In this document: piece after piece, positions 1 through 53,608 of the stretch
How the letters are laid out: each line of letters starts with the position of its first letter
Position numbering within the stretch: position 1 is the stretch's first letter
From: a virus
Lineage: Duplodnaviria; Caudoviricetes
DNA length: 53,608 nucleotides
Reading direction: 5' to 3' (one strand)
Virus record (IMG/VR): IMGVR_UViG_3300025646_000055
Coordinates: 1-53,608 of that record
Notes under the pieces: model-generated
The model's database searches: none
Told to the model about the DNA's origin: nothing
What the model saw: the letters and a program-made list of their open reading frames with translations, nothing else
Made by a program: the position numbers and the translations under genes

Positions 1-36
1 ATCAAAGTGGTGACAGCTTGGAAAGACGAGCAACTT

Positions 37-161
37 AGTCAGGTGGCGGAATGGTAGACGCTGTATAGGAGACGGAGGTCTGGTATCTCTTGGGAAAACT
101 AAAGTACCCCTATATGATATTGGTAGCTAGAATAATACAGGTTCGAATCCTGTCCTGACTA
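37..161 (+). ncRNA. tRNA-like element, AGTCAGG family copy 1, with an expanded non-canonical anticodon/variable region
   Basis: Acceptor AGTCAGG/CCTGACT+A, Leu-type D arm TGGCGGAATGGTAGACGC, T arm ACAGG-TTCGAAT-CCTGT; ~75-nt middle with no standard anticodon arm. Confidence 0.75.
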
Positions 162-184
162 CAAATTAACTTAAATAAAATAAT

Positions 185-406
185 ATGATGAAATTGTTCA
201 ATGGTGATGTTTATGATGTTGGTCAGACAGTTAATGGTATTTCAAAATTCATTTATTTTAACGATAGATGGCACTATTATGCAGAACATATTACAAGAGA
301 ATATGAATACTCTCAAGAAGATTTAACTAAATTAATTCACGATGATAAAATGAATGGATGGGACGAAGTTACTTTTTTAGGAAATATATTTTCACATATT
401 GAATAG
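185..406 (+). CDS. hypothetical protein (73 aa) between two tRNA-like elements
   Basis: ORF with A-rich upstream region. Confidence 0.7.
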   Translation: MMKLFNGDVYDVGQTVNGISKFIYFNDRWHYYAEHITREYEYSQEDLTKLIHDDKMNGWDEVTFLGNIFSHIE

Positions 407-411
407 AATTT

Positions 412-505
412 AGTCAGGTGGCGGAATTGGTAGACGCACAGAGGAGGCGTATGTACTCTCTGGTTCTGGAATAATTGAATGCTGGTTCGAGTCCAGCTCT
501 GACTA
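412..505 (+). ncRNA. tRNA-like element, AGTCAGG family copy 2
   Basis: AGTCAGG/TCTGACT+A, same D arm, T arm GCTGG-TTCGAGT-CCAGC; CAGAG/CTCTG stem with an oversized loop. Confidence 0.75.
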
Positions 506-520
506 CTTTTAAAAAAAGAC

Positions 521-551
521 TTGGCTACCCGAGATATTGTTCGTATATTTA
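521..551 (+). promoter_or_regulatory. Bacteroidota-type sigma-A promoter (TTGG-N19-TATATTTA)
   Basis: Resembles the -33 TTG / -7 TAnnTTTG consensus; 30 of 31 nt identical to 6023-6053. Confidence 0.75.
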
Positions 552-580
552 TGGAATAGAAATAAATAAAAATAAAAGTT

Positions 581-1381
581 ATGTTAAATTATCAAGCAAC
601 AGAGTTTAAAACCAACAGTGAAATTAGAACAATGGCCCCATCAGTATTTACTGATAAGCCTTCAAGTAATGTTTCTCAACACTATACCCACATTCCTACC
701 TCACGTGTAATTGAGGATATGAGGTCATTAGGATGGGATGTTGTTGATGCTAAGGAAGTTAAAGCAAGGAAAGGTCAGGGTACCCAAAAACACCTAGTAA
801 TATTCAGAAACCCAAATGTGGTTATTGATGGTGAGGATGGAGATACAGTATGGCCTCAGATTTTGCTTACCAATTCACATGATGGTAAGAATGCATTCCA
901 ATTCCAAGCTGGTTTGTTCCGTTTGGTTTGTGAGAATGGATTGGTTATTTCAACTCAAGATTTTGAGAAAGTAAAGATGCGTCACATGGGTTACACATTT
1001 GAGGAATTGCAAGAGCAAATCCGTTTCATGGTTGCTCGCCTACCTTTAACTGTTGAGTCAATGAATAAGATGAAGCAGATAGAATTGAATGAGGATCAAA
1101 TGGTAGAATTTGCTAACCGTGCCTTACAAACCCGCTTCAATGAAGAGGAAATGAACCGTATCCAAATTGATGTAAACCAATTACTGGAAGCAGACCGAAA
1201 CGAGGATAAAGGCAATGATGTATGGGTGGTATTTAATCGTATCCAGGAAAAATTATTAAACGGTGGATTCAATTATACCTCAGGTAATAAAACCCGTAAA
1301 GCCCGTAAAATCAAGAATTTCCAACAAGATACTAAAGTAAATGCTGAATTGTTTAATTTGGCACTTGAATATGTTGGTTAG
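581..1381 (+). CDS. DUF932/DUF945-family protein
   Basis: Family motif LLTNSHDG...FQAGLFRLVCENGLV. Confidence 0.85.
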   Translation: MLNYQATEFKTNSEIRTMAPSVFTDKPSSNVSQHYTHIPTSRVIEDMRSLGWDVVDAKEVKARKGQGTQKHLVIFRNPNVVIDGEDGDTVWPQILLTNSHDGKNAFQFQAGLFRLVCENGLVISTQDFEKVKMRHMGYTFEELQEQIRFMVARLPLTVESMNKMKQIELNEDQMVEFANRALQTRFNEEEMNRIQIDVNQLLEADRNEDKGNDVWVVFNRIQEKLLNGGFNYTSGNKTRKARKIKNFQQDTKVNAELFNLALEYVG

Positions 1382-1398
1382 TAAATAATCATAACCTA

Positions 1399-1430
1399 TA
1401 TGGGGGTCCTGCGGTTGGCGGGCCCCCGTA
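1399..1430 (+). terminator. GC-rich hairpin after the DUF932 gene
   Basis: TATGGGGGTCC...GGGCCCCCGTA inverted repeat; weak U-tract. Confidence 0.45.
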
Positions 1431-1588
1431 TTATATTATGGTGGGGGGTATATGTACGTATTATATTATTATTACCCACGTATGCTGATATCCGTCGATG
1501 TGGGGGTGGCGGGAAAAAGGGCCTATGGTAATGGAGAGCACTCGTACACCTTTCCACCCCCGACAAATATATACTTATATTTTAAAAA

Positions 1589-1723
1589 ATGAAAAAAATA
1601 GCAGAACAAATCCTTGAATTAGATAAGCGCCTAAAAGACCATCCTTATGATCTTACCGCTAGAACAAAACGTAATGAATTAGTTGAGGAACTATGTCATT
1701 TAATCTTGAAATCTCACCGTTAA
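1589..1723 (+). CDS. small hypothetical protein (44 aa, MKKIAEQILELDKRLKDHPYD...)
   Basis: Read manually; absent from the ORF track; A-rich start. Confidence 0.55.
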   Translation: MKKIAEQILELDKRLKDHPYDLTARTKRNELVEELCHLILKSHR

Positions 1724-1816
1724 ATCAATTATACCCCCCACAATGCGATACGTTTTACATTTTGGTCCTTTTGGTAAAGATTTCAAAATATCTTAAAGAT
1801 TTCTCTTAAAAAAGAT

Positions 1817-1847
1817 TTGGATATATGAAGGTATATTCGTATATTTA
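1817..1847 (+). promoter_or_regulatory. sigma-A-type promoter
   Basis: TTGG-N19-TATATTTA. Confidence 0.75.
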
Positions 1848-1867
1848 TATGTATAATTAAAAAAGTT

Positions 1868-2125
1868 ATGAATAAAAAAACATGGTACTTGACACCAAAA
1901 AGTCAAGAAGAAACACAAGACGTGCCTTTCGTTGTAGGAGGGTTGTATAAAAACTCTGATAATGTATTCCACATCTTAATAAGAGTTGTCGATGACAAAT
2001 ACTTTTTAGTTAATGTTTCTGATGGCGAAACAATTCATAGTTGTTATTTATCAAAAACAGACATGAAAGCCATGTTAAACGACCATTACACCCTAGTAGC
2101 AGAACAAATAGAAGCGAAGCCATGA
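1868..2125 (+). CDS. hypothetical protein
   Basis: ORF directly after a promoter; AAAAGTT-ATG start. Confidence 0.75.
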   Translation: MNKKTWYLTPKSQEETQDVPFVVGGLYKNSDNVFHILIRVVDDKYFLVNVSDGETIHSCYLSKTDMKAMLNDHYTLVAEQIEAKP

Positions 2126-2667
2126 AAAAGTACACAAAAGGAGAGCTAAACAACATCCCTGATGAGTTGGTTGAAATCATGCTTGACAGGCAAGAGCAGC
2201 AGGGGAATAAACGCGATGCGAGTGTTTTTGAGAAAGATTTAGATAATGATATAAGTGCAGGAGGTTTCAATTGGGGTAAAACTGTTGAAGATGCCAATGC
2301 TTGGCATAACGCTTTGTATTATAAAAACTTCGATGTAATTTTAAAACACCCTGCTAACCTAAAAAACAAGTACCCGATGCTTATGTGGGTTGGTAATAGT
2401 GAGGCAGCGGTTAAGAATAAAGAACGAAAACGTGTTGTTTTCATGGAGAAGTGTGGTAAATATATAACTTGGATGCACGCAGAATCTTTTGAGGAGGCAG
2501 AAAAGCATATAGATACTTGCGATTGGAAATACGCAGAACCAGTAATCGAAGAACAAGAACAGCCAGTCGAGTTTCCCACTTCATCTATACCTGAATTTGG
2601 TACAGATGAATGGATTGATGCTTGCGAGAGATTGTTTAGTGGGATGCGTAAAACCAAGTCAAATTAA
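2122..2667 (+). CDS. hypothetical protein (start revised to ATG 2122)
   Basis: ATGA overlap with the upstream stop codon. Confidence 0.75.
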   Translation: MKKYTKGELNNIPDELVEIMLDRQEQQGNKRDASVFEKDLDNDISAGGFNWGKTVEDANAWHNALYYKNFDVILKHPANLKNKYPMLMWVGNSEAAVKNKERKRVVFMEKCGKYITWMHAESFEEAEKHIDTCDWKYAEPVIEEQEQPVEFPTSSIPEFGTDEWIDACERLFSGMRKTKSN

Positions 2668-2679
2668 AATCAAGAAGGG

Positions 2680-3087
2680 ATGAAAAAATCAGATTTACAA
2701 CAGCGACTTGAAGACGTAGAAAAAGAACTTGCAGAAGCAAAGGCATTGCTTGCAAAAGTAGAAACTAAGTCAAGGGTCGTGGACTCGGTGAAGGATATAC
2801 CTAATAGAGATTGGTTTATAACTTCTGGAGGAGAGGTAGAAGATGTTAGTAGCGACGACCTTAACCAACTGTCAACCAAAGAACGAGCAGAGGCAGTACT
2901 TGCGCTTATTCAGCTAATTGAAATCCATGCAGCTATTGAGCAGGAACTTAATGCGGACTATAATATTCTGATAGTAAGTTCTTGTGAAAATAAATACATT
3001 CACTTCTATTTTGAATCAGATGAACTTGCAGAAGAGTTTCAATCCAAGCACAAGGACTTAATCGAAACCGTAAGAAAAGGGTTATGA
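2680..3087 (+). CDS. hypothetical protein with N-terminal coiled coil
   Basis: ORF within an operon. Confidence 0.75.
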   Translation: MKKSDLQQRLEDVEKELAEAKALLAKVETKSRVVDSVKDIPNRDWFITSGGEVEDVSSDDLNQLSTKERAEAVLALIQLIEIHAAIEQELNADYNILIVSSCENKYIHFYFESDELAEEFQSKHKDLIETVRKGL

Positions 3088-3620
3088 AAACAACACTAAA
3101 CCTAATTAGGCTTTGTCAACCGTGTGAGGAATCATGGAAAACCTTACTAACCTTTCTCAACAAGACAGAGGCAGACCATGAAGAATTAAGCATCAGAACG
3201 ATTCTTGATGCTTGCGGCGTATCAGATGCTATTTGGGCGCTAAGAGCAGTCGATGGTCATGATAAAGAGATACGTCTATTTGCTTGTGATTGTGCAGAAT
3301 CTGTACTTCATATCTTCGAATCCGAATATCCTAACGACAACAGACCAAAAATGGTTATTGAAACAGCTAGACGATACGCTAATGGACAAGCCACAAAACA
3401 AGAGTTAAATGTTGATGGTTCTGCTGCTTGGAATGCTGCTTGGAATGCTGCTTGGTCTGCTGCTAAGGATGCTGCTAGTTCTGCTGCTTGGTCTGCTAGT
3501 GATGCTGCTTGGTCTGCTGCTGGGAATGCTGCTAGGGTTGCTGCTTGGGGTGCTGTTTCCGCTGCTGATAGTGATGTCGAACTAGAAAAACAAAAAGAGT
3601 TTTTACTTAAGTACATTTAA
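3084..3620 (+). CDS. phage protein with Imm5-like helical domain and xAAW repeats
   Basis: RLFACDCAESVL...DNRPKMVIETARRYA followed by SAAW/NAAW repeats. Confidence 0.7.
   Translation: MKTTLNLIRLCQPCEESWKTLLTFLNKTEADHEELSIRTILDACGVSDAIWALRAVDGHDKEIRLFACDCAESVLHIFESEYPNDNRPKMVIETARRYANGQATKQELNVDGSAAWNAAWNAAWSAAKDAASSAAWSASDAAWSAAGNAARVAAWGAVSAADSDVELEKQKEFLLKYI
3420..3570 (+). repeat. degenerate 12-nt coding tandem repeat (NNTGCTGCTTGG)
   Basis: About 12 units encoding xAAx. Confidence 0.85.
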
Positions 3621-3639
3621 CCAATGAGCCCACAACTCA

Positions 3640-3996
3640 TTACACAATCTCACAACCAATATTTCCAGTTGCTTTAATTCTTACTTTAGTAGAATCAATT
3701 ATACTTGCTGGGGTGAGATCAAATGTGGTTGATCCTTCTTTAAAGATAACAATTCCCATTTTATAATCCTCTATAATTTCACCCCCAGCATTGGTTTTAT
3801 TGTCTACTACCATTCCTTGGAAAGATGCGGTAACAGCATTTCCTTGTAGATGTGGGGTGGTTTCTAAAAATAAATAACATGAACCTGATAGATTTGATTT
3901 TCCGGAAATCGTTACTGTATATGTTGTTGAGGTATTAAGGTTTTCTTTTAATAAAATACCATTACCATCTAATTCTGCTGAGCTATAAGTTGCCAT
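3640..3996 (-). CDS. hypothetical beta-rich protein on the opposite strand
   Basis: Preceded on the - strand by ATATTTATA (4009-4017) and an A-rich start. Confidence 0.75.
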   Translation of the reverse strand: MATYSSAELDGNGILLKENLNTSTTYTVTISGKSNLSGSCYLFLETTPHLQGNAVTASFQGMVVDNKTNAGGEIIEDYKMGIVIFKEGSTTFDLTPASIIDSTKVRIKATGNIGCEIV

Positions 3997-4093
3997 TTAT
4001 TTTTTGTTTATAAATATGTTAAAATTTAAGGTAGGTTTGTATATAAGTATAGGGGTAGGGATGGAGGGGGGGATTAAGTATTTGTGAGGAGAT

Positions 4094-4124
4094 TTGGCTC
4101 CCTAAAAAATTGTTCGTATATTTA
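4094..4124 (+). promoter_or_regulatory. sigma-A-type promoter
   Basis: TTGG-N19-TATATTTA. Confidence 0.75.
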
Positions 4125-4141
4125 TGTAAATTAAAAAAGTT

Positions 4142-4513
4142 ATGAAATTAGGTCCTATCGCCCAAGAGTGGGTAAAAATTAAAGAGATGTATGATGTTAA
4201 CACTAATGGAAATTCTGAGTATGGGAAGAATTTTGAAATTGGTGGTGAATTAGATCAAATGATTTCTAGTTTTATAGATAAGTTAGGGAAACTTACTGAA
4301 CATTTTGGATATCGATGTATTATTGATGGTGTAAAAATGGATTTATGGAAAGATAGAATTTGGAATTTGTGTGAAAATGCAGGTTTACTTCCTCCTCTTC
4401 CTAGATCTATTGAAGAATTTATTGATGATGAAATTAATGATGATTGGGAAAATCATATATATGAAGATACTTTTAGTGAAGATGAATTTGATAAACAAAT
4501 TTATAATGGCTAA
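4142..4513 (+). CDS. hypothetical acidic protein
   Basis: ORF after a promoter. Confidence 0.75.
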   Translation: MKLGPIAQEWVKIKEMYDVNTNGNSEYGKNFEIGGELDQMISSFIDKLGKLTEHFGYRCIIDGVKMDLWKDRIWNLCENAGLLPPLPRSIEEFIDDEINDDWENHIYEDTFSEDEFDKQIYNG

Positions 4514-4673
4514 AAAAAAGTTAAAGGTATTTGAAGAGTATTATGAGGCTGTTTTATATTGTGTATTGAATAATATAAGTTATAATACAATTTCTAAATA
4601 TCATACTCGTTTAAACACCTCAAGAGATTGGTTTGTTATCCAACATAATAAAAAAGTTTTGAAAAATGGCTGA
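4506..4673 (+). CDS. small hypothetical protein (start revised, MAKKKLKV...)
   Basis: Overlaps both neighbours by 8 nt. Confidence 0.6.
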   Translation: MAKKKLKVFEEYYEAVLYCVLNNISYNTISKYHTRLNTSRDWFVIQHNKKVLKNG

Positions 4674-4980
4674 GAAAAAAGGTTTTACAGGAAAAATGTT
4701 TTATGATTTTGATACTTCTAAATGTTGTGAGGTTGAATATAAACCCGGAAAATGGGGAAGAGTAACATCTCGTGAGTTTAGAAGTTTTAACGGTAAAAGA
4801 AGAATTTTAAACGTAGATGACCCTTCAAATTTATTTTATGAATTATATGAAGGTCCAGTATATTTTTATGGTACTAATACCAGAGTTAAGGATACTGAAT
4901 TATGTCCAGGATATAATTATCCGGGAGGAATTGATCCTAGAGAGGAATTCAGAGTAACAGGTAAAAGAGGAAGAATATGA
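4666..4980 (+). CDS. hypothetical protein
   Basis: ORF within an operon. Confidence 0.75.
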   Translation: MAEKKGFTGKMFYDFDTSKCCEVEYKPGKWGRVTSREFRSFNGKRRILNVDDPSNLFYELYEGPVYFYGTNTRVKDTELCPGYNYPGGIDPREEFRVTGKRGRI

Positions 4981-5318
4981 GATCTTTATTTTTAGGTATT
5001 TTATTATTTACTTTAGGACAGATAGCGGTGTGGTTTCAAACTAATGGTCAGTTTATATCTCCTTGGATTAAAAAAAATCCTATTATAATGTCCTTTATAG
5101 GGGTTCCTATTAGTTTTGTTTATATTTGGGCTACTACCTATATTGTAGAATATTATGGGGGAGAATTATGGCCCTCAAGACTTATAGGATTTGCAACAGG
5201 GATATTAAGTTTTAGTTTTCTTACCTATATTTATCTGGGAGAGGGATTATCTCTAAAAACATTAATAACTTTAATATTAGCTATTATAATTGTGTTAATA
5301 CAAGTGTTTTATAAATAA
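4977..5318 (+). CDS. 4-TM membrane protein (SMR/DMT-like size and topology)
   Basis: Four hydrophobic segments in 113 aa. Confidence 0.65.
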   Translation: MRSLFLGILLFTLGQIAVWFQTNGQFISPWIKKNPIIMSFIGVPISFVYIWATTYIVEYYGGELWPSRLIGFATGILSFSFLTYIYLGEGLSLKTLITLILAIIIVLIQVFYK

Positions 5319-5321
5319 ATT

Positions 5322-5543
5322 ATGGGTTATCGAGAATTATTTAAACATAATGATAAATTATATATCATTAAAGCTAAATCCCCTATTTCATCTTTTATAG
5401 ATAAACAAGGTCAACTCCATTTAAATTTTGTTAAAGAAATGCAAGATTTTTTTAAATGTAACCATACTTTAAAAACTGAATCCCATTTCTTATTTGTTGA
5501 AACAATTGAAGAAATTGAATTTGAAGAACTATGCCACGAGTAG
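5322..5543 (+). CDS. hypothetical protein
   Basis: ORF within an operon. Confidence 0.7.
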   Translation: MGYRELFKHNDKLYIIKAKSPISSFIDKQGQLHLNFVKEMQDFFKCNHTLKTESHFLFVETIEEIEFEELCHE

Positions 5544-5719
5544 ATTATGATGAGGTTATTATGGATGAAGCCTTTCATCCTTGTATCCATTGCGGTGAAA
5601 TTGAGTTTTATTGGGATGTTGATATTTATAAATGTTGTGGGTGTGGTGAAATATTAGAAGCACCCAAAACTTATAAACCCAAAGAAAAGAAAAAATTAAA
5701 AAAATTCAAAGACGAATGA
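5531..5719 (+). CDS. small zinc-ribbon protein
   Basis: CIHC...CCGC. Confidence 0.65.
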   Translation: MPRVDYDEVIMDEAFHPCIHCGEIEFYWDVDIYKCCGCGEILEAPKTYKPKEKKKLKKFKDE

Positions 5720-6015
5720 AAGATTTTTTAAAAAAACTATGGCAGTGGTTATTAGACCAAACTGATATTGATGAAATGATTGAAGCTGAAGTTGAAGAAG
5801 TAAAAAAAGAATACAAAGAAACTAAAGCTAAAATTAAAGAAGTTAAAGATGAGGTTGAACACCGAGTTGAAAGAGTAAAAGAAGAAGTTAAGGATGTAGT
5901 TGAAACTGCTCAAAAAGTAAAATCACAAATTGATGATATTAAAGGTGCAGTTAAAGGTGAGGTTAGAAAAGGTAGAAAACCTTCTACAAAAAAACCAAAA
6001 GTAAAAAAGAATTAA
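5716..6015 (+). CDS. coiled-coil, Lys/Glu-rich protein
   Basis: Amphipathic helical composition. Confidence 0.7.
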   Translation: MKDFLKKLWQWLLDQTDIDEMIEAEVEEVKKEYKETKAKIKEVKDEVEHRVERVKEEVKDVVETAQKVKSQIDDIKGAVKGEVRKGRKPSTKKPKVKKN

Positions 6016-6022
6016 AAAAAAT

Positions 6023-6053
6023 TTGGCTACCCGAGATATTGTTCGTACATTTA
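6023..6053 (+). promoter_or_regulatory. sigma-A-type promoter, near-duplicate of 521-551
   Basis: TTGGCTACCCGAGATATTGTTCGTACATTTA. Confidence 0.75.
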
Positions 6054-6074
6054 CAATGTTAAAAAATAAAGGTT

Positions 6075-6521
6075 ATGCCACTATTCATATTTGCTAATTT
6101 AAATAAACATGGGAATTTAAGAAAACGATTGATATATCGTCCTTCTTCCCAATTTTCATATTCACCTAAAGGTTTAGGTAAATTTGTTTCTACCCGCTCA
6201 TTTAAATATACTTATGAGCATGATTTTTTACCCCCAGGTTTATATACTAATTTTGAAGGAAAAAAATATATTACTCCAACTTGGCAAGAAGTTCACCCCC
6301 AAACTACCTTAGAGGATATTAATTGGATTAAACCTAAAAAAATAGAGCGTGAAATCCCTAAAGATACATGGGAATTCAAATCATCCTCTAGTGAATCAGT
6401 GTATACCGTGAAACAAACAGGACATAATAAATTTCAATGTAATTGTCCAGGATATTGGAGAAGTGCTGAGCGAAAATGTAAGCATGTAAAAGAAGTAGAA
6501 AAATGTGTGAGTGTAAAGTAA
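6075..6521 (+). CDS. SWIM zinc-finger protein
   Basis: YTV...CNCPGY...CKHV. Confidence 0.8.
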   Translation: MPLFIFANLNKHGNLRKRLIYRPSSQFSYSPKGLGKFVSTRSFKYTYEHDFLPPGLYTNFEGKKYITPTWQEVHPQTTLEDINWIKPKKIEREIPKDTWEFKSSSSESVYTVKQTGHNKFQCNCPGYWRSAERKCKHVKEVEKCVSVK

Positions 6522-6883
6522 ATTGGTGTAATAATAAAACTGAGTATTATAATAAAACTCAAAAATATATTTATTGTTCTACTCATATTAAATATAAACA
6601 ATACGCTAGTAATGCTTCTTCCCGTCCCTGGTTAATGTATAAAGTAGAAAAAATAGTTAATAATGATTTGATTTGTGAACATTGTGGGTTAGATATGATA
6701 AAACAATATGGTCAAGAAAATTTTAAATCTATTATTACAGCAATGGATGTTGATCATATTAATCCTAGTATTAAAGGTACCCCTGAAGGTGAACAACCCA
6801 ATAATTATCAGTTACTTTGTAAAATGTGTCATGTAATCAAATCTCATAAAGAAGGAGATTTTAAACCTAAAAAATATAGATAA
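6503..6883 (+). CDS. HNH endonuclease
   Basis: CEHCG...DVDHI...NYQLLCKMCHVIKS. Confidence 0.85.
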   Translation: MCECKVNWCNNKTEYYNKTQKYIYCSTHIKYKQYASNASSRPWLMYKVEKIVNNDLICEHCGLDMIKQYGQENFKSIITAMDVDHINPSIKGTPEGEQPNNYQLLCKMCHVIKSHKEGDFKPKKYR

Positions 6884-7101
6884 TGGCTAGAGAAAAAGCA
6901 TACCCTCAATCATCAGTAGTAATGGTATTTAAAACTTCTAATCGTTCAAATGCTAAACTAAAGATAAAAACTTGGAAAAATAAAACCATAGACCAAGTTT
7001 TAGAAGAAGATCTTATAGGTGTTCCTAAAAATGCAGAAATTGTGGAATTAGGATTAGGGGAAAAATTTATTAATATTTGGAAAAAGAAATATAAATTATA
7101 A
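6883..7101 (+). CDS. hypothetical protein
   Basis: TAATG stop/start coupling. Confidence 0.7.
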   Translation: MAREKAYPQSSVVMVFKTSNRSNAKLKIKTWKNKTIDQVLEEDLIGVPKNAEIVELGLGEKFINIWKKKYKL

Positions 7102-7123
7102 AAGGAGGTTTTATCCTCCCTTT
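7101..7123. terminator. putative bidirectional terminator between convergent genes
   Basis: AAA-GGAGG-TTTTAT-CCTCC-CTTT. Confidence 0.5.
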
Positions 7124-7125
7124 AC

Positions 7126-7344
7126 TTATGGATTGCTCCAAATTTCTCTATTAATTTTAGTTTTTAATTTTAAATCATTATATTGATCTAAAGTTAAAGA
7201 AGTACGAGTAACAATAACAACTTCTTTGTTATCATAAATAATAGCATCTCTATCAATGTCTATTTTTTCAACAGTTACAGCTTTTGGGGTTGAGCATGAA
7301 ACCAAACCAACCAACCCCAAAACTAAAATAAGTATTTTTTTCAT
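7126..7344 (-). CDS. small lipoprotein
   Basis: MKK + hydrophobic stretch + LVSC lipobox; ATATTTATA upstream on the - strand. Confidence 0.75.
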   Translation of the reverse strand: MKKILILVLGLVGLVSCSTPKAVTVEKIDIDRDAIIYDNKEVVIVTRTSLTLDQYNDLKLKTKINREIWSNP

Positions 7345-7431
7345 TATATATTGATTTTAGGGGTTATTACAATTATAAATATTACAGTCATATTAGAGTA
7401 ATATATTTAGTAAAAAACGTCATATTAAAAT

Positions 7432-7462
7432 TTGGATATTCGAAATATTATTTGTATATTTA
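7432..7462 (+). promoter_or_regulatory. sigma-A-type promoter
   Basis: TTGG-N19-TATATTTA. Confidence 0.7.
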
Positions 7463-7484
7463 CATATTAATAAAGATAAAGGTT

Positions 7485-7904
7485 ATGGAAAAAGAAAAAT
7501 CATTTTACGATACTTACCGCGAAAGGGTAAAAGAAGGAGCTCTTAAATTACCTAAAGCACCTACAGAAGTTGAACAAAACATTTTGTGGTTGAAATCAAT
7601 GGCTATTGAACGTATTGAAGAGATTGATAAGTTACTTGATGATAAAATTAATACATTCAGAGTCCATAACCGTAAAGAGATTACACTTTCTGAGGCTATG
7701 AAGTTAGATAAATCTGAAGGTGATTATAAATTCGGTTTTACAGAACAATATGTAAACCTTTTAATGCACTATGCTTATGAAGCAGGTAAGAAGTCAAGAG
7801 AGGATGATTTCAAAATGGCTACTGAAAGAATGAATAAAGCTCTCGAGGCTATTACCGAAATAGTTGATGAAGCTGGTTACATTGAATATCCTGAAAGTTA
7901 TTAA
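7485..7904 (+). CDS. hypothetical protein (start revised to ATG 7485)
   Basis: AAAGGTT-ATG downstream of the promoter. Confidence 0.75.
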   Translation: MEKEKSFYDTYRERVKEGALKLPKAPTEVEQNILWLKSMAIERIEEIDKLLDDKINTFRVHNRKEITLSEAMKLDKSEGDYKFGFTEQYVNLLMHYAYEAGKKSREDDFKMATERMNKALEAITEIVDEAGYIEYPESY

Positions 7905-7906
7905 TT

Positions 7907-8155
7907 ATGGATATAGAAGTTTTAGCGGATAAATACGAAGAATTAGAAAATCTAAAAAATCAAATAAACCAAGAAGAAATGGAAAAAGAAAATTTAATTA
8001 ATGAATTAGTTTTTTTAACTCAAAAACGTGATGAATTATGGGAATACCATCCAAACAATCCTGAGGGGAAAAACTTAATTAAAGTTGTAAAAGAATTAAG
8101 TGAACGAATTGATCAAATAAATGATCAATTAATTAAAAAAGAAAGTCAAAAATAA
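7907..8155 (+). CDS. coiled-coil hypothetical protein
   Basis: ORF within an operon. Confidence 0.7.
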   Translation: MDIEVLADKYEELENLKNQINQEEMEKENLINELVFLTQKRDELWEYHPNNPEGKNLIKVVKELSERIDQINDQLIKKESQK

Positions 8156-8156
8156 T

Positions 8157-8187
8157 TTGGATATTAGTTAACTTTTTTGTATATTCA
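8157..8187 (+). promoter_or_regulatory. promoter heading the RNA island
   Basis: TTGG-N19-TATATTCA. Confidence 0.7.
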
Positions 8188-8214
8188 CATATGTATAATT
8201 AAATAAATTAAAAG

Positions 8215-8337
8215 GTGAAACATTTACTCAACATATCAATTCAAGAACGTTTAGCAGTAACCGCTGTTATGACAACGTCATGGGATTATAGCAGAGGGTT
8301 TAATCCGAAGCAATTTCCCGGGTTTAATATAAGTTGA
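8215..8337 (+). CDS. candidate leader peptide (40 aa, MKHLLNISIQERLAVTAVMTTSWDYSRGFNPKQFPGFNIS)
   Basis: GTG start after an A-rich region, located between promoter and terminator. Confidence 0.55.
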   Translation: MKHLLNISIQERLAVTAVMTTSWDYSRGFNPKQFPGFNIS

Positions 8338-8366
8338 GTATTTTTAAAATATAAAAACTAAAATTT

Positions 8367-8396
8367 AAACCCGGTCCTAAAAAACCGGGTTTTTTT
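8367..8396 (+). terminator. intrinsic terminator / attenuator
   Basis: AAACCCGGT/ACCGGGTTT stem plus T-run. Confidence 0.8.
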
Positions 8397-8413
8397 GTTC
8401 TTTAATATAAAAT

Positions 8414-8487
8414 CTAGATGCGATCCATTGGTGTGGTTACCTCACTTGGACTGAGGGTTATTGAGAGTTCGAGTCTCTCCATCTAGA
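8414..8487 (+). tRNA. tRNA-Pro(TGG), atypical D arm
   Basis: CTAGATG/CATCTAG; CCTCA-CTTGGAC-TGAGG. Confidence 0.7.
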
Positions 8488-8492
8488 CATAT

Positions 8493-8565
8493 GCCTTCGT
8501 AGCTCAGTTGGTAGAGCTCCTGATTTGTAATCAGATGGTCATCGGTTCGAATCCGGTCGAAGGCT
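8493..8565 (+). tRNA. tRNA-Thr(TGT)
   Basis: Cloverleaf, loop TTTGTAA. Confidence 0.92.
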
Positions 8566-8600
8566 CAAATGTTGAGTCATATCAACGTCATACCAGATAT

Positions 8601-8631
8601 TTGGTTATATAAATATATATTCGTATATTTA
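8601..8631 (+). promoter_or_regulatory. sigma-A-type promoter, followed by boxA-like GTTCCTTGACAT (8668-8679)
   Basis: TTGG-N19-TATATTTA. Confidence 0.75.
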
Positions 8632-8693
8632 CCAAGTTGAAAAATGATAAGATAATTCAACAAAAAAGTTCCTTGACATCTTGAAAAACCTGA

Positions 8694-8780
8694 GGAGGCG
8701 TGGCAGAGTGGTCGATTGCACCGGTCTTGAAAACCGGAGGTCGCGAAAGCGGCCCGTAGGTTCGAATCCTACCGCCTCCG
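8694..8780 (+). tRNA. tRNA-Ser(TGA)
   Basis: Cloverleaf with long variable arm, loop CTTGAAA, G73. Confidence 0.95.
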
Positions 8781-8786
8781 CAATGA

Positions 8787-8879
8787 AATGAATGTGCCGA
8801 CATAATGGCGGTATTGGTGCAACTCCAATTAGTCAGTGAAAAAACGAGCCACAAGTAGTTCAAACCTACCACATTCATT
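8787..8879 (+). ncRNA. tRNA-like RNA with extended acceptor stem and 4-bp T stem
   Basis: AATGAATGTG/CACATTCATT; ATTGG-TGCAACT-CCAAT; GTAG-TTCAAAC-CTAC. Confidence 0.5.
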
Positions 8880-8885
8880 AATTAT

Positions 8886-8959
8886 TGTCCTGTCGTATAA
8901 TGGGAGTACATCTGATTTTGGTTCAGAGAATGGAGGTTCGAATCCTTCCGGGACAACCA
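8886..8959 (+). tRNA. tRNA-Gln(TTG), CCA encoded
   Basis: Cloverleaf, loop TTTTGGT. Confidence 0.92.
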
Positions 8960-8961
8960 AT

Positions 8962-9055
8962 TCTTAAACTGATGGAGCCCGAAAGGGAACGTAGAAGCGG
9001 TAGGATAAATTTGCAAAGAGGCCTACAACGTTTGCAACTCAAATTTGGTTTAAGA
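8962..9055 (+). ncRNA. unassigned structured RNA with probable pseudoknot
   Basis: Closing TCTTAAACT/GGTTTAAGA; CCC-GAAA-GGG; GTAGG/CCTAC pairs into the loop of the TTGCAAA/TTTGCAA hairpin. Confidence 0.5.
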
Positions 9056-9259
9056 CTTCTAAAAGTTACTTGTAACGATAGAAACCCGCGAGATGAGTTC
9101 ATCTCTCCTAACTCTCACTTAATTGTGATTAAAACACGCGAGATAATGGTTAGGATTTCAGAACTCCGTTACATTTAACCAGGCTAGACTGATTAACTGC
9201 AGTAAAGGTTTAGAATGATGCCCTCGGATGCTGCCGCACCTATGGGTAGTTTTAGAAGT
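9055..9259 (+). ncRNA. unassigned ~205-nt multibranch RNA
   Basis: ACTTCTAAAA/TTTTAGAAGT closing helix; TGTAACG/CGTTACA; TCCTAACT/GGTTAGGA. Confidence 0.5.
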
Positions 9260-9268
9260 AAAATATAT

Positions 9269-9344
9269 TGCGATGGCGGTACAGAGACGTTCTCATGAGA
9301 CGTATTGGGTAGCTCCCCTCCGAGGTTCGATTCCTCAATCGCAA
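9269..9344 (+). tRNA. aberrant tRNA(CAT): reduced D arm, long variable arm
   Basis: TGCGAT/ATCGCA; ACGTT-CTCATGA-GACGT; GAGG-TTCGATT-CCTC. Confidence 0.55.
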
Positions 9345-9374
9345 CAAATCTTGCAAGACTAGGTTGATAACCTT

Positions 9375-9444
9375 GTATAAGTCGTCTAAATATGTAGGAC
9401 ACCGGCGGGGTCGGAGATTTGGGTTCGAGTCCCATTCTTATACA
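9375..9444 (+). ncRNA. tRNA-like RNA with collapsed anticodon loop
   Basis: GTATAAG/CTTATAC; D and T arms present; CCGGC-GGG-GTCGG. Confidence 0.6.
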
Positions 9445-9458
9445 AAACAATCAAATTT

Positions 9459-9531
9459 GACTTCGTAGCTTAGCAGGTAGAGCACTCCGCTTTTAACGGA
9501 GGGGTCGTGAGTTCGAGTCTCACCGGGGTCA
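9459..9531 (+). tRNA. tRNA-Lys(TTT)
   Basis: Cloverleaf, loop CTTTTAA. Confidence 0.93.
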
Positions 9532-9648
9532 CAAGCTGTTCTGCATCAGAAGTGCTGGTTAGTGAAACACCTAATCGATGAGCCCATCAAAATGTGAGTG
9601 GTTTTTTACTGTGGCGGTTTCCACTCAAATTAAAAACACAGCCCACCT

Positions 9649-9731
9649 GCCCGAGTGTTGGAATTGGTAGACAAAGCGGTCTTAGAAACCGTGGCCTTAA
9701 TGGCTTGAGAGTTCGAGTCTCTCCTTGGGTA
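9649..9731 (+). tRNA. tRNA-Leu(TAG)
   Basis: Cloverleaf with variable arm, loop CTTAGAA. Confidence 0.93.
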
Positions 9732-9831
9732 CAATTGTTAAAGCAGTTATAGTAAAGAACACGTGATAACTTTACTATAAGCGGTACATATGTAAAAGAA
9801 AACTGCTGGATGTGCCGAACAGTTAGAATTT

Positions 9832-9919
9832 AGTCAGGTGGCGTAATTGGTAACGTAGGTGGTTCAATTCCACAATACCCATGGTTAGAGTGTTACAGGT
9901 TCGAATCCTGTCCTGACTA
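9832..9919 (+). ncRNA. AGTCAGG family copy 3 (possible Leu-CAA)
   Basis: Same acceptor and T arm; GTGG-TTCAATT-CCAC gives a CAA anticodon in a 4-bp stem. Confidence 0.7.
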
Positions 9920-9999
9920 CCTAGCCTTTGTTTGGGGCAAGCGCTCGTACACGTTGCGGGCAAGTCAATACTAAACACACACAGCTGGGAAGACAGCGG

Positions 10000-10108
10000 A
10001 GTCAGGTGGTGGAATTGGCAGACACAAACCCTTTAAGGCGCCAGGGGTTGTAACAGATGAGTTCTCATCCAATAGTGCAGATTACAGGTTCGAATCCTGT
10101 CCTGACTA
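10000..10108 (+). ncRNA. AGTCAGG family copy 4
   Basis: Same acceptor and T arm; enlarged anticodon and variable arms. Confidence 0.75.
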
Positions 10109-10114
10109 CAAAAT

Positions 10115-10262
10115 GTTGGTATCCAAGTGGGTGAAGTAGGGGATATACATTTAAATAAAACACGAACGGTGAAAATATGGAATCGGCCGATAAACATAGA
10201 AGTAACAACGAAGCCCGTGACACCAAGTAGATGCCTCCACGTGGCGGTGTTGGATAACCAAC
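10115..10262 (+). ncRNA. unassigned ~150-nt RNA
   Basis: GTTGGTATCCAA/TTGGATAACCAAC closing helix. Confidence 0.45.
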
Positions 10263-10280
10263 CAAATCTACGATTAAAAT

Positions 10281-10377
10281 AGTCAGGTGGCGGAATTGGT
10301 AGACGCTTTTAGGGATTAACTCACCAGAGGGTTGTATCTGTTATGGATACGTACAGGTTCAAATCCTGTCCTGACTA
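10281..10377 (+). ncRNA. AGTCAGG family copy 5
   Basis: Same acceptor, D and T arms; irregular anticodon arm; GTATC/GATAC variable arm. Confidence 0.75.
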
Positions 10378-10381
10378 CAAT

Positions 10382-10456
10382 GCACCTTTAGCTCAGTTGG
10401 TTCAGAGCGTTACCCTTACAAGGTAGATGTCGGTGGTTCGAATCCATCAAGGTGCA
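10382..10456 (+). tRNA. tRNA-Val(TAC)
   Basis: Cloverleaf, loop CTTACAA. Confidence 0.93.
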
Positions 10457-10467
10457 CAATTTATTCA

Positions 10468-10537
10468 ACCTTTAGTCGAAGTGGCTTAAGACAATCGGCG
10501 GGAGCCGATAAAACATGGGTTCGAATCCCATAAGGTA
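10468..10537 (+). ncRNA. tRNA-like RNA with a GNRA tetraloop in place of the anticodon loop
   Basis: ATCGGC-GGGA-GCCGAT; ATGGG-TTCGAAT-CCCAT; short acceptor ACCTT/AAGGT. Confidence 0.6.
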
Positions 10538-10607
10538 AAAAGCACAACCTGTTTCCGGTTAATGTGAAATAGAATAAAGGTAAAACAACCAGAGTCGACG
10601 CTGGTTG

Positions 10608-10706
10608 GACCGAGTGGTGAAATTGGTAAACACAAAGGGTGCAGAGCCCTTGGAAGTGGAATGACGTCTGAAGCTTCTGTTGTAGGTTCGAGTCCTACCT
10701 TGGTCA
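10608..10706 (+). tRNA. atypical tRNA-Leu(CAG): G33, very long variable arm
   Basis: GACCGAG/CTTGGTC; AAGGG-TGCAGAG-CCCTT. Confidence 0.6.
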
Positions 10707-10713
10707 CTATTAT

Positions 10714-10796
10714 TGGAGTGTTGAGCAATTGGTTGGCTCGGCAGACTGTAAATCTGTTGCCTTACGGCCTTGGGGGTTCGAGTCCCTCCGCTCCAA
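10714..10796 (+). tRNA. tRNA-Tyr(GTA)
   Basis: Cloverleaf, loop CTGTAAA. Confidence 0.92.
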
Positions 10797-10845
10797 CAAA
10801 TCTTAGGAGTAATTAACCTAAGACTGACAGGTTCGAAACTGTCGA

Positions 10846-10942
10846 TTGATAGTAGTGTAGTGGGCACACTGCTCCCGGGGCGCTCGGTAAAATGAGGCTG
10901 TCCAGGAGCGGGGGTAAAGAGGTTCGAATCCTCCCATATCAA
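10846..10942 (+). ncRNA. tRNA-like RNA with ~45-nt extended anticodon arm
   Basis: TTGATA/TATCAA; GTGT/ACAC D stem; GCTCC...GGAGC long arm; GAGG-TTCGAAT-CCTC. Confidence 0.55.
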
Positions 10943-11110
10943 CTAAGGCTTTAGTCTATCCGAGACGCTAGTAAGGTTGGAGGATAAAGGTGGACGGCAA
11001 TCCACACACTTTTGAATTTGATACACTAGAAGTAGACTCGCCTCTTTGCCGAGAGGTGTTAAAAAATGGTTTCGTGGGCGAGTTTCCATCACAAAAAGCC
11101 GGCCCACCAT

Positions 11111-11184
11111 ACATTGGTAGCTCAATTGGATAGAGCACTTCACTACGGATGAAGGGGTTGAGGGTTCGAGTCCTTCCCAATGTA
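11111..11184 (+). tRNA. tRNA-Arg(ACG)
   Basis: Cloverleaf, loop CTACGGA. Confidence 0.93.
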
Positions 11185-11188
11185 CAAA

Positions 11189-11292
11189 GTTCTATTTGGT
11201 GTAATTAGGCAACACTTCGGTTCGAATCCGAATGCTTTATACAATAAAGTAACAGAGAGGTTGGATGTGGGTTCGAGTCCCACAATAGAACG
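11189..11292 (+). tRNA. atypical tRNA-Ser(CGA)-like with oversized variable region
   Basis: GTTCTATT/AATAGAAC; TTCGG-TTCGAAT-CCGAA. Confidence 0.55.
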
Positions 11293-11297
11293 AGTTT

Positions 11298-11370
11298 GGT
11301 ACTGTAGCTCAGTTGGTAGAGCACCTGATTGAAGCTCAGGGTGTCAGCAGTTCGAATCTGTTCAGTACCA
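11298..11370 (+). tRNA. tRNA-Phe(GAA)
   Basis: Cloverleaf, loop TTGAAGC. Confidence 0.92.
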
Positions 11371-11377
11371 CTTTTAT

Positions 11378-11450
11378 ACATCTATGGTGTTAACGGTTAG
11401 CATGATGGTCTCCAAAACCAGAGGTAAGGGTTCGAATCCTTTTAGATGTG
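11378..11450 (+). tRNA. tRNA-Trp(CCA)
   Basis: Cloverleaf, loop CTCCAAA. Confidence 0.9.
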
Positions 11451-11456
11451 CAATAT

Positions 11457-11528
11457 TCCCCTTTAGCTCAGCGGTAGAGCAGAGAGCTGTTAACTCTAAG
11501 GTCGTTGGTTCGAATCCAGCAAGGGGAG
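11457..11528 (+). tRNA. tRNA-Asn(GTT)
   Basis: Cloverleaf, loop CTGTTAA. Confidence 0.93.
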
Positions 11529-11530
11529 CA

Positions 11531-11612
11531 AATACTTTTGGAAAAGTTGGCACTAGCACCACAGTTGCAAATGTAGGACTAGGTGTAGGTTCGAATCCTA
11601 CTATGAAGTGTT
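11531..11612 (+). pseudogene. degenerate tRNA-like remnant
   Basis: Intact T arm GTAGG-TTCGAAT-CCTAC; poor acceptor and D arms. Confidence 0.4.
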
Positions 11613-11672
11613 TACCACCGAGATGCTGCCGAGCTGAGGAGGTGGTTAAGAAATATCCCTAAATACGGACCA

Positions 11673-11746
11673 CGGTGTGTGGCCAAGATGGTTAAGGCAC
11701 CTCGCTGATAACGAGGAAATCGGAGGTTCAAATCCTCCCTCACCGA
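11673..11746 (+). tRNA. tRNA-Ile(GAT)
   Basis: Cloverleaf, loop CTGATAA. Confidence 0.9.
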
Positions 11747-11779
11747 CTCGTGTAAGAGCACTGTGCTCTAACATAACCT

Positions 11780-11853
11780 GGCGAGGTAGCTCAGTTGGTT
11801 AGAGCGTTGGAGTCATAACCCAAAGGTCATAGGTTCGATTCCTATTCTCGCTA
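11780..11853 (+). tRNA. tRNA-Met(CAT), elongator type
   Basis: GGCGAGG/TCTCGCT; loop GTCATAA. Confidence 0.85.
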
Positions 11854-11865
11854 CAAATAACTTTC

Positions 11866-12045
11866 CGCGACATGGAGAAGTGGGCAAGTTTTGATTTAAG
11901 TAATCAGAGTACTTTGGTTTCTTAAGAAAGGATTAGATTTTAAATGGTGGTGGAGTACTACACCTAATGGAAGTTACTAATCTTAGAAACGTATCTCGCC
12001 GGGGGCATGACCCGGAGATCGTAGGTTCGAATCCTACTGTCGCAA
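11866..12045 (+). tRNA. initiator-type tRNA-fMet(CAT) with ~108-nt D-loop insertion
   Basis: C1:A72 mismatch; CCGGG/CCCGG anticodon stem; loop GGCATGA; D stem GAGA/TCTC split by insert ~11884-11991. Confidence 0.75.
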
Positions 12046-12047
12046 CT

Positions 12048-12264
12048 AAAAGAACAACCTATCGCTCTACGGAGAGGAAACTCAGGACGGCACTGCTTAA
12101 GGTAGGAGATTCAAATTATAGGACCTGGATGTTGCCTATAATCCCTGAATCTCTTATACTACCGAGGCCGCAACACAAAACAGTCTATAAGGGTGAGCAG
12201 CTTGGATAAGGTAGTGGCAACAAGGTAAATGATAGGATAAACAGAATCCTGGTTATGTTCTTTT
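12048..12264 (+). ncRNA. rnpB: compact RNase P RNA-like gene
   Basis: P1 AAAAGAACA/TGTTCTTTT; P2 CCTATC/GATAGG; CR-I GAGGAAACTCAGGA; CR-V ACAGAATCCTGGTTA; CR-II/III-like GCAACACAAAAC and GGGTGAG. Confidence 0.8.
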
Positions 12265-12270
12265 AAATAT

Positions 12271-12346
12271 GGTGTCTGTAGTGTTAGTGGAATAAGCACG
12301 TCAGTTTGTGGTTCTGATAGGATGAGTTCGAATCTCATCAGACACA
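12271..12346 (+). tRNA. tRNA-His(GTG), G-1 encoded, A73
   Basis: Cloverleaf, loop TTGTGGT. Confidence 0.88.
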
Positions 12347-12351
12347 CTAAG

Positions 12352-12471
12352 AAGAGGCAGTTCAAGCTGTAGTTGAGAGGTAGAGTGTATTAATGTCTGA
12401 AAAAGGGTTTATAGTAGGATGGCGTCACTCATTGCACTCAACCAGAAACCCTGCAACACACGGAGCCTCTT
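12352..12471 (+). ncRNA. unassigned pseudoknotted RNA
   Basis: AAGAGGC/GCCTCTT closing helix; interleaved GTTGAG/CTCAAC and AGGGTTT/AAACCCT. Confidence 0.5.
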
Positions 12472-12480
12472 TTTTTTTAT

Positions 12481-12551
12481 GGTTCTTTGACCGAGTGGTT
12501 AGGTGAAGGTCTGCAAAACCTTTTACATTGGTTCGAATCCAATAAGAACCT
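12481..12551 (+). tRNA. tRNA-Cys(GCA)
   Basis: Cloverleaf, loop CTGCAAA, U73. Confidence 0.93.
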
Positions 12552-12564
12552 CAATTATTAATTT

Positions 12565-12648
12565 GGAGAGTAACCCTTGATGGTGATAGGGCTTGCCTGC
12601 TAAGCAATGTGTACATTCGTGTATATGGTTCGAATCCATTGCTCTCCG
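12565..12648 (+). tRNA. tRNA-Ser(GCT)
   Basis: Cloverleaf with variable arm, loop CTGCTAA. Confidence 0.88.
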
Positions 12649-12664
12649 CTAAAAAGGATAAGTC

Positions 12665-13120
12665 ATGAAAATATTTAAACGAGTTAACGGACAAAAGGTT
12701 ACGGATATTGTTGAATATACAATTGATATTATCCGTAAAGACCCATATGTAGAAATACATATAGGAACAGATTCTCAAAGTGAAGGTGAATGGACAACTT
12801 ATGTTACAGCTATTGCATATAGATTTGGTACAAGAGGTGTTCATTATATTTACCACAAAGAACGAGTTCCAAGAATACGTGATAGATACACTAAACTATT
12901 TAAAGAAGCTGAATTAACAATTGAATTAGCTGAATGGTTTACTAAGCGTGTTAAGAGTGTAAGAATAGAATTAGATTTTGATTACAATAAAGATGAAAGA
13001 TATTGGTCTCAAAAATTAATTAGTTCTACAGTAGGTTGGGCACAGGCTTTAGGATACAAAGTTAATGTGAAACCAGTTAAACAAATTGCTACAAGAGCAG
13101 CAGATTATCATTGTAGATAA
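12665..13120 (+). CDS. RNase H-like YkuK/DUF458-family protein
   Basis: IHIGTDSQ...L.KEAELT...IELDFD...KP...ATRAAD. Confidence 0.8.
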   Translation: MKIFKRVNGQKVTDIVEYTIDIIRKDPYVEIHIGTDSQSEGEWTTYVTAIAYRFGTRGVHYIYHKERVPRIRDRYTKLFKEAELTIELAEWFTKRVKSVRIELDFDYNKDERYWSQKLISSTVGWAQALGYKVNVKPVKQIATRAADYHCR

Positions 13121-13132
13121 TTTAAAAAAAAC

Positions 13133-13163
13133 TTGGATATTTAAGATATTGTTCGTATATTTA
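13133..13163 (+). promoter_or_regulatory. sigma-A-type promoter; boxA-like GTTCTTTGAAAT at 13311-13322
   Basis: TTGG-N19-TATATTTA. Confidence 0.75.
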
Positions 13164-13169
13164 CATATA

Positions 13170-13301
13170 ATGAAAAACAAAGAAAAAACTAAAGAAAAAA
13201 AAGAAGATTTTGGATATTTTGATAGGTATAAAAATCAAAATAACCCCAAAACTAAAAAAGAAACATTAGAAATTAGTTTATTTTCTAGATATAAAGATTA
13301 A
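13170..13301 (+). CDS. small Lys-rich peptide (43 aa)
   Basis: ATG a few nt after the promoter core; ends in a CTAGATA/TATCTAG hairpin. Confidence 0.45.
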   Translation: MKNKEKTKEKKEDFGYFDRYKNQNNPKTKKETLEISLFSRYKD

Positions 13302-13337
13302 TTTATCTAGGTTCTTTGAAATCTTGAAAAAACCAAT

Positions 13338-13410
13338 GCTTCCATGGTGTAACGGATGAGCACAAGGCCCTTCTAAGGCTTTAGTTTAGGTTCGAATCCT
13401 AATGGAAGTA
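13338..13410 (+). tRNA. tRNA-Arg(TCT)
   Basis: Cloverleaf, loop CTTCTAA. Confidence 0.92.
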
Positions 13411-13562
13411 CAGCTGTTATCTGAACTAGCACTAGGACGATAACTACCATCAGAGGAAGCTAGTCTCATGGATGGTCCTGTGGGTTGTGACCAGTACACA
13501 TAAAAAGACTCCCACCAAATAGAGTAGGTGACTGCGTTTTTGCATAAAGCTCTATTATTTAT

Positions 13563-13636
13563 CGCCCGTTCGTCTAGCGGTCTAGGACATCGCCCTTTCA
13601 CGGCGAAGATCACGAGTTCGAATCTCGTACGGGTGA
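13563..13636 (+). tRNA. tRNA-Glu(TTC)
   Basis: Cloverleaf, loop CTTTCAC. Confidence 0.93.
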
Positions 13637-13645
13637 CTATAACAT

Positions 13646-13733
13646 AGCAAGGATGAAGGCTGGTGGTGATGCCTCAGTAGTCTCATAAGCTACTACCTCA
13701 ATGAGGGTGCGGGTTCGATTCCCGCCCATGCAA
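13646..13733 (+). tRNA. atypical tRNA(CAT) with long D and variable arms
   Basis: AGTAGT-CTCATAA-GCTACT; CCTC/GAGG variable arm; mismatched acceptor. Confidence 0.6.
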
Positions 13734-13738
13734 CTAAT

Positions 13739-13823
13739 GCACTTGTGGTGAAATTGGTAGACACGCGGGACTTAAAATCCCGTCTCTATTGCAGAGGTGC
13801 CAGTTCGAGTCTGGCCAGGTGCA
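13739..13823 (+). tRNA. tRNA-Leu(TAA)
   Basis: Cloverleaf, loop CTTAAAA. Confidence 0.93.
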
Positions 13824-13831
13824 CATATATT

Positions 13832-13904
13832 GGTCCTATGGTTGAATGGCTACAATGCCACCCTGTCACGGTGCGCGGTACGGGTTCGAATCCCGTTAGG
13901 ACCG
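13832..13904 (+). tRNA. tRNA-Asp(GTC)
   Basis: Cloverleaf, loop CTGTCAC. Confidence 0.9.
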
Positions 13905-14033
13905 CAACTTAATACCGAATCGCGTTAAAGGTGAAGTAGATAACGTGTGGTGAGTTTGGAAGGTCTCACATAAAACAAAACCAAAACCTTAAGTCTACCA
14001 CGAAGAGGTGTTATCGGTGACCTCTTCATTTAT

Positions 14034-14107
14034 GGGCTGGAATGTTCCAAGGCTGGCGAATCTCCCTTGCACGGAGATTGTGGTGAGTTCGATTCTCACC
14101 TGGTCCA
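14034..14107 (+). tRNA. tRNA-Ala(TGC)
   Basis: G3:U70, loop CTTGCAC. Confidence 0.85.
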
Positions 14108-14200
14108 CATAAAAGTTGCGCAGTACGCGATTGACCGGAGTGTTTGAGACGTCCTTCCTCCAAGGCATCGATGGGTAACCAATCCCTTCCACTTTTATAC

Positions 14201-14272
14201 GCGGATGTAGTATAGTGGCTATTATGCCTGATTTCCAATCAGGAGATGTGAGTTCGATTCTCTCTATCCGCT
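14201..14272 (+). tRNA. tRNA-Gly(TCC)
   Basis: Cloverleaf, loop TTTCCAA, U73. Confidence 0.9.
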
Positions 14273-14277
14273 CAAAA

Positions 14278-14350
14278 GCGAGATTAGCTCATTTGGTAGA
14301 GCGTCTGCTTGCCAAGCAGAAGGTGGTCGGTTCGAATCCGATATCTCGCT
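14278..14350 (+). tRNA. tRNA-Gly(GCC)
   Basis: Cloverleaf, loop TTGCCAA. Confidence 0.93.
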
Positions 14351-14352
14351 CA

Positions 14353-14457
14353 AAAAGGTAATAAACTCAAAACCGAGCGATGCTTTAAAAAAGATTCACA
14401 ACTTTAGAGGTCGTTGAGTTGGGTGGTAGTAAATGTGAATACCACCTATTACCTTTT
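14353..14457 (+). ncRNA. unassigned three-way-junction RNA with loop-loop complementarity
   Basis: AAAAGGTAATA/TATTACCTTTT closing helix; ATTCACA/TGTGAAT kissing loops. Confidence 0.55.
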
Positions 14458-14463
14458 ATTTAT

Positions 14464-14542
14464 AGGGTAGTAGAGGAGTCAGGTTTATCTCGCTACATTT
14501 GGGATGTAGAGCACGCTGGTTCGAATCCAGTTTACCCTACCA
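14464..14542 (+). tRNA. tRNA-Pro(TGG), CCA encoded
   Basis: Cloverleaf, loop TTTGGGA. Confidence 0.9.
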
Positions 14543-14621
14543 TAGTATGGTCTAACAAATGCCTGTGCCAGAATGTCGACCAAAATGCAGGGATATGTAG
14601 GTAATGACTTACCATTTCACA

Positions 14622-14695
14622 GGTCCTTTAGCTCAGATGGTTAGAGCAACTGACTCATAATCAGTAGGTCGTAGGTTCAAATCCTACAAGGACCA
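14622..14695 (+). tRNA. tRNA(CAT), probably Ile2 (lysidine type)
   Basis: GGTCCTT acceptor; ACTGA-CTCATAA-TCAGT. Confidence 0.85.
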
Positions 14696-14725
14696 CTAAA
14701 AAATTAAAGGTTTTTTCAAGATAAT

Positions 14726-14794
14726 TTGGATGTTTGAAATTTTGTTTGTATATTTATGTATAATAAAGATTTAAAACAAAACGTTCTTTAACAT
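14726..14794 (+). promoter_or_regulatory. promoter (14726-14756) plus boxA-like CGTTCTTTAACAT (14782-14794)
   Basis: Motif match; directly upstream of the large RNA. Confidence 0.75.
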
Positions 14795-14804
14795 ATTAAA
14801 AAAT

Positions 14805-15750
14805 TTAGGGTTGCTTGAAATCCTTTCAGATTATTATTGACGCGTAACAGTCCGGCTGACGATTATGTAATAGTTTGATAAAGAGTAATGAGCCGTAAGG
14901 CTACGAAAGGGGATAGTCTCACACTACCTCGCTTGGCAACAAGTTCATTCAAGCAAGCAACGTTCTAAGCTCTACCTAAGAGCGCTGTCGGACCAACCGG
15001 CAGATAAGGAGAAAGTTAGTGGAATAAGTCCCTTAGGAAAGGATAAAACCAGAGCCGATCGGTGAGGTTAAAATGGGTAGCTCCATGCTTATCCATGCTA
15101 AACTAACAAAACCTGAACAGAATAAGTTGTAGAATATGAGTTTGAGTCTCGCTAAGACAAAGGCAAGTATTCATTATAAGAGGTGAAAGGGTAATATATA
15201 TAACTCCCGGAGTAATCTTGAAGTAAGGCACAGTAGGATTAGCAGTCCGAAACGCAGTTGGCGTGTCATATTTTGTAGCTCAAAAGGTTATGAAGTGACT
15301 GTTGGGGCACGTCAAAGTGAGTTAAATAACTTGTAAGTTAGCTCAGTTGGTAGAGCATCTGTCTCTTAAACAGAATGTCGAAGGTTCAACTCCTTCACTT
15401 ACTATATGAATAATATAGAATAAAAAACGCAAAGCCCCCAACGATAGTGAAAAACAAATCACCTAATTCCGTACTCAAAAGAGAATACGGAGCTTTCAAA
15501 ACTCGCAAGGTAGAGAAAGTTTGATTGGATTTCGCACCTAATTTCTTAGCGGAAATGAATGGCTCGCAAGGTCAGGGGAAGAAAAAAAATCGAGTAGTTT
15601 CACTATGACATGAGAAATGCCACTCATTAAAAAAGGCGGTGATGTTGCTAGACTTCCTTGGTGGGAGTGGATAAGTTTTTAACAAGTAGGTTTGCCCCTA
15701 TTTGGTACGAAAATGAAGGTAGTAATATATAACGTATAATCTCAGCGTTT
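14805..15750 (+). ncRNA. large (~950 nt) structured ncRNA, GOLLD-like; ends approximate
   Basis: No ORF in the track; higher GC than flanks; many GNRA hairpins; CCACTC/GAGTGG long-range pair; ends TAATCTCAGCG + T-run; adjacent to a tRNA array. Confidence 0.7.
15332..15404 (+). tRNA. tRNA-Lys(CTT) nested in the large ncRNA
   Basis: TCTGT-CTCTTAA-ACAGA; canonical D and T arms. Confidence 0.88.
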
Positions 15751-15841
15751 TTTTTAATTATTCTTCTATAAAACCATTTATACTCAATTTCCTACGAGTT
15801 ATATTTGGTTTATTTTTTTTTCTCTAGTTATATTTATAGCT

Positions 15842-16282
15842 ATGGATTTAAATAAATTTTTTAGCCACTTTATAGACAACCCTTCATCTACTTCTAAAGA
15901 TGAATTAATTACATCTTATTCAGATTTTTACAATAATCCTATTTTTAAATTAGGTATGTTTAAAAAACTAGTGTTTAATCACGTAAATTTCAATAAAAAA
16001 ATGTTATTTTCTTTATTAGACAGTGTCTCCGGTGAGAATGATAAAGAATCGCTGAAAATAAAAGAAATTAGCGAGATTATGATATATAATAAAGCATATT
16101 CTCATTTAGAAGAAGTTGATTTGAAAGCTGAAGATAATCAAAATTATATAAGACAAGCCTCAGATGAAGAACTTTTAACAGCTTGTAAATTAGCAATTAG
16201 GTTTTTTGAGGAAAGAGAGGAATATGAAAAATGTGCTAAAATTAAAATTTTAGAAGACTTAGTAACTTCTTTTATAAAATAG
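15842..16282 (+). CDS. hypothetical protein with C-terminal UVR-like motif
   Basis: AIRFFEEREEYEKCAKIK. Confidence 0.7.
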   Translation: MDLNKFFSHFIDNPSSTSKDELITSYSDFYNNPIFKLGMFKKLVFNHVNFNKKMLFSLLDSVSGENDKESLKIKEISEIMIYNKAYSHLEEVDLKAEDNQNYIRQASDEELLTACKLAIRFFEEREEYEKCAKIKILEDLVTSFIK

Positions 16283-16408
16283 TTTGGCCTCCCAGATTTC
16301 TCTTGATATCTTATTATTACAGGGAAAATAAGAAACATATAAATAAATAGGGGTAATGAGGGGGGAAGAATAACCCGGGGTACCACGATATTAAATAAAC
16401 TAATTATT

Positions 16409-16606
16409 ATGAGACAAAGAGACATTATTATTAACAGGATTGAAATGTTAGAAGCAAGGTTTAAAACCTTAGAATTTATAGTAAGGAGAGGATCTCCTGT
16501 AGAAGAATTTTATAGTACACTTAATCAATCAACCGAAATTTTAAGTAACATTAAAGATATGATAGAAAGAGAAGAACATTCTCCATCAGAAATTAACAAA
16601 CAATAG
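16409..16606 (+). CDS. small hypothetical protein
   Basis: ORF at the head of an operon. Confidence 0.7.
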   Translation: MRQRDIIINRIEMLEARFKTLEFIVRRGSPVEEFYSTLNQSTEILSNIKDMIEREEHSPSEINKQ

Positions 16607-16620
16607 ATTAAATATAAGTT

Positions 16621-17415
16621 ATGAGTTTAACAGCAGAACAAATCCAATTAAATTGGAATACTTTAATGGATGATATTAAAAATCATATCTCATCCCCACG
16701 CAAAGAAAAACTTTTAGAATTTTATGAAAAATATGCTGAGCGTATTATGCTTATGCCTGCTTCGCATAAAAAGGAATACCATAATGCTTTTCCTGGAGGT
16801 TATGTAGATCATGTTTTACGAGTTATAAGATGTGCTGTTAAACAATCCAGATTATGGGAAAGTGAGGGAGCAGATATGTCTACTTTTACAAAAGAAGAAT
16901 TAATATTCTCAGCATTAAATCATGATTTAGGTAAAATTGGAGATGAAGAACATGAATCTTATATCCCTCAAACTGATACTTGGAGAAAAGAAAAACTTGG
17001 AGAAGATTATACTCACAATACCCAGATTCCATTTGCCTCAGTTCCAGATAGAGGACTTTATTTACTCCAATCACATGGTATCCCTTATACATTTAATGAA
17101 ATGTTAGCTATTCAGACTCATGATGGTTTATATGATGATGCTAATAAAAAATACCTTATGGGGTATATGCCAGAACAAAAACCACGTACTTCTCTTCCTT
17201 TTATTATACATCAAGCAGATTTAATGGCAGCTCGTATTGAATTTGAAAAAGAATGGTTGCCTAAATTAAAAAAAGAAAAGAAAAACTTGGAGAATAGTAA
17301 AAAGAATTTTACGTTAGGTGGGAATAAGACAGAAAAAAAATCTATACCTACTAAATCTAAAGCTTTAAGTTCAATTAAAAGTGAAGGATTAAAAAACATG
17401 TTAGATAATTTATGA
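16621..17415 (+). CDS. HD-domain phosphohydrolase (YhaM-like HD)
   Basis: PAS...YHNAFPGG..DHV...HDLGK...HDG...HQAD. Confidence 0.88.
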   Translation: MSLTAEQIQLNWNTLMDDIKNHISSPRKEKLLEFYEKYAERIMLMPASHKKEYHNAFPGGYVDHVLRVIRCAVKQSRLWESEGADMSTFTKEELIFSALNHDLGKIGDEEHESYIPQTDTWRKEKLGEDYTHNTQIPFASVPDRGLYLLQSHGIPYTFNEMLAIQTHDGLYDDANKKYLMGYMPEQKPRTSLPFIIHQADLMAARIEFEKEWLPKLKKEKKNLENSKKNFTLGGNKTEKKSIPTKSKALSSIKSEGLKNMLDNL

Positions 17416-17693
17416 TATTAGAAGTAATTATTTCAATATTAGTTATTTTGGTCGTAATCTTAGGGTATACGACCTTTAACTTACTACGCAAGAATGAAAA
17501 ACAAGAAGATATTTTATCTTCTTATATGCAATATCTATCTAGAATAGATACTGCTATAAAAGAATCAGATAAAAGAATTAAAGAAATTGATGAAAGAGGA
17601 TCTTTTAAATCTGATGATGAAATTGGTTGGTTCTTTCTTGAAATTAAAAAAATTCAAATGATATTAAATGAATTTACTATAAAGGAATATTAA
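17412..17693 (+). CDS. membrane-anchored coiled-coil protein
   Basis: N-terminal TM helix. Confidence 0.7.
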   Translation: MILEVIISILVILVVILGYTTFNLLRKNEKQEDILSSYMQYLSRIDTAIKESDKRIKEIDERGSFKSDDEIGWFFLEIKKIQMILNEFTIKEY

Positions 17694-17694
17694 A

Positions 17695-18396
17695 GTGACC
17701 CCCAAAATAAAAAAATCCAATAATTATTTTACCTCAGAAACTGAGGAAGCTATTGTTTTATATAACAATACTTATGATAATGAAATTAAAAGTAAAATAT
17801 ATGAACAATTCATTCATTATCCATTTTTTAAGCTTACAGAAAATATAATACATACCTTTAAGTTTTATTATACTGAAGTAGATGAAATTGAACATCTACA
17901 ACATGAAGTGATTACTTTTTTGTTATCTAAAATCCATTTATTTGATCCTTCTAAAGGAGCTAAAGCTTATTCTTATTTTGGAACTATAGCTAAACGTTAT
18001 TTGATAATCTCTAATCAAAACAATTATAAAAAAAGAGTAGATAAAGCACCATTAGAGGTATTATATGATGATGAAAATCATTCATACAGTATTGATGATA
18101 AAAAAAGTGAAGATTTTCTATCTAATTTTATAGATCAGTATATTAATTATGTAACTGAAAATATTTACAAGTTATTTCCTAAAGAAGATGATGCTAAAGT
18201 AGCAGATGCTATTATAGAATTATTCCGCAAGAGAGAAGATATAGATATTTTTAATAAAAAAGCTTTATACATTTATATTAGAGAAATGGTTGATGTTAAA
18301 ACTCCAAAAATAACAAAAATAGCTAATCAACTACATGATATATTTAAGAATAACTATGTTTTTTATTTAGAATATGGTTATGTTAAGTTTTCTTAA
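17695..18396 (+). CDS. phage sigma-factor-like protein (late sigma candidate)
   Basis: Region-2-like FDPSKGAKAYSYFGTIAKRY. Confidence 0.7.
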   Translation: MTPKIKKSNNYFTSETEEAIVLYNNTYDNEIKSKIYEQFIHYPFFKLTENIIHTFKFYYTEVDEIEHLQHEVITFLLSKIHLFDPSKGAKAYSYFGTIAKRYLIISNQNNYKKRVDKAPLEVLYDDENHSYSIDDKKSEDFLSNFIDQYINYVTENIYKLFPKEDDAKVADAIIELFRKREDIDIFNKKALYIYIREMVDVKTPKITKIANQLHDIFKNNYVFYLEYGYVKFS

Positions 18397-18421
18397 ATCA
18401 TATATTTATAAATAAAGCATT

Positions 18422-18763
18422 ATGAGTAAATTAGATTCAGTAATCTTTGGAAAAAAGAAATTTTCTGATTTATTAGAAGAAATTTACAAAAACCAAAAAA
18501 GAAGAGAAGATCAAGTATCATCCTTAATTTCTGAATTAAAACCTTTAGTTCAAGAGATTGGTGATGCTACTCTTATTGTTCCTTTGATAAAAGAATATTT
18601 AGAAATTGGAGTTAAAAATGATGAGCAATTAATTAAAATGGCTACAATTGTTCAAAGAGCAATCCAAAATCAAAGTGATGATGGTAGTTTTGGAATTTCT
18701 GAAGAAGAAAAAGCTCAATTACTCCAAGAAATAGATAAACTTAATAATAAGGATAATAAGTAA
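18422..18763 (+). CDS. helical hypothetical protein
   Basis: ORF after an ATATTTATA motif. Confidence 0.75.
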   Translation: MSKLDSVIFGKKKFSDLLEEIYKNQKRREDQVSSLISELKPLVQEIGDATLIVPLIKEYLEIGVKNDEQLIKMATIVQRAIQNQSDDGSFGISEEEKAQLLQEIDKLNNKDNK

Positions 18764-20016
18764 TGGCCTCTAGGTTTGGTTTTTCAGGTTTAAATTCTAA
18801 TTTAAATCGTAGTAAAGATAATAATTTTAATACCCTTCAAGCTTTATCAATTAATCAAATTAAAGCTGTTAGGGTAAAGAATATTGTCTTAGATGAAACT
18901 AACCCAAAATGGAAAACTTATGGTGAATGGAATGGTTTAGGTACTGTAGAATTTATAGATATTAAAACACCTAAATCTATTAATAGTAATACTTTTGATG
19001 GTGTTGCTCAACCTTTCTTCCCTTATTTAAAAAATTATCCTTTAATTAATGAAATAATATATGTTATTTTATTACCATCTTCTAACATAGGAGAAAAAGT
19101 AACAGCTACTAAATTATACTATATCACTCCTATTAATTTATGGAATTCACCTCACCATAATGCCTCTCCTTTTATAGTAGATGCTTTACCTGAAAATCAA
19201 CAAAGAGATTACCAACAAACAGAAGGAGGTTCAGTTAGAAGATCTACAGACCAATCAACAGAAATTACTTTAGGGGAATATTTTCAAGAAAAATTAAATA
19301 TTCATCCTTTATTACCTTTTGAAGGAGATATTATATATGAGGGTAGATGGGGTAATTCTATACGTTTTGGGAGTACAGTAATAGAAAAAGAAAATACATG
19401 GTCTTCTAGTGGTGAAAATGGAGATCCTATTACTATAATTAGAAACGGTCAAGACCCTGATAGCTCAGATGAGGGGTGGGTTCCTGTAAAAGAAGACATA
19501 AATAAAGATTTATCTTCAATTTATTTAACATCAACCCAAAATATCCCTTTAATCCCTTCTACAGTTAACTATGATAGTTATACTTCACCCCCAGAAAAAG
19601 TAAATACATTTTCAGGTAAACAGATTATACTCAATTCAGGTAGATTAGTTTTAAATGCTAATTCAAACCATTTATTATTAAGTGCTGAAAAATCTATAGG
19701 TTTAAATACTTTGGGTTCAATTAATATTGATTCTAAAAGTGATACAATATTTAAAGTAGGTGATAATAGTAGAATATTATTGGGAAGTAAAGAAGCTAAA
19801 GAATCAGTTATTTTAGGAGATAAATTTTTAACTGATTTACAAGTATTTTTACAGGAAATGGTTAAATTAAGTACAGCATTGGTGGCATCAGGTATTCCTG
19901 TACCCTTTACTCCTAATGCTGGAACTGCAACTACTGCTCCTACAATGGCTACTGCTGCTCAAAATATAATTAATAAAATTGAAAATTATAAATCTAAAGT
20001 AAGTAAAACAGTATAA
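18763..20016 (+). CDS. baseplate hub/spike protein (gp5/GpV-like)
   Basis: PLINEIIYV OB-fold-like motif; GDIIYEGRWGNSIRF; beta-helix-like C-terminus. Confidence 0.7.
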   Translation: MASRFGFSGLNSNLNRSKDNNFNTLQALSINQIKAVRVKNIVLDETNPKWKTYGEWNGLGTVEFIDIKTPKSINSNTFDGVAQPFFPYLKNYPLINEIIYVILLPSSNIGEKVTATKLYYITPINLWNSPHHNASPFIVDALPENQQRDYQQTEGGSVRRSTDQSTEITLGEYFQEKLNIHPLLPFEGDIIYEGRWGNSIRFGSTVIEKENTWSSSGENGDPITIIRNGQDPDSSDEGWVPVKEDINKDLSSIYLTSTQNIPLIPSTVNYDSYTSPPEKVNTFSGKQIILNSGRLVLNANSNHLLLSAEKSIGLNTLGSINIDSKSDTIFKVGDNSRILLGSKEAKESVILGDKFLTDLQVFLQEMVKLSTALVASGIPVPFTPNAGTATTAPTMATAAQNIINKIENYKSKVSKTV

Positions 20017-22448
20017 TGCCTACAATTGATACTAAATTAAAAACAGCTTTAATGGGTGTAGCTACTAAATTACTAGTAGCTCAATCCACTAAATTTCAAT
20101 CTATGTTATTGAAATTAAAGGATGATTATTTAGTTAAATTACAAGAAGATGGTATAAATCAAATTAATGAAAAAGGTCCTACAGTAGTATGTCCTGTTAT
20201 TATACCTGAAATAGAAAGAATACTACCTAAATTAAATACTTTAAGAGGTGTACTTTCTAATATATATAAATTAGCAGGAACTCTTAATAATATATCTACT
20301 CAAATTGAAAAACCACTCCCAGCAATTAATACTGCTACTTTAACCTTAGAATTTTTACCAGCCCCAATTCCCCCTGGATTACCTGTAAGTGTAATTTTAG
20401 GGATAAGTAAAGCTATAGATGTTTTAAAAAAACTTACAGATGGGTTAGAAACAGGATCAAAATCTCTGTCTACAACCTCGGGTATTATAATTGAATATGT
20501 TCAAATTTTAGATAATCTATTGCAAACTGTAGAAGATACTCTTTTAGAAATAGTAAATTTATGTGCTAGTAATTTTAATGATACCCAAGAAGCAGAACTT
20601 ATAAGAAATATACAAAATGCTCTTTTATTTAATCCTGAAAATGCTAATTCAACATTAGAAGAAGATACACAAGTAGAAAATGAATTAGAGGAACAATTAA
20701 TTAATGGGGATTTAACCTATCAAGGTTTTCAATTAACTATAGAATATGATCCTACTCCTACTACTCTTTTACCTAGTAAGAGAATTGTAGCTACAGGCTT
20801 GGCAAATACCGCTGTAGAAATTTTAGTAGAAGGAGGAGAAGCTAATATCCCTATAGAGGGGATAAAATTATATTATCCAACCCCATTACCTTTGACTGAG
20901 GAAGAAATCCAAGAATTACAATCTCAGGGTAATTTTTATGATTCTTCATATACTTATAGTTCTAATAATTCAACTTTAATTACCTTAATTAAAAATAAAA
21001 TTGATAATTACCTAAATGGTAAAACTGAAGAATTTGTTAGATATAAAATAACTTTTAATTATGAACAACCTGATTTTAGATCTGAAATTCAATCTCAAAT
21101 TGACTGGTTAATAAATTGGCAAAATCAATATCCCATATTAGATCTATCAGAAATAATACAAAAAGGACAAAATCTATTAGGAGAAATACCTGATACCTAT
21201 TTTACTTTTTCTTATAATAATATTCCTATAACACTTAGATCAGTTTTAGAATTACCATTAGGAGAAGTTATATTAGATGTTGAGGAAGATTTAAATTTTA
21301 AAGAAAAATATGAAGATTTTTTATTTGATAAGAAAATCTCAACTAGAAATATTGAAGTAATATCTGGTAATAGTACTTTATTATTTCCAGGAGAAGGAAA
21401 TGTAGAGGGAGCTAAAGGTAATTTTACGGGAGGTGTATTTACTAGAACAACTCCTACAAGAGGTCAATATAGATTAAATGTTATTAATGCTTCAATTATT
21501 GATATTATAATAGAAACCATAGGTACTACACGAGGAGAAGATTATTATAATTTTGATAATTTTCCCAATACAGGAGCAATTCCATTTGAAGAAATTCCTG
21601 AAAATGTAGATTTTTCTAAACCTCCTCAACCTAGATATTATGATGGAGATGAATATACTAAAGGTTGGTATATTTGGGATGGTTATGAAAGAAAGTGGAT
21701 ATTTATAGATTTACAACCTTTTGGTTATATAGAAGGTGTTAAAGATGGAGATTGGAAGATTAAAAGAGATGGAAATTCTAACTCTTATTATGAATGGATA
21801 TCCGGATTTTATGAAAATGCTGGATCACTTATAGGTAAAATAGGTGGAATTCCCACATGGATTAAAAAAAATTCAGATGATTGGAAAGTTCATGTAGGGG
21901 CTTTTTGGCGAATTTGTGGGAATTGGGGGGCATTATATAATGTTCCAAAACCACCAATTGGGGTAGATTATACTTGTGTTGTATATTATATTTCAAATGA
22001 AGAAGAGAAACCTGATAAAGATAATCCTATTGATACTTTAAGAGGAGTTATATGGAAATGGGATGAAGAACTTGTACAATGGCTTCCTCAAAATCTAGGT
22101 ACTGCTTTAACTTATACAGATCCTAGTAAAAATTCTACTTGGAATAATGGACTTTTTGGGTTTGAATATATTACTGCTAATGATATTCCTGATGGGGGTA
22201 AATGGGCTACTATTTTACAAGCAGATGTAGATAATGCCTATATAAGTGCTTGGACAAATGATTATTCTTCTGATCCTAGACCTGGTATAACATATTATAA
22301 TATAATTGTCCCAACATTAAAGAAAATTAGAGATGAGATAGTGAATGTAGGTCCCCTTGATCAGTTTAGAATTTATAATAATTTAAATGAAAACAACTTT
22401 ATAGAAGAACAATTAAGATTAGCTAAAAAACTTTTTGAAGCAAGATAA
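20016..22448 (+). CDS. virion-associated hypothetical protein (helical N-terminus, Trp-rich C-terminus)
   Basis: 810-aa ORF in the baseplate cluster. Confidence 0.6.
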   Translation: MPTIDTKLKTALMGVATKLLVAQSTKFQSMLLKLKDDYLVKLQEDGINQINEKGPTVVCPVIIPEIERILPKLNTLRGVLSNIYKLAGTLNNISTQIEKPLPAINTATLTLEFLPAPIPPGLPVSVILGISKAIDVLKKLTDGLETGSKSLSTTSGIIIEYVQILDNLLQTVEDTLLEIVNLCASNFNDTQEAELIRNIQNALLFNPENANSTLEEDTQVENELEEQLINGDLTYQGFQLTIEYDPTPTTLLPSKRIVATGLANTAVEILVEGGEANIPIEGIKLYYPTPLPLTEEEIQELQSQGNFYDSSYTYSSNNSTLITLIKNKIDNYLNGKTEEFVRYKITFNYEQPDFRSEIQSQIDWLINWQNQYPILDLSEIIQKGQNLLGEIPDTYFTFSYNNIPITLRSVLELPLGEVILDVEEDLNFKEKYEDFLFDKKISTRNIEVISGNSTLLFPGEGNVEGAKGNFTGGVFTRTTPTRGQYRLNVINASIIDIIIETIGTTRGEDYYNFDNFPNTGAIPFEEIPENVDFSKPPQPRYYDGDEYTKGWYIWDGYERKWIFIDLQPFGYIEGVKDGDWKIKRDGNSNSYYEWISGFYENAGSLIGKIGGIPTWIKKNSDDWKVHVGAFWRICGNWGALYNVPKPPIGVDYTCVVYYISNEEEKPDKDNPIDTLRGVIWKWDEELVQWLPQNLGTALTYTDPSKNSTWNNGLFGFEYITANDIPDGGKWATILQADVDNAYISAWTNDYSSDPRPGITYYNIIVPTLKKIRDEIVNVGPLDQFRIYNNLNENNFIEEQLRLAKKLFEAR

Positions 22449-22484
22449 AAAAAATAATTTTTAATATTTATAAATAAAATAGCA

Positions 22485-22811
22485 ATGAAACTTAACGAAT
22501 TAAAAAAAATAGTTAAAGAATCAGTAAAAGAAGCCATTCAAGAAGAATTGAAAGATATTCTACTTGAAGCAGTTCGTTCTCCTAAACAATACATACAAGA
22601 AAGTGTTTCTATACCTACCCCACAACTTTCATCAAAACCTATAATTGATGCTAAAAAATCATATATGGATGTAATGAATGAAACAGCTTTAAGTTTTAAT
22701 TCTTCAAATGCACAAACATTTAATCCTAGACAACCTGGAGTTGATCCTATAAATGGAAATTTACCATCAGGTGAATTAAGTTTAGAGCAAATTTCAAGTT
22801 TAATGAAATAA
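22485..22811 (+). CDS. hypothetical protein with [VIL]xE-rich N-terminus
   Basis: MKLNELKKIVKESVKEAIQEELKDILLE. Confidence 0.7.
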   Translation: MKLNELKKIVKESVKEAIQEELKDILLEAVRSPKQYIQESVSIPTPQLSSKPIIDAKKSYMDVMNETALSFNSSNAQTFNPRQPGVDPINGNLPSGELSLEQISSLMK

Positions 22812-22814
22812 GAA

Positions 22815-23228
22815 ATGGCTTTTAGTCCTAGAAAAATATCACCTTTAGATTTAAAACCTAGTGTAGGTATTGGGGTATCTTTACCTTTTTCTTCACCTAC
22901 AGCTTTTAAAACTACTTATACTACAAAAGATGCTATTAAATCTAATTTAATTAATTTCTTTTTAACTAATAAGGGTGAAAGATATTTAAACCCTTCATTT
23001 GGAGGTGATTTACGTAGATTTATTTTTACACAAATAACAGATGGGAATTTAGATTTTTTAAAAGAAGATATTCAATCTCAAGTTTCTCAATATTTTCCTA
23101 ATGTTATAGTTAAAGAATTATCTATATTTCAAGGTCAAGGTACCCAAGAACAACAAGTTACAATAAAAATGGTTTATAATGTAGCAAATACTAACACAAC
23201 AGATTCTTTAGAAATACTTTTTAATTAA
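22815..23228 (+). CDS. baseplate wedge subunit, gp25/GPW family
   Basis: IKSNLINFFLTNKGERYLNPSFGGDL. Confidence 0.9.
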   Translation: MAFSPRKISPLDLKPSVGIGVSLPFSSPTAFKTTYTTKDAIKSNLINFFLTNKGERYLNPSFGGDLRRFIFTQITDGNLDFLKEDIQSQVSQYFPNVIVKELSIFQGQGTQEQQVTIKMVYNVANTNTTDSLEILFN

Positions 23229-25090
23229 TGGCTAAGAATAGAGATATAAAATATATAAACAGAGATTTTGGTTCTTTCAGACAAAGTCTTATTGATTATG
23301 CTAGGACCTATTTCCCAACATCATATAATGATTTTTCCCCTGCTTCTCCAGGTATGATGTTTATAGAAATGGGTTCTTATGTAGGTGATGTTCTTTCATT
23401 TTATTTGGATAACCAATTACAAGAAACATATTTACAATTTGCTCGTCAAGAAAACAATTTATTTGAATTAGCTTACATGTTTGGTTATAAACCTCGAGTA
23501 ACTGGGGTTGCAACTACTAATATTGATTTCTATCAACAAGTACCAGCTATAGAAAGTGGTTCTGGGGATTATATTCCTGATTATTCTTATGCTTTATTTG
23601 TAAATCAAAATGCTTCTATTAAATCTACAAGTAACAGTGCTGTAAGATTTTTAGTTCAAGATGATTTGAATTTTGCATCTTCAGGGTCTTTAGACCCAAC
23701 TGAAGTAACTGTTTATTCAGTTGATGGAAGTGGTAACCCAACATTTTTCTTATTAAAAAAATCAAGAAAATCTATTTCAGCTACCATTAATACTACTACA
23801 GTTTCTGTAGGTGCTCCTCAATCATTTTTTACAACTACTATTAATGATTCTAATATTGTAGAAATTTTAGATATTGTTGATTCTGATGGTAATGAATGGT
23901 ATGAAGTAGATACTTTAGGACAAGAAACCGTTTTTGATACTGTAAGAAATTCTAATGCTTTTGATCCTAATTTTACTTCAGATTCAGGGGATGTTCCTTA
24001 TCTTTTAAGATTAAGAAAAGTACAAAGAAGATTTGCTACTAAATTTTTAAATTCAGGATCTATTCAACTTCAATTTGGTGCAGGTAAAACTACAGATGAT
24101 GATGAAAGTATAATTCCTAATCCTGATAATGTAGGTATAGGGTTACCTTTTGAAAAGGTAAAATTAACTACAGCTTTTTCACCAACTAATTTTATATTTA
24201 CTAATACTTATGGTATTGCTCCTTCTAATACTACTTTAACTATTAGATATTTAACTGGAGGGGGTATTGAAGCTAATATTCCTTCTAATGATTTAACTAC
24301 TTTAACTGCTAATATTGAGTTTTTAAACAGTAATTTAGACCCAACTACAGCACAAACTGTTTTTAATTCAATAGCTGTAACTAATCCAACTGCTTCAAGT
24401 GGAGGTGGTGATGGTGATTCTATAGCAGAAATTAGGCAAAATGCTATTTCAAATTTTTCTACTCAACAAAGAACAGTAACTGCTGATGATTACTTAATTA
24501 GAGCTTTAAGTATGCCTTCTAATTATGGTTCAGTTTCTAAAGCTCATATTACTCCTGTTTCTTTAAAAGATTCACCTAATGCTGAAAATACCCCAATTTT
24601 AGATTTATATGTTTTAACATATGATCAAAATAAAAATTTAGCAATCCCTACACAAGCTTTAAAGCAAAACCTTAGAACTTATCTTTCTCAATATAGAATG
24701 GTAGGTGATACTGTTAATATAAAAGAAGCTTTTATAGTTAATATAGGTATTAATTTTGAGATAATAGTATTACCTGATTATAATAGTAGTGAAGTAATTT
24801 TGAATTGTATTAATTCCTTAATAGATTATTTTAATATTGATAATTGGCAGATTAATCAACCTATTATTTTAAAAGAATTAAATGTATTATTAGATAGAGT
24901 AGAAGGAGTTCAAACTGTTAAAAATATAGAAATAATAAATAAAACAGGTGAAAATTTAGGATATTCAAGATTTGGATATGATATATTAGGTGCTACTGCA
25001 GGTAATGTTATTTATCCTTCCTTAGACCCTATGATTTTTGAAGTTAAATATCCTACAACCGATATTCAAGGTAAAGTTGTATCATTTTAA
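23228..25090 (+). CDS. baseplate wedge subunit (T4 gp6 / baseplate J-like)
   Basis: YVGDVLSFYLD...MFGYKP; GGGDGDSIAEIRQNA...QQRTVTADDY. Confidence 0.9.
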   Translation: MAKNRDIKYINRDFGSFRQSLIDYARTYFPTSYNDFSPASPGMMFIEMGSYVGDVLSFYLDNQLQETYLQFARQENNLFELAYMFGYKPRVTGVATTNIDFYQQVPAIESGSGDYIPDYSYALFVNQNASIKSTSNSAVRFLVQDDLNFASSGSLDPTEVTVYSVDGSGNPTFFLLKKSRKSISATINTTTVSVGAPQSFFTTTINDSNIVEILDIVDSDGNEWYEVDTLGQETVFDTVRNSNAFDPNFTSDSGDVPYLLRLRKVQRRFATKFLNSGSIQLQFGAGKTTDDDESIIPNPDNVGIGLPFEKVKLTTAFSPTNFIFTNTYGIAPSNTTLTIRYLTGGGIEANIPSNDLTTLTANIEFLNSNLDPTTAQTVFNSIAVTNPTASSGGGDGDSIAEIRQNAISNFSTQQRTVTADDYLIRALSMPSNYGSVSKAHITPVSLKDSPNAENTPILDLYVLTYDQNKNLAIPTQALKQNLRTYLSQYRMVGDTVNIKEAFIVNIGINFEIIVLPDYNSSEVILNCINSLIDYFNIDNWQINQPIILKELNVLLDRVEGVQTVKNIEIINKTGENLGYSRFGYDILGATAGNVIYPSLDPMIFEVKYPTTDIQGKVVSF

Positions 25091-25106
25091 TATTTATAAA
25101 TAAAAA

Positions 25107-26279
25107 ATGGCTGTATATAAATTATTTCCTAGTAAAGATACAACTATATACTCTTTATTTCCTTCAATGAACACAGGGTTAGATGAAATCCTTGAAGCTA
25201 CTACTACAACTTTTGGTGCTAATAATACTATAAACCCTCAAGTAAGTAGATTTTTAATCCAATTTGATCAAACAGAAATTAACAATATTATAAATAGTAA
25301 AATCTCAGGATCTAATTTTGATGTTTATTTAAATTGTTTAGTTTCCACAGTAACAGGATTAACATTAAGTTCTTCAATTGTAGCTCACCCTTTAGCTAAA
25401 GAATGGCAGAATGGAACAGGTAAGTATTTAGATAATCCTTTAACAGAAGATGGAGCCAGTTGGAGATTCTCAGATTATTCTGGAAGCACAGTTTGGACAA
25501 CTGGAATCTTTGATTCTAATACTACAGCTTCATATAACACAACTTACTCTGTTATAGGAGGAGGTTTATGGTATATAACAGGAAGTAGTTTTAATCCTGT
25601 TATTTCAGCCTCACAAGAATTTTCTTTATATGAAAGTAAAGATATAAGTTTAAATGTGTCTTCTGCTGTTAAAGAATGGTATAGTGGTAGTTTAAATAAT
25701 TATGGATTTATTTTAAAACAACCTAATAGTCATGAATTTGTAAATAATAGTGAGTATCAAGTAGAATTAAAATATTTTTCTAGGGATACTCATACCATAT
25801 ACCCACCATATTTAGAATTTAGATGGAATGATTATAATTTTGATACTGGATCTTCCACATCTACTATAATTACTTCATCACAGGCTTATTTCTCACTACA
25901 AGAAAACCCAGGTGTTTTTAATGAAAATTCAGTAAATAGATTTAGGATTTATTCTAGGCCTAAATACCCTGCAAGAGTTTATCAAACATCTTCATTAACT
26001 GCTACTAACTATTATTTACCAGAATCTTCATCTTTTGCTTTAAAAGATTTGGATACTAATGAGTATGTTATTAATTTTGATTCTACTTATACTAAAATAA
26101 GTGCTGATTCTGAATCTAGTTATTTTGATATATACATGAATGGTTTAGAACCTGAAAGATATTATAAAGTTTTAATATCGTGTAGTTTAGGGGGAAATCA
26201 ATTAATAGTTGATGATGGTATGTATTTTAAAGTAAATAGAGAAGGATCAAATTTTGGTAGCTATGGTAACCAATATTAA
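25107..26279 (+). CDS. virion structural protein (DNRLRE-like beta domain)
   Basis: KDTTIYS...SRFLIQFD...NYGFILK...YFSRD..PYLEFRW. Confidence 0.65.
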   Translation: MAVYKLFPSKDTTIYSLFPSMNTGLDEILEATTTTFGANNTINPQVSRFLIQFDQTEINNIINSKISGSNFDVYLNCLVSTVTGLTLSSSIVAHPLAKEWQNGTGKYLDNPLTEDGASWRFSDYSGSTVWTTGIFDSNTTASYNTTYSVIGGGLWYITGSSFNPVISASQEFSLYESKDISLNVSSAVKEWYSGSLNNYGFILKQPNSHEFVNNSEYQVELKYFSRDTHTIYPPYLEFRWNDYNFDTGSSTSTIITSSQAYFSLQENPGVFNENSVNRFRIYSRPKYPARVYQTSSLTATNYYLPESSSFALKDLDTNEYVINFDSTYTKISADSESSYFDIYMNGLEPERYYKVLISCSLGGNQLIVDDGMYFKVNREGSNFGSYGNQY

Positions 26280-26281
26280 AA

Positions 26282-26734
26282 ATGGAAAAAAATATAAAAT
26301 TAAAGGCTAGTGTTTTTGAAAAAAATCAATATAAACAAAATATTGATACGACTTTTTCTCAATTAACTAGTTCTTTATCAATTCCTCCTGTTACCTCTTC
26401 ACTAACTATCCCTGAATTTTTTGATAAATATAATAGTTTATTTTTTGACATTCCTAGGACTGGTAGTACTAGTTTATCAGTTTTACCTTCAGGTTCTCAT
26501 GCTTTAATAGCTGCAACTTTTAATCCAGTAAATGATCCTGTGATTCAAGATTTATTACAACAAATTAATGACATTAGAGAAGAAATATCAAGTATAAACT
26601 TACAAATTCTACAAATTTCAGACCCTGAATTTGTTGAATTAAATCCGGATGCTGCTGAAACAGGTTCTGTAAGTAGTGCTTTTAATACTTTAGGTCAAAG
26701 TAATAGTAATCTTGAAAATTTTGCAACTCCTTAA
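26282..26734 (+). CDS. structural hypothetical protein, paralog A
   Basis: Similar to 26745-27107. Confidence 0.7.
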   Translation: MEKNIKLKASVFEKNQYKQNIDTTFSQLTSSLSIPPVTSSLTIPEFFDKYNSLFFDIPRTGSTSLSVLPSGSHALIAATFNPVNDPVIQDLLQQINDIREEISSINLQILQISDPEFVELNPDAAETGSVSSAFNTLGQSNSNLENFATP

Positions 26735-26744
26735 ATAAAAAATT

Positions 26745-27107
26745 ATGGCCGAAAAAATTCAATTAAATGACCAAGTTTTTAATAGAGATCAATATTTAAA
26801 AACTATTAATACTAAATTTTCTGAGTTTGGAATAGCCCCTACAGCCACTCCAATTGACCCAGGTTATACTGTTTATGATTTTTTTAAAGATTATAGTAGA
26901 TTATTACCTTCTATACCTGATGAAGGTGAATTTAACTCTAAACAATATTTAATACAAAGAAGCGGAAATTATGTTTATGAAGAAGATATTAATAATACTA
27001 TAAGTGAATTATTATTAGAATTAACAGAATTAATAAATGAACTTATTAATAAACAACAAGAATTAGCCCAAGTTCAGATTGATGCTGCAACTAGAAATTT
27101 AAGTTAA
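26745..27107 (+). CDS. structural hypothetical protein, paralog B
   Basis: VF..QY...I.T.FS...FF..Y..L...IP..G shared with paralog A. Confidence 0.7.
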   Translation: MAEKIQLNDQVFNRDQYLKTINTKFSEFGIAPTATPIDPGYTVYDFFKDYSRLLPSIPDEGEFNSKQYLIQRSGNYVYEEDINNTISELLLELTELINELINKQQELAQVQIDAATRNLS

Positions 27108-27151
27108 TAAATTTTAATAGACATTTTTAAAAAGCTAATATTTAGAACCAT

Positions 27152-30100
27152 ATGGCTATAGTACAAAATATTCAATCATTAGACCCAATTACATTAGAAT
27201 ATCAAGATTATTCTACAGATGATATTTCATTAATTTCTAGTTCTATTTTTACCTCAACTTGGTTAGATAATAGAGATTATATAGAATATTATGTTTATAA
27301 TCTTAATGGAGATATTATTGAATCTGATTCTAATTTACAGAATTATTTAAGTACAAATGAAGGTTTAATAATAAATCCTGACCAAGATATTCAAAATTTA
27401 GGATTTGTTGAAGGTACTTTTAATGTTTTATATCACTTCTTTAACCCTTTATTATCATCAAGTATTGATGTAAATTATTACATCTCTCAAATATCATCTG
27501 ATAGAACTGAGTTAAAAATTAACACTAATCAGTTAACAGGAAATGAAATTTCTGCAGGTTACAACTCCTTAAAGCAAATTTTATCTACTGCTACTTATTA
27601 TAAAGACTTCTTCTTAAATTTTGGTGATAATAAATTAGTTATAGCTAATAATGCTTTAATTGATACCTCAGATCCTACTAATATTGGGGTTTTTATTAAA
27701 TTATATGAACCTTTACCTGCTGAGTTTAGTTTAAAAAACAAATTATGGGTAGTAGATAAAGTAGCAGATTCTGTAGCATATCAAATAGAATTACAGGATG
27801 ATACAGTTTTTTCAACAACTACCCCTTTCTTACAGGGTCCTAATTTTAATTTAAAAATTCAAGATGAGGTAAATAATTCTTCTGATTTTTTAAATTTATC
27901 TCAATTAAGAAATTCTCCTAGTGCTAGTTTATATAACCAATTAGGTAATATCCTAAATAAAAAAGGGATTGAACCTAATATCGATTATACAAATTATTCT
28001 GAATTTGTATATTTCTCTTCAGTTGAAACTCGTATTGAAAATTTTTATTATAAATTACAATTATTAGAAGATTATCAAATTAGTAGTAGTTTAGCAACTT
28101 CTACCCCTACTACTCCTATTTCAGCAAGTTCTGCTGTTTATCAAAATTTAATTTCTGGTATTATAGAAAATTTTGATGGGTTTGAACGTTATATGTATTT
28201 TGAATCTGGTAGTAAAACTTGGCCTAAATCTAATTCTACAAAACCCTATACATTATATAATACTACTTCTTCAGAAGCACAAACTTGGTTAGCTGAAAAT
28301 TTAACAAGCGGTTCTGATTATGATAGAGAAAATGTTAATAATTTAGTTTATACTATACCTGATTTTATTAGAGAAGATTCAGATAATTCTAATTATGAGT
28401 TATTTGTTGAAATGATGGGTCAACATTTTGATAGTATTTGGGTTTATATTAAAGATATTAGCAATAAATACGATAGAGATAATAGAGTAAATTATGGTGC
28501 CTCTAGGGATTTAATTGCAGATATTTTACGAGATTTTGGTATTAAAATTTATCAAAATAATTTTAGTAATCAAGATTTATATAATGCGTTTTTAGGTATA
28601 GGAGCTAGTGGTAGTCTTTTACCTCCAACAGGTTCTGAATTAATTACAAATTATATAACTGCTTCTTCTGATGTAATTCCTTTAAGTGAAGTAAATGAAG
28701 AAATCTATAGTAGATTATATCATAACTTACCTACTATTTTAAAGAAAAAAGGTACAATAGATGCCCTAAGAATTATTATCAATTGTTATGGTGTTCCTAA
28801 TACTATTTTAAGAATATCTGAATTTGGGGGTAAAGATAGAGATAATTCAAATGATTGGGATTATTGGTATAATAAAGCTAATTATGCTTTTACCCCTTCA
28901 GGATCTGGGGGATGGGTAGAAATCCCTTGGACATCTTCAGCTAATTCATCTGAATATCCAAAAACTGTAGAATTTCGTTTTAAATCACCTAATCTAGCTA
29001 CAGTTACATCATATAGTCAATCATTAGCAGTAACAAAAAATTCAACGGATTTTGCCGTAGTTATTGAATATACTGGTTCATTATTTACATCTGGTTCATA
29101 CTCAGGTTCAATAGTAAACCCTGAAAATACTTTTGCTACTATTAAATATATAAATGCTACTAATAATACTTCAGCTAGTGTTTATATGCCTGTATTTAAT
29201 AATACTTGGGTATCTTTAATGGTTACTGAAATTGCTTCAGGAAGTGAATATGTTTATAATTTATATACAGCTAATAAACTTTATACAGGTAATGATGGGT
29301 CACAAATAGGATTTTATCAATCAGCTTCTTGTTCAGGAAGTACAGCCTGGTCTGATGAAGGTACTTTACTATTACCTTACAGTAGTTCTTATACTTACGG
29401 AGGTAAAACTTACCAACCATTTACAGGCTCACTTCAAGAAGTTAGATATTATGATATAGCTTTAAATACTCAATCTTTTGAAGATTATGTAATGAACCCA
29501 TTATCTATAGAAGGTAATGCTTTAGAAGGTTCAAATTCATCTTTAAATTCTTTATTTTTTAGAGCTCCTTTAGGTGCTGTTTTAGATAATTCAGGAACAG
29601 GAAACCAATCTAGAACTTCAGTCCATCCTTCAGTAACAGGTTCTTATACTCCTACTTCTTCATTTGATAATGGAAGTTCTTATAGTATAAGTGGTTCTTA
29701 TGTTTTTTCTACAAATGAAGAATATATTTTCCTAGACCAAGTAGTTAGTGGTGTAAAAAATAGAATAAATGATAAGATTAGAATTGATGTTCAAACAACA
29801 GCATCAGGAGATACTTTATCACCCTTAGTTAAAATAGAAACTAATCCTCCACAAAATCAAACATATACTAGAGATTTAACTACTTTAGAAATTGCTTTTT
29901 CTCCTCAAAATGAGATTAATGATGATATTATAAACCAATTAGGTTTCTTTAATATAGGAGAATATCTAGGTAATCCTTCTTTACTATCTACTACAGGTTC
30001 TAATCAATATCCTGATTTAGAAAAATTTAGAAATAATTTTTTTGAAAAATATACACATAATTACAACTTAAAAGATTATACAAGATTAATTAAATATTTT

Positions 30101-33100
30101 GATAATTCTTTATTTAAGTTACTTAAAGATTTTGTTCCTGCTAGAGTAGAAGCCTCTACAGGTTTAGTTATAAAACAACATTTATTAGAAAGAAACAGAG
30201 TACCAATTTTATTACCAACTTTTATAGACCTTTCATACTCAGGTTCTGTTAATATTGGTAGTATTAAAGGAGGTACTTTAGGTTCTTTTGAACAGTATAA
30301 TCAATTTTCATATAGTCCTGAAGGTCAGTCTGAAGGAGTTAATCCTTCTGCAGGTTCTTTTATAATGGATTTAACACAATCTTTTAGTGAAAGCATTTCA
30401 ACTGTAAGTGGTAGTGTGGTAGAAATTAATAGCACACAAGCAGAATTTTACACAGGTGAATTTAGTGGTTCTATAATTACAGTAACAACTCAATCGTTAA
30501 ACCCTCAATGTGCTATATTTTTAGATGCTATTGATGAAGCTCTACAATATTCTCCTATAGTATTTTCTTCTACTTTTGGAAATACTATTGAACAATTTAA
30601 TACTTTAACCCCTAAATCAGGTCAAATATTAATCCTATATTCAGGAGAAACTTATCAAAATGGTTTCCAAGGAGTTCAATATGTTAAAATCCATAAAGAA
30701 GATATTAATGGAGATGATCAATCTCAATTTATACAAGATATTAATAATTTAAGGTTATTATTTGAAAGTAATAATTTATTTGAATTACCTGTAGAAACAA
30801 TTTCTGAAGCCTCTACTCATTATACTTATCAGATTTCAGAAAATGGAGTTGTAGATATTATAAATGATACTACTTACAGAAAACCAAGTAATTTTATAAC
30901 GGGTAGTGTTACTTATAGTTTATCCTCAGTTCCTGGTCCTTTTACATCATCTTTTACTGTTTTAAATGATGCTTATTATGCTACTGGAAGTGAAGCAAGA
31001 ACTTTAAATGATACAGCAGTAGGAGCTGATGGTGAATGGTATACAGATAACTTAACTCCTTCAAGTGGGTCTTCATATCTTATTACAATTTCGACCACAG
31101 GTTCAGGGGGTGAAATTTTTATAGGAGATAAACTTAAAAATGTTATTACAGGTTCAAATTGGATTTTATCTGCTATAGATTATTCTGGAGATAATAGTTC
31201 ATTTTCATATATTATAGACTCAAATAATGGTGCTGGTGGTTCTCCTGAAGCAGTGGAATTTAGTGTAACATTCTTTTCAGGTTCGGGTCCTTCTTCAAAT
31301 TTAAATAATGGTAGTCCTTATAACCTTATTTTTGAAAACATTACAACTAATGAAATCATAGTAACAGGTTTTATGCCTTCAGGTTTAAATGGTCAAAACC
31401 CAACTGTCCCTGTTAATTTCAATAATGTTGGAAATTCAACTATAAGTGGAGATAAAATAGGACAAAATATATTATTTTTTGATTTTCCTATCTCATCTGA
31501 TAGTTCATGGAATAGAACAGGTTCAGTAACAGCTTCTATAGATACTGATTTTACTCAAAGTATTGTAGATACTGCTGATGATGAAACTAGTACTTTATTT
31601 ACTGCTTACAAATATACTACAGCTATAACTGAGTCAGGTGAAGCTAATGATTTTGCTATATTTAATTTTAACTTTAAAGTAAACTTTTCAGGATCTGTAA
31701 CTTATAACAATACAGGAATGGATCCTTCTACGGGTTATAATTTTAATTTTGGTATAGCTAAAAATACTACTCCTTTATTCTTCTCAGATGTAATTAATTT
31801 ACCCGTTAATGCTTCTTCAGGTTCTCAATTATCTTCATCTTTTAGTGAAGATGTTATATTTAATTATTCAATTTCAGCCTCTAACATTACACCTTTTAAC
31901 CCATTTGAAAATTTAACTTTCTTTATACAAGATAAAGTAGGAGTGGGACAGGTTATAGGTGGGGATTTAGGTGATATATCTTCTTCATTAGACCAATATT
32001 TCCAAGAAATTAAAGTAACATTAACAGCCTCAGATGCCTCTGGTAATTTAATAGCTACTCAATCTTTTAGTACTGCTTCTACAATTGTAGAACCTTACTT
32101 AACTCAGCCTTTTTATAATACAAGTTGTGATGTATTATCAGGATTAGTAGATCAATATGAAAAGAATAAAATTTACTTAGAATCAAGATATCCTGCTATA
32201 GGACCCCAATTTACAACATCACCTTCTAGTTCTTTTATACCACAAAATTTTAATAGGATATTAAATAATACTGCTATAAGATCAAATGTAAAACCTTATA
32301 ATTATAGTCATACTCCTCATATTAGAGCAAGATACAATGGTACAAAAATAATATCACCTGATGTTAACCAAGTATCAGGAGGAATTATTTCTGCTATTAA
32401 AAATACTAAAGATCTATTTTTTGATAAAAATTTATTAAATATAAATGGTTCTACTATAACTCCTAAACCTATTAATACAATGGTAGTTAGTGATAGAATT
32501 CCTATCAAATCACTAAAATCTATTGCTGTTAGTTTTAAAAATATAAATGATGCTGCTCCCGAAATAAAAAATGCATCTATAGTACAAGTTGATAAAATTT
32601 TAACTCCTTCTGTAGCTAGTATAACATCTCTTAATGCTACTGCTCTTAGAGAAAACGCAGAAGATGTATCTTTAAGATTAAACCAATCAGGAATACTGGA
32701 TGTAAGTAATTATCCTCAGTTAGATGGTTTCTCATTTGCCCAACCAGACATTGAAAATAATTTCAGTACTAATGATTTTGTAAATGTTGAAGTATTTGAT
32801 ATCCAAGAATTTGAATCAGATCAAAGAAATCTAGTAGGTCAAAAACAAGTACTTAAAGGAGGTAAAAGAGTAGATCCTGTATTATATAATGAGATTTATA
32901 ACCCTTTAACTAGAACTAGTACTTTTACTTCATCAATTCCATTCCAGATAGATGTTCCTGCAAGTGTAGATTATGAATTTATAGCTAGAAACACAGGAAG
33001 TTATACATTTGTTCCAACTGCTTCCTCTCAAGTTACTTATAACTGGACAACTCAGAGTAATTCTACAAGTGGTGTTAATGCAAGTTTTAATCTTACTACA

Positions 33101-33937
33101 GATACTTATACTTTTACTAGTGCATCTATAACTGATATCAAATTTTCTACTAAAGTAACATTATCTTCACCTACTTCATCTTTACTAGATGGTTTATTTA
33201 CAGTTAGATTATTGAAAAATAATAATATAACTTTAGAAGAAGGTTTATTAAATTTAGCTGCAGGTGGGGCTACAAGTAGTATTACCTTAGAACAAGAAGA
33301 TTTTGCTTCTTTTGAAGCTGGTGATACTGTAAAAGTAGTAATTATTCCACAAGAAGTTAAAGCTGTAGGAACTATAAGAGTTAATGCATTTAATAATGAT
33401 TATTTTAAATCTACTCAATTAGGATTTAATGAATCATCAATTACAACTTCTTCTATATGGACAACAGGTTCAGTTGATAGTACATGGTTAACAGGATCTA
33501 CATCTTTAGCTAGATCTTATGGTAGAACCCCAATAAACATTCCTGATTCAGGATTTAGTCCTTTAGTTATTCCTTTTGAAATTAAAATTGGGGATGAGAT
33601 TAGGTTTGAGGGTAATGAAAGTAGTACTAGAATTATTTTAGATGTTGTTCAAAGTGATGGTTCTTCATTAAGAGGAAGTTTTATAGGAGCTGAAACAGGA
33701 TATCAAGTATCTTATGCACCTAATCTTCAAATTCAACTTAATGCTCCACCCCCAAGTGGTAGTAATATAAATCAATTTATGATTAGAAGGTATACTGATG
33801 ATGCTAAATTTATTTTATTAAAAGGTCAAAAACCTAACATAGGAACTACTTCCCAAGGTTATTTAACTCCTAAATATCAATCCCCAGCTTTATCTGATTT
33901 TTTAGGAAGTCCTAATAGTCTTAACCAAGTAAATTAA
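27152..33937 (+). CDS. very large baseplate/tail protein (2261 aa)
   Basis: Tail-protein-I/gp7-like NLPTILKKKGTIDALRIIINCYG; FVPARV...GLVI; LamG-like segment. Confidence 0.75.
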   Translation: MAIVQNIQSLDPITLEYQDYSTDDISLISSSIFTSTWLDNRDYIEYYVYNLNGDIIESDSNLQNYLSTNEGLIINPDQDIQNLGFVEGTFNVLYHFFNPLLSSSIDVNYYISQISSDRTELKINTNQLTGNEISAGYNSLKQILSTATYYKDFFLNFGDNKLVIANNALIDTSDPTNIGVFIKLYEPLPAEFSLKNKLWVVDKVADSVAYQIELQDDTVFSTTTPFLQGPNFNLKIQDEVNNSSDFLNLSQLRNSPSASLYNQLGNILNKKGIEPNIDYTNYSEFVYFSSVETRIENFYYKLQLLEDYQISSSLATSTPTTPISASSAVYQNLISGIIENFDGFERYMYFESGSKTWPKSNSTKPYTLYNTTSSEAQTWLAENLTSGSDYDRENVNNLVYTIPDFIREDSDNSNYELFVEMMGQHFDSIWVYIKDISNKYDRDNRVNYGASRDLIADILRDFGIKIYQNNFSNQDLYNAFLGIGASGSLLPPTGSELITNYITASSDVIPLSEVNEEIYSRLYHNLPTILKKKGTIDALRIIINCYGVPNTILRISEFGGKDRDNSNDWDYWYNKANYAFTPSGSGGWVEIPWTSSANSSEYPKTVEFRFKSPNLATVTSYSQSLAVTKNSTDFAVVIEYTGSLFTSGSYSGSIVNPENTFATIKYINATNNTSASVYMPVFNNTWVSLMVTEIASGSEYVYNLYTANKLYTGNDGSQIGFYQSASCSGSTAWSDEGTLLLPYSSSYTYGGKTYQPFTGSLQEVRYYDIALNTQSFEDYVMNPLSIEGNALEGSNSSLNSLFFRAPLGAVLDNSGTGNQSRTSVHPSVTGSYTPTSSFDNGSSYSISGSYVFSTNEEYIFLDQVVSGVKNRINDKIRIDVQTTASGDTLSPLVKIETNPPQNQTYTRDLTTLEIAFSPQNEINDDIINQLGFFNIGEYLGNPSLLSTTGSNQYPDLEKFRNNFFEKYTHNYNLKDYTRLIKYFDNSLFKLLKDFVPARVEASTGLVIKQHLLERNRVPILLPTFIDLSYSGSVNIGSIKGGTLGSFEQYNQFSYSPEGQSEGVNPSAGSFIMDLTQSFSESISTVSGSVVEINSTQAEFYTGEFSGSIITVTTQSLNPQCAIFLDAIDEALQYSPIVFSSTFGNTIEQFNTLTPKSGQILILYSGETYQNGFQGVQYVKIHKEDINGDDQSQFIQDINNLRLLFESNNLFELPVETISEASTHYTYQISENGVVDIINDTTYRKPSNFITGSVTYSLSSVPGPFTSSFTVLNDAYYATGSEARTLNDTAVGADGEWYTDNLTPSSGSSYLITISTTGSGGEIFIGDKLKNVITGSNWILSAIDYSGDNSSFSYIIDSNNGAGGSPEAVEFSVTFFSGSGPSSNLNNGSPYNLIFENITTNEIIVTGFMPSGLNGQNPTVPVNFNNVGNSTISGDKIGQNILFFDFPISSDSSWNRTGSVTASIDTDFTQSIVDTADDETSTLFTAYKYTTAITESGEANDFAIFNFNFKVNFSGSVTYNNTGMDPSTGYNFNFGIAKNTTPLFFSDVINLPVNASSGSQLSSSFSEDVIFNYSISASNITPFNPFENLTFFIQDKVGVGQVIGGDLGDISSSLDQYFQEIKVTLTASDASGNLIATQSFSTASTIVEPYLTQPFYNTSCDVLSGLVDQYEKNKIYLESRYPAIGPQFTTSPSSSFIPQNFNRILNNTAIRSNVKPYNYSHTPHIRARYNGTKIISPDVNQVSGGIISAIKNTKDLFFDKNLLNINGSTITPKPINTMVVSDRIPIKSLKSIAVSFKNINDAAPEIKNASIVQVDKILTPSVASITSLNATALRENAEDVSLRLNQSGILDVSNYPQLDGFSFAQPDIENNFSTNDFVNVEVFDIQEFESDQRNLVGQKQVLKGGKRVDPVLYNEIYNPLTRTSTFTSSIPFQIDVPASVDYEFIARNTGSYTFVPTASSQVTYNWTTQSNSTSGVNASFNLTTDTYTFTSASITDIKFSTKVTLSSPTSSLLDGLFTVRLLKNNNITLEEGLLNLAAGGATSSITLEQEDFASFEAGDTVKVVIIPQEVKAVGTIRVNAFNNDYFKSTQLGFNESSITTSSIWTTGSVDSTWLTGSTSLARSYGRTPINIPDSGFSPLVIPFEIKIGDEIRFEGNESSTRIILDVVQSDGSSLRGSFIGAETGYQVSYAPNLQIQLNAPPPSGSNINQFMIRRYTDDAKFILLKGQKPNIGTTSQGYLTPKYQSPALSDFLGSPNSLNQVN

Positions 33938-34005
33938 AAATAATTGGAGATAAATTTTAAAATATTTAAATTAACGATATTTATACGAGATAAAATTAAT
34001 AAAAA

Positions 34006-34668
34006 ATGGCATATTTAAACAATACTATTGTAACCGTTGATGCAATTATAACCAAAAAAGGAAGAGAATTGCTAGCTCAAGGTAATGGAGCTTATAATAT
34101 TACTAAGTTTGCTTTATCTGACGATGAAATTGATTACACATTATATAATCCTTCTCACCCATCAGGTTCAGCATATTATGGAGAGGCAATTGAAAACATG
34201 CCTCTATTAGAAGCTTTTCCTGATGAAACTCAAATTATGAAGTATAAATTAACTACTGCAACCCGTGGTACTTATGTTATACCTTTTATAACCGGTGTAG
34301 CTGGAAGTTATTCTATCGTACAAGCTAGTGCTCAAACTATTACACCTTTAACTTCAAGAGGAGGAAGCTTAGGCAATGTAACTGAAACTTATTCTTTTAC
34401 TTTATCTGATGTTAGATTATATTCTACTATTAATATTGCAGGGGTTCCAAACAATCAACCAAGTACTATTAATGTAACTCAAGATATAGCTTCATCTTTA
34501 GGAACTAATGTTTCTAGAACATACACAGGAACTGGTATTACTATAACTGCTACTTCTACTAATGTGTTATTTGGTAATTCTACTTCAATTAACTCATTAT
34601 TAATAATTCAGGGAAATACTTCGGGTGCTCGTTTACAAGTACCTATTACTATAACAAGATCAGCTTAA
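34006..34668 (+). CDS. baseplate/tail-fibre attachment protein
   Basis: IITKKGRELLAQG...ITKFALSDDEIDY. Confidence 0.65.
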   Translation: MAYLNNTIVTVDAIITKKGRELLAQGNGAYNITKFALSDDEIDYTLYNPSHPSGSAYYGEAIENMPLLEAFPDETQIMKYKLTTATRGTYVIPFITGVAGSYSIVQASAQTITPLTSRGGSLGNVTETYSFTLSDVRLYSTINIAGVPNNQPSTINVTQDIASSLGTNVSRTYTGTGITITATSTNVLFGNSTSINSLLIIQGNTSGARLQVPITITRSA

Positions 34669-34685
34669 TATAAAATTATATAACA

Positions 34686-35708
34686 ATGTCATTTTTACCA
34701 TTAAATCCAGGAACAGATTTTATAACTAATTCAGAAGCTATTACTGCTACTTTATGGTCAGGAACAGTTCCAATATTAGCAACATTTTTTACTTCTTCTA
34801 CTCAAGAAGCAAGTTCAGCAGGTAATTTTTATTTGAATATATATCAAACAGCATCAAGTGAAGCTACTTCTGAAGTTCAATTTGCTATTGCATATGCTAA
34901 CAAATTTGGTAGTGGTAGTGCTCTTTATAATAGTGCTGTAAATGGTAATTCATATACAAGAACTATTTATGGTCAATATAGAACTCTTGTTTTAGGAGAT
35001 GAAAATGCTGATTTTAATTTTGGAGGAGTTACCCAATCTGATTTTTATGTATTATCAATAGATAGAACTAGATATAAAGAAAAAATCCTCCCAGGCACTT
35101 TTAATATTCAACTTTCAGGTTCAGGAGGAACTTTATATTTAACTGATAATAGTAAAGATGTTAGTGTTGTTAGTTTTAATGATGCTGGAAGAGTTTTCCA
35201 AATAGTTTCAGGTTCAAATGGGGCTGCATATACAGGTAATGGTTATACTGATACCTCAGGATCTTATGGTTATTTCTTACCAGATATTGGAACTATTATT
35301 TTAAATGCTCCTGCCTTAGATTTATCTTTTTCTGATGGAGGTATAAGTTTAAATACTGATAGAACTAGTAATGCTAACACAGGTTTAAATAATTCTAAAC
35401 TATTTACAGCTATTTCAGGAGCTGCATCATTCCAATTAAATTCAGAAGAAACAATTTCTTCAAATTATGCTTTTATAAGGGTTCCTAATAGTGAAATGAA
35501 TTACTCAGAAAACCCTTCATTTATTTCAGCTTCTACAGGTGAAATTATTTATTTAGATCAAGGATTTAACTTTAATCCAAGAACATATGCTACTACTATA
35601 GGTTTATATAATGATAACAATGATTTATTAGCTGTAGCTAAATTATCAAGACCAATACCTAAAGACTTTACTAAAGAATTAGCAATTAGAGTTAAATTAG
35701 ATTTTTAA
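34686..35708 (+). CDS. virion structural protein
   Basis: C-terminal TTIGLYNDNNDLLAVAKLSRPIPK. Confidence 0.7.
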   Translation: MSFLPLNPGTDFITNSEAITATLWSGTVPILATFFTSSTQEASSAGNFYLNIYQTASSEATSEVQFAIAYANKFGSGSALYNSAVNGNSYTRTIYGQYRTLVLGDENADFNFGGVTQSDFYVLSIDRTRYKEKILPGTFNIQLSGSGGTLYLTDNSKDVSVVSFNDAGRVFQIVSGSNGAAYTGNGYTDTSGSYGYFLPDIGTIILNAPALDLSFSDGGISLNTDRTSNANTGLNNSKLFTAISGAASFQLNSEETISSNYAFIRVPNSEMNYSENPSFISASTGEIIYLDQGFNFNPRTYATTIGLYNDNNDLLAVAKLSRPIPKDFTKELAIRVKLDF

Positions 35709-35718
35709 GGGATAATGA

Positions 35719-36654
35719 ATGAGTGCTTACAAACAATTTACACCCGGAGATGCTATAATTACTCCCTTTACAGTTAATAAACAATTTACTTTAGAGGGAG
35801 CAGCCAACATTACAGGTTCTGGGATTGATAGATATTATGGGAAAAATAATACTAATTTAGATTTTATCCCTTCCAATGAAGAAACTACAGGAGACAATAC
35901 TACTAGGTATAAAAAATCAGTATATGATTCTGTAAAACATTTATACTATTCTAATTTTTTATCAAGTAGTTATGGAGATAATGTAACTACAGCAAGTTTA
36001 ATTTTAGGTGTACCTGGTGCTAACAGTGATGTTAAAGTAGGACCTCATTTAGGACCTACTAGATATAATTACCCTCAAACAACTTTATCTTTCCCTAAAC
36101 ATTTTCCTACATCTTCAGATGCAATTATAGGAGTATTTACTATACCTTCTACATTATTTGGAGAGTTTATTCAACCTGAAAGTTTTTCTTATATTATAGA
36201 TGGAACTCATACCTTAACTGATGATGGAGAAGGAAATCTAATATCTGGAAGTGAAATAGTAGGGAATATTATCTATCCTCATGGGTTAGTTATCCTTACA
36301 GGAATGATAGGAGAAACTTCTTCAAGTTTAGTTGATGGGTTTGTAACAAGTTCTAATGTTACTTGTTCATTTAAAAGTTCCTATGAAATACTTGAAACCC
36401 AATATAGATGTGTTATCAGAGAAAATGAATTTAATTTATCTTTAAATCCTTCTCTTATATCAGGAAGTACCCCTTTAACAGGAAGTGAACATAGAATATA
36501 TGATTTTGCTACAGGTTCATTATTTGCTCCTTATATTACAACTATAGGTTTATATGATGATAATAACAATTTAATAGCTGTAGGAAAATTATCTCAACCT
36601 TTAGAAAGTTCCCCTACTACAGATACTGTTATTTATGTAAACTTGGATAGGTAA
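35719..36654 (+). CDS. virion structural protein; C-terminus paralogous to 34686-35708
   Basis: TTIGLYDDNNNLIAVGKLSQPL. Confidence 0.7.
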   Translation: MSAYKQFTPGDAIITPFTVNKQFTLEGAANITGSGIDRYYGKNNTNLDFIPSNEETTGDNTTRYKKSVYDSVKHLYYSNFLSSSYGDNVTTASLILGVPGANSDVKVGPHLGPTRYNYPQTTLSFPKHFPTSSDAIIGVFTIPSTLFGEFIQPESFSYIIDGTHTLTDDGEGNLISGSEIVGNIIYPHGLVILTGMIGETSSSLVDGFVTSSNVTCSFKSSYEILETQYRCVIRENEFNLSLNPSLISGSTPLTGSEHRIYDFATGSLFAPYITTIGLYDDNNNLIAVGKLSQPLESSPTTDTVIYVNLDR

Positions 36655-36655
36655 A

Positions 36656-37879
36656 ATGGCTGAAACTAAAAAATTCTCAGTAAGAACAGATGGGTCAGGA
36701 CAAAATGTTTTTGTTTCTGATGTTTTTTTACTTTCTGTTCCTGAAGAAGAAAGAACAAAAGTTTTATCTATAAACGATGATGGTAGAGTAGTTTTAACTT
36801 CAGTTAGTGGTAGTGGTGGAGGAGGAACTGTAGATACTGGTTCATTACTAAATAATGCTTCTGTTTCTCTTAATACTATAACATTTACAAGAGGAGATAG
36901 TACTACTTTTAATATAACTGTAGATACAGGTTCTGCTGCTACAGTAGATACTGGATCTTTACTTACTACAGCATCAGTTTCTCTTAATACTATAACATTT
37001 ACAAAAGGTGATGCTTCAACTTTTAATATAATAGTTGATACCGGTTCAGATGCTGTAACTTCTTATACTAATGCTACTAATAATAGAATTATAACTTCAA
37101 CAGGTGCAGGAGGAATAAATGGGGAAGCTAATTTAACCTTTGATGGTTCTGTTTTAGCTATAACAGGGGGGATAACAGCTACAATAGGAACAGGTACTGA
37201 TAATTCTGTAGTAGTAAAAAATACTTCTAATCAATTAGTAACAGATGAAATTGATCCTAAAGTATGGGCAGGAAACTTAGTTGATAAACAAGGAACACCT
37301 GTACAATATCAAGTAGCTATATTTAATGATTCTGATACACTTGTTGGATCCTCAAATCTTACATTTGATAATTCCACTTTATCAGTAACAGGTAATGTTA
37401 CAGCTACTTCTTTCACAGGTAGTTTATCAGGTTCAGCATTAACTTCAATCACAGCTTCTTATGCTTTAACAGCCTCAGTATTAGATGGAGTTGTAACTAG
37501 TGCTTCTTTTGCTGAAACTGCTTCTTTAGCAAATCAATTAAATCCTACAGGATTTTTTAAACCACTTGGTACTTCTATTACAACTAATAAAAGCACTACT
37601 TCAACCCCTTCCGGTTATTTTTACCCAATGGATTCAAGTGGGGGTACTATTACTTTTACTTTAGATGCTGGTGGAGCAAGCCTCTCAGGAGGAGAAGAAT
37701 GGGAGTTTTTTGTATTAGATTTAACTAATCAAATTAATTTTGCAGCAACAGGAGGTGAAAGTGTTATTTCTGAAAATGGGTTAAAAGCAAATTCTACTGG
37801 TTCTGCAATAGTAGCCAAATTTTTAGGTAGTATAGGAGGAACAAATACTTGGGCATTAGTAGGAAGTTTACAACCTTAA
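36656..37879 (+). CDS. tail-fibre-like protein
   Basis: Ser/Thr/Gly-rich; internal repeats; GEANLTFDG motifs. Confidence 0.7.
   Translation: MAETKKFSVRTDGSGQNVFVSDVFLLSVPEEERTKVLSINDDGRVVLTSVSGSGGGGTVDTGSLLNNASVSLNTITFTRGDSTTFNITVDTGSAATVDTGSLLTTASVSLNTITFTKGDASTFNIIVDTGSDAVTSYTNATNNRIITSTGAGGINGEANLTFDGSVLAITGGITATIGTGTDNSVVVKNTSNQLVTDEIDPKVWAGNLVDKQGTPVQYQVAIFNDSDTLVGSSNLTFDNSTLSVTGNVTATSFTGSLSGSALTSITASYALTASVLDGVVTSASFAETASLANQLNPTGFFKPLGTSITTNKSTTSTPSGYFYPMDSSGGTITFTLDAGGASLSGGEEWEFFVLDLTNQINFAATGGESVISENGLKANSTGSAIVAKFLGSIGGTNTWALVGSLQP
36827..37048 (+). repeat. 2x 114-nt (38-aa) coding tandem repeat
   Basis: TVDTGSLL..ASVSLNTITFT.GD..TFNI.VDTGS twice. Confidence 0.9.
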
Positions 37880-37883
37880 CCAT

Positions 37884-38183
37884 ATGAAATTAGGAATATA
37901 TGCTAGGGCAGGACAAATTGCTAACACCCCTAGTTTTATTGAAATAACAGCAGAATATAATGCAACTCGTTCAGATAGATTATGTGGGGGTGATTCTACA
38001 ACTCAAGTAGTTTATACTGCTACCTCTTCTACTATAGCTGATGCTTTTTTAAATGATGAATCTCTTTATACTGATAGTGCTTTAACTACTTTAGCAACAA
38101 CTGGTTTTTATACAGATACTATTGGGACTACTAATTATGGATGGAATTCATCAACAGGATGGGTAGGTGAATATCCTTGTTAA
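37884..38183 (+). CDS. small fibre-associated protein
   Basis: ORF after the fibre gene. Confidence 0.65.
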   Translation: MKLGIYARAGQIANTPSFIEITAEYNATRSDRLCGGDSTTQVVYTATSSTIADAFLNDESLYTDSALTTLATTGFYTDTIGTTNYGWNSSTGWVGEYPC

Positions 38184-38195
38184 TATGTATGTTAT

Positions 38196-38642
38196 ATGTG
38201 GTTATATAAAGAAAAAGAAATACAAACAGTTGAAGATTTTGGAGAAAATTCCCCATTTGGGTTTATTTACATAGTTACACATCTTCCTACAGGTAAAAAA
38301 TATTTAGGTAAAAAATCTTTATTTCATACCTTAAATAAAAAATTAGGTAAAAAAGAACTTGCACAACAACCTGTTACAAGGGGTAGAACTAAAACAACAA
38401 AACAAATAATAAAAGAATCTGATTGGAAAACATATTATGGTTCAGAAGAATTTATTAAACAAAAAATCAAAGAAGGTAAACAAGAAGAATTTACTCGTGA
38501 AATAATACAATTAGTATATAGTAAAAAATTACTTACATATTTTGAATGTAAATATCAATTTATGTATGGTGTATTAGAAAACACAGACTGGGTAAATAAT
38601 AATATTTTAGGAAAGTTTTTTAGTAAAGACTTTGATATTTAA
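38196..38642 (+). CDS. GIY-YIG family nuclease
   Basis: GFIYIVTHLPTGKKYLGKK...YYGS. Confidence 0.75.
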   Translation: MWLYKEKEIQTVEDFGENSPFGFIYIVTHLPTGKKYLGKKSLFHTLNKKLGKKELAQQPVTRGRTKTTKQIIKESDWKTYYGSEEFIKQKIKEGKQEEFTREIIQLVYSKKLLTYFECKYQFMYGVLENTDWVNNNILGKFFSKDFDI

Positions 38643-38666
38643 AATAAATTTCTTATATTAATTGTT

Positions 38667-39596
38667 ATGATAAATGAACTTCTAGTAAATCTAGTAGACT
38701 CGGTTTTAGGTGCTGGTAAAAGAACATCAAGAGGAAATGTAGCATACCATTGTCCTTATTGCAACCATCATAAACCTAAATTAGAAGTTAATTTCTCTCA
38801 AAATAAAAAAGGATATAATCCTTGGCATTGTTGGGTTTGTGATAAGAGGGGTTCTAAAATATCTTTACTATTTAAAAAAATAGGAGCATCTTCTGAAAAA
38901 TTTGAAGAATTAAAAAATTTAATAGGATCTGAAACTGAAGTTAAAGAAGATTTAACTCTTAAAACTGAAGTTAAATTACCATCTGAGTTTAAAGAAATAT
39001 TAAATAATAAAGATCTTCTAGCCCGTCATGCTTTGGTATATTTAAAAAACAGAGGTCTTACAGAAGATGATATTTTAAAATATGGGATAGGGTATTGCGA
39101 CTCAGGGAATTATTCTAAAATGATAATTATTCCTTCATATGATGAAGAAGGAAAATTAAATTATTTCACAGGACGTTCTTTTGAAAAAAATCCTTATGTT
39201 AAGTATAGAAACCCAGATGTTTCCCGAGATATAATACCATTTGGTTTGTTTATTAATTGGGAAATACCGTTAATTCTTTGCGAAGGAGCTTTTGACGCCA
39301 TAGCCATTAAAAGAAATGCTATCCCGTTATTAGGCAAGAATATTCAAGAAAATTTAATGAAAAAAATTGTTACTTCAAAGGTACAAAAAATATACATTGC
39401 TTTAGATTCTGATGCTAAAAAACAAGCTTTAAAGTTTGTTGAAGAGTTTATGAATGAAGGTAAAGAAGTATATTTAGTAGAACTTGAAGGTAAAGATCCA
39501 AGTGAGATGGGTTTTGAACAATTTACTAAACTAATCCAAAATACTTTTCCTCTCACTCAATATGATTTAATGGAAAAGAAACTCGAACTTATATGA
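38667..39596 (+). CDS. DNA primase (Zn finger + TOPRIM)
   Basis: CPYC..H...CWVC; LCEGAFDA; ALDSDA; KDPSE. Confidence 0.92.
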   Translation: MINELLVNLVDSVLGAGKRTSRGNVAYHCPYCNHHKPKLEVNFSQNKKGYNPWHCWVCDKRGSKISLLFKKIGASSEKFEELKNLIGSETEVKEDLTLKTEVKLPSEFKEILNNKDLLARHALVYLKNRGLTEDDILKYGIGYCDSGNYSKMIIIPSYDEEGKLNYFTGRSFEKNPYVKYRNPDVSRDIIPFGLFINWEIPLILCEGAFDAIAIKRNAIPLLGKNIQENLMKKIVTSKVQKIYIALDSDAKKQALKFVEEFMNEGKEVYLVELEGKDPSEMGFEQFTKLIQNTFPLTQYDLMEKKLELI

Positions 39597-40366
39597 GTAA
39601 AAGAAATATTAAAAAATCCTATGATAGAATTCTAGAAATTTCTGAGGATGCTAAGCAAATCACAATGCCAGACTCACGTTATTACAGACGTAATGGTGAA
39701 TATTATCCCTCAGTAACCTATGTTTTATCATATTATCCTAAGGGTAAATTTTTTGAAGATTGGCTTAAAAAAGTAGGATACTCAGCTGATTATATTGTTA
39801 AAAAATCTGGTGAGGAAGGTACACAAGTACATGAGATGATTGAGGCTTATTTAAATGGTGAAGAATTAAATTTTCTTAATATTCATGGTCGTCCTCAATA
39901 CCATCCTGATGTATGGCAGATGTTTTTAAGATTTGTAGAATGGTGGGAAACTTACAAACCAACTCTAATTGAAACCGAAGTACATTTATTTTCAGATGTA
40001 CTTAAAGTAGCAGGTACTTGTGATATGGTTTGTGAAATTAATGGTGAACTTTGGATTGTAGATTTTAAAACATCTAATCATCTTCAACCTACTTATGATT
40101 TACAAACCGCAGTTTATGGTAAATGTTATGAAGAATGTTATGGTAAAGTTCCTCAACGTTTTGGAATTCTTTGGTTAAAATCAAATAAAAGAAAACATGC
40201 TGTAGGTAAAATGCAAGGTAAAGGGTGGGAAATGTATGAATCTTCTCGCTCATATGAAGAAAATTTAGATATATTTTTAACAGTTAAAAAATTATTTGAT
40301 TTAGAAAACCCTCAACATAAACCTATATTTACAGAATTTCGTACCTCAGCAAAACGTAATTTGTAG
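39593..40366 (+). CDS. PD-(D/E)XK exonuclease
   Basis: YPSVTYVL...GTQVH...AGTCD...IVDFKTS...QTAVY. Confidence 0.88.
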   Translation: MSKRNIKKSYDRILEISEDAKQITMPDSRYYRRNGEYYPSVTYVLSYYPKGKFFEDWLKKVGYSADYIVKKSGEEGTQVHEMIEAYLNGEELNFLNIHGRPQYHPDVWQMFLRFVEWWETYKPTLIETEVHLFSDVLKVAGTCDMVCEINGELWIVDFKTSNHLQPTYDLQTAVYGKCYEECYGKVPQRFGILWLKSNKRKHAVGKMQGKGWEMYESSRSYEENLDIFLTVKKLFDLENPQHKPIFTEFRTSAKRNL

Positions 40367-40408
40367 ATATTATGTTTTTTTCATATATTTATACATAAAC
40401 GTGTATAA

Positions 40409-41374
40409 ATGATATCATTATTAAAATTAATATTAGAGGATAATGGTAATCCTAAAGGTATTATACTAGCTGGAGGTGCTGGTGTTGGAAAATCATATGT
40501 GGTTAGAAATTTATTAGGAGATTTAAATGAAAAAACTGGAATTTTTACCCCTAAAGGTTCAAATTTAAAATTTAAATATATGAACCCTGATGATATTGTA
40601 GAAAAAGAAGGAACTTCTTTGGGGGTAGCTATGGGGAAATTTAAAGAAATATTCCAGGATGCTCAAAATAAAAAAGAAAATATCATTTGGGATACTACCG
40701 CAGCTAATATCAAAAATACAATGGCTCAAATGCCGGGGTATGATAAATTTATGGTTATGGTTTATACTCACCCTATAATTTCGTTGTATCAAAATGCAAA
40801 AAGGGAAAGAACATTACCTATGGAAGCTGCTATTAAAACTTGGGATGGTGTTTACAGTAATATAGAGGAATATAAAAAATTATTTGGAGATAAATTTGTT
40901 TTAATTAAAAATGTTATCCCTGGATATGAAAAACAGGTTCAAGAATTTGATAAAGCTGTAGCTGGTGGTAAGGATAGTTTAAAACAATACTTAGAAAATT
41001 TAATAGCTAACAATCAAGAACAATTTAAATCTTCATTTTCAAAAGAATTTGAATTTGAAAATAAAGAAATTGAACAGGCGTTTAATGATGCTTTACCTGA
41101 AACCTCTTACGATGAGAAAAAAGATAAGAGTATTTTAAAAGGAGTGAAAAAAGAATTTCAAAAAGATTATTTAAAAAAGAATGAAGATCCTGGTTCTAAA
41201 GTATTAGAAAAAAAACTCCAGTCAGCTCGTAATACAAAAGAAAAAAATGAACAAAATTACAATGAAGATTTAGAAGGTATTGTTAATAAATTAACATCTT
41301 CTAAATTTAAAGAAATTACCGAACCTAATTCTGAAGAAGATATCAAATCTAAATTTAATTCTTTTTTAAAATGA
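40409..41374 (+). CDS. P-loop kinase (zeta toxin / AAA_33-like)
   Basis: LAGGAGVGKS, NPDD, IWDTT, NAKRER. Confidence 0.8.
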   Translation: MISLLKLILEDNGNPKGIILAGGAGVGKSYVVRNLLGDLNEKTGIFTPKGSNLKFKYMNPDDIVEKEGTSLGVAMGKFKEIFQDAQNKKENIIWDTTAANIKNTMAQMPGYDKFMVMVYTHPIISLYQNAKRERTLPMEAAIKTWDGVYSNIEEYKKLFGDKFVLIKNVIPGYEKQVQEFDKAVAGGKDSLKQYLENLIANNQEQFKSSFSKEFEFENKEIEQAFNDALPETSYDEKKDKSILKGVKKEFQKDYLKKNEDPGSKVLEKKLQSARNTKEKNEQNYNEDLEGIVNKLTSSKFKEITEPNSEEDIKSKFNSFLK

Positions 41375-43887
41375 ATGAATTGTCTCAATTTTTAGTAGAT
41401 AGCATTTTAAATGAAGCTGAATCTGATGTAATTACTGCTTTATTTGGGGGAGGTTTTAAACCACCTACTAAAGGCCACTTAGAGGTAGTTTTAAAAGCTA
41501 TTCAAGACAACCCAGAAATAGACCAAGTTTATATAATTGTTGGAGCCGGGGTTAGAAATGGCATTTCACAAGAACAATCTGTTAAAATCTGGGAGAAATA
41601 CAAAAAATTAATCCCTAAAACTACAGAAATTATAGAAGCAGGTTCTCCTATATCTTGGATAAAAGATTATTTAAAAGATCATTCTGAAGATAAAACCTAT
41701 ATTTTAATAGGGGCTAGAGAGGGTGATGAAGAAGATGAAAAAGATTTAGAACAAAGATCCAATTTACTCCAGAAATATGGGGGTGAAATAAAACCTATTT
41801 ATACTAAAGGTGGAATTAGTGGTACAAAAGCAAGAGAAGCTGCTAAACAATCTAAAGAAGCATTCTACCAATTTATCCCTGATCAATTTTCAGATTCAGA
41901 TAAAGAAGAAATTTATAATATTATAATACCAACACTAAATGAGGTAGATGAATTAAAAGAAAATTTAAATGAAAATGCTACATATTCTTCAGATATAGAT
42001 TATAAACAACATATTAAAGAATTAACTAAACATATGTTAGAGAAGGGTATGAATATTACCCCATTACCAAAAGTAATATTTAGAAATGGTGATAGTAATA
42101 ATGCACGTAATTTCTTTGGTAAAACAGCATATTATGACCCAAATACTCAAACTATAGTACTTTATACTGAGGGTCGTCATCCTAAAGATATTGTCCGTTC
42201 ATTTTCCCATGAAATGATACACCATATCCAAAATTTAGAAGGCAGATTAGGTAATATACAGGGTACAAATACAATGGAAGATGACCATTTAGATAAATTA
42301 GAACAAGAAGCTAATTTAAATGGTACAATGACATTTAGAAATTGGACTGATAGCTTAAACGAAAAGAAAAATAAAGATCCATTTGGTATAAATCAATATG
42401 CTCGTGAATTAGCTAAAGGTTTAGAAGAAGAATTAGACGAAGGTCGTAAAAAGAAAAAAGACCCTAAAACCGGTACAGGTAAAAAATTAGATATACCTGG
42501 TGGATTAGAAGAAGGTAAACAAGTTGGTCTTTTATATCATTTTACTAGTACAAATTCATTAGATAAAATATTAAAAGATAATAAAATAAATGGTTCTTTT
42601 ATGTATGAAGTAGGTGATAAAGAATTATATGGTGTTTCTACTACTCGTAATAAAAATTTAAATTATGATCTTCAAAGAAATAATGTAAGAATAACTCTTG
42701 ATGGTAATAAATTATCTAATAATTATAAAATAACTCCTAGAGATTATTTTGAAAGACAATATAATATTCCTGATAACCCCCAAACAATTGATGAAGACGA
42801 GGAAGTTATTTTAACACCTAAAGGATACATTAATAATATAAAAAATTATATTTTAGCTGTTGATAAAGTAAAAGATTTAGAAGAAAGTAGAAAAAAGAAA
42901 AAAGACCCTAAAAAAGGAACAGGTAAAAAACCAGAAGGATCTGGTCGTAAAAATTTTAATGTAGAAAACGTAAGACAAGTTCCTATAAATGAAAATGTTC
43001 CTAGTGCCAAAGATGATGGTAAAGCTACCCCTTATGGTTCAGGGTATGAAAAAGTTAAGGAAGAAATGTTCCAATCTTCAAAAATTGAAAACCAACTAAA
43101 ACAAAAATACTTAGAAGTATTAGAAAAACTTTTCTTATTTGAAAAAGGTAATTATATTGAACTTAATTTAATTAAAATTAAACCCGAATATAAAGGTAAA
43201 GGATGGGCTACTAAAATATTAGATGATTTATCCGAATATGCTCAAGAAAATAATAAAATATTAACATTAACTCCCTCAGATACTTTTGGAGCTTCTAAAT
43301 CAAGATTAGAAAAGTTTTATAAACGTTTTGGTTTTGTTCCTAATAAAGGAAAAAATAAGGATTTTACTACTAAAGATACAATGATTAGACCCTTAAGTGA
43401 AGATACAAGTGAATTATTTACTATCTATTTGGATATGGATGGTGTTATTGCTGATTTTGATAAAAGATTTACTGAACTAGCAGGTATGGGTCCTAGAGAA
43501 TATGAAGATTCTTTTGGTACTGAAAAATTTTGGGATTTTATTGATAATAAACACGGTGTTAAGTTTTGGACTGGTATAGAATGGATGCCTGAAGGTCAAA
43601 AACTATACAATTTTGTTAAACAATTTGACCATAAATTACTATCAGCCCCTTCAAGAAATGATGCTTCTAAAATAGGTAAAAGAATGTGGGCTAAGAAAAA
43701 TACCCCAGGAACTCAATTGATATTAGCTGCAGCTGTTAACAAACAAAATTATGCTGATAAATCTAATATATTAATTGATGATAGAGAAAAAAATATCCAA
43801 CAGTGGAAAGATGCTGGTGGAATAGGTATTTTATTTAAATCTACAGATCAGGTTATTGATGAGTTAAAAAAGATTATGAATTTATGA
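41371..43887 (+). CDS. multidomain protein: HIGH-type nucleotidyltransferase + zincin + ART-like + GNAT + HAD nucleotidase
   Basis: GGGFKPPTKGH; HEMIHH; LYHFT..VSTTRN..EDEE; YKGKGWA..FYKRFGF; DMDGVIADF..LIDD. Confidence 0.8.
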   Translation: MNELSQFLVDSILNEAESDVITALFGGGFKPPTKGHLEVVLKAIQDNPEIDQVYIIVGAGVRNGISQEQSVKIWEKYKKLIPKTTEIIEAGSPISWIKDYLKDHSEDKTYILIGAREGDEEDEKDLEQRSNLLQKYGGEIKPIYTKGGISGTKAREAAKQSKEAFYQFIPDQFSDSDKEEIYNIIIPTLNEVDELKENLNENATYSSDIDYKQHIKELTKHMLEKGMNITPLPKVIFRNGDSNNARNFFGKTAYYDPNTQTIVLYTEGRHPKDIVRSFSHEMIHHIQNLEGRLGNIQGTNTMEDDHLDKLEQEANLNGTMTFRNWTDSLNEKKNKDPFGINQYARELAKGLEEELDEGRKKKKDPKTGTGKKLDIPGGLEEGKQVGLLYHFTSTNSLDKILKDNKINGSFMYEVGDKELYGVSTTRNKNLNYDLQRNNVRITLDGNKLSNNYKITPRDYFERQYNIPDNPQTIDEDEEVILTPKGYINNIKNYILAVDKVKDLEESRKKKKDPKKGTGKKPEGSGRKNFNVENVRQVPINENVPSAKDDGKATPYGSGYEKVKEEMFQSSKIENQLKQKYLEVLEKLFLFEKGNYIELNLIKIKPEYKGKGWATKILDDLSEYAQENNKILTLTPSDTFGASKSRLEKFYKRFGFVPNKGKNKDFTTKDTMIRPLSEDTSELFTIYLDMDGVIADFDKRFTELAGMGPREYEDSFGTEKFWDFIDNKHGVKFWTGIEWMPEGQKLYNFVKQFDHKLLSAPSRNDASKIGKRMWAKKNTPGTQLILAAAVNKQNYADKSNILIDDREKNIQQWKDAGGIGILFKSTDQVIDELKKIMNL

Positions 43888-44462
43888 AAAAAGATAATGT
43901 TTTAAAAAAAGAGTTTAGTAAACGAGATGTAGAACGCATGCGTAACCTTGTAAAGGGAAATACAGGGAACAGAACAACTCAAGGTGTAGGTTTTTCTAAA
44001 AAACAAGAATTTCATAAAGAAGGAGATGTATGGGAAGAAGATGGTAGGACTTGGACTATTAAAAATGGTTTAAAACAAAATATAACTAAATTAGATAAAG
44101 CTAAAAAAGCACATTTATTTCCAATGTTTTGTCCTTCTTGTAAGTCTAAAATGACTCCCCATATTGATAAACAATATTATAAAATACATAAAAAATGTTT
44201 AAATTGTGTTATTGATATGGAACATCAAATCCGTGTTGAGGGAAGATGGGAAGAGTATGAAAAAGAAATGAAAAATAAAGAAATTGATTCTATTATAGAA
44301 GATTATACAAAATGGATAAATGATTTTATCCAAGGTAATACTCAATCTTATATTGCTGAAAATGGTGATATAGAGACTTGGAAAGAAAATACTAATAAAG
44401 AAGAATTAGTTAAAAGATTAGAGGAAGGTATTGCTTTTCTTAAAAGTATGAAAGTTTCTTAA
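43884..44462 (+). CDS. hypothetical protein with Zn finger
   Basis: CPSC...CLNC. Confidence 0.75.
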   Translation: MKKDNVLKKEFSKRDVERMRNLVKGNTGNRTTQGVGFSKKQEFHKEGDVWEEDGRTWTIKNGLKQNITKLDKAKKAHLFPMFCPSCKSKMTPHIDKQYYKIHKKCLNCVIDMEHQIRVEGRWEEYEKEMKNKEIDSIIEDYTKWINDFIQGNTQSYIAENGDIETWKENTNKEELVKRLEEGIAFLKSMKVS

Positions 44463-44486
44463 AATTAATATTTATATTTATAATAT

Positions 44487-44663
44487 ATGGGAATATTTGA
44501 TAAATTAAAATACGGTAACACTTTTGGTAAAACAGTTTCAATTAAAGATACTGTAGTAAAACAATATCCAAAAGAGATAAAACAAGTAGAAGAACCTATA
44601 GTTGAAAAACCTAAATCAAAAAAGAAATCAACCCCATCTTTGGATATCGAAGAAACCCTTTAA
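44487..44663 (+). CDS. small hypothetical protein (58 aa, MGIFDKLKYG...)
   Basis: Read manually; follows an ATATTTATA motif. Confidence 0.6.
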   Translation: MGIFDKLKYGNTFGKTVSIKDTVVKQYPKEIKQVEEPIVEKPKSKKKSTPSLDIEETL

Positions 44664-47267
44664 ATGTTTAAAATGAAAGACTTAAAAAAAATACAAGAAT
44701 TCTTTTCTAAACCTATAAACGAAGAAGAAAAATCATTTGCTGATTATTCTAATAATGAGTTAGCAGCATATCTTAAAAATAATCCTACAGATACAAAAGC
44801 ATCATCCGAACTTCATAAACGTTCTCAAAAACTTAAAGCTTTAACTAGAACAGATGAATCAGTAAACGAAGGCATGTATAAAAAAGAAGGATGGCTTGTA
44901 AAATCAAATGATGATGATACTAAATATATTGTTGTCCATACATCTGATGTAGAAAATAAATCAAATAGAATTAGTGATATTTATAAAGATAAAAAACTAG
45001 CTATCAAAAGAGCAGCTTTTCTAAACAAAAAATTAAGAGGATTGGATGAATCTATACTAAGTGAAAAGAAACCAAGTAAAATAGTTTGGGATACTAAAAA
45101 AATTTCTGCTGCAAAAAGAATCAATGTTAGAAAGTGGTACATGAAAACCTATCCTATCGATGAACTTGGCGGTGAAATAAATCAAAAACTTACACTATGG
45201 GATGTTTACACTTACTTATCACAGGGGTATGATGTATATAAAGTTATCGGTGTATCTGATAGTGTTATAAGAGAAAGAGTATTTGAAAAACTATCTAAGG
45301 TTCTTGATGTTGATTACGATACTATTTACAATATGTTTGAATCAGTAAATGAAGCTCAGTTTAAAGACTTACAAATAGGAGATGAATTTTTAAGATTTGG
45401 TAAAAATGGCCAACTTTGGGTAAAAACATCAGACAGGCAAGCCAAATTTGTGAAAAATGTGGGTAAAAAAACAGCTAAATATAACAAAAGTTCGGGTTCA
45501 TTAGAGGTTTTTCCACCAACGATGGATATAACCTTAGAATCAGTAAACGAGGCAACCCCTATTCAAAAGATTTTTCGTAAGATAGGTTGGGGTGGTGATT
45601 GGTGGACTCCACAAGATTATGCAAAACAGATAAAAAATTTACCTGATAACACTTTAAAAATTTGGTATAACTCTGCTAAATCTAATAAAGGTATTCCAAA
45701 TACTCCACTAGCATTTCAACAAAAATTAACAAAGATTGAAATGGAAAAGAGAGGTCTTTTAGAATCAGTATATGAAAATAATCTAGGACATGCTGAAGTA
45801 AGAAAAGTAGAAAAAAATTTATCTCTTGCTCAAAAAGAAGAGTTATCTAAATTAATAAAATCTGGAAAGATTAAAACAAGTGATGATCTTAAAAATTGGC
45901 TACCATCCATAAAAGAATCAATAAATGAACAAGAATACGCTAAACCATCTATCAGTGATTACAAAGTAGGTGATATTCTTAAATTTAAAGATGGAGAAGA
46001 ATGGTTAGTTGTTAAACCTGGAATGAGGGGATCTTCTAATCGAAGAAATTCTGATGAAATTACCATCAAACCTTATAATAAACTAGCAAAAGATAGAAAC
46101 GTTAGTTTAGCTATTGATGCTACTATATCATATCTAAATGATGTAGTTGATAAGATCATTAAAAAATCAGCTGATAATGTTAATGAAGCAATTATAAGTA
46201 ATAATCTAGATAAAATGGTCGACCTAGTTGTAGAAGGTGCTGAACCTAAGAATGTACTAGAAACTAAAGAAGAAGATCTTCAACTAAAAAATCTCCATTC
46301 TAAAATAGAAAAATATTATGGTAGAAAATTAGAACCTAGCCAAATTAATACACTCCAGGGTAAAGATAAGGTAATATCTAATTTATTATCACAATATCGA
46401 AAATTATCTAGAAGTTTAAACGAACAAGAAGAAGATCCAATCGATATCATCACAATGGATGTTCCATTATTTATCCGTGTTTTAGAATATGCTAGAGAAG
46501 ATGCCCAAGCAGATATGGATTTACACGATTTAACTGAAAAAGCAATTGCCGCTACTAAACAACAAGGTATACTCCAGATGGACGATTATGATATGTTAGT
46601 TGGTGAATTAGAGCAATTAAATGAAGAATTTCTTAACCCAGGTAAAAGACCTATTATAACAAATAAACAAGGTGAAAAATTTGTTTTACAAGGATTTACA
46701 ATTGGGGGATATTATTTAATTCCATATGATGGTTATAAATATTGGGAGCATTTTAGAGTACCTAAAGAACAATGGATACCAGAAAAATCAATTAATTGGG
46801 GTGATTATAATTTTACTCAACAACAATTTGAAAAACTTAAGGCTTTTAACAGTGAGAAAGAAAAAGAAGTAAATAAAAAATTTCAAGATATGAATGAAAT
46901 CCAATCTTTAGAAGATCAAGCTAAAGTTTATTGGATGCAACAATTAAAAGCTGGTAAAATTGATAAACTACCTAAAGATCCTAAAGAAGCATTTTTAATC
47001 CAAATGATGAAAGATCAAATAGATCACGATGAAGAAACTTTACGTCGTGAACGTGGTTTAGAAGAAAAAATTCGTGAAATCATTGAAACTATTAAATTAG
47101 GTCAAAATTTAAATGAATCTACACTTTGTAAAAGAGGTCAGGACTACATTAAAGCAAGAAAAGCTGCCGGAGAAAAATCATCAGCTTATCTTTCAGGTCG
47201 TGCAGTAAAAGTATGTAAAGGTGATATTAAATTTAAAGGTAAAAAACAAAAAGATTTTAAAGGATAA
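44664..47267 (+). CDS. modular protein with ESVNE-type linkers (putative head-cargo polyprotein)
   Basis: A dozen or more short unrelated segments separated by ESVNE/ESINE/LNE. Confidence 0.8.
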   Translation: MFKMKDLKKIQEFFSKPINEEEKSFADYSNNELAAYLKNNPTDTKASSELHKRSQKLKALTRTDESVNEGMYKKEGWLVKSNDDDTKYIVVHTSDVENKSNRISDIYKDKKLAIKRAAFLNKKLRGLDESILSEKKPSKIVWDTKKISAAKRINVRKWYMKTYPIDELGGEINQKLTLWDVYTYLSQGYDVYKVIGVSDSVIRERVFEKLSKVLDVDYDTIYNMFESVNEAQFKDLQIGDEFLRFGKNGQLWVKTSDRQAKFVKNVGKKTAKYNKSSGSLEVFPPTMDITLESVNEATPIQKIFRKIGWGGDWWTPQDYAKQIKNLPDNTLKIWYNSAKSNKGIPNTPLAFQQKLTKIEMEKRGLLESVYENNLGHAEVRKVEKNLSLAQKEELSKLIKSGKIKTSDDLKNWLPSIKESINEQEYAKPSISDYKVGDILKFKDGEEWLVVKPGMRGSSNRRNSDEITIKPYNKLAKDRNVSLAIDATISYLNDVVDKIIKKSADNVNEAIISNNLDKMVDLVVEGAEPKNVLETKEEDLQLKNLHSKIEKYYGRKLEPSQINTLQGKDKVISNLLSQYRKLSRSLNEQEEDPIDIITMDVPLFIRVLEYAREDAQADMDLHDLTEKAIAATKQQGILQMDDYDMLVGELEQLNEEFLNPGKRPIITNKQGEKFVLQGFTIGGYYLIPYDGYKYWEHFRVPKEQWIPEKSINWGDYNFTQQQFEKLKAFNSEKEKEVNKKFQDMNEIQSLEDQAKVYWMQQLKAGKIDKLPKDPKEAFLIQMMKDQIDHDEETLRRERGLEEKIREIIETIKLGQNLNESTLCKRGQDYIKARKAAGEKSSAYLSGRAVKVCKGDIKFKGKKQKDFKG

Positions 47268-47707
47268 TGAAGGATTTTGATTTAAAAAAATACCTAAAAG
47301 AAGGTAAATTATTTGAAGCTATAATGGCTTGTCCTTTACCTACTCAAGATTTAGAACTTAACACTAAAAATAGAGATTCTGCTATTAAAGCTGACTATAT
47401 TAAATATGGTCCTTTAAATGTTGATGAACCAGGAGATTATTGGGAAGAATTAGCAGAACACTGGGATACAACTGTTGAAGCTGCTAAACAATCACTTTGT
47501 GCCAATTGTGCTGCTTTCGATATTTCTCCTAGAATGGATGATTGTATGCCTGGTCCTTTACAAGATAAAGATGGTAGATTAGGATATTGTTGGATGCATA
47601 GTTTTAAATGCCATTCAGCACGTACTTGTAGAACTTGGGCTAAAGGAGGTCCTATTACTGAAGATAAAATATCTTATGAGTGGCAAGAACGTAAAGGAGA
47701 AGAATAA
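47267..47707 (+). CDS. Cys-rich protein with FDLKKYLKE leader
   Basis: CANCAAF...YCWMHSFKC...TC..W. Confidence 0.75.
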   Translation: MKDFDLKKYLKEGKLFEAIMACPLPTQDLELNTKNRDSAIKADYIKYGPLNVDEPGDYWEELAEHWDTTVEAAKQSLCANCAAFDISPRMDDCMPGPLQDKDGRLGYCWMHSFKCHSARTCRTWAKGGPITEDKISYEWQERKGEE

Positions 47708-47708
47708 A

Positions 47709-47987
47709 ATGACATCTGAAAGACTACAAGAAATAATTCAAGAATCTTTACGTGATTGGTTTAAAAAAGAAAAATGGGTAAAGATTAATACTGCAGGTAC
47801 TATTGAAGGACCTTGTGGCACTATGGATAAAGATGAACCTACTCAACGTTGCCTCCCTAAAGCAAAAGCTCAATCAATGACTAAAGCACAACGTGCTGCT
47901 ACAGCTAAAAAGAAAGTAGCAGGTTCTCGTAAAGGAAAACAATTTGTTAAAAATACCAAAAAAGGTGAATATAAGAAAAAATCATAA
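47709..47987 (+). CDS. small basic protein (start revised to ATG 47709)
   Basis: LRDWFKKEKW...CG...CLPKAKA. Confidence 0.7.
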   Translation: MTSERLQEIIQESLRDWFKKEKWVKINTAGTIEGPCGTMDKDEPTQRCLPKAKAQSMTKAQRAATAKKKVAGSRKGKQFVKNTKKGEYKKKS

Positions 47988-48011
47988 TATTTATAAATAA
48001 AATATTCTATA

Positions 48012-48854
48012 ATGGACAACTTTGATTTTAAAAAATACTTAGCTGAAAGCAAATTGCATGAGAACATGGCTGTAGAAATAACAGCAAAAATTGCTCAAAA
48101 AATAGCAGATGCTTTTACAGCTGATGATGATCTAGACCTTAAATATGTTGTAAATCCTCGTATTGACGCAGGTTCATTCGATCTTGATGTTGAAGCAGGT
48201 CCTAACACCCCTGGTGAAGATTCACTTGGTCAAGATATCGATAACTACCTTGGCGAATTCGCAGGTGGTTCTTTCTATATTAAAGACGGAGTAGTTTATA
48301 ATGCTGCTATGCGTAATGCTCCGGTTGCCAATGTAACCCCAGAAGGTGAAGTTGAAATGATCTCAGCTGCAGATTCAAGAGCAGCCATTGATTCACAAGA
48401 TGATATCCCAGCAATTGATAGAATGTATAACTCTGATGCTTGGGTGCAAGCTCAAAGAGATGCAATGGGAGAATCTAAAGAAGAAAAAAAATCAAATAAA
48501 ATGAAAAAATCCGAATTAAAAGAAATGATCCGCCAAGCAATGCTTGCTGAGACTAATTCTATAAAAGAACAAGAAGAAGAAGTAGCTGATGAAATTGAAA
48601 TTGAAGGTGAAGAAGAAACAACTGAAGAACCTGAAATAAAAGATGGAGAAGATACTCCTGAATTAGGTGGTAGTAACCAAAAAATCTTAAATGATTTAGA
48701 AGCAGCTTTAGAAGGTGCCAAACAAATGGGAGATGAAAAACTTGTAAATCAAATAGGTAATACAATTACATTTTTTACTCGTCAATATATTGTAAAAGAA
48801 GAAGATCTATTTGAAATAAAAAGAATGAAACGATTAGCTGGAATTTTAAAATAA
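48012..48854 (+). CDS. acidic modular protein with FDFKKYLAE leader
   Basis: Internal MKKSELKEMIR; C-terminal RMKRLAGILK. Confidence 0.75.
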   Translation: MDNFDFKKYLAESKLHENMAVEITAKIAQKIADAFTADDDLDLKYVVNPRIDAGSFDLDVEAGPNTPGEDSLGQDIDNYLGEFAGGSFYIKDGVVYNAAMRNAPVANVTPEGEVEMISAADSRAAIDSQDDIPAIDRMYNSDAWVQAQRDAMGESKEEKKSNKMKKSELKEMIRQAMLAETNSIKEQEEEVADEIEIEGEEETTEEPEIKDGEDTPELGGSNQKILNDLEAALEGAKQMGDEKLVNQIGNTITFFTRQYIVKEEDLFEIKRMKRLAGILK

Positions 48855-48876
48855 AATCTATAAATAAATAAAAATT

Positions 48877-49047
48877 ATGAATACACAAGAATTAAAAGAA
48901 AAAATTGATGCTTTATACGAAGTATTTACAATGGAACACGAAGGTAAATCTAAAGCAGCACATGGTAGAGCTCGTAAAGCATTAGGTGAAATTAAAAAAC
49001 TTATAACTGAATACAGAAAAGTATCAGTTGCTGAAGATAAAAAATAA
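48877..49047 (+). CDS. histone H1-like (Hc1-type) small protein, 56 aa
   Basis: Absent from the ORF track; GKSKAAHGRARKALGEIKKLITEYRKVSV resembles Bacteroidota Hc1-like proteins. Confidence 0.7.
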   Translation: MNTQELKEKIDALYEVFTMEHEGKSKAAHGRARKALGEIKKLITEYRKVSVAEDKK

Positions 49048-49051
49048 AAAC

Positions 49052-50596
49052 ATGCTTAACGAACGCAAACTTACCAAAGCTGAACTCAATAAGAGAGAGG
49101 ATATTATTAAAGACATGAAAAAAAACAAAAGTGCCTTAGTTAAACGTTATGGTAAGGATGCAGAAAAAGTAATGTATGGTCGCGCTACTAATATAGCTAA
49201 AAAACAAGCAGAAAACATGGAACAACCCAATTCTAGACTTAAAGAAATGATTAAGGATGCTTTAAAAAATCCTAAAAAAGCTGATTTAAATAAAGATGGT
49301 AAACTTTCAGATTACGAGAAAAAACGTGGTGCTGCTATTGAAAAAGCTATGGGGAAAGAAACTTTAAAAGCAAAAGACAAAATAAAAGAAGCTCGAATTT
49401 CTTCGGATAATAGAGTAGAATATCTTCAACATGTTTTAGATATGGTTTGGAAAAGAGGTAGAGAGAACAATCAAATTGATTTAAAATCATTATCCCAATC
49501 ACTTGTTGATGACATGTTTGATGAGTCCTATGAGGAAAAACGTGATGTTACTATTGAAAAAGCTATGGGGAAAGAAACTTTAAAAGAAGGTATCCCTACA
49601 GATTTATCACCTCTTGCATTTAATATTTTACATCATTCTCTTAGAAGGGGGTATATTACTCTTGAAGAAGCTACAGATGAAAGCGTAATAGGTGTAGCTG
49701 AAGAAGTTGCAGGATATCATGAAGATGATGAAGAAATTGGTTCAAGCGATATGACCTTTATTGTTAAAGAATTTTTAGATGGTATTGGTAAAAAAACTGA
49801 TTTTGAAAATGGGCGCTTAGTAGTAAGTAAAGATGAGGAATCCAAATTAGTAAGAGAAGCATTTTTACTAGATACTGATATTGAAGATATCGCTACCGCT
49901 TTAGGTTATTCTGATATATACAGTTTCTTTGAAGATAACCCGGGTGCTGTTGATGCTATCTATGATTGGGTTAAAACGGTTCCTGAATATAGAGATAAAC
50001 TTAAAGATGCTGATTTAAAAGAAGATTTAGATCTAGGTCATCAGGATAATGAACCAAATATGCTTAAAAAAGATTTATACCATATTGGAAAATATGCTAT
50101 GGAACTATATCAAATGATGGTTGGTTTAGAAGGTATGGGAGAAGTTGATTTTCCACACTGGTGGCAATCCAAAATAATCAAAGCTAAAGAAATGGTTTCT
50201 TCAGCTAAACATTATTTAGAATTTGAAACTAAAGAACCTGAAATTGATGCTATGGTAGATGTTGCTCAAAGTGTTGAAGCTATTGATGAAAATGCAGATA
50301 AATGGAATAAGATGAATGCTGATGAAAGAGAAGAAGCCCTATTAACTGTATTTAAAGACCCAGATGATGCTTTAAAATATATTGATTTTAAATGGAGTGA
50401 TCTTCCAGATATTGCTATTTCAAATTTACGTTTAAAAGAAATAAAAAAAGAAGGTTTAAGAGGGTTAATGCACAGTTCAAGTAAAGAGGCAAGAGCTAGA
50501 GATACTGAAGAAAGTGATAGAGAATATATAAGAACTAGACAACAAAGAGAAAAAGAAATAGCAGCTAAATTAGCTAAACAATTAAAGTCTAAATAA
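49052..50596 (+). CDS. modular protein with LxE linkers and EF-hand-like loop (start revised)
   Basis: ADLNKDGKLSDYE; duplicated IEKAMGKETLK. Confidence 0.75.
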   Translation: MLNERKLTKAELNKREDIIKDMKKNKSALVKRYGKDAEKVMYGRATNIAKKQAENMEQPNSRLKEMIKDALKNPKKADLNKDGKLSDYEKKRGAAIEKAMGKETLKAKDKIKEARISSDNRVEYLQHVLDMVWKRGRENNQIDLKSLSQSLVDDMFDESYEEKRDVTIEKAMGKETLKEGIPTDLSPLAFNILHHSLRRGYITLEEATDESVIGVAEEVAGYHEDDEEIGSSDMTFIVKEFLDGIGKKTDFENGRLVVSKDEESKLVREAFLLDTDIEDIATALGYSDIYSFFEDNPGAVDAIYDWVKTVPEYRDKLKDADLKEDLDLGHQDNEPNMLKKDLYHIGKYAMELYQMMVGLEGMGEVDFPHWWQSKIIKAKEMVSSAKHYLEFETKEPEIDAMVDVAQSVEAIDENADKWNKMNADEREEALLTVFKDPDDALKYIDFKWSDLPDIAISNLRLKEIKKEGLRGLMHSSSKEARARDTEESDREYIRTRQQREKEIAAKLAKQLKSK

Positions 50597-51057
50597 TGAC
50601 TAGAGAAGACCTTATTCAAAAGATAAAATTATTAGCTCCTCAAGTACTTTCTTCTGTTAAAAAAGCAGAAGAAACTGCTGTTGAATACGATGAATTAACT
50701 AAATTCCCAGAATTAAAAAATATAATTGTAAATTTATTAACTTCTGATTATGGTAAATTTATAGATTCAATTGATTGGGTAGCTCCAAAACCAACAACTT
50801 TTAGAATAAATCTTTTGAATGATCAATCTTTTTATTTAATTTTCAATAAACGTAGTTGGATTGCTGAAATTGAAGGTAAAAAATATTACCTATTAAATTT
50901 ACCTGAAGAAGAAATGGCAACTAAATCTATAGCTCGTATTTTAAGATATGGAGCTAAAATTGGAAAAGAAGAAGGTGATACTGAAGAAGGTGGAGCTGAT
51001 GTTGAAGGAGCAGAAGAAATAGAAACCCCAGAACCAGAATCAACAGAAGAAGTATAA
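50596..51057 (+). CDS. hypothetical protein with acidic tail
   Basis: TAATG coupling. Confidence 0.75.
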   Translation: MTREDLIQKIKLLAPQVLSSVKKAEETAVEYDELTKFPELKNIIVNLLTSDYGKFIDSIDWVAPKPTTFRINLLNDQSFYLIFNKRSWIAEIEGKKYYLLNLPEEEMATKSIARILRYGAKIGKEEGDTEEGGADVEGAEEIETPEPESTEEV

Positions 51058-52298
51058 TGGATCCTATATTAAAATTTTTAAATAGTGTAGCATATAAATT
51101 TCCTAAAGGATACCCTGACATGAATAATGAGCAGGATGTTCTTTTTTTAGAATCTTTATTAAATCAAGTTTTAAAAAAATCTTTTAGTTTTAATATTTTA
51201 AAAGAGGAGTTATTTGTATTTGAAGCTACAGACAGAGAAATTTCATCAAATACTAAAAAAGCTATTGAATATATTATTCAAAATGCTGATTCATCTTTAG
51301 GGTTCAAAACTCAAACAGATAAAAATCGTTTAGGTAATCCTTCTAAAATTGACCCTGAAAAAGTACAACAAATCTTTAAAGATTTAATAGGTGTAGAAGG
51401 AGAAATTACAATTTATAACCCACGTTCAGGTCCTAATCCTTCAGGTAAATTTGATATGTACGAATTTGATTCTGAAAAATTTGGTCCTGTTAGAATTATT
51501 TTAAGTGGAGGTGGAAACGCAGGAGAAAAGTATGAACAAGAATTTGTAGATAAAGCTAAAGCAACAGCTGGAGATACCAAAGATAATCTTCCAACTGATC
51601 TTAAAACATTATATTCTGCTTTAAATATTGATAGTGAAAAATTAACTGCAGATGATATTGAATTTGCAGGAGCTACTGATACAAAAAGATCCTTATCTTT
51701 AGAAGGTCCTAAAAATGTAGGTGCTACTATTTCGGATATGGTTATTAAATATAATGGTAAAGAATATTATATTTCATTAAAAAATAAAGCAGGTTCAGGT
51801 ATTTACTCAGGTAAAAATATACCATTCATTTATGAAAAAGATGGTAAAGTAATATATGATGCTTCTAAAAAAGGAAGTGCCCCTGGAATTGATTTATTAT
51901 TTGATATTTTTAACATTGATAGAGAAAAATTAGCTCAAGGTATTAATAATTTTATCAATCAAGAAGGAGAAGTTGATAATTGGTCTTCAGTAGATATTGA
52001 TAAAAATAAATTTAAAAATTTACTTGCTTCATCTTTAGGATATGGTTATTATTATGTGAGAGAAAAAGGTAAAGGTGATGTTAAAGTTATTCCTTTATTA
52101 ACTGCTGAAGATGCTTTAGATGCCGTAGGTACTATTATAGACACCCAAATTAAATATCCAGGCCCTAATACTAAACAATTAACTATAAAAATTGATACTG
52201 ACAGTCCTATATTTGGAGCTTCACAATATCAAGTAATGGTTAGAAATACTCAAGGAAAAATATTACCATTATCATTAAGAATTTCAAAAATAAAATAA
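51057..52298 (+). CDS. hypothetical protein, possible PD-(D/E)XK fold
   Basis: GEKYE...ISDMVIK...YISLK. Confidence 0.6.
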   Translation: MDPILKFLNSVAYKFPKGYPDMNNEQDVLFLESLLNQVLKKSFSFNILKEELFVFEATDREISSNTKKAIEYIIQNADSSLGFKTQTDKNRLGNPSKIDPEKVQQIFKDLIGVEGEITIYNPRSGPNPSGKFDMYEFDSEKFGPVRIILSGGGNAGEKYEQEFVDKAKATAGDTKDNLPTDLKTLYSALNIDSEKLTADDIEFAGATDTKRSLSLEGPKNVGATISDMVIKYNGKEYYISLKNKAGSGIYSGKNIPFIYEKDGKVIYDASKKGSAPGIDLLFDIFNIDREKLAQGINNFINQEGEVDNWSSVDIDKNKFKNLLASSLGYGYYYVREKGKGDVKVIPLLTAEDALDAVGTIIDTQIKYPGPNTKQLTIKIDTDSPIFGASQYQVMVRNTQGKILPLSLRISKIK

Positions 52299-52299
52299 T

Positions 52300-53145
52300 A
52301 TGTGTAAATGTGGATGTAATACTTGTGATGTTGAAAAATCAACGTTAATACTTAATGAAAGCTTAGCTCCACGGGGTATACTGTCTGAAGGTCTTAAATA
52401 TCATTTAGACCATAAAAAACCGTTAACAGAACATATTTATCGTGCTGGTTCTGAAAATTATTTTAATTTATGGGCTGAAGCCCGTTCTTTATATTCTCGT
52501 AATATTTTAGAGATTACAAATGCAGATGATTTAGCAGTTTTAACTGAAACAGATTTAGGTCATTTTGGTATATTAGAAAATGGAACTAAAGTGCCTTTAG
52601 ATTTTCCTATGGTGAATGAAGAAGAAATAGGTGAATTCCCATTTGAATACAAAGGATTCAAATACAATGTAGAAGATACAGGTGGGATGATTGATGGCTA
52701 TGGTAGAAAAGTATGGCAAGTTTCAATCCAAGATAAAAATGGGGATGTAGAAACTACAAACGTAAGAGGTTCTAGTGATAGAGAAGGTCATCAGGAAGCA
52801 AAAAAATTCATAGAAGATGAATTGTTACCTTACTATGGATTAGACGAGGCAGCTAAGAAGAAGAAAAAAGATCCACCAATTGGAAAACCAATGCGTGATT
52901 CATCAGGTGGTAAAGCATACAAAGTATACGTTCGCGACCCTAAAACTAAAAAAATTAAAACAGTACGTTTTGGTTCAGGTGGGTTAAGGGCAAAGTTAGA
53001 TAACCCTAAAGCTAGAAAAGCTTTTGCGGCTAGACATAAATGCGGTACTGGGGAACCAAAAACAAGTGCGCGATATTGGTCTTGTAGAATTGGTAGATAT
53101 TGGAAATTATTAGGGGGTTCAAAAAACTTTAGTGGTTTTTGGTAG
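52300..53145 (+). CDS. modular protein with basic C-terminal domain
   Basis: LNE/VNEE/LDE junctions; KVYVRDPK..VRFG..ARHKC..ARYWSC. Confidence 0.75.
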   Translation: MCKCGCNTCDVEKSTLILNESLAPRGILSEGLKYHLDHKKPLTEHIYRAGSENYFNLWAEARSLYSRNILEITNADDLAVLTETDLGHFGILENGTKVPLDFPMVNEEEIGEFPFEYKGFKYNVEDTGGMIDGYGRKVWQVSIQDKNGDVETTNVRGSSDREGHQEAKKFIEDELLPYYGLDEAAKKKKKDPPIGKPMRDSSGGKAYKVYVRDPKTKKIKTVRFGSGGLRAKLDNPKARKAFAARHKCGTGEPKTSARYWSCRIGRYWKLLGGSKNFSGFW

Positions 53146-53176
53146 GAAATCGGCATAAAGTACAATATGTATCAAT

Positions 53177-53437
53177 ATGATGGATATATTTAATGAAATA
53201 TCTTGGACTCAATTCCAAAAATTAAAAGATATTGCTAAATTACCACTTAATGAACAAGTTAAAAAGTATAATCAATATCTATATGAGTTAAGTATAGCTC
53301 GATATGAATGGTTATCTTATCAAAATAAAGGACCAAAACAACTAACACTTCAAAACATAGGTGTGCTATTACAAGAAGATTTATTTGATTTAGAACAAGA
53401 AGACGGAAGTAAAATTTTAATAACAGGATATGCCTAA
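53177..53437 (+). CDS. hypothetical protein
   Basis: LLQED..L.QEDGSKI motif, seen next to fibre genes. Confidence 0.65.
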   Translation: MMDIFNEISWTQFQKLKDIAKLPLNEQVKKYNQYLYELSIARYEWLSYQNKGPKQLTLQNIGVLLQEDLFDLEQEDGSKILITGYA

Positions 53438-53608
53438 TTTACCAATTTCAGGATTACCAGCAGCTAGTACTTTAGACGGCTCAGAATTATTTGCCGCAGT
53501 ACAAAGTGGTGTAACAACTTATACTACCTTAGAAGATGTTTCTAATTATGTAACTAGTTCAATTTCTACAATTGACACCGGCTCACTTATGGTTACAGGT
53601 TCTATTTC
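53430..53608 (+). CDS. partial fibre-like protein (MPNLPISGLPAASTLDGSE...), runs off the window
   Basis: Open frame to the window end. Confidence 0.7.
   Translation, partial: MPNLPISGLPAASTLDGSELFAAVQSGVTTYTTLEDVSNYVTSSISTIDTGSLMVTGSI

Follow-up and report, generated by a model that had tools for sequence, protein, structure and literature searches.

The tRNA array of the phage studied here appears to be headed by a transcription attenuator coupled to translation, with a host-type boxA behind it, a reading whose chances we would put at about even. The arrangement looks like a link of tRNA output to ribosome performance, in which we infer the transcription start, the translation of the leader ORF, the kinetic competition and the physiological signal. 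In the proposed mechanism, the promoter at 8156 would initiate, at around 8192, an RNA carrying a 40-codon leader ORF; within this RNA 8318–8327 could pair with 8365–8374, and the resulting 57-nt antiterminator would occupy the 5' arm of the terminator and allow read-through. A closely following ribosome that had reached the stop codon or the codons just before it would cover 8318–8327, such that the terminator at 8367–8396 forms and the transcript ends. Those polymerases that pass would transcribe the boxA at 8397–8412 and, in analogy to rRNA operons, become termination-resistant over the untranslated tRNA genes. Brisk translation would hence yield less read-through and slow translation more; as read-through would be set by the speed of translation, the switch would report general translation capacity rather than any one amino acid.

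The cassette in its genomic setting

The window, i.e., the whole 53.6-kb stretch of DNA analysed here, is an IMG/VR virus record with an estimated completeness of 33%, which carries 29 tRNA genes at 8414–15405 and one GOLLD RNA. Its closest cultured match is the Flavobacterium phage immuto (160 kb), with 47.5% identity in the primase. All 35 of the printed phage genes (a survey that did not include the four ORFs with a listed TTG or GTG start) begin with ATG and are preceded by A-rich sequence without a Shine-Dalgarno (SD) motif; the available excerpt of one source describes Bacteroidetes as being without SD sequences (PMC6847099). The immuto match, these SD-less ATG starts and a Flavobacterium-type promoter box together make a Bacteroidota host likely, probably a Flavobacterium-like one, for this uncultured freshwater phage. 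A near-identity search of GenBank phages returned a tRNA-Ser as the sole match, and exact-pattern searches of IMG/VR with the three segments, the tRNA junction and the tRNA-Pro head gave no matches. The window-type junction was seen in metagenome contigs of three of the four runs examined (X8, X9 and X10). One X9 contig joins 8190 to 8499, which may reflect another organism or a repeat; the contigs of the RNA run X12, for which contigs alone were available, include a single one in this region (8407–8625, depth 3.6), which gives no sign of leader transcription or of an RNA end.

The promoter that had been predicted before the leader ORF is indeed present at 8156–8187 on the + strand, with a TTTG-type upstream element at 8156–8159 and a TAnnTTTG-like -7 box at 8180–8187. 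It belongs to a family of six + strand copies of one phage motif (1816, 4093, 7431, 8156, 8600 and 14725), with no copy on the - strand of the window. The motif is made up of TTTGG, a gap of about 19–20 nt and a TATATTTA-type (TAnnTTTG-like) box, and this repeated box can be equated with the sigma-A -7 box of Flavobacterium, which spans -12 to -5 and goes with a median 5' UTR of 24 bp in the accessible part of PMC9723704. By a generic sigma-70 scan, which found 30 sites in place of the 25.4 expected, the promoter at 8156 is only a 9/12 match. Transcription would probably start at around 8192, leaving a 5' UTR (8192–8214, + strand) of about 23 nt, a length typical for Flavobacterium, that is A/T-rich, without a Shine-Dalgarno and similar in context to the 35 ATG genes. 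Promoter copies before protein genes, including that at 8156, have a start codon 17–27 nt downstream, and those before RNA genes (8600, 14725 and an extra one in the homologous contig L022, see below) are followed by a boxA-like motif.

The leader ORF itself, whose A-rich, gene-like context is indirect evidence that it may be translated, extends over 8215–8337 (+ strand) from a GTG start through 40 codons to a TGA stop at 8335–8337; the GTG start contrasts with the 35/35 ATG genes and is counted against the attenuator. The intrinsic terminator also holds up: at 8367–8396 (+ strand), separated from the ORF by a 29-nt spacer, there is a stem of nine pairs, five of them G-C (8367–8375/8384–8392), with an 8-nt loop and a tract of seven Ts (8390–8396). 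A strict scan of the entire 53.6 kb, demanding a stem of at least six pairs with at least four G-C and then a T-rich tail, recovered this single site (8367–8392). Segment 1, the 5' strand of the candidate antiterminator (8318–8327, + strand), falls in codons 35–38, with the end of the duplex 6 nt before the stop codon. As had been claimed, it is the exact complement of 8365–8374, which overlaps the 5' arm of the terminator, and the two helices are mutually exclusive in that both need 8367–8374. The predicted antiterminator hairpin (8318–8374, + strand) thus has 8318–8327/8365–8374 as its outer helix, within which folding places inner helices at 8332–8335/8356–8359 and 8338–8343/8347–8352.

This complementarity is rare in shuffled sequence. 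Of 5000 dinucleotide shuffles, 43 produced a perfect complement of at least 10 nt overlapping the 5' arm (P=0.0086), and the best duplex energy is -15.7 kcal/mol, where shuffles average -8.1 +/- 2.0 (P=0.0015 to 0.002). Three control terminators gave duplex-energy shuffle P values of 0.05, 0.06 and 0.66. The fraction of the terminator 5' arm that is paired in the nascent RNA did not discriminate, as the arms of other terminators find upstream partners too (mean 0.68 over 10 sites), and was dropped as evidence.

Directly after the U-tract lies the boxA-like element (8397–8412, + strand), which agrees at 11/16 positions with a motif found upstream of Bacteroidota 23S rRNA genes. Its first nine nucleotides (8397–8405) recur exactly once more in the window, again on the + strand, at 14783 after the promoter at 14725; better copies of the element, with 14/16 positions each, are found at 8668–8683 and 14783–14798. 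The exact 16-mer is present in three related contigs, in L017 after an inserted promoter and in L032 and L033 after a terminator. When this 16-mer of the relatives was scanned across 185,579 species genomes, at least 121 hits were obtained, and about 74 of the 80 titled loci among the listed hits are Bacteroidota, as judged from their titles. In 12 of 20 loci, picked so as to favour short contigs and non-Bacteroidota ones, it is situated 27–170 nt upstream of the 23S rRNA, behind the spacer tRNAs; the copies in rRNA operons have A-rich sequence upstream and no hairpin with a U-tract. These rRNA-operon data support the call of a boxA-like site in the original prediction, with the qualification that the window copy is an 11/16 match, and the position upstream of 23S rRNA suggests, by analogy, that the motif is the boxA of Bacteroidota. 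The boxA match and the promoter type likewise suggest Bacteroidota as the host of this uncultured phage.

The terminator is followed after 17 promoter-free nt by a tRNA-Pro(UGG)-like gene (8414–8488, called by ARAGORN) and a tRNA-Thr(UGU) gene (8493–8566), both on the + strand, which are the only genes between it and the promoter at 8600. The caveat that a promoter at 8601 could bypass the switch for most of the array proved well founded: a real family promoter (8600–8631), with its own boxA-like motif (8668–8683, both + strand), lies upstream of the tRNA-Ser at 8694. At E<=1 the Rfam tRNA model does not list the tRNA at 8414–8488, which is nevertheless probably functional, given the compensatory changes seen in its T-stem in L022. 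Further along the array, a second tRNA-Pro(UGG) is found at 14464, and five Rfam tRNA or tRNA-Sec-like matches of 85–109 nt that ARAGORN did not call (10000–10108, 10608–10706, 11190–11291, 12564–12648 and 13647–13731) may be intron-bearing or degenerate tRNAs. The GOLLD RNA (15258–15748, Rfam 162.8 bits) has a tRNA-Lys(CUU) embedded at 15331–15405 and is preceded by the family promoter at 14725 and the boxA-like motif at 14783–14798; the intervening 14800–15257 is probably the 5' half of GOLLD.

Recurrence and variation in related contigs

The only homologue found of the window cassette, with which it forms family A, is in the metagenome contig L022, where the upstream protein is 83% identical; contigs of run X8 hold the L022-type junction as well as that of the window. 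Conservation of the ORF, proposed earlier as a check, is borne out: the L022 ORF begins with ATG, is likewise 40 codons long and ends at the same stop, and the reading frame is retained in all nine cassettes considered here (window, L022, family B and family C). The residues are identical to those of the window at 24/40 positions, the first ten being the same, with two synonymous changes, and the middle of the peptide replaced. The non-coding parts, i.e., the UTR, which is kept except for a 2-nt deletion, and the spacer, are as conserved as the ORF and its ends. A manual reading of 8318–8374 gives seven differences between the two, six of them compatible with the antiterminator hairpin and its two inner helices; a single A-to-G change in segment 1 retains pairing as G.U, and the loss of one T brings an eleventh pair to the L022 antiterminator. 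By duplex energy, the L022 complementarity was equalled in 1/2000 and 0/1000 shuffles. In L022 the U-tract and the boxA are separated by 64 inserted nt that include a family promoter; this is counted against the attenuator, as the tRNAs there would be independent of read-through and the cassette not always a gate.

A relative found via an array protein (L017, 59% identity) proved, in the control scan for terminators, to contain two further cassettes. One of these represents family B (L017:3885–4052, with further copies in L028, L029 and L030), in which a 36-codon ORF and a terminator are followed by a tRNA-Thr beginning about 12 nt past the U-tract. Its antiterminator has 16–17 pairs in a stem whose sequence is unrelated to that of the window, with duplex energies of -18 to -21 kcal/mol as against -8 +/- 2 and 0/1000 shuffles as good in each of the four contigs. 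In the alignment, 15–16 of 17 pairs form, with 91% of cells paired versus at most 62% when the strands are slid; 12 columns are invariant pairs, two are changed on one side and three have unpaired cells, and a shuffle control of these columns does not discriminate (393/500). The family B peptide is poorly conserved, e.g., between L017 and L029, and varies freely in its C-terminal half, while the RNA pairing persists; the ORF columns are free of gaps versus at least seven gap events in the flanks. The interval from terminator to tRNA is promoter-free in all four family B copies, as in the window, such that those tRNAs would need read-through.

The other cassette of L017 belongs to family C (L017:8463–8581, L032 and L033), with an ORF of 22–24 codons whose N-terminus resembles that of the window ORF. 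Both of its ORF indels are of 3 nt and those in the flanks of 1 nt; the 8-pair complement at the last ORF codons is not significant (P=0.038–0.116), which weighs against the attenuator. This second L017 cassette has its own promoter between the terminator and boxA, again counted against the attenuator, and like the L022 insert it points to self-contained units rather than a sole gate. The stop codon is 28–29 nt from the terminator 5' arm in family A as well as in family B, and 22 nt from it in family C; the stems differ entirely, and homology among the three families is not established. Between the first tRNA of L017 and its family B cassette there is a 173-aa ORF (3086–3607, - strand) with Cys-/His-rich motifs, which may be a homing-endonuclease-like gene.

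Across these families, the compensatory changes that had been proposed as a further check are found in the terminators and not in the antiterminators. The top terminator pair is U-A in the window and C-G in L022, and two terminator pairs of family B are changed on both sides; by these substitutions, the terminators are under selection. No antiterminator pair is changed on both sides, either in family B or between the window and L022, where one A-U has become G.U, and this is counted against the attenuator. The use of 19 of the 20 amino acids in 40 codons, to which the original prediction drew attention, is exact as a count (Cys alone is missing), but such diversity is not common to families B and C: the number of distinct amino acids is 19 in the window and 20 in L022, 16–17 in family B and 15–16 in family C. 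Among real 40-aa windows, 1.4% (157/11595) reach 19/20 and 0.16% reach 20/20; the corresponding figures for stop-free random-nucleotide ORFs are 6.9% and 1.0%. High diversity, though suggestive, thus pertains to family A only and is not a defining feature. None of the leader peptides of the window, L022, family B or family C has clustered regulatory codons for one amino acid, another point against the attenuator.

Where the window has 7.7 kb (8155–15842) comprising the leader, the 29-tRNA array and GOLLD, L007 and L010 (3240–3540) have 300 nt with one tRNA-Leu between flanking-gene orthologues (7907–8155 and 15842–16282 in the window) that are 94–96% and 66–75% identical. This short form without cassette or array is seen in eight close relatives (L007–L011 and L018–L020) and is counted against the attenuator; going by such comparisons of sequence, the tRNA array is a hypervariable island. 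In L013, which has an array, the promoter is directly upstream of the first tRNA, and no terminator cassette was found at the tRNA head in either L013 or immuto. The immuto locus (L026 1100–1320, MW353176.1 20700–20920) combines a family-like promoter with an ORF of 51 aa, immuto35A_33 (156 bp), that is almost leaderless and ends 23 nt upstream of a tRNA-Ser with no canonical terminator between.

The folding of the RNA can be compared across these contigs. When the nascent RNA is folded as far as 8374, or the equivalent position, the antiterminator has a probability of 0.97 in the window, 0.96 in L022 and 0.93 in L017. The idea that a ribosome at the end of the ORF masks 8318–8327 agrees with simple folding under a modelled ribosome footprint, which abolishes the antiterminator, lowering its probability to 0.00–0.01 when placed at the stop codon in the window and L022 and three codons earlier in L017. 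Two results count against the attenuator: a footprint exactly at the stop codon of L017 still leaves a probability of 0.76, and under equilibrium folding almost every masked state favours the terminator, so that the switch would have to be kinetic. The antiterminator and terminator helices of the window are isoenergetic (-12.8 versus -13.2 kcal/mol), and in the fold of the full-length RNA the terminator has a probability of 0.95 in the window and 0.99 in L022. The trp-type geometry that had been claimed is, in sum, real, non-random by the shuffles, retained in L022 and recurring elsewhere with other stems.

Competing readings of the cassette

The cassette could alternatively be an autonomous mini-gene that encodes a small phage protein and ends in a constitutively leaky terminator, which would serve just to insulate the RNA array from protein-coding transcription, with a fixed trickle of read-through into tRNA-Pro and tRNA-Thr and with the complement as a structural by-product. 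The promoter and boxA after the terminator in L022 and the second L017 cassette accord with such separable units, and normal phage genes show the same promoter-to-start spacing and A-rich context. An identical N-terminal decapeptide with two synonymous changes in window and L022, a similar N-terminus in family C and the annotation of immuto35A_33 directly before a tRNA, without a terminator, point the same way. Against it, no relatives of the peptide were found among 5.8 billion clusters of proteins of 22–70 aa, no PHROG matched and profile search yielded no IMG/VR locus; the absence of the ORF from the protein collections is counted against the attenuator as well. A 20-mer from the ORF had no match in metagenome contigs. 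Moreover, the middle of the peptide (window versus L022) and its C-terminal half (family B) vary while frame and RNA pairing persist, the non-coding parts are as well conserved as the ORF ends, and the reading leaves unexplained why families A and B have a non-random complement to this arm of the terminator. We regard it as unlikely. The persistence of the frame in 9/9 cassettes, with start and stop, also weighs on the converse reading, in which the frame is incidental and the element is either a ribosome-independent RNA switch, governed by polymerase speed or by a trans factor (protein, tRNA or sRNA), or a small RNA of about 205 nt. ORF indels that are in frame (family C) or absent (family B) and the fixed distance from stop codon to terminator likewise speak against an RNA-only element. 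Over the leader, no Rfam family reaches threshold (Trp_leader RF00513 attains 24.2 bits where its gathering score is 41, E=0.23, and spans 8329–8398, mostly terminator), and T-box gives no match at E<=1. What speaks for it is that 6/200 shuffles fold as well as the full-length RNA (z=-2.3), that a closing helix (8225–8236/8327–8340) is predicted in both the window and L022, that the UTR and spacer are as highly conserved as the ORF and that the window ORF starts with GTG; on balance we consider it improbable.

Least probable, and in our view very unlikely, is that a terminator happened to have an accidental upstream complement and that the ORF is a spurious one in an AT-rich intergenic stretch. 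The pattern was admittedly picked from 53 kb of searched sequence, open stretches of 40 codons are not rare, and the controls show that upstream partners of terminator arms are common in folds; against this stand the shuffle P of 0.002–0.009 in the window, the conservation of the layout in L022 and its independent recurrence in family B.

Comparison with known systems

Phage tRNA arrays have usually been viewed either as supplementing codon usage in a fixed manner or as countering defences that target tRNA. If the array is gated in the way proposed, tRNA supply would be subject to feedback from ribosome performance; neither such a loop for tRNA genes nor phage tRNA control of this kind was found in the non-subscription literature searched. 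A leader-ORF attenuator coupled to a host-mimicking boxA would constitute a concrete, testable control circuit for tRNA arrays, and would extend ribosome-mediated attenuation to stable-RNA genes and to an SD-independent phylum. More tentatively, and with some doubt, it may be proposed that Bacteroidota phages gate their tRNA arrays by a general sensor of translation capacity with an arbitrary leader peptide, the boxA then locking antitermination; such a gate could be opened by the codon-tRNA mismatch of an AT-rich phage, by host shut-off or by tRNA-cleaving defences. That the leader senses general tRNA shortage, such as might follow anticodon-nuclease attack, is speculation. Clues for leader-peptide attenuation in a Flavobacterium appear in the available portion of PMC9723704.

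The leader-peptide attenuators of the trp, his, leu, thr and pheA operons resemble the phage cassette in having a short ORF, a terminator before the regulated genes and an antiterminator that shares a strand with it, with an ORF end positioned for the ribosome terminating there to mask the antiterminator's 5' strand. They differ in possessing a run of codons for one amino acid, which is absent from the phage leader, and a protector (1:2) hairpin, for which the phage nascent fold has no clear counterpart, so that an untranslated leader is predicted by the folding model to read through rather than terminate. The setting too is different, the present element being in a phage, with tRNA as its output and a probable Bacteroidota host that does not use Shine-Dalgarno sequences. 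Closer in some respects, as far as the accessible parts of the sources go, are the macrolide-inducible mef/mel(msrD) system (PMC4335068) and yxjB of B. subtilis (PMC6851288), which share the three-segment design with a leader that needs no amino-acid-specific codons, and in which a held-back ribosome lets the antiterminator form. These respond to antibiotics through stalling by the nascent peptide and control resistance genes, whereas here the output is tRNA and there is no known stalling motif.

The boxA of rRNA operons, which is NusB/NusE-dependent and serves processive antitermination, is apparently paralleled by the phage motif both in sequence, this being the one 27–170 nt upstream of Bacteroidota 23S rRNA, and in placement, since the phage copies precede stable-RNA genes after three promoters and this terminator. 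The copy at 8397 departs from it in matching at 11/16 positions and in directly following a terminator U-tract instead of a promoter, and is hence a putative site. A final parallel may be struck with pyrBI of enterobacteria, whose leader ORF is also some 40 codons long and lacks special codons, and where the outcome is set by the closeness of ribosome and polymerase. The sign is the reverse: in pyrBI a close ribosome prevents termination, whereas in the phage leader a close ribosome is predicted to favour it.

What the first reader, a model, noticed from the sequence alone, without database searches (positions are those of the whole stretch)
11866..12045. Initiator tRNA with a ~108-nt structured insertion in the D-loop
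Seen: fMet hallmarks (C1:A72, three consecutive G-C anticodon pairs, CAT) with the D-loop interrupted after GG by a multi-hairpin insert (TTTTGATT/AATCAGAG; GTTTCT/AGAAAC; GATTAG/CTAATC; GGTG/CACC). Established: bacterial tRNA introns are typically self-splicing group I/II elements longer than this, and short D-loop introns are archaeal. Inference: a new small intron type or a retained extra domain. It lies 2 nt upstream of the RNase P-like RNA.
Basis: partly seen in the sequence, partly recalled or inferred. Interest (0 to 1): 0.75.

Follow-up and report, generated by a model that had tools for sequence, protein, structure and literature searches.

The report
Phage initiator tRNA with extra arm
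A freshwater phage carries a gene for a start-codon (initiator) tRNA that has a large extra folded arm in its D-loop and an altered anticodon loop; relatives in other metagenomes keep the same layout, so it is a working RNA of an undescribed shape and not a broken gene.

Summary
Window 11866-12045 (+) is a complete initiator-type cloverleaf. It has a C1xA72 mismatch, G2:C71 and C3:G70, a GAGA/UCUC D stem (A11:U24), three G-C pairs next to a CAU anticodon, a T arm and A73. A 108-nt insert lies in the D-loop, after G18G19 and before A21. ARAGORN and the Rfam tRNA model both miss it.

It is not a pseudogene. A metagenome scan found three homologues. Two are about 90% alike. The third is strongly diverged, with an unalignable ~75-nt insert at the same D-loop site. 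Across the four sequences:
- all 20 cloverleaf pairs are kept;
- 5 pairs show double compensatory changes;
- the 1:72 mismatch is kept in swapped form (A1xC72);
- the odd anticodon loop GGCAUGA (G32, G33, G37) is invariant.

The insert evolves faster than the core but stays helical. I found no conserved BHB motif, no group I/II or ribozyme match, and no splicing genes in the 53.6-kb contig (about 33% of the genome). A near-identical strain lacks the whole 192-nt unit, so it is an accessory cassette.

Best reading (0.42): an extra arm retained in a chargeable initiator-like tRNA, used as a nuclease-resistant substitute or decoy. Whether the arm is instead excised cannot be settled without RNA data.

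The parts
11866..12045 (+). whole gene: initiator-type tRNA with expanded D-loop (180 nt, no encoded CCA)
   Evidence: sequence; homologues L078:564-745, L080:48-229(-), L079:596-745; cloverleaf covariation
11866..11872 (+). acceptor stem 5' strand CGCGACA; C1 is unpaired opposite A72
   Evidence: 1:72 unpaired in 4 of 4; pairs 4:69 and 7:66 change on both sides
11875..11878 (+). D stem 5' strand GAGA (A11 pairs with U24)
   Evidence: invariant in 4 of 4
11879..11883 (+). D-loop 5' part AGTGG (A14, G15, G18G19)
   Evidence: same letters as the 7-nt D-loop AGTGGTA of canonical initiators in L041/L042/L074
11884..11991 (+). 108-nt insert (extra arm) in the variable beta region of the D-loop
   Evidence: 12-15 substitutions plus indels against L078/L080, compared with at most 3 in the 73-nt core
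11888..11892 (+). closing helix of the insert, 5' strand GTTTT (pairs with 11986-11990 GAAAC)
   Evidence: L078/L080 carry one more T here and one more A in the partner strand; 13 of 15 cells paired
11896..11925 (+). hairpin of 12 bp (TTAAG.AATCAGA / TTTGGTT.CTTAA)
   Evidence: 36 of 36 cells paired, 3 pairs vary on one side only (GU/AU/GC); part of the MFE fold
11929..11984 (+). long bent hairpin (13 bp, internal loops, 7-bp tip with loop AGTA)
   Evidence: 38 of 39 and 19 of 21 cells paired; the tip at about 11949-11964 is identical in W, L078 and L080
11986..11990 (+). closing helix of the insert, 3' strand GAAAC
11992..11993 (+). D-loop 3' end (TA; A21)
   Evidence: AA in L078, L080 and L079
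11994..11997 (+). D stem 3' strand TCTC
11999..12015 (+). anticodon arm: CCGGG GGCATGA CCCGG; three G-C pairs next to the loop; CAT at 12006-12008; G32, G33 and G37 are unusual
   Evidence: loop invariant in 4 of 4; pair 28:42 changes C-G to U-A in L079
12021..12037 (+). T arm GTAGG TTCGAAT CCTAC
   Evidence: two pairs change on both sides in L079
12038..12045 (+). acceptor 3' strand TGTCGCA and discriminator A
11853..12044 (+). 192-nt presence/absence unit (end of the upstream tRNA, 12-nt spacer, this gene)
   Evidence: a DNA contig of run X9 (depth 38.4; 74 letters on one side and 349 on the other, 1 other letter) joins 11852 to 12045
11780..11853 (+). upstream tRNA(CAU); a CAU tRNA followed by a 12-nt spacer is kept in all homologues
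12046..12270 (+). neighbour: minimal RNase P class-A-like RNA, not part of the family's conserved layout

Best explanation
This is a functional accessory phage gene for an initiator-type tRNA that carries a fifth arm.

Shown:
- The cloverleaf is under purifying selection in two diverged lineages.
- The following are kept: a mismatch at 1:72, G2:C71, C3:G70, A73, A11:U24, three G-C pairs, the CAU anticodon, and an invariant odd loop GGCAUGA.
- A helical insert of 75-110 nt always sits in the D-loop between G19 and A21.
- The insert evolves faster than the core.
- The gene is a cassette that some near-identical strains lack.

Inferred:
- It is transcribed with the tRNA array and cut out at both ends like its neighbours, and it receives CCA.
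- The arm stays in the mature RNA and projects from the outer corner of the L, where bases 20/20a/20b normally point into solvent.
- Because every element used by MetRS, the formyltransferase and the 30S P site is kept, it is charged and formylated.
- The changed loop positions 32, 33 and 37, together with the bulky arm, make it a poor substrate for host nucleases that attack the initiator tRNA. It then serves the phage as a resistant substitute initiator, or as a decoy that soaks up such nucleases.
For: Conservation:
- Three homologues were found with a pattern of the odd anticodon arm plus T loop in metagenome contigs.
- Across the 4 sequences, 20 of 20 cloverleaf pairs are paired in every sequence, 5 pairs change on both sides, and 1:72 is unpaired in 4 of 4. 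Only 2 of 500 shuffles reach the observed score, and versions with the 3' partners slid by 1-3 columns give 36-39% paired against 95%.
- C1xA72 becomes A1xC72 in L079, while 2:71 and 3:70 stay G-C and C-G.

Specificity of the architecture:
- In 1.18 Mb of phage tRNA arrays the strict scan finds only these four, with 0 in controls.
- All four have the loop GGCATGA.

The insert behaves as a peripheral arm:
- W against L078/L080 shows 12-15 substitutions plus indels in 108 nt, against 1 in 19 and 0-2 in 54 core positions.
- All 3 differences between L078 and L080 lie in the insert.
- One-sided changes keep pairing: 106 of 111 cells are paired.
- One T and one A are added to the two strands of the closing helix.
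- The bases needed for the L-shape (U8, A14, G15, GG, A21, C48) are present around the insert in both lineages.

Against splicing: no conserved BHB, no intron or ribozyme family at E<=10, and no ligase or endonuclease among 48 ORFs.

Background for the proposed role:
- Phage tRNAs carry anticodon-loop changes predicted to block VapC-type and other anticodon nucleases, and VapC of enterics cleaves initiator tRNA (PMC10264068, passages read).
- Phage tRNAs neutralise PARIS, retron and Septu defences (PMC11464382, PMC11555353, PMC13096335; search listings only).
Against: - No RNA evidence shows the mature form. The only RNA-library contig that crosses the 3' junction unspliced (X19 record 14, depth 3, L078-type) also runs 68 nt into the next gene. 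It may be a precursor or contaminating DNA.
- G33 replaces the near-universal U33 of the U-turn, so decoding on the ribosome is doubtful.
- A ~100-nt arm next to G19 might hinder RNase P, RNase Z, the CCA enzyme or the ribosome. None of this could be tested.
- The insert's sequence is not conserved between the two lineages. That fits an intervening sequence as well as a peripheral arm.
- With only three alignable sequences the insert shows no double compensatory change.
- The host and any nuclease that targets its initiator tRNA are unknown.
- The gene is dispensable in a near-identical strain.
Confidence: 0.42

Rival explanations
1. The insert is an intervening sequence that is removed. There are two versions. 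(a) It is cut out and the ends are ligated, which gives a 72-nt initiator with a normal 7-nt D-loop (AGUGG+UA); this would be a new bacterial or phage tRNA intron type. (b) It is excised by a double-strand-specific RNase without religation, as happens with intervening sequences of bacterial 23S rRNA. That would leave a two-piece tRNA held together by the acceptor and D stems.
For: - Precise removal of 11884-11991 would recreate the D-loop letters AGTGGTA seen in canonical phage initiators of related loci.
- The insert is the fastest-evolving part, is helical, and brings its two ends together.
- Its sequence is unrelated between lineages while its site is fixed. Archaeal non-canonical introns behave this way (PMC3241643, PMC4090602; listings only).
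- L078/L080 have a loose 3-4-3 bulge-helix-bulge at the two junctions, and W has it with one mismatch.
Against: - The loose BHB scan gives 7-16 such motifs anywhere in each ~180-nt AU-rich sequence. It gives none at the junctions of L079, and the candidate would break the D stem.
- The tRNAs are of bacterial type (1:72 mismatch; class A RNase P-like neighbour).
- No EndA, RtcB or Rnl was found among 48 ORFs, although only about 33% of the genome is in hand.
- No group I/II or small-ribozyme match.
- No joint across 11884-11991 appears in any of the 4 runs laid. These are contigs, so this is weak.
- Removal would not explain why the odd anticodon loop always goes with the insert.
Confidence: 0.27
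2. It is a tRNA mimic that does not take part in translation. Possible roles are a decoy or regulator that binds an initiator-specific partner (MetRS, formyltransferase, IF2/IF3, or a host nuclease or defence sensor), or a processing handle that only serves to release neighbouring RNAs from the array transcript.
For: - G33 and G32 are incompatible with the usual U-turn.
- The window holds many other non-decoding tRNA-like elements: an AGTCAGG scaffold in 5 copies, a tRNA-like RNA with a tetraloop in place of the anticodon loop at 10465-10540, and T-arm minihelices at 11186-11297.
- The gene is dispensable in a near-identical strain.
Against: - A mere processing handle would not need CAU, three G-C pairs, A11:U24 and a mismatch at 1:72 kept through a double change.
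- This reading overlaps with the decoy branch of the best explanation and differs only in denying aminoacylation and use.
Confidence: 0.25
3. It is a disrupted initiator tRNA pseudogene: a foreign piece of DNA landed in the D-loop of a once-normal gene.
For: - Standard tRNA finders miss it.
- The insert has no match elsewhere in the window or in 77 related loci.
- A near-identical strain lacks the unit.
Against: - Four members show 5 compensatory pair changes, no broken pair and an invariant loop.
- The core is more conserved (at most 3 of 73) than the neighbouring bona fide tRNA (12 of 74) between W and L078.
- The insert sits at the same site in a lineage where its sequence is unalignable.
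Confidence: 0.03

Closest known systems
Bacterial and phage initiator tRNA (tRNA-fMet)
   Same: Mismatch at 1:72, G2:C71, C3:G70, A73, A11:U24, three G-C pairs above the loop, CAU anticodon, 5-nt variable loop and a standard T arm. Canonical versions occur in related phage loci L041, L042, L066 and L074.
   Different: The D-loop is 85-117 nt instead of 7-9. The anticodon loop is GGCAUGA instead of CUCAUAA (no U33). The gene scores below every tRNA detector used.
Non-canonical archaeal tRNA introns (D-loop and other positions, BHB-dependent)
   Same: An intervening helical sequence at a fixed non-anticodon site of a tRNA gene, variable in sequence between relatives.
   Different: The context is bacterial-type phage. 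No BHB is conserved at the junctions. The insert is 75-110 nt rather than the usual 15-40 nt (the size range is recalled). No splicing endonuclease or ligase was found.
Intervening sequences of bacterial 23S rRNA (RNase III-excised, no religation; recalled knowledge)
   Same: An extended hairpin of about 100 nt inserted in a loop of a stable RNA. It varies between strains, is present or absent between close relatives, and evolves fast.
   Different: Known only in rRNA. Excision here is untested, and a two-piece tRNA has not been described in bacteria or phages.
Phage tRNAs with anticodon-loop changes that evade host anticodon nucleases (PMC10264068)
   Same: A phage-borne tRNA in a large array whose anticodon-loop positions flanking the anticodon differ from the canonical ones while the anticodon is kept.
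   Different: Those tRNAs have a normal shape. That paper reports that phages mostly avoid encoding tRNA-fMet (passage read). No extra arm is described there.
tRNA-like stable RNAs in phage tRNA clusters (T4 species 1 and 2 RNAs) and tRNA-mimic Y-like RNAs (YrlA); recalled knowledge
   Same: Small stable RNAs embedded in tRNA operons that borrow tRNA ends or an elbow and are released by tRNA-processing enzymes.
   Different: Those lack a full anticodon arm and initiator identity. The Rfam YrlA model gives only a chance-level hit, on neighbouring tRNAs (E 0.21).

Membership tests
bacterial initiator tRNA | no Watson-Crick pair at 1:72 | tested here: met
   CxA in W, L078 and L080; AxC in L079; 4 of 4 unpaired
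bacterial initiator tRNA | three consecutive G-C pairs 29-31:39-41 | tested here: met
   invariant in 4 of 4. The feature is stated in the abstract of PMC6393288 (listing).
bacterial initiator tRNA | CAU anticodon, A73, G2:C71, C3:G70, A11:U24 (the roles as identity elements are recalled) | tested here: met
   all invariant in 4 of 4, while neighbouring pairs 4:69 and 7:66 covary
bacterial initiator tRNA | 7-nt anticodon loop with U33 (CUCAUAA) | tested here: not met
   GGCAUGA in 4 of 4. Canonical relatives have CTCATAA. Twelve other phage initiators have NNCATGA with T33 or C33.
bacterial initiator tRNA | standard D-loop and recognition by tRNA models | tested here: not met
   D-loop of 85-117 nt. 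No RF00005 or ARAGORN call for any of the 4 members.
bacterial initiator tRNA | methionylation, formylation, P-site binding | not testable with these tools
   needs biochemistry
archaeal-type spliced tRNA intron | bulge-helix-bulge (or relaxed form) presenting both junctions | tested here: not met
   None at the junctions in L079. W has one only with a mismatch. L078/L080 have a loose one, among 12-16 chance-level motifs per sequence.
archaeal-type spliced tRNA intron | splicing endonuclease and RNA ligase available | tested here: inconclusive
   None among 48 ORFs (PHROGs) or 43 ORFs (Pfam). The contig is about 33% of the genome and the host is unknown.
archaeal-type spliced tRNA intron | ligated product lacking the insert | not testable with these tools
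   Only contigs of 4 runs could be laid. No joint across the insert was seen, which is not evidence of absence.
self-splicing group I/II intron or small self-cleaving ribozyme | match to a known catalytic core | tested here: not met
   The Rfam scan of 11700-12500 at E<=10 lists no intron or ribozyme family over 11866-12045. At 75-108 nt the insert is shorter than group I/II cores (recalled).
tmRNA | tRNA-like domain plus a conserved tag reading frame | tested here: not met
   ARAGORN finds no tmRNA. The 7-codon ATG..TAA frame at 11944-11967 loses both its start and its stop in L078/L080. The anticodon arm is intact.
tRNA pseudogene | no selective constraint on the fold | tested here: not met
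   5 compensatory pairs and 0 broken pairs. The core is more conserved than the neighbouring tRNA.
rRNA-type intervening sequence | strain-variable extended hairpin in a loop of a stable RNA | tested here: met
rRNA-type intervening sequence | excision by RNase III without religation | not testable with these tools
   needs RNA end mapping

The most novel reading that the evidence does not exclude
A natural five-armed initiator tRNA. The ~100-nt D-loop arm stays in the mature, formyl-methionylated RNA, and the molecule works on the ribosome (or with a phage factor) despite lacking U33. This would give the phage its own start-tRNA channel that host tRNA-cleaving defences cannot shut. It would be the first tRNA known to carry a helical domain in the D-loop.
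Probability: 0.2. Interest if true: 0.9.

Novelty: new variant of a known kind. Interest (0 to 1): 0.72.

Why it matters
All known cytoplasmic tRNAs keep a D-loop of about 7-11 bases, because this loop builds the elbow read by RNase P, RNase Z, the CCA enzyme and the ribosome. A conserved family with a 75-110-nt helical domain at that place keeps every initiator identity element but has lost U33. One of two things must then be true:
- the tRNA fold and its partners tolerate far more than assumed; or
- bacteria or phages have an undescribed way to remove an intervening sequence from a tRNA.

Both outcomes are directly testable by northern blot, tRNA sequencing and charging assays on a 180-nt RNA.

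The finding also bears on the current question of why phages carry tRNA arrays, and on the arms race over tRNA-cleaving defence systems, in which initiator tRNA is a known target. Practically, it shows that standard tRNA finders miss such genes.

Tried and rejected
- Relatives by DNA. blastn against GenBank phages hit only the neighbouring tRNA-Met or the 3' half. Exact 23-mer and 17-mer scans of IMG/VR gave 0, and the family pattern in IMG/VR gave 0.
- The same pattern in 185,579 species genomes gave 13 hits. On inspection all lie in GC-rich, apparently coding sequence without a tRNA fold. I found no cellular or prophage copy.
- In 77 loci of phages related through the array-embedded ORF there is no blastn match to the insert or to the RNase P-like RNA. 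Only 4 canonical initiators were found.
- A relaxed pattern (any 32/33, with G37) found 12 phage initiators of normal length. They show that G37 is not unique but G32/G33 plus the insert are.
- Mobile-element origin of the insert: no second copy in the window.
- Extended pairing of the 7-nt loop with the start-codon context (UCAUGCC): position -1 is C in 1 of 48 starts, +4 is C in 3 of 48, and TCATGCC occurs 0 times in the window. Rejected.
- Kissing of the insert with the anticodon loop: L079's apical loop holds CAUG, complementary to the CAUG in the anticodon loop, but the W type has nothing equivalent. Treated as chance.
- tmRNA-like mini-ORF: not conserved.
- Runs laid. Parts without cover, and the small word shares of the RNA runs X18 and X19, say nothing about expression. 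X11 is probably DNA.
- The genome search could not draw relatives for a virus record or open the metagenome records behind L078-L080, so the 88-kb contig of L079 was seen only over 1,434 bases.
- Earlier-findings look-ups by place and by sequence returned nothing.
- Literature: seven full-text searches found no description of a D-loop-expanded bacterial or phage tRNA. PMC5389517 (passages read) describes 8/4 and 9/3 tRNAs, not D-loop inserts. Subscription journals and supplements were not searched.

Full report
**Setting.** The window is an entire IMG/VR virus record of 53,608 bases, rated about 33% complete. It holds tailed-phage genes: baseplate wedge, primase, exonuclease and homing endonucleases. 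Between 8.4 and 15.7 kb on the + strand lies a dense RNA-gene array:
- 29 ARAGORN tRNAs;
- a GOLLD RNA at 15258-15748;
- a 225-nt RNA at 12046-12270 that aligns to bacterial RNase P class A over P1-P4 and the 3' conserved region but lacks most of the specificity domain (44 bits, gathering score 100).

Public runs that hold the stretch are mostly freshwater metagenomes.

**The observation.** Read directly, 11866-12045 is a full cloverleaf:
- acceptor CGCGACA/TGTCGCA with C1 opposite A72;
- U8;
- D stem GAGA/UCUC (A11:U24);
- G26;
- anticodon stem CCGGG/CCCGG, that is, three G-C pairs next to the loop;
- loop GGCAUGA with CAU in the anticodon position;
- variable loop AGAUC;
- T arm GUAGG-UUCGAAU-CCUAC;
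- discriminator A.

The D-loop starts AGUGG and ends UA. These are the same letters as the 7-nt D-loop AGTGGTA of canonical initiators in related phage loci, but 108 bases (11884-11991) lie in between.

No detector calls the gene: ARAGORN, Rfam at gathering scores and Rfam at E<=10. ARAGORN in intron mode finds the same ends but gives a meaningless Ser(aga) assignment.

The 180-mer folds to -51.7 kcal/mol, with z = -2.6 against 200 shuffles, none of which folds as low. With the acceptor and D stems enforced, the fold gives the full cloverleaf at -50.3 kcal/mol.

What it missed is that the anticodon loop is abnormal at positions 32, 33 and 37.

**Is it a real gene?** Close phage relatives were sought through the ORF that sits inside the array (12665-13120, Pfam RNaseH_like). 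This gave 6 and then 76 IMG/VR loci.
- None holds a blastn match to the insert or to the RNase P-like RNA.
- A regular-expression screen found only four canonical, insert-free initiators among 999 ARAGORN tRNAs of 77 loci.
- Exact scans of IMG/VR with pieces of the gene found nothing.

One scan of JGI metagenome contigs, with the odd anticodon arm plus T loop as the pattern, found three loci.

L078 and L080 carry a 182-nt version. It follows the same upstream tRNA(CAU) and 12-nt spacer, within the same Ile-Met-[this gene]-His-Cys order.

L079, from an 88-kb contig, carries a 150-nt version that is far more diverged:
- acceptor AGCAACG/CGTTGCC;
- anticodon stem CUGGG/CCCAG;
- T stem GCUGG/CCAGC;
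- an insert of about 75 nt that cannot be aligned with the others, yet sits at the same place, after AGUCUGG and before AA-UCUC.

On the four-sequence alignment, all 20 Watson-Crick/GU cloverleaf pairs are formed in every sequence. Five pairs (4:69, 7:66, 28:42, 50:64, 51:63) differ on both sides. Position 1:72 is unpaired in all four, as CxA in three and AxC in one. Only 2 of 500 column shuffles reach the observed covariation. Sliding the 3' partners drops pairing from 95% to 36-39%.

Invariant features are G2:C71, C3:G70, the D stem, the three G-C pairs, the loop GGCAUGA, the T loop and A73.

Between W and L078/L080, the neighbouring ordinary tRNA(CAU) differs at 12 of 74 positions. The core of this gene differs at no more than 3 of 73, and its insert at 12-15 of 108 plus indels. 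All three differences between L078 and L080 fall in the insert. A pseudogene is thereby excluded.

The same pattern in 185,579 species genomes gave 13 hits, none with a tRNA fold on inspection. As far as seen, the family is phage-borne.

A strict structural scan for cloverleaves with a D-loop of 15-220 nt was run over 1.18 Mb of these arrays (L001 and L081-L105 excluded). It returned exactly the four members and nothing in the controls. The expanded D-loop, the initiator identity and the GGCAUGA loop therefore travel together.

**Anatomy of the insert.** In the three alignable sequences the best-supported fold has three parts.
- A closing helix, GUUUU/GAAAC. L078/L080 add one U and one A to its two strands.
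- A 12-bp hairpin at 11896-11925. 36 of 36 cells are paired, three pairs switch between GU, AU and GC, and the 1x1 internal loop becomes a pair.
- A long bent hairpin at 11929-11984, whose tip is identical in all three sequences.

Overall 106 of 111 cells are paired.

Its GTTTCT/AGAAAC helix is broken in both homologues, and its first hairpin competes with the 12-bp hairpin. There is no double compensatory change, so the fine structure is provisional.

L079's insert folds as one long irregular hairpin.

In both lineages 1-3 bases separate GG from the arm, and two bases plus A21 follow it. The bases that build the L-shape (U8, A14, G15, G18G19, A21, C48) are all present.

**Population data.**
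- A DNA contig of run X9 (depth 38.4) joins 11852 directly to 12045 and continues through the RNase P-like RNA with one difference in 349 bases. A near-identical strain therefore lacks exactly the 192-nt unit made of the spacer plus this gene, with the junction at the two discriminator bases.
- A second X9 contig (depth 5.7, 11 differences) covers 11908-12048 with unlike flanks.
- A contig of the RNA library X19 (depth 3) covers 11934-12046. It carries the L078-type differences (11965, 11968, 11991, 11992, one added A) and runs 68 bases further into unlike sequence.

The last contig crosses the 3' junction of the insert unspliced. It may be precursor RNA or DNA, and the tool warns that such libraries do not prove transcription.

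Three layouts exist: Met-odd-His (L078/L080), Met-odd-RNaseP-His (the window) and Met-RNaseP-His (X9). Adjacency to the RNase P-like RNA is therefore not a property of the family. The closest relatives L008-L010 have GOLLD and tmRNA but no RNase P-like RNA at E<=1e-3.

**Intron tests.**
- A scan for 3-4-3 bulge-helix-bulge motifs gives 7-16 loose hits per sequence anywhere. It gives a candidate at the two junctions only in L078/L080, the same candidate with one mismatch in W, and none in L079. The candidate would also destroy the D stem.
- No group I/II or small-ribozyme family matches at E<=10.
- No RtcB, Rnl or splicing endonuclease appears among 48 ORFs with PHROGs or 43 ORFs with Pfam. Two thirds of the genome are missing.
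- The 7-codon ATG..TAA frame in the insert is not conserved.
- The idea that the full loop pairs with the start context fails on the 48 start sites.

**Interpretation.** What is shown: this is a conserved, accessory, phage-borne derivative of initiator tRNA with a lineage-variable helical domain in the D-loop and an invariant non-canonical anticodon loop.

From established knowledge (recalled, apart from the three G-C pairs and formylation, which are stated in the abstract of PMC6393288 seen), the elements kept are those read by three partners:
- MetRS (CAU, A73);
- the formyltransferase (1:72 mismatch, 2:71, 3:70);
- the 30S P site (three G-C pairs).

This argues that the RNA still meets initiator-specific partners. 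The insert behaves like a peripheral arm or an intervening sequence: fixed site, helical, fast-evolving.

I favour retention of the arm, with 0.42 for the whole best explanation, for three reasons. No splicing signal or machinery is evident. The site (position 20/20a/20b) is solvent-exposed in known tRNA structures (recalled). The constant linkage with the altered loop suggests one selected phenotype.

The most economical phenotype is resistance to, or titration of, host nucleases that attack initiator tRNA. This is in line with the proposal that phage tRNAs evade anticodon nucleases through loop changes, and with VapC cleaving initiator tRNA (PMC10264068, passages read).

The rivals are excision (0.27), a non-translational mimic (0.25) and a pseudogene (0.03).

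One speculative link, neither shown nor conserved: an RNase P RNA without a specificity domain would not need to dock on the elbow that the arm may obstruct.

**Comparison and novelty.** The RNA meets the initiator membership features except the standard D-loop, U33 and detectability. It does not meet the tests for archaeal BHB introns, self-splicing introns, tmRNA or pseudogenes. It resembles rRNA intervening sequences in form only.

Seven full-text searches and two papers read in passages gave no description of a D-loop-expanded bacterial or phage tRNA. I rate it a new variant of a known kind.

Noticed in passing
window 12046-12270 (+): Minimal RNase P class-A-like RNA of 225 nt. P1-P4 and the 3' conserved stretch align, most of the specificity domain is absent, and it scores 44 bits against a gathering score of 100. 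It sits exactly between this tRNA and tRNA-His, so tRNA processing would release it. It is present without the odd tRNA in a near-identical strain (X9). A contig of RNA run X18 covers 12120-12352. It is absent from L078/L080 and from L008-L010.
   Followed up: partly
window 37-161, 412-505, 9832-9921, 10000-10108, 10281-10378 (+); also two copies in L003:7396-8079: Five paralogues share the acceptor AGTCAGG/CCTGACT, a Leu-type D arm and the T arm. Their anticodon and variable regions differ widely and are often oversized (88-125 nt). Some look like tRNA scaffolds carrying other structures rather than decoding tRNAs.
   Followed up: no
window 10465-10540 and 10608-10706 (+): Two further odd tRNA-like genes. 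One has a stem closed by a 4-nt loop where the anticodon loop should be (ARAGORN labels it 'tRNA-???'). The other is a class II tRNA with loop UGCAGAG (G at position 33) and a ~30-nt variable arm, found by Rfam (44.8 bits) but not by ARAGORN.
   Followed up: no
window 11186-11297, 11530-11672, 8960-9458, 10798-11110 (+): The spacers of the array contain isolated T-arm-like hairpins (GGTTCGAATCC type) and other structured stretches that are not full tRNAs.
   Followed up: no
window 12351-12478 (+): A 128-nt element closed by a long-range stem and followed by a T run, between tRNA-His and tRNA-Cys. A contig of run X11 joins 12350 to 12479, so this too is a presence/absence cassette.
   Followed up: no
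window 12665-13120 (+): ORF of 151 aa, Pfam PF04308 RNaseH_like (E 6.5e-23). It is embedded in the tRNA array here and in 76 related IMG/VR loci at 50-68% identity. It is a conserved, uncharacterised nuclease-fold protein tied to phage tRNA arrays.
   Followed up: partly
window 15258-15748 (+); L008:14788-15271, L009:7189-7672, L010:14788-15271: GOLLD RNA with a tRNA-Lys(CUU) embedded at 15331-15405, at the end of the array. The closest relatives have GOLLD plus a tmRNA (L008:12366-12763) in their arrays.
   Followed up: no
L079:498-584 and 828-917: The diverged homologue is flanked by two CAU tRNAs with long variable arms (86-90 nt). The downstream one has a TxT at 1:72 and a GAGA/TCTC D stem, so it is initiator-like but lacks the three G-C pairs. 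The apical loop of the L079 insert contains CAUG, complementary to the CAUG in its own anticodon loop.
   Followed up: no
L094-L105 (IMG/VR): Twelve loci, some identical, hold normal-length phage initiator tRNAs whose anticodon loops read CTCATGA, TTCATGA or CCCATGA, that is, G37 instead of A37.
   Followed up: no
window, 48 ORF starts: The start regions are A/T-rich with little Shine-Dalgarno signal. A TATTTATAAATAAA-like motif recurs upstream of several genes, which hints at a host that does not rely on SD pairing.
   Followed up: no

Follow-up and report, generated by a model that had tools for sequence, protein, structure and literature searches.

A reduced homologue of bacterial type-A RNase P RNA encoded in a phage tRNA array

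RNase P RNA is regarded as a hallmark of cells and organelles, and large phages carry translation-related genes such as tRNAs, tmRNA and ribosomal proteins. Here, we asked whether a phage tRNA array can also contain a gene for RNase P RNA. The question arose on an IMG/VR virus contig of 53,608 bp with an estimated completeness of ~33%, all of which is referred to as the window below. An earlier note on this DNA had proposed that positions 12048-12264 encode a phage minimal RNase P RNA inside a tRNA array. We found that window positions 12046-12270 (+ strand) hold a homologue, 225 nt long, of the type-A RNase P RNA of bacteria, and we consider it almost certain that this is a genuine homologue kept by selection. 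The proposed identity is borne out by a full-length match to the Rfam model RF00010, by a family of 67 matches, by covariation in the core helices including two pseudoknots, and by a phage context: baseplate genes, the tRNA array and a GOLLD RNA, together with a related genome of 171.7 kb that is complete and has repeats at its termini.

In a focused Rfam scan of positions 11850-12480 (631 nt), the gene matched RF00010 (RNaseP_bact_a) along model positions 1-367 with 44.1 bits and an E-value of 2e-12. The covariance-model check suggested in the earlier note was thus answered in part: the E-value is significant, whereas the score is under half of the Rfam gathering score of 100. The match was absent from the gathering-mode, whole-window E-value and whole-record scans, and was seen only when a short stretch was searched. 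As the score lies below the Rfam cut-off and the match is filtered out in long scans, routine annotation would overlook this gene. RF00010 was the best model of its clan, and clan competition hid three lower-scoring clan matches of undisplayed name. Relatives of the window RNA scored 41-67 bits against the same model. R1, a covariance model made from the family (described below), matched the window RNA at 12046-12272 with 227 bits. The boundaries proposed earlier proved accurate, marking the outer ends of P1 (RF00010, 12046-12270; R1, 12046-12272). Folding energy was rejected as evidence, as z-scores of -2.19 on the + strand and -1.87 on the - strand hardly discriminate. A blastn search of 11850-12480 against 50,697 phage records matched four of them through parts of the flanking tRNAs and none in the RNase P segment.

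The RF00010 alignment covers P1, P2, a shortened P3, GAGGAAA-UC-GG, the P5 strands with GCAA, the P15-P17 region, an AG-U-AAUG stretch and AACAGAA-CC-G-UUA. The model positions between both P7 strands are deleted, as are those of P18. In a pair-by-pair check of the window sequence, all 64 proposed pairs were standard pairs. The catalytic domain is kept, with P1, P2, a 3-bp P3, a P4 pseudoknot with a bulged U, P5, a P6 pseudoknot, P15 and P16/17. The features of the gene and its flanks are as follows.

11866-12045, + strand: upstream flank, a tRNA-like gene of ~180 nt read from the sequence, which ends 1-2 nt 5′ of P1
12046-12270, + strand: whole miniature RNase P RNA gene (RF00010 match; model R1 match; 64 bp in the structure model)
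12047-12056, + strand: P1 5′ strand, pairs with 12256-12265 (duplex-energy test)
12058-12063, + strand: P2 5′ strand, pairs with 12231-12236 (covariation)
12065-12067/12072-12074, + strand: P3, 3 bp with a UACG tetraloop (100% of alignment cells pair)
12074-12087, + strand: CR-I/J3-4 and P4 5′ strand, GAGGAAACUCAGGA (aligned to the RF00010 consensus)
12079-12081 plus 12083-12086/12248-12254, + strand: P4, with U12082 bulged
12088-12091/12167-12170, + strand: P5 (covariation)
12093-12097/12196-12200, + strand: P6 pseudoknot, 5′ strand CUGCU (covariation)
12101-12105/12159-12163, + strand: P7 (covariation), closes the hairpin 12106-12158
12167-12173, + strand: P5 3′ strand and J5/15, GCCGCAA (GCAA aligned to RF00010)
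12174-12176/12214-12216, + strand: P15 (covariation)
12183-12187/12203-12207, + strand: P16/17 (covariation)
12196-12200, + strand: P6 3′ strand, which lies in the L17 loop (within 12174-12216)
12208-12213, + strand: L15 loop AAGGUA, with GGU at 12210-12212
12217-12230, + strand: J15/2, CR-IV-like GCAACAAGGUAAAU (RF00010 alignment; P18 is absent here)
12231-12236, + strand: P2 3′ strand (covariation)
12240-12255, + strand: CR-V AACAGAAUCCUGGUUA, holds the P4 3′ strand (12248-12254)
12256-12265, + strand: P1 3′ strand, pairs with 12047-12056
12272-12347, + strand: downstream flank, tRNA-His, which starts 7 nt past the last P1 pair (12265)

The bulged U12082 is the equivalent of E. coli U69, and A12172 and A12173 occupy the place of E. 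coli A248 and A249. Most of the helices read earlier are part of this structure. P1, P2 and P3 (CUC-UACG-GAG, 12065-12074) are all present, the first two kept by compensatory changes and P3 little variable, and the P4-type pairing TCAGGA/TCCTGG is real, sharing four core pairs with the P4 found here. A further proposed helix, ACTGCTTA/TAAGGTAGT, did not hold up: it shows no covariation, and 70.3% of its alignment cells pair, when shuffles average 70.4%. Its 5′ segment forms P6 with 12196-12200, and its 3′ segment is the L15 loop and the P15 3′ strand. The conserved-region motifs fared unevenly. A CR-I variant (GAGGAAACUCAGG), a CR-IV-like motif (AAGGUAAAUG) and CR-V (ACAGAAUCCUGGUUA) align to the Rfam consensus, whereas the window RNA has no CR-II or CR-III motif, as the domain that bears them is absent. 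This specificity domain (P8-P14) is gone in all family members, leaving only a hairpin between the P7 strands, and with it the T-loop binding site is lost. P18 is likewise absent from the window RNA in the RF00010 alignment. As the gathering score is not reached and both the S-domain and P18 features are missing, we treat this RNA as a reduced form of its own, set apart from the standard type-A RNase P RNAs of bacteria.

Candidate loci were retrieved with patterns in which the CR-I and CR-V strands are spaced 110-230 nt apart, searched in IMG/VR, JGI metagenomes (58 loci) and GTDB genomes (nine loci in metagenome-assembled genomes, MAGs). Model R1 was built from six sequences with 26 nested pairs, leaving out P1, P4 and P6. 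It yielded 67 matches of 195-294 nt among 211 sources (44/94, 9/100 and 14/17). Of these, 24 lie in IMG/VR contigs, 42 in metagenome loci (out of 58) and one in the phage record LR756508.1. Some of the metagenome contigs duplicate IMG/VR records, and several sequences occur more than once; the 35 strongest R1 matches comprise 28 distinct sequences. The IMG/VR contigs that carry a copy measure 14.6-416 kb, one of them being the complete 171.7-kb genome with terminal repeats, and LR756508.1, a deposited 484-kb uncultured phage, carries a copy that scores 74.1 bits. Exactly one copy per record was found in five of five phage records. R1 left L124, L203, L212, L213, 16 of the 58 metagenome loci and all nine MAG loci unmatched at E ≤0.01, and an Rfam scan of eight of these MAG loci (L193 was left out for its size) found no RNase P or tRNA match. 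The pattern GGTGAGC...AAGGT...ACAGAA was rejected as too loose, as R1 matched only two (L068 and L077) of the 117 stretches that it retrieved. No copy was found in Flavobacterium phage immuto or Microcystis phage Mel-JY01, the closest cultured relatives by baseplate protein.

Next, we focused on covariation within this family. Identical duplicates were dropped before counting, and the long-P3 members L006, L133, L143, L149, L160, L077 and L165 were dropped from the counting alignments for their mis-aligned 5′ ends. In an alignment of 22 distinct sequences, pairing occurs in 97.2% of 827 cells, with double changes in 26 of 38 pairs; 0 of 500 shuffles reached the observed values, and sliding one partner by 1-3 columns lowered pairing to 34-47%. 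An alignment of 40 distinct sequences gave a similar picture: 98.2% of cells pair, 27 of 34 pairs show double changes (234 double-change cells) and 0 of 500 shuffles reach this covariation. These alignments favour the nested helices, as they were fitted to the nested helices of R1. P4 and P6, which lie outside the aligning model, together pair in 99.8% of cells and show double changes in six of 12 pairs, with 0 of 500 shuffles as high. P4 alone pairs in 100% of cells in the 40 sequences, with double changes in three of seven pairs; its free position 12084/12250 is A-U in 29 sequences, G-C in eight, C-G in two and U-A in one. For P6, 99.4% of cells pair and three of five pairs show double changes, the second pair being UA in 18 sequences, AU in 14 and CG in three.

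The first MAFFT alignment mis-registered P1, which was tested by duplex energy outside the alignment. Duplexes between a sequence's own ends average -9.3 kcal/mol versus -2.4 kcal/mol for mismatched partners (22 sequences), and the own duplex is stronger than every cross duplex in 21 of 22 sequences. Within the 40-sequence alignment, double changes occur in all six pairs of P2 (97.8% of cells pair), all four pairs of P5 (100% of cells pair), four of five pairs of P7, all three pairs of P15 and all four pairs of P16. P3 pairs in 100% of cells with low variation in the 22 sequences: one of its three pairs never varies, and the other two show double changes in one and four sequences. The residues implicated in catalysis and substrate binding are also conserved. 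The bulged U and A12173 are kept in 40 of 40 sequences, position 12172 is an A in 36 of 40, and the GGU of L15 is kept at its three positions in 39, 33 and 35 of 40 sequences, respectively. Because most loci were fetched by those letters, the invariance of GAGGAAA, TC, GG, ACAGAA, CC and GG is partly forced, and free tests of the CR-I and CR-V letters come only from the N positions of the patterns and from L068, L077 and L197, which were fetched differently. L068 and L197 vary at pattern-fixed CR-I/CR-V positions, with compensation.

The surroundings of the gene are those of a phage. ARAGORN identified 29 tRNA genes in the window, all on a single strand between 8414 and 15405, and the RNase P RNA gene lies on this same strand. 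A GOLLD RNA at 15258-15748 (162.8 bits versus a gathering score of 150 in the Rfam scan) holds an inner tRNA. The 620-aa protein encoded at 23228-25090 matches baseplate-wedge PHROGs, and proteins from Flavobacterium phage vB_FspM_immuto and Microcystis phage Mel-JY01 share 45-46% identity with it. The sequencing runs, apparently of DNA, that contain the window stretch are freshwater metagenomes. Directly upstream of the RNase P RNA gene, the tRNA-like gene at 11866-12045 was missed by ARAGORN; it has an acceptor stem, a long variable arm, a canonical T arm and an insert of ~100 nt, and the focused Rfam scan gave weak tmRNA/T-arm matches at 12020-12037. Besides this neighbour of ~180 nt, the window contains at least five tRNA-like genes of 94-125 nt. 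An 80-aa ORF (11967-12209) that overlaps the RNase P RNA was judged spurious, as relatives carry indels of many different lengths there.

Elsewhere in the family, members sit in arrays of ordinary tRNAs. In 25 of 36 loci (several of these rows are duplicates), the 3′ end of the model match lies no more than 1 nt from the start of a tRNA on the same strand. As the gene in the window abuts a tRNA-like gene and adjoins tRNA-His, and 25 of 36 family loci have a tRNA at this 3′ boundary, co-transcription with the tRNAs and release by tRNA end-processing would fit the arrangement. The RNA would be transcribed within the array of ~30 tRNA genes and freed by ordinary tRNA end-processing, the 3′ cut possibly being made by RNase P itself. 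A search for rnpA (PF00825) found no such gene in the window or in the five phage records, one of which is complete. We therefore infer a protein partner from the host, and the RNA would pair with the host RnpA protein. The ORF at 12665-13120 (PF04308, RNase H-like), which lies in the array, was considered as a partner and rejected, as there was one weak partial match among all loci.

What might this RNA do? We favour the reading that it acts enzymatically on the pre-tRNAs of the phage, to which we assign a probability of roughly 70%. The proposal that it matures the phage's own tRNAs, including the aberrant ones, is a reasonable inference. According to the available part of the review PMC11143913, the bulged U of P4 is involved with the acceptor stem and in binding metal, A248 in J5/15 contacts N-1 and G+1, and the GGU of L15 binds the RCCA end of the substrate. 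The residues named there are kept in the window RNA (the bulged U of P4, A248 in J5/15 and the GGU of L15). The phage RNA would cleave the 5′ leaders of phage pre-tRNAs by the usual metal-ion mechanism at P4, and its recognition would centre on the acceptor end and not on the tRNA elbow, reading N-1 through the J5/15 adenines and C74 through the GGU of L15. Among the 25 tRNA genes of the window that were compared, a U at -1 occurs in 19 and C74 in 24, whereas CCA is encoded in just two and CAA in 14. As only two of 25 tRNA genes encode CCA, the conserved GGU would pair with C74 at most. The domain that reads the elbow is lost and, therefore, affinity should drop and specificity relax, which would suit the insert-bearing tRNAs of the array.

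Published deletion variants indicate what such an RNA could still do. In the portion of PMC11143913 available, the catalytic domains of type-A and type-B RNAs from bacteria are described to cleave pre-tRNA without the S-domain, with or without protein, at lower affinity. In the same portion of PMC11143913, deletion of P18 alone from the E. coli RNA lowers the rate >3000-fold, and deletion of the E. coli S-domain leaves pre-tRNA-Tyr uncleaved while pre-4.5S RNA is still cleaved. As these E. coli deletions are severe, the reduced RNA may be a poor enzyme without compensating contacts. In one metatranscriptome run, a contig of 233 nt covers 12120-12352 with three differences, and the listed changes 12176 C>T and 12207 T>C keep pairing. 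This is a weak hint of expression, as contigs show neither transcription, ends nor level and DNA may be present. The other runs labelled or guessed to be RNA (four in all, seen as contigs only) covered short parts or tRNA parts. A more elaborate scenario appears rather unlikely to us as a whole: that large phages use an S-domain-free, trans-acting RNase P RNA (with a minimum of ~195 nt) that captures host RnpA and matures ~30 tRNAs of their own, including insert-bearing ones that the host handles poorly, thereby diverting the protein from host RNase P, with the P7 loop and hairpin as a new strut.

The losses in the phage RNA could also be read as loss of activity. If it kept the surfaces that bind RnpA and substrates while its catalysis was weak or dead, it could titrate RnpA or pre-tRNAs as a protein decoy and so shut down or redirect host tRNA maturation. 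The absence of both P18 and the S-domain, whose removal from the E. coli RNA cuts the rate >3000-fold or abolishes pre-tRNA cleavage (PMC11143913, available part), would be expected of such a molecule, and with no phage rnpA found, any role runs through the host protein. However, a decoy needs no intact core, yet the bulged U, the J3/4 adenines, ACAGAA, the J5/15 adenines and the GGU of L15 are all kept, compensatory changes preserve the geometry of P4 and P6, and the gene sits in a tRNA array beside its presumed substrates. We consider this explanation improbable.

Similarly low odds apply to a ribozyme that is active, but on the unusual RNAs of the array (the insert-bearing tRNA-like genes, the tRNA within GOLLD or its own precursor) instead of ordinary pre-tRNAs. 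The window offers candidates for such substrates, namely the tRNA-like genes of 94-125 nt, of which there are at least five, the ~180-nt neighbour and the GOLLD RNA at 15258-15748, and the phage RNA resembles the E. coli deletion variant that cleaves pre-4.5S RNA and not pre-tRNA-Tyr (PMC11143913, as far as its available text goes). Yet the family occurs in ordinary tRNA arrays, GOLLD was found in only one of the 17 family loci scanned (L137), and U-1 and C74 are general in the ordinary tRNAs of the window. A decaying pseudogene, in which part of a host rnpB was acquired by the phage and is now eroding without function, could account for the small size, the missing domains and the sub-threshold Rfam score, but is already disfavoured and very improbable, as every core helix is preserved in at least 40 distinct sequences from many contigs, with double changes in 234 cells, deletions are restricted to the same peripheral modules, each phage record has one copy, and none of the nine cellular-genome loci match R1, the eight scanned lacking any RNase P or tRNA match.

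Compared with known RNase P RNAs, the phage RNA is closest to type A (RF00010; E. coli M1, Thermotoga maritima), from which it descends and like which it would work. The two share the P1-P6 and P15-P17 topology with its pair of pseudoknots, the U bulge in P4, the adenines of J5/15, the GGU of L15 and the CR-I, CR-IV and CR-V strands. Unlike type A, it measures 225 nt (195-294 nt in the family) rather than the 367 positions of the consensus, lacks P8-P14 and P18, has a P3 of 3 bp and an AAC/GUU in P4 where the consensus has AAG/CUU, and is encoded by a phage in a tRNA array. Type-B RNAs lack P6, P16 and P17 and have type-B-specific helices instead. The phage RNA does not fit this definition (RF00011), as P6 and P16 are present and covarying and RF00010 is the best model of the clan. 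The type-T RNase P RNA of the Thermoproteaceae (Pyrobaculum), said to have been described by Lai et al. in 2010, is reportedly ~200 nt long with its specificity domain nearly gone. It is said to be archaeal, to work with archaeal protein partners and to be the only RNase P of the cell. The phage RNA is like type T (RF02357) in its losses and probably not in its ancestry. The best model of the clan is the bacterial type A, and the phage RNA differs from type T in having P15-P17/P6 and the GGU loop.

It is also like the engineered 'mini' RNase P RNAs, which are C-domains free of the S-domain (PMC11143913, available part). However, those are laboratory deletions, whereas the phage RNA is natural and selected, lacks P18 and has a conserved P7 hairpin and loop. 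CPR bacteria have diverged, less reduced cellular RNAs that score under the Rfam cut-offs (Lui et al. 2021, PMC8172020) and, in the part of that paper available, are without P12, P13, P14, P18 or the CCA-binding motif, the RNase P RNA of Mycoplasma fermentans being cited alongside as diverged. As far as described there, these cellular RNAs keep the specificity domain, whereas the phage family removes it and keeps the GGU. Phages are also known to carry theta (HDV-like) ribozymes beside tRNA genes, which were proposed to free tRNA maturation from host nucleases (PMC10879173, available part). The theta ribozymes presented there are small and cleave themselves, working in cis on 3′ trailers, whereas a phage RNase P RNA would act in trans on the 5′ end. 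Unlike theta ribozymes, it is homologous to the cell's own enzyme.

The available sections of the review PMC11143913 and of the phage-ribozyme paper PMC10879173 describe tRNA 5′ maturation as a host function. A full-text literature search, with most subscription journals and supplements lying outside it, found no prior report of a phage-encoded RNase P RNA, and the available portions of PMC11143913, PMC9964418, PMC8172020, PMC6582537 and PMC10879173 contain none either. The family described here would add a tRNA 5′-processing ribozyme to the translation gene set of large phages, and suggests that a phage can supply a ribozyme of its own for tRNA maturation. It also offers a natural experiment in which the requirements of the catalytic core can be studied in the absence of the specificity domain and P18. 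A dedicated covariance model would probably uncover many more such genes.

Outside the core, the family varies in its peripheral elements. The hairpin on P7 (12106-12158) is 53 nt long in the window, with a fold z-score of -3.94, and this insert ranges from ~17 nt to ~130 nt among the family sequences read. An asymmetric loop that adjoins P7 (5′ RAG, 3′ GUUAUA-like) recurs in these sequences. The P7 hairpin and its loop might form a strut in place of the inter-domain contacts that are lost. The smallest members (L208, L199 and L202) have a GAAA tetraloop on P7. The P3 loop, UACG in the window, is GAAA, CACG or UAAG elsewhere in the family, or else P3 is long (~55 nt). Finally, L125, L177, L165, L175, L206 and L209 carry a hairpin insert further 3′ than the place of P18, which follows the 3′ strand of P2 and precedes the CR-V sequence ACAGAA.

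The tRNA genes of the window between positions 8493 and 15404 have stereotyped 3′ trailers. Of 25 genes, 24 have C right after the discriminator, 14 of the 25 have a CAA trailer and only two encode CCA. Position −1 is U in 19 of the 25. The window also contains several unusual tRNA-like genes and matches:

11866-12045: tRNA-like gene of roughly 180 nt, immediately upstream of the reduced phage RNase P RNA (12046-12270, + strand)
37-161, 412-505, 10000-10108, 10281-10378 and 10608-10706: over-long tRNA matches (94-125 nt)
10465-10540: tRNA called by ARAGORN with an anticodon of 2 nt
12564-12648: tRNA-Sec-like match, sub-threshold (36.8 bits versus a threshold of 47)

The first of these, next to the RNase P RNA, combines a canonical T arm and a long variable arm with an acceptor stem of 6 bp. 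An insert of roughly 100 nt takes the place of the anticodon arm, and the gene was called neither by ARAGORN nor by the Rfam tRNA model. The over-long matches are presumably explained by inserts.

Further elements were found within the tRNA array and elsewhere in the window:

12351-12478: 128-nt stretch flanked by tRNA-His and tRNA-Cys
12665-13120: 151-aa ORF in the tRNA array, Pfam PF04308 (RNase H-like), E-value 6.5e-23
15258-15748: GOLLD RNA, 162.8 bits, exceeding the Rfam gathering score
3084-3620: ORF with an Imm5-like immunity-protein domain (Pfam)
40409-41374: ORF with a Zeta-toxin-like P-loop kinase domain (Pfam)

The 128-nt stretch ends in a stem and a T run. As the contig of a related phage (sequencing run X13) skips exactly this stretch, an insertion/deletion element seems likely here, or else a small RNA that is optional. 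Conservation of the PF04308 ORF beside the RNase P RNA was not found in the other loci. On its 3′ side the tRNA array finishes with the GOLLD RNA, inside which tRNA-Lys (15331-15405) is nested.

Two further RNA matches lie outside the window:

L002, 7420-7637: group I intron in the tRNA region of a related phage, 76.5 bits, exceeding the gathering score
L006, 880-942: 'freshwater-1' RNA match in that of another related phage, 66 bits, slightly under the threshold of 72

There is also a second group of reduced RNase P-like RNAs with higher GC (L003/L131, L132, L134, L137, L140, L144, L147, L161, L164 and L170). These are about 230-250 nt long, score 41-67 bits against the bacterial type-A model RF00010, and are sited in tRNA-rich regions. 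The contigs that carry them are very large (292 kb, 727 kb, 220 kb). The top match of the L170 RNA is the archaeal model (67.7 bits). At L137, a GOLLD RNA lies within about 1.3 kb of the reduced RNase P-like RNA and a tmRNA within about 3 kb of it.

Follow-up and report, generated by a model that had tools for sequence, protein, structure and literature searches.

Whether a tRNA that lies inside a giant phage RNA is a product, a cargo or a bait is the question raised by the locus described here. GOLLD RNAs have solved cage structures and no known function, and nothing but the embedded tRNA hints at a cargo. The GOLLDs solved by cryo-EM are those of env-38 (14-mer cage, 833 nt) and Streptococcus agalactiae (12-mer, 700 nt) (PMC12990946; 10.1101/2024.12.08.627333). 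In the 14-mer cage described by Kretsch et al. (10.1101/2024.12.08.627333), an unresolved linker points toward the interior, and phage tRNAs are stated to occur sometimes in this linker. A Mycolicibacterium GOLLD carries tRNA-Phe in the linker J13/15 (PMC12990946, citing Morgado 2020), and the same paper proposes "inhibited storage". A pseudo-tRNA, whose expression was reported as not detected, lies inside the GOLLD of Mycobacterium aubagnense (PMC6582537). As these three reports describe it, a tRNA in the GOLLD linker is therefore already published and not new. The present locus, which lies in a window of 53,608 nucleotides (the whole stretch of DNA that was analyzed), adds a GOLLD with a linker tRNA-Lys to this published layout.

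Genomic context of the locus

The 53.6-kb window comes from an IMG/VR viral record whose completeness is estimated at approximately 33%. ARAGORN detected 29 tRNA genes in it; they occupy 8414-15405, share the plus strand, and together cover all 20 amino acids. Of these, 28 are located directly upstream of the nested tRNA-Lys. Tail and baseplate genes follow downstream of the GOLLD locus. The baseplate wedge protein shows 45.7% amino acid identity over its full length with its counterpart in Flavobacterium phage immuto (160-kb genome), and nearly all of the sequencing runs containing the GOLLD stretch are freshwater or lake metagenomes. The baseplate similarity and the freshwater runs indicate a large AT-rich, myovirus-like phage of fresh water. 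This uncultured phage has a genome of approximately 160 kb and a Flavobacterium phage as its nearest cultured relative, and we infer that its host belongs to the Bacteroidota. The placement in a viral record and next to tRNA genes agrees with the known context of GOLLD RNA.

The absence of an ORF over approximately 950 nt, which had been noted initially, was borne out by an ORF list: 40 ORFs of at least 25 amino acids overlap 14000-17500, and the longest within 14805-15750 encodes 42 amino acids (15103..15231, minus strand). Elsewhere in the window, Rfam tRNA matches at 37-161, 412-505, 10000-10108, and 10608-10706 are 94-125 nt long, far over the normal tRNA length, and have no ARAGORN call; possibly, these are tRNAs enlarged by inserts or introns.

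Assignment to the GOLLD family

The initial annotation had named the GOLLD family on the basis of size, context, and the 3' motif. In a scan of the whole window, the Rfam GOLLD model RF02032 matched 15258-15748 on the plus strand with 162.8 bits (E 6.4e-44), above its gathering score of 150 bits, and the match spans model positions 1-416 of 416 without truncation. ROOL, the other family for which a scan had been proposed, gave no match at the Rfam gathering score, nor at E up to 1 on 14690-15800. The permissive scan of the latter region (E up to 1) yielded, besides GOLLD, only the tRNA and two chance-level matches. The GOLLD score is just 13 bits over the cut-off, and loci without a tRNA score 250-340 bits. 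The locus is almost certainly a member of the GOLLD family. It resembles ROOL in being a large phage-associated RNA of a cage-forming kind near a tRNA island, as described by Kretsch et al., but differs from it by the lack of the ROOL match.

For comparison, 80 viral loci were fetched by a pattern made from two invariant 3' motifs. A GOLLD match above the cut-off was found in 76 of them, the four others being L011, L057, L068, and L077. The alignment A1 contains 67 distinct GOLLD sequences and the window, i.e. 68 sequences. The GNRA hairpins noted initially were all present (GCC-GTAA-GGC at 14892-14901, and CTC-GCAA-GG at 15502-15510 and 15563-15571), and the two GCAA loops align with conserved CGCAAgg loops of the Rfam model. 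An exact 22-mer scan found one further locus, L239, a near-identical copy from another sample, which over 14804-15800 differs by 1 substitution and an additional T and has the same GOLLD and tRNA scores; being near-identical, L239 confirms the sequence but is of no use for covariation. BLASTN of 14700-15800 against 50,697 phage records returned only tRNA-Lys/Asn look-alikes (6% of the query); GOLLD relatives were absent from the matches. The GOLLD model gave no match on Flavobacterium phage immuto, a result for which the tool warns that absence is not thereby shown. A search of viral contigs with the pattern CTGTTGGGGCACNTC gave at least 118 stretches; BLASTN showed no resemblance to the window for any of the 80 stretches that were fetched, and these matches were discarded as chance matches. 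The features of the locus are listed in Table 1.

Table 1. Features of the GOLLD locus (positions in the window)
Feature	Position	Strand	Remarks
Promoter-like element (TTGGATGTTTGAAA ... GTATATTTATGTATAAT)	14712..14765	+	One of four tRNA-island copies
boxA-like element GTTCTTTAACA	14783..14793	+	~20 nt downstream of promoter-like element; NusB/NusE binding putative
Leader, boxA to conserved 5' domain	14794..14869	+	RNA-library contigs start at 14817 in two runs and at 14823 in one
GOLLD 5' domain, outside Rfam model	about 14870..15257	+	Aligns with 13 other GOLLD loci
P13 5' strand (TTGGCGTG)	15258..15265	+	Start of Rfam GOLLD match
P14 hairpin, conserved A-rich loop TCAAAAG (15280-15286)	15266..15299	+	Rfam alignment; loop conserved in A1
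P15 5' strand GTTGGGG	15301..15307	+	Columns 49-55, partner columns 202-208
P13 3' strand (CACGTCAA)	15308..15315	+	Rfam match and A1 pairing
Linker J13/15, 120 nt	15316..15435	+	A1 columns 64-201
tRNA-Lys, anticodon CTT 15365-15367	15332..15404	+	U1.U72 mismatch, A73, no encoded CCA
P15 3' strand CCCCAAC	15436..15442	+	A1 pairing
GOLLD 3' domain	15443..15748	+	RF02032 to position 416; invariant GTGGATAA and TAATCTCAGC motifs present
T8 run	15749..15756	+	Candidate transcript end

A pseudoknot closes the linker that holds the tRNA

The tRNA had been described as enclosed by a GTTGGGG/CCCCAAC helix. This helix is real and family-wide: among the 68 distinct GOLLDs, the P15 columns are 99.4% paired and 7/7 pairs change on both sides, values that were reached in 0/500 shuffles, and sliding the partner columns lowered the pairing to 29-52%. 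It is not, however, the plain hairpin that had been assumed, but the P15 arm of a pseudoknot. P13 (columns 3-10 and 56-63 of the 68 sequences) is 93.2% paired, with 6/8 pairs changing on both sides, and the window itself has the complete P15 (7 pairs) and 8 pairs in P13. The elements, whose names (P13, P14, P15, and J13/15) follow PMC12990946, are arranged in the order P13 5' strand, P14 hairpin, P15 5' strand, P13 3' strand, linker, and P15 3' strand. Since the P15 5' strand lies inside the hairpin closed by P13, between P14 and the P13 3' strand, the structure is an H-type pseudoknot with the tRNA in its long loop. A single-sequence fold, in which pseudoknots cannot be drawn, also formed the GTTGGGG/CCCCAAC helix around the arms of the tRNA. 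According to Kretsch et al. (10.1101/2024.12.08.627333), L14 makes an A-minor bridge in the GOLLD cage.

The linkers of the 68 sequences are 35-126 nt long. That of the window (120 nt) is the second longest of all and the longest among the tRNA-bearing members sampled; in it, the tRNA is preceded by a 16-nt leader and followed by a 31-nt trailer, which contains a small AT hairpin and a conserved GCAAAG. The insert holding the tRNA falls in a variable region of the GOLLD model.

The 5' domain and the boundaries of the RNA

The Rfam model represents only the 3' part of GOLLD, and 14838-15257 was aligned with the equivalent upstream regions of 13 loci. RNAalifold predicted 32 consensus pairs; in 23 of these, both partners change and pairing is retained, among them the pairs of the GNRA hairpin at 14892-14901, and a local MAFFT alignment agreed. 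As judged by this sequence comparison, the alignment demonstrates homology of the 5' domain with the 5' domains of other GOLLDs. When the 41 upstream regions of the largest subgroup (A) were combined into a sequence profile, the profile matched only the promoter/boxA leader block of the window (E 3.8e-5) and not its 5' domain.

An own promoter had been proposed for the RNA. A promoter-like element, TTGGAT..GTATATTTA..TATAAT at 14712-14765, is repeated within the phage and conserved upstream of GOLLD in L005 and L036, and would serve as this putative promoter. Its copies are located at 8143-8192, 8601-8632, 13119-13168, and 14712-14761 (direct-repeat families D14, D18, and D19), which suggests that the promoter-like repeat punctuates the tRNA island and gives rise to several stable-RNA transcription units. 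The block and the sequence following it show 78-83% identity over 87-101 nt with the corresponding regions of L005 and L036. A sigma-70 scan did not list the element and listed TTGACG-18-GATTAT at 14837-14866 instead; in the combined sigma-70 and terminator scan, the number of sites was no higher than in shuffled sequences, and the T8 end was also missed.

The boxA-like site reported initially was found at 14783-14793, where GTTCTTTAACA matches GYTCTTTAANA at 11/11 positions, this being the published gamma-proteobacterial boxA consensus, which may not be that of the host (10.1101/091223). The window contains 2 perfect matches against approximately 1 expected, and at least 2 occurred in 28/100 shuffles, so that the count is not significant. 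Of 68 loci (the window and 67 others, after 9 of 77 had been removed because they were duplicates or had less than 700 nt upstream), 33 have the core GTTCTTTRA in sense orientation 405-522 nt ahead of the Rfam match, and none has it on the antisense strand. The motif is absent from the 8 other members of the window's own GOLLD clade. Because the loci are related, the motif is missing in the own clade, and the count in the window is not significant, a boxA-type leader should be regarded as common before GOLLD but not universal. The locus resembles the boxA-bearing leader of rRNA operons (10.1101/091223) in the full 11/11 match, the promoter-like element approximately 20 nt upstream, and the long structured untranslated RNA downstream, and differs from it in that half of the GOLLD loci are without the motif. 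In the literature searched, there was no paper linking GOLLD with boxA. The window's second perfect boxA match (8397-8407) shares positions with the T-run of a terminator-like hairpin-plus-T site (8369-8407), which lies 7 nt ahead of the tRNA that opens the island.

At the 3' end, the T-run noted initially corresponds to T8 at 15749-15756, directly after the last GOLLD model position, and is the probable transcript end. A T-run (at least 5 T within 15 nt of the 3' end) was present in 18 of 68 distinct loci; the terminator scan did not call the T8 run a terminator. At the 5' side, contigs from RNA libraries start at 14817 (X10 record 4 and X11 record 8) and 14823 (X12 record 17). These starts are a weak hint of the 5' end of the RNA, and as starts of contigs they cannot prove it. 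The plus-strand region from approximately 14770 or 14817 to 15756 encodes a full-length GOLLD RNA of approximately 940-990 nt.

Contigs of the locus in metatranscriptomes

Contigs matching the window were found in four freshwater metatranscriptome runs, which belong to four 2017 studies, possibly of one campaign. They cover 14823-15360 (538 nt, 8 differences), 14861-15360, 15032-15360, 15246-15360 (no differences), 14817-15045, and 14817-14967. A 92%-identical variant contig covers 15243-15419 and thus spans the whole tRNA, and contigs of approximately 90% variants cover 15422-15574, with unaligned upstream letters that resemble the 3' end of a tRNA. In the four runs, there was no cover at the promoter region 14696-14793 and none at the downstream ORF 15676-15950. 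The cover of the GOLLD body and the uncovered flanks indicate that the body is present in RNA libraries and the flanks are not, and that the tRNA is joined to the body; the records are assembled contigs, from which ends, strand, and abundance are not readable and for which DNA carry-over is possible. The uncovered parts 14696-14816 and 15578-15756 were considered as transcript ends and rejected, since contig cover cannot show ends.

All contigs of the window's own sequence that reach the tRNA stop at 15360, where they contain 29 tRNA letters, fewer than the 31 of the bridging rule. These breaks are probably due to D-arm words common to other tRNAs, including tRNAs of other organisms; the loose ends at this position lead into other tRNAs. 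Mature tRNAs are poorly captured by such libraries, and therefore an efficient release of the tRNA could escape notice.

The variant GOLLD of 92% identity (run X11, record 13) has changes at 15363, 15365, and 15367 that convert the anticodon CTT to GTG. Other metatranscriptome variants have small indels at 15363 and 15368.

The nested tRNA-Lys and its relatives

The tRNA-Lys(CTT) is nested as had been described: the Rfam tRNA model matched 15332-15404 with 69.8 bits, and ARAGORN placed the tRNA at 15331-15405 with anticodon ctt. Its score equals those of the best free-standing tRNAs in the window, and its cloverleaf is normal. Lysine identity depends on an anticodon with U35 and on A73, and both are found in the nested tRNA. 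An encoded CCA, which it lacks, is mostly missing from the other tRNAs of the island too.

A tRNA inside the GOLLD match was found by Rfam, in agreement with ARAGORN, in 8 of the 76 other viral loci (L015, L016, L021, L030, L032, L052, L076, and L078). Their anticodons are Lys-TTT, Arg-TCT (3 loci), Gln-TTG, CTA, and GCT, and one tRNA has an 8-nt anticodon loop; CTT occurs in 0/8. The leaders of these tRNAs are 5-9 nt long, compared with 16 nt in the window. In ARAGORN structures, the top of the acceptor stem has 1-2 unpaired positions in 8/8 distinct nested tRNAs versus 18 of 119 distinct free-standing tRNAs (15%) from the same 81 sources, many of the 18 being tRNA-Met(CAT). The nested set shares ancestry, and hence the eight mismatched acceptor ends are not independent. 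With only U1.U72, the tRNA-Lys of the window is the most regular of the eight distinct nested tRNAs. The nested tRNA of L030 (979-1051) has the amber-reading anticodon CTA, and that of L032 (1625-1696, minus strand) is the one with the 8-nt anticodon loop. L052 (982-1052), L076 (1624-1694, minus strand), and L032 have one tRNA body and anticodon stem in common, and their loops differ (TCT, GCT, and TTCA, respectively).

In a neighbour-joining tree of the non-linker columns (identity distances, midpoint root, no support values), the tRNA-bearing sequences and the window form one clade, together with the tRNA-less L029. This clade adjoins a sister clade that has tRNA-sized AT-rich linkers in which no tRNA was called. 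The tree, which is weak evidence, suggests that a single old tRNA insertion may have been followed by identity switching and decay. The AT-rich linkers of the sister clade (L003, L009, L014, L018, L019, L022, L031, L035, L045, L047, L058, L060, L066, L071, and L079) are 93-126 nt long, about the size of a tRNA with flanks. ARAGORN at a relaxed threshold found 0 tRNAs in 17 long AT-rich linkers. That the linkers of the sister clade are decayed tRNAs is a guess.

Fate of the nested tRNA

The GOLLD of the window is like those of env-38 and S. agalactiae in its full match to the 3' model, the P13-P14-P15 pseudoknot, the conserved L14, the homologous 5' domain, and the phage tRNA island. It is unlike them (833 and 700 nt, respectively) in its length of approximately 940-990 nt and its low score of 162.8 bits. 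With the Mycolicibacterium and M. aubagnense GOLLDs it shares a tRNA in the same linker and a position within a tRNA array; it differs from them in the identity of the tRNA, Lys(CUU), and in belonging to a freshwater virus resembling Flavobacterium phages.

The explanation of the locus toward which we lean, taken as a whole, is a full-length GOLLD whose tRNA stays tethered in the cage. Transcription would start from one of the copies of the promoter-like element that is repeated in the phage, and the boxA-type leader would recruit the NusB/S10 antitermination machinery of the host, as in rRNA operons, so that this long untranslated RNA is synthesized to its end. Like the homologous env-38 and S. 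agalactiae GOLLDs, the RNA would then assemble into a closed homo-oligomeric cage with the linkers directed inward; that the RNA of the window forms such a cage is likely on this analogy. One tRNA per chain would hang inside the cage. Most molecules would keep it covalently attached, and the assembled cage would shelter it from RNase P and RNase Z, so that the tRNA would be a tethered cargo or a stored spare and not a routinely excised product. For this last point, that the tRNA is mostly retained, we put the chances at about even. The initial supposition that excision could cut the large RNA follows from the topology: removal of the tRNA would break GOLLD at the junction of its two domains, which would then be held together only by the 7-bp P15 and tertiary contacts. 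The mismatched acceptor ends of the nested tRNAs fit poor or delayed processing. Among the papers searched, none analyzed RNase P processing of a GOLLD-embedded tRNA.

Alternatively, an ordinary phage tRNA gene may have come to lie in a tolerant loop, with a tRNA that RNase P and RNase Z excise efficiently, that receives CCA, and that decodes AAG; GOLLD would then work as two non-covalently held halves, or the uncut fraction alone would matter. The score of 69.8 bits, the normal cloverleaf, A73, and the lysine identity features are as expected of such a gene, and so is the lack of CCA, which most other tRNAs of the island do not encode either. The 16-nt leader and 31-nt trailer give processing enzymes more room than the 5-9-nt leaders of the other nested tRNAs. 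The tRNA is the sole Lys-CTT in a set of 29 tRNAs covering 20 amino acids and the phage's only reader specific for AAG. However, AAG is rare, accounting for 107 of 1037 Lys codons in 41 ORFs, and the set contains no C34 isoacceptor for Glu, Gln, or Arg, which argues against a general need for readers of G-ending codons. The U1.U72 mismatch, in a group of tRNAs with irregular acceptor ends throughout, the joined forms in the RNA libraries, and the closed cage interior that the linker faces in the structures of Kretsch et al. also speak against routine excision, and we regard this alternative as possible but rather unlikely.

A third explanation is that the tRNA-shaped body is a structural or decoy element that is never charged and possibly serves, inside the cage or on it, as bait for the host's tRNA-cleaving defence nucleases or for other tRNA-binding proteins. 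Known anticodon nucleases attack the Lys, Arg, and Gln classes of tRNA, and these are identities found among the nested tRNAs. Mismatches in the acceptor ends of 8/8 nested tRNAs would also be in line with a body that is not charged, as would the related tRNAs that keep one body and vary the anticodon loop (L052, L076, L032, and the X11 variant at 15363, 15365, and 15367) and the tRNA-sized AT-rich linkers without a tRNA call in the sister clade. However, the tRNA of the window is more canonical than all others of the nested set, no gene for defence or counter-defence was recognized near the GOLLD locus, where few functions could be named among the neighbouring genes, and the explanation is drawn from pattern alone; we consider it improbable. 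A broader speculation, which we think improbable, is that GOLLD tRNAs were never meant for release: a ring of tethered bodies in the cage, with deliberately frayed acceptors and fast-changing anticodon loops, would act as a protected reserve or as bait for host defences that cleave tRNAs in the anticodon loop. If this were true, it would be the first concrete function of GOLLD, and its boxA leader would identify it as a product of rRNA-type transcription machinery.

The details added here are the boxA-like leader in 33/68 loci, the mismatched acceptors (8/8 nested versus 18/119 free-standing tRNAs), and the contigs running from the 5' domain into the tRNA in four libraries. The boxA-type leader, the frayed acceptors, and the differences in the anticodon loop between close relatives are relevant to the choice between product, cargo, and bait. 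Between the tethered tRNA that we favor and its alternatives, the locus offers a clean test case, with a near-canonical tRNA-Lys(CUU), a long leader and trailer, a linker-closing pseudoknot, a probable promoter and end, and a joined form in RNA libraries.

Other RNA genes were observed beside GOLLD in the comparison set. In 8 of 76 loci (L002, L012, L044, L049, L062, L063, L067, and L080), the strand opposite to GOLLD carries a tmRNA gene no more than a few hundred bases away, and in L028 a pistol ribozyme (837-912, minus strand; 69.4 bits) lies approximately 360 nt upstream of GOLLD on the same strand.

Follow-up and report, generated by a model that had tools for sequence, protein, structure and literature searches.

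Based on the comparison of an uncultured T4-related water phage with its relatives, we propose that an open reading frame of this phage (44664-47267) probably encodes a capsid-targeted cargo polyprotein, which is cut by the prohead protease and whose cassettes are exchanged at the linkers between them. In the proposed mechanism, the precursor chain (a short leader and twelve small unrelated units, with a linker between units) would be cut after each linker Glu by a gp21-type prohead serine protease (Peptidase_S77), so that the units become free within the head. Some of them, at least, would then exit the head together with the DNA, and the conserved 15-nt linker DNA would supply the short homology for in-frame exchanges. 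We tentatively go one step further, with slightly less than even confidence, and suggest that the linker is dual-use: a cut site as protein and, as DNA, a silent-site-identical in-frame recombination site through which cargo may be traded among otherwise unrelated T4-related aquatic phages. No description of this kind of gene was found in the literature searched.

The window (the whole 53,608-nt stretch of DNA that was analysed) is a fragment estimated as ~33% complete. The open reading frame consists of a 20-aa leader followed by 12 mutually unrelated units of 49-96 aa each (5-11 kDa, basic for the most part; Table 1). Translation probably begins at the second ATG (44673) rather than at 44664, because the homologs open with M-K/E-D-L-K-K-I-Q-E-F-F. 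The leader, with 17-20 residues and an I-N-E end, fits the T4-type propeptide rule of an N-terminus terminated by L/I-X-E, and T4 capsid-targeting propeptides are given as 10-19 residues long in passages of PMC9026906. The strict leader motif is N-terminal in 56 of the 120 homologs listed, other variants ending in L-K-E, L-E-E or I-D-E. Within the window, the neighbours of the cassette gene are replication genes and further leader-bearing genes, and portal or capsid genes are not adjacent. The frame at 49028-50596 (522 aa), suspected of being a capsid protein from its size and position, was rejected, since it encodes a charged repetitive protein with no capsid match. The T4-late-promoter-like TATAAATA is absent from the + strand directly before the cassette gene, and no integrase family was reported by Pfam or PHROGs among the 46 window ORFs scanned.

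Table 1. Window coordinates of the cassette polyprotein gene, of its leader and units, and of the neighbouring polyprotein A.
Feature	Coordinates	Strand	Length	Closing linker	Remarks
Cassette polyprotein gene	44664..47267	+	867 aa		probable true start 44673
N-terminal leader	44664..44723	+			ends P-I-N-E; candidate capsid-targeting propeptide
Unit 1	44724..44870	+	49 aa	ESVNE, 44856-44870	pLDDT 83-97 (residues 21-60)
Unit 2	44871..45065	+	65 aa	ESILSE, 45048-45065	
Unit 3	45066..45353	+	96 aa	ESVNE, 45339-45353	pLDDT 87-94
Unit 4	45354..45551	+	66 aa	ESVNE, 45537-45551	
Unit 5	45552..45776	+	75 aa	ESVYE, 45762-45776	
Unit 6	45777..45929	+	51 aa	ESINE, 45915-45929	joint 45926 to 46422 in run X9
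Unit 7	45930..46187	+	86 aa	NVNE, 46176-46187	
Unit 8	46188..46424	+	79 aa	SLNE, 46413-46424	
Unit 9	46425..46625	+	67 aa	QLNE, 46614-46625	acidic
Unit 10	46626..46898	+	91 aa	MNE, 46890-46898	
Unit 11	46899..47117	+	73 aa	NLNE, 47106-47117	
Unit 12	47118..47264	+	49 aa		pI 10.1; basic two-Cys C-terminal unit
Polyprotein A	41371..43887	+	838 aa		same build, enzyme-like units

An earlier note on this DNA had described unrelated units of ~45-100 aa strung on a conserved linker, and this description proved accurate. The five nearly identical ESVNE-type 15-mers (at 44856, 45339, 45537, 45762 and 45915) are present, as are all the ESILSE, NVNE, SLNE, QLNE, MNE and NLNE junctions; with unit boundaries set by the linker motif itself, no pair of units was alike below E = 0.07, and in the unit-versus-unit comparison the linkers were the only stretches common to any two units. 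The 15-mer pattern, allowing at most two mismatches, matches the window eight times (five of them within the cassette frame), against a mean of 0.88 and a largest count of 4 in 100 shuffles. At the protein level the consensus is Glu-Ser-Val-Asn-Glu, that is, a hydrophobic residue, Asn and Glu, and [LIVM]-N-E occurs 10 times in the cassette protein (1.0 expected from residue shuffles), compared with once in a 2261-aa neighbour protein (2.12 expected). Across the 120 proteins listed (query included) there are 500 such sites versus 78 expected, and in 349 of the 500 the Glu is followed by Ala, Glu, Gly or Ser.

The same build is seen in polyprotein A, with six [LIVM]NE sites versus 1.24 expected. 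Its matches are to GNAT and NT5C, and those to a nucleotidyltransferase and a HExxH peptidase are weak; its counterparts are a 1252-aa protein in the syntenic relative L001 and separate genes in the relative G006, and relatives appear to add a ParB-like unit, recognised by its motif only.

The units recur in other phages in many other orders and as short stand-alone proteins, as had been predicted, and collinear homologs over the full length were not seen: the best listed homolog covers 36% of the query, and the 120 shorter homologs listed fall into 33 architectures. For instance, a gene in L151 has a short leader ending in L-N-E followed directly by G-M-Y, with which unit 2 begins; a different unit replaces unit 4 in P0003; P0054 and P0055 have unit 5 by itself (91% identity); L008 carries its unit-7 homolog as a gene of its own (164 aa), immediately downstream of the prohead protease; and unit 11 lies in a different gene of L001 (12631-13590). 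Unit 9 is the most widespread internal unit (79 of the 119 longer and 103 of the 120 shorter homologs listed), and unit 12 is conserved in 78 of the 120 homologs listed, lying inside the last 60 aa in 68. The AF2 model likewise favours independent units: its pTM is 0.32, and at 8 of the 12 junctions the surrounding segment has a pLDDT under 50 (binomial p = 0.008), but junction 508 (NVNE, after unit 7) lies inside a long predicted helix, and junctions 745 and 818 are outside the low-confidence segments.

At the DNA level, these differences coincide with the linkers. At the place of the 867-aa cassette gene, L001 carries a 654-aa gene, and the two have in common only the leader, a linker-bounded block of 477 nt (46422-46898, 97.1% identity over its 477 nt) and a diverged last unit. 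The homology blocks with L001 end 0-4 nt from linker ends (41947, 42365, 44723, 46422 and 46898), and the DNA matches of unit 3 (97.1% identity to L356 over 315 nt, 87-88% to L002-L004) all stop at most 6 nt from the linker end. Among metagenome joints (scored at 90% likeness, several having sides of only 30 nt), contigs of the independent run X9 join 45926 to 46422, which brings two linkers together and skips 495 nt in frame; the overlap at the linker is 9 bases, and one side measures 164 nt. Loose contig ends occur at 44723/44724 in runs X1, X2 and X4. Units flanked by 15-nt linkers, with breakpoints at these linkers, have the arrangement of an integron-like or PeSL-like cassette system. Comparison among these phages shows the units to be exchangeable cassettes, whose gain, loss and replacement occur at the linkers. 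From the breakpoints and the one 9-nt overlap, we infer that the 15-nt linker itself may mediate the recombination.

The linker DNA is constrained at silent positions, as the earlier note had observed: all 5 linkers of the frame encode Ser as TCA (background 0.316), and GTA is the codon at all 4 Val positions (background 0.482), with a joint product of ~1.7e-4, calculated post hoc. In 53 further linkers from other phages, a sample baited with the consensus 15-mer and with one matching site per frame dropped, Val is GTA in 45/45 (background 0.50) and Asn is AAC in 42/53, while Ser is TCA in 31, TCG in 12, TCC in 5 and TCT in 5, and AGY in none. Sites ascertained from the protein, a small unbiased sample of 18, gave AAC in 16/18 and GTA in 12/13; the anchor-based sample for unbiased codons consists mostly of short proteins, with only 5 ES[VI]NE sites. 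The conservation does not reach past the 15-16 nt of the linker. A possible, if doubtful, explanation is that the silent constraint reflects accurate and fast decoding of the cut site by phage tRNAs rather than recombination, and that breakpoints lie at linkers only because other in-frame joins are inviable. Such decoding would agree with the tRNA anticodons in the window (TTC, TGA, TAC and GTT, which form exact Watson-Crick pairs with GAA, TCA, GTA and AAC), with a Ser third base that is free to vary among phages, with AAC being somewhat raised at other [LIVM]NE sites too, and with the confinement of the conserved DNA to the linker. Nevertheless, the natural joint with its shared bases and the homology blocks ending within 4 nt of linker ends speak for recombination, and the uniform use of GTA far exceeds usual codon-accuracy effects.

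The claim that the units are mini-effectors found no support, no unit being given a function by Pfam, PHROGs, PDB, Foldseek or Atlas. In particular, Pfam reported no family at cut-off for the cassette frame or any of its 12 units, and nothing above threshold came from PHROGs, from the PDB sequence search, from Foldseek against PDB (with the AF2 model) or from Atlas look-ups for units 9 and 3. The sole match in a phage collection (31%, residues 539-663) was to two records of an uncultured 735-kb phage, and the sole DNA megablast match was 42 nt of a Cronobacter phage nucleotidase gene. The interpretation of the array in the earlier note stands in part: the different orders, stand-alone genes, non-collinearity, linker breakpoints, silent constraint and differences in content agree with it, whereas the effector role is unsupported.

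The chain might also be cut and yet serve as scaffold or core filler, like T4 gp22, gp67 and gp68, with its fragments expelled and having no host role. These T4 proteins are likewise substrates cut at several L/I-X-E sites in the prohead, and gp21 cutting of the T4 core proteins gives many fragments, according to passages of PMC9026906 and PMC5694885. Filler would fit units with no recognised effector domain, the presence of unit 11 inside an acidic scaffold-like gene in L001, and a weak match of unit 6, and of unit 6 only, to T4_CASP (PF25623; 14.4 bits, E = 0.028, the cut-off of 27 bits not being reached). We nevertheless consider it unlikely. The units are 60-97% identical across phages that otherwise share almost nothing, which is hard to reconcile with filler; gp22, gp67 and gp68 are conserved assembly proteins, with no mosaic of exchangeable folded units; and the sister polyprotein holds the enzyme domains GNAT and NT5C. 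Additionally, most units are basic, as are those T4 internal proteins which remain with the DNA.

The reading of the linker as a putative protease site draws on its fit to the gp21 motif, on the protease family in relatives and on the head-module context. T4 gp21 recognises L/I-X-E and cleaves behind the Glu, as was initially observed at a Glu-Ala bond, and a change of this Glu to Asp prevents processing of the T4 leader (passages of PMC9026906); the cleavage sites of Alt are ITE-6 and LTE-619 (passages of PMC5694885). L/I-X-E is, for its part, very short as a motif. The window, ~33% of a genome, has no match to PF03420 (Peptidase_S77), and the presence of the protease is inferred from relatives; judging by synteny with G006, its gene would be expected ~9 kb past the end of the window. 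This family is above cut-off in three of the four records holding unit homologs and in two of the five baseplate-protein relatives of the window (including the 95%-complete G006), and the four records with no match are all 29-62% complete. In L004, two such polyproteins have the protease on one side and the scaffold and capsid genes on the other, and the protease genes of L004 and L008 themselves open with propeptide-like stretches ending in I-N-E.

That the protein stays uncut, as one long multidomain protein in which ESVNE is a favoured flexible linker surviving domain shuffling, seems quite unlikely to us. Packaging or transfer in unprocessed form is described for some polyvalent proteins (passages of PMC5512222). 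A flexible linker would not, however, call for what is seen at all 12 junctions (a terminal Glu, a hydrophobic residue two positions earlier, and small residues next), nor for the same motif at the end of the N-terminal leaders of many stand-alone genes, nor for the separate leader-bearing genes in which relatives such as G006 carry units that are fused elsewhere.

Very unlikely, in our assessment, is cutting by another protease, either a host enzyme or the HExxH metallopeptidase-like unit of polyprotein A (residues 247-338). L001, G006 and the cultured Flavobacterium phage vB_FspM_immuto all have this unit conserved, and autoproteolysis by MPTase domains is proposed for polyvalent proteins in passages of PMC5512222. 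Against this, its DUF6782 match is below threshold (16.3 bits, cut-off 27), the unit is itself linker-flanked like any other cargo unit, and the signature published for the gp21 family is cleavage after a Glu that is preceded, two positions upstream, by a hydrophobic residue.

An assembly artefact, with sequence from different phages fused by the assembler wherever segments are shared, is scarcely credible: Logan contigs do break close to linkers, and sequencing depth is 10-30 times as great over the leader and unit 12 as over the array (which implies that many co-occurring genomes share these parts), but a 15-nt repeat falls short of usual assembler word sizes, contigs of independent runs cross several linkers with at most one difference (X1, 45338-46481; X2, 45338-46356), and the array of vB_FspM_immuto, an isolate genome, is built in the same way.

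The proposed cargo polyprotein resembles several known systems. T4 IPI, IPII, IPIII and Alt also have a short leader ending in hydrophobic-x-Glu, and the T4 internal proteins are small, mostly basic, unrelated apart from the leader and variable in repertoire between related phages (passages of PMC9026906, PMC12373910 and PMC3012670); the gp21-family protease of that system is here found in relatives. In T4, however, each internal protein has one gene and one cut site, whereas here up to 12 units are fused in-frame, through a linker with a fixed Asn before Glu and a constraint at the DNA level, and sequence similarity to the T4 internal proteins was not found. Polyvalent proteins (Iyer et al. 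2017, PMC5512222, in the passages available to us) likewise join many unrelated domains in one polypeptide near virion genes, with extensive mosaicism, and their co-delivery with DNA and proteolytic release of domains have been predicted; the 12 units, and the head-module context known from L004, correspond to their 2-15 domains and virion-gene context. They are defined, though, by recognisable enzymatic or DNA-binding domains, with processing ascribed to embedded peptidases; none of these domains (MuF, MPTase, ART, DdrB-like ParB and others) was found in the cassette frame, its neighbour having GNAT and NT5C, and the passages of PMC5512222 describe no stereotyped linker, prohead-protease site or DNA-level junction. 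The PeSL cassettes of Arbiol et al. 2010 (PMC2839356) also use short conserved flanks as linkers for the modular shuffling of small accessory genes, and these authors relate PeSL shuffling to the variable internal-protein loci of T4-type phages. PeSLs differ in being intergenic, about 100 bp long, and in carrying a promoter and terminator, while the present linker has 15 nt, lies within the frame and encodes the presumed cut site; the resemblance to integrons and PeSLs is one of design, by analogy, and not of homology.

If the cargo reading is true, a single gene with a single leader would bring into the phage head an entire complement of small proteins that can change rapidly, extending the T4 internal-protein idea to a modular format; inhibition of host restriction enzymes has by now been established for all three T4 internal proteins (passages of PMC12373910). 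It would also provide a rule by which uncultured phages could be searched for capsid cargo (a leader together with [LIVM]-x-E joints), as well as existing cleavable linkers with which foreign proteins could be put into phage heads. The dual-use reading, if true, would describe a plug-and-play cargo array within one open reading frame, and a natural case of selection acting on one sequence as protein and as DNA alike. The existence of a cultured carrier, vB_FspM_immuto, makes the reading open to testing. This phage has an 841-aa gene with 7 sites versus 0.72 expected; no paper on its virion was found in the literature searched. An example of a gene in this cultured carrier is immuto26A_192.

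Sequence comparison establishes that the target ORF (867 residues; coordinates of all features are collected in the table) is a modular array of small units, that breakpoints between related genes fall at its linkers, and that the linker DNA is constrained at silent sites. The five 15-mers listed by the earlier note are all present where it placed them, and the 15-mer pattern has eight matches in the window (mean of 0.88 in shuffles), five of them inside the target ORF. The junction motif [LIVM]-N-E occurs ten times in this ORF, against 1.0 expected, with ESILSE and ESVYE in addition, and splitting after each glutamate yields a 20-residue leader followed by twelve units of 49-96 residues (5-11 kDa, with a pI above 8 in nine of the twelve). 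No likeness was found between the units of this ORF, the linkers being the sole stretches that they have in common, and the linker array is a real feature of it. The probable start codon of the gene is the second ATG (44673), since that is where homologs begin.

The cassette reading requires homologs that are not collinear with the target, and, among the best 120 of the 202 proteins of similar length (E ≤0.001), BLASTP coverage of the query is at most 36% for every match except the query itself, with identities of up to 94% inside the matched parts. Both the reordered and the stand-alone units that the earlier note expected were found: P0005 runs from leader-unit 1 to units 10-11, then 6, then 12, in P0010 units 11-12 directly follow unit 9, and unit 9 is a separate small gene in the syntenic region of G006 (a 155-kb relative, 95% complete, with a baseplate protein 65% identical to that of the window). 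In the same region, the HExxH and NT5C units of the sister polyprotein are also separate small genes. Shorter homologs number 692 (E ≤1e-5), and the 120 listed of these comprise 33 architectures, the smallest (158 residues) being made of the leader, unit 9, a stub and unit 12. For matches of at least 55% identity, 50 of 96 starts and 80 of 96 ends lie within eight residues of a junction (about 23.5 expected), many of these ends being simply the C-terminus of the homologous protein. The protein immuto26A_192 (841 residues) of the cultured Flavobacterium phage vB_FspM_immuto fuses homologs of ORFs 49028 and 50596, which are separate in the window (a homology assigned by reading the printed translations), and carries [LIVM]NE seven times (0.72 expected), with a 15-mer of this type coding for one of the sites. 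Mapping without composition correction also produced long alignments for a few proteins (P0102, P0112, P0118), at 22-25% identity; with a BLASTP coverage of 6-12%, these were taken as compositional rather than as collinear homology.

Exchange at the linkers is visible in the DNA of L001, a 47-kb record syntenic with the window and 86-92% identical in the flanks. In place of the target gene, it holds a gene of 654 residues that has in common with the target the leader, the block of units 9-10 and the last unit (79% identical), while units 1-8 are missing, with other units instead, and unit 11 lies inside a different gene. The block of units 9-10 (477 nt, 97.1% identical) begins 2 nt ahead of a linker end and stops exactly at another, and the distance to a linker end is 0-4 nt for each of the homology-block ends at 41947, 42365, 44723, 46422 and 46898. 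The sister polyprotein has 838 residues in the window vs 1252 in L001, where it contains extra units. Locus L356 matches unit 3 with 97% identity over 315 nt, and loci from phages with next to nothing else in common with the window match it at 87-88%; among 14 genes of L004, matches to the window are limited to unit 3 and one small ORF.

Population data came from four runs, each of a different study, whose Logan contigs were placed at 90% likeness. The array is real DNA, since contigs of X1 (45338-46481) and X2 (45338-46356) span it with at most one difference. A 2478-nt contig of X9 carries a joint from 45926 to 46422 (with a side of 164 nt) by which units 7-8 are lost in frame (495 nt), the nine letters common to both sides being the linker Glu codon and the next two codons. 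Further joints and loose ends (44723/44724, 44871, 44876 to 45333, and 46629) may originate in related phages instead of variants of the window phage, because several have short sides and placement was at 90% likeness. In X1, X2 and X4, contig depth at 44608-44711 (leader) and 47000-47103 (end of unit 11) is 10-30x the depth elsewhere in the array, so the leader and the region before unit 12 must be common to many co-occurring genomes.

The silent-site conservation of the linker, also claimed previously, holds, and is stronger across phages than inside the window, where Ser is TCA in 5/5 and Val GTA in 4/4. Thirteen other ES[VI]NE sites, from loci found by protein similarity, read GAATC[A/C/G], then GTA or ATA, AAC and GAA (Val GTA 9/9, Ile ATA 3/4, AAC 12/13, and Ser as TCT or AGY 0/13). 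The consensus 15-mer, used to scan the viral collection, matched at least 131 stretches, of which 80 loci were taken; in these, matches within a single locus are always spaced by a multiple of three (24 of 24 spacings), and the open frame around the match has at least 100 residues in 72 of the 80. With one bait site per frame dropped, 53 further ES[VI]NE sites have Val as GTA in 45/45 (background 0.50), Asn as AAC in 42/53 (0.38) and AGY Ser in none (0.24), the third Ser base being variable. Conservation of the linker DNA ends at the edges of 15-16 nt. This constraint may stem either from recombination (or gene conversion) within the linker or from translational selection, as the window encodes, for each codon of the consensus, a tRNA that pairs with it exactly.

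T4 gp21 cleaves after Glu in L/I-X-E, as originally seen at a Glu-Ala bond, the capsid-targeting propeptides of T4 internal proteins (10-19 residues) are removed at L/I-X-E, and foreign proteins fused to the T4 leader are packaged and delivered (PMC9026906); in Alt, the cleavage sites are ITE-6 and LTE-619 (PMC5694885). Every junction of the target ORF consists of a hydrophobic residue, any one residue and Glu, and, across the target and its listed homologs, 349 of 500 sites have Ala, Glu, Gly or Ser directly after the motif Glu. The leader of the target closes with the junction motif (its middle residue varying among homologs), leaders with like endings stand on many stand-alone genes of these phages, and the leader may resemble that of T4. 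We infer cleavage of the linkers by the prohead protease, loading of the units into the capsid and their delivery, as well as any effector role they might have. The protease family PF03420 is matched above cut-off in three of four records holding unit homologs and in two of five baseplate relatives, the records without a match being 29-62% complete; judging from the gene order in G006, the protease gene of the window phage would be expected past the window end. L004 has two polyproteins of this type between its protease gene and its scaffold and capsid genes, and a ParB-like motif occurs in one of them. The prohead protease match at L092 (G007:C1:50206-50733) has one in-frame TAG.

An AlphaFold2 model of the target ORF, built from an 80-row mosaic alignment (mean pLDDT 65.9, pTM 0.32), predicts confident small domains in units 1, 3, 6, 9 and 11. 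Eight of the 12 junctions fall within segments of pLDDT <50 (p = 0.008) and a ninth three residues from such a segment; junction 508 lies inside a long predicted helix, and junctions 745 and 818 at helix ends.

The window, an IMG/VR virus record (53,608 bases, estimated to be 33% complete), has a G+C of ~28% over most of its length. Based on its baseplate genes (myovirus gp25 and J types) and on the portal protein of its relative G006, which is 60.7% identical to that of vB_FspM_immuto, the phage is by sequence a distant relative of T4, probably infecting aquatic Flavobacteria; the vB_FspM_immuto annotation includes T4-type portal, prohead protease and gp23 capsid genes. All six runs with at least half of the window's sampled words are labelled freshwater metagenome.

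Closest among known systems are the internal proteins of T4 and their leader (all three proteins inhibit type IV restriction enzymes; PMC12373910), polyvalent proteins as defined by Iyer et al. (PMC5512222), and modular shuffling by way of PeSLs (PMC2839356). Searches of open-access literature yielded no account of a comparable array, in which units follow one another in frame with a stereotyped linker that carries a cut site.

Features of the window, by nucleotide position
Feature	Position	Observation
DUF932 gene	581-1381	near left end
Imm5-like immunity-protein gene	3084-3620	near left end
HNH endonuclease gene	6503-6883	possible homing element
tRNA array	8414-15405	29 genes
tRNA gene	10465-10540	anticodon not named by ARAGORN
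SegE-like GIY-YIG endonuclease gene	38196-38642	possible homing element
Zeta_toxin-like P-loop kinase gene	40409-41374	
Sister polyprotein	41371-43887 (+)	GNAT and NT5C matches; weak nucleotidyltransferase and HExxH peptidase matches; [LIVM]NE 6 vs 1.24 expected
Target ORF	44664-47267 (+)	leader and units 1-12
Leader gene	47267-47707	
Leader gene	48012-48854	acidic scaffold-like tail
TATAAATA	18407, 22469, 25095, 47992, 48859 (+)	upstream of gene starts 18422, 22485, 25107, 48012, 48877

In other phages, cassette polyproteins (P0003, P0022, P0049, P0055) end with a kinase similar to the Zeta_toxin-like one. The basic motif R-K-K-K-K-D-P-K-x-G-T-G-K-K, present twice in the sister polyprotein (42.4-42.9 kb) and in similar form in ORF 52300 (52300-53145), might represent another type of junction. 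Both leader genes open with M-x-[DN]-F-D-[LF]-K-K-Y-L, closing L-x-E, and similar leaders start genes in L004 and L001. The tabulated copies of TATAAATA, which resembles the T4 late promoter consensus, lie 9-15 nt upstream of gene starts; the window holds 27 copies vs 16.2 expected, and one shuffle in 100 attained that number.
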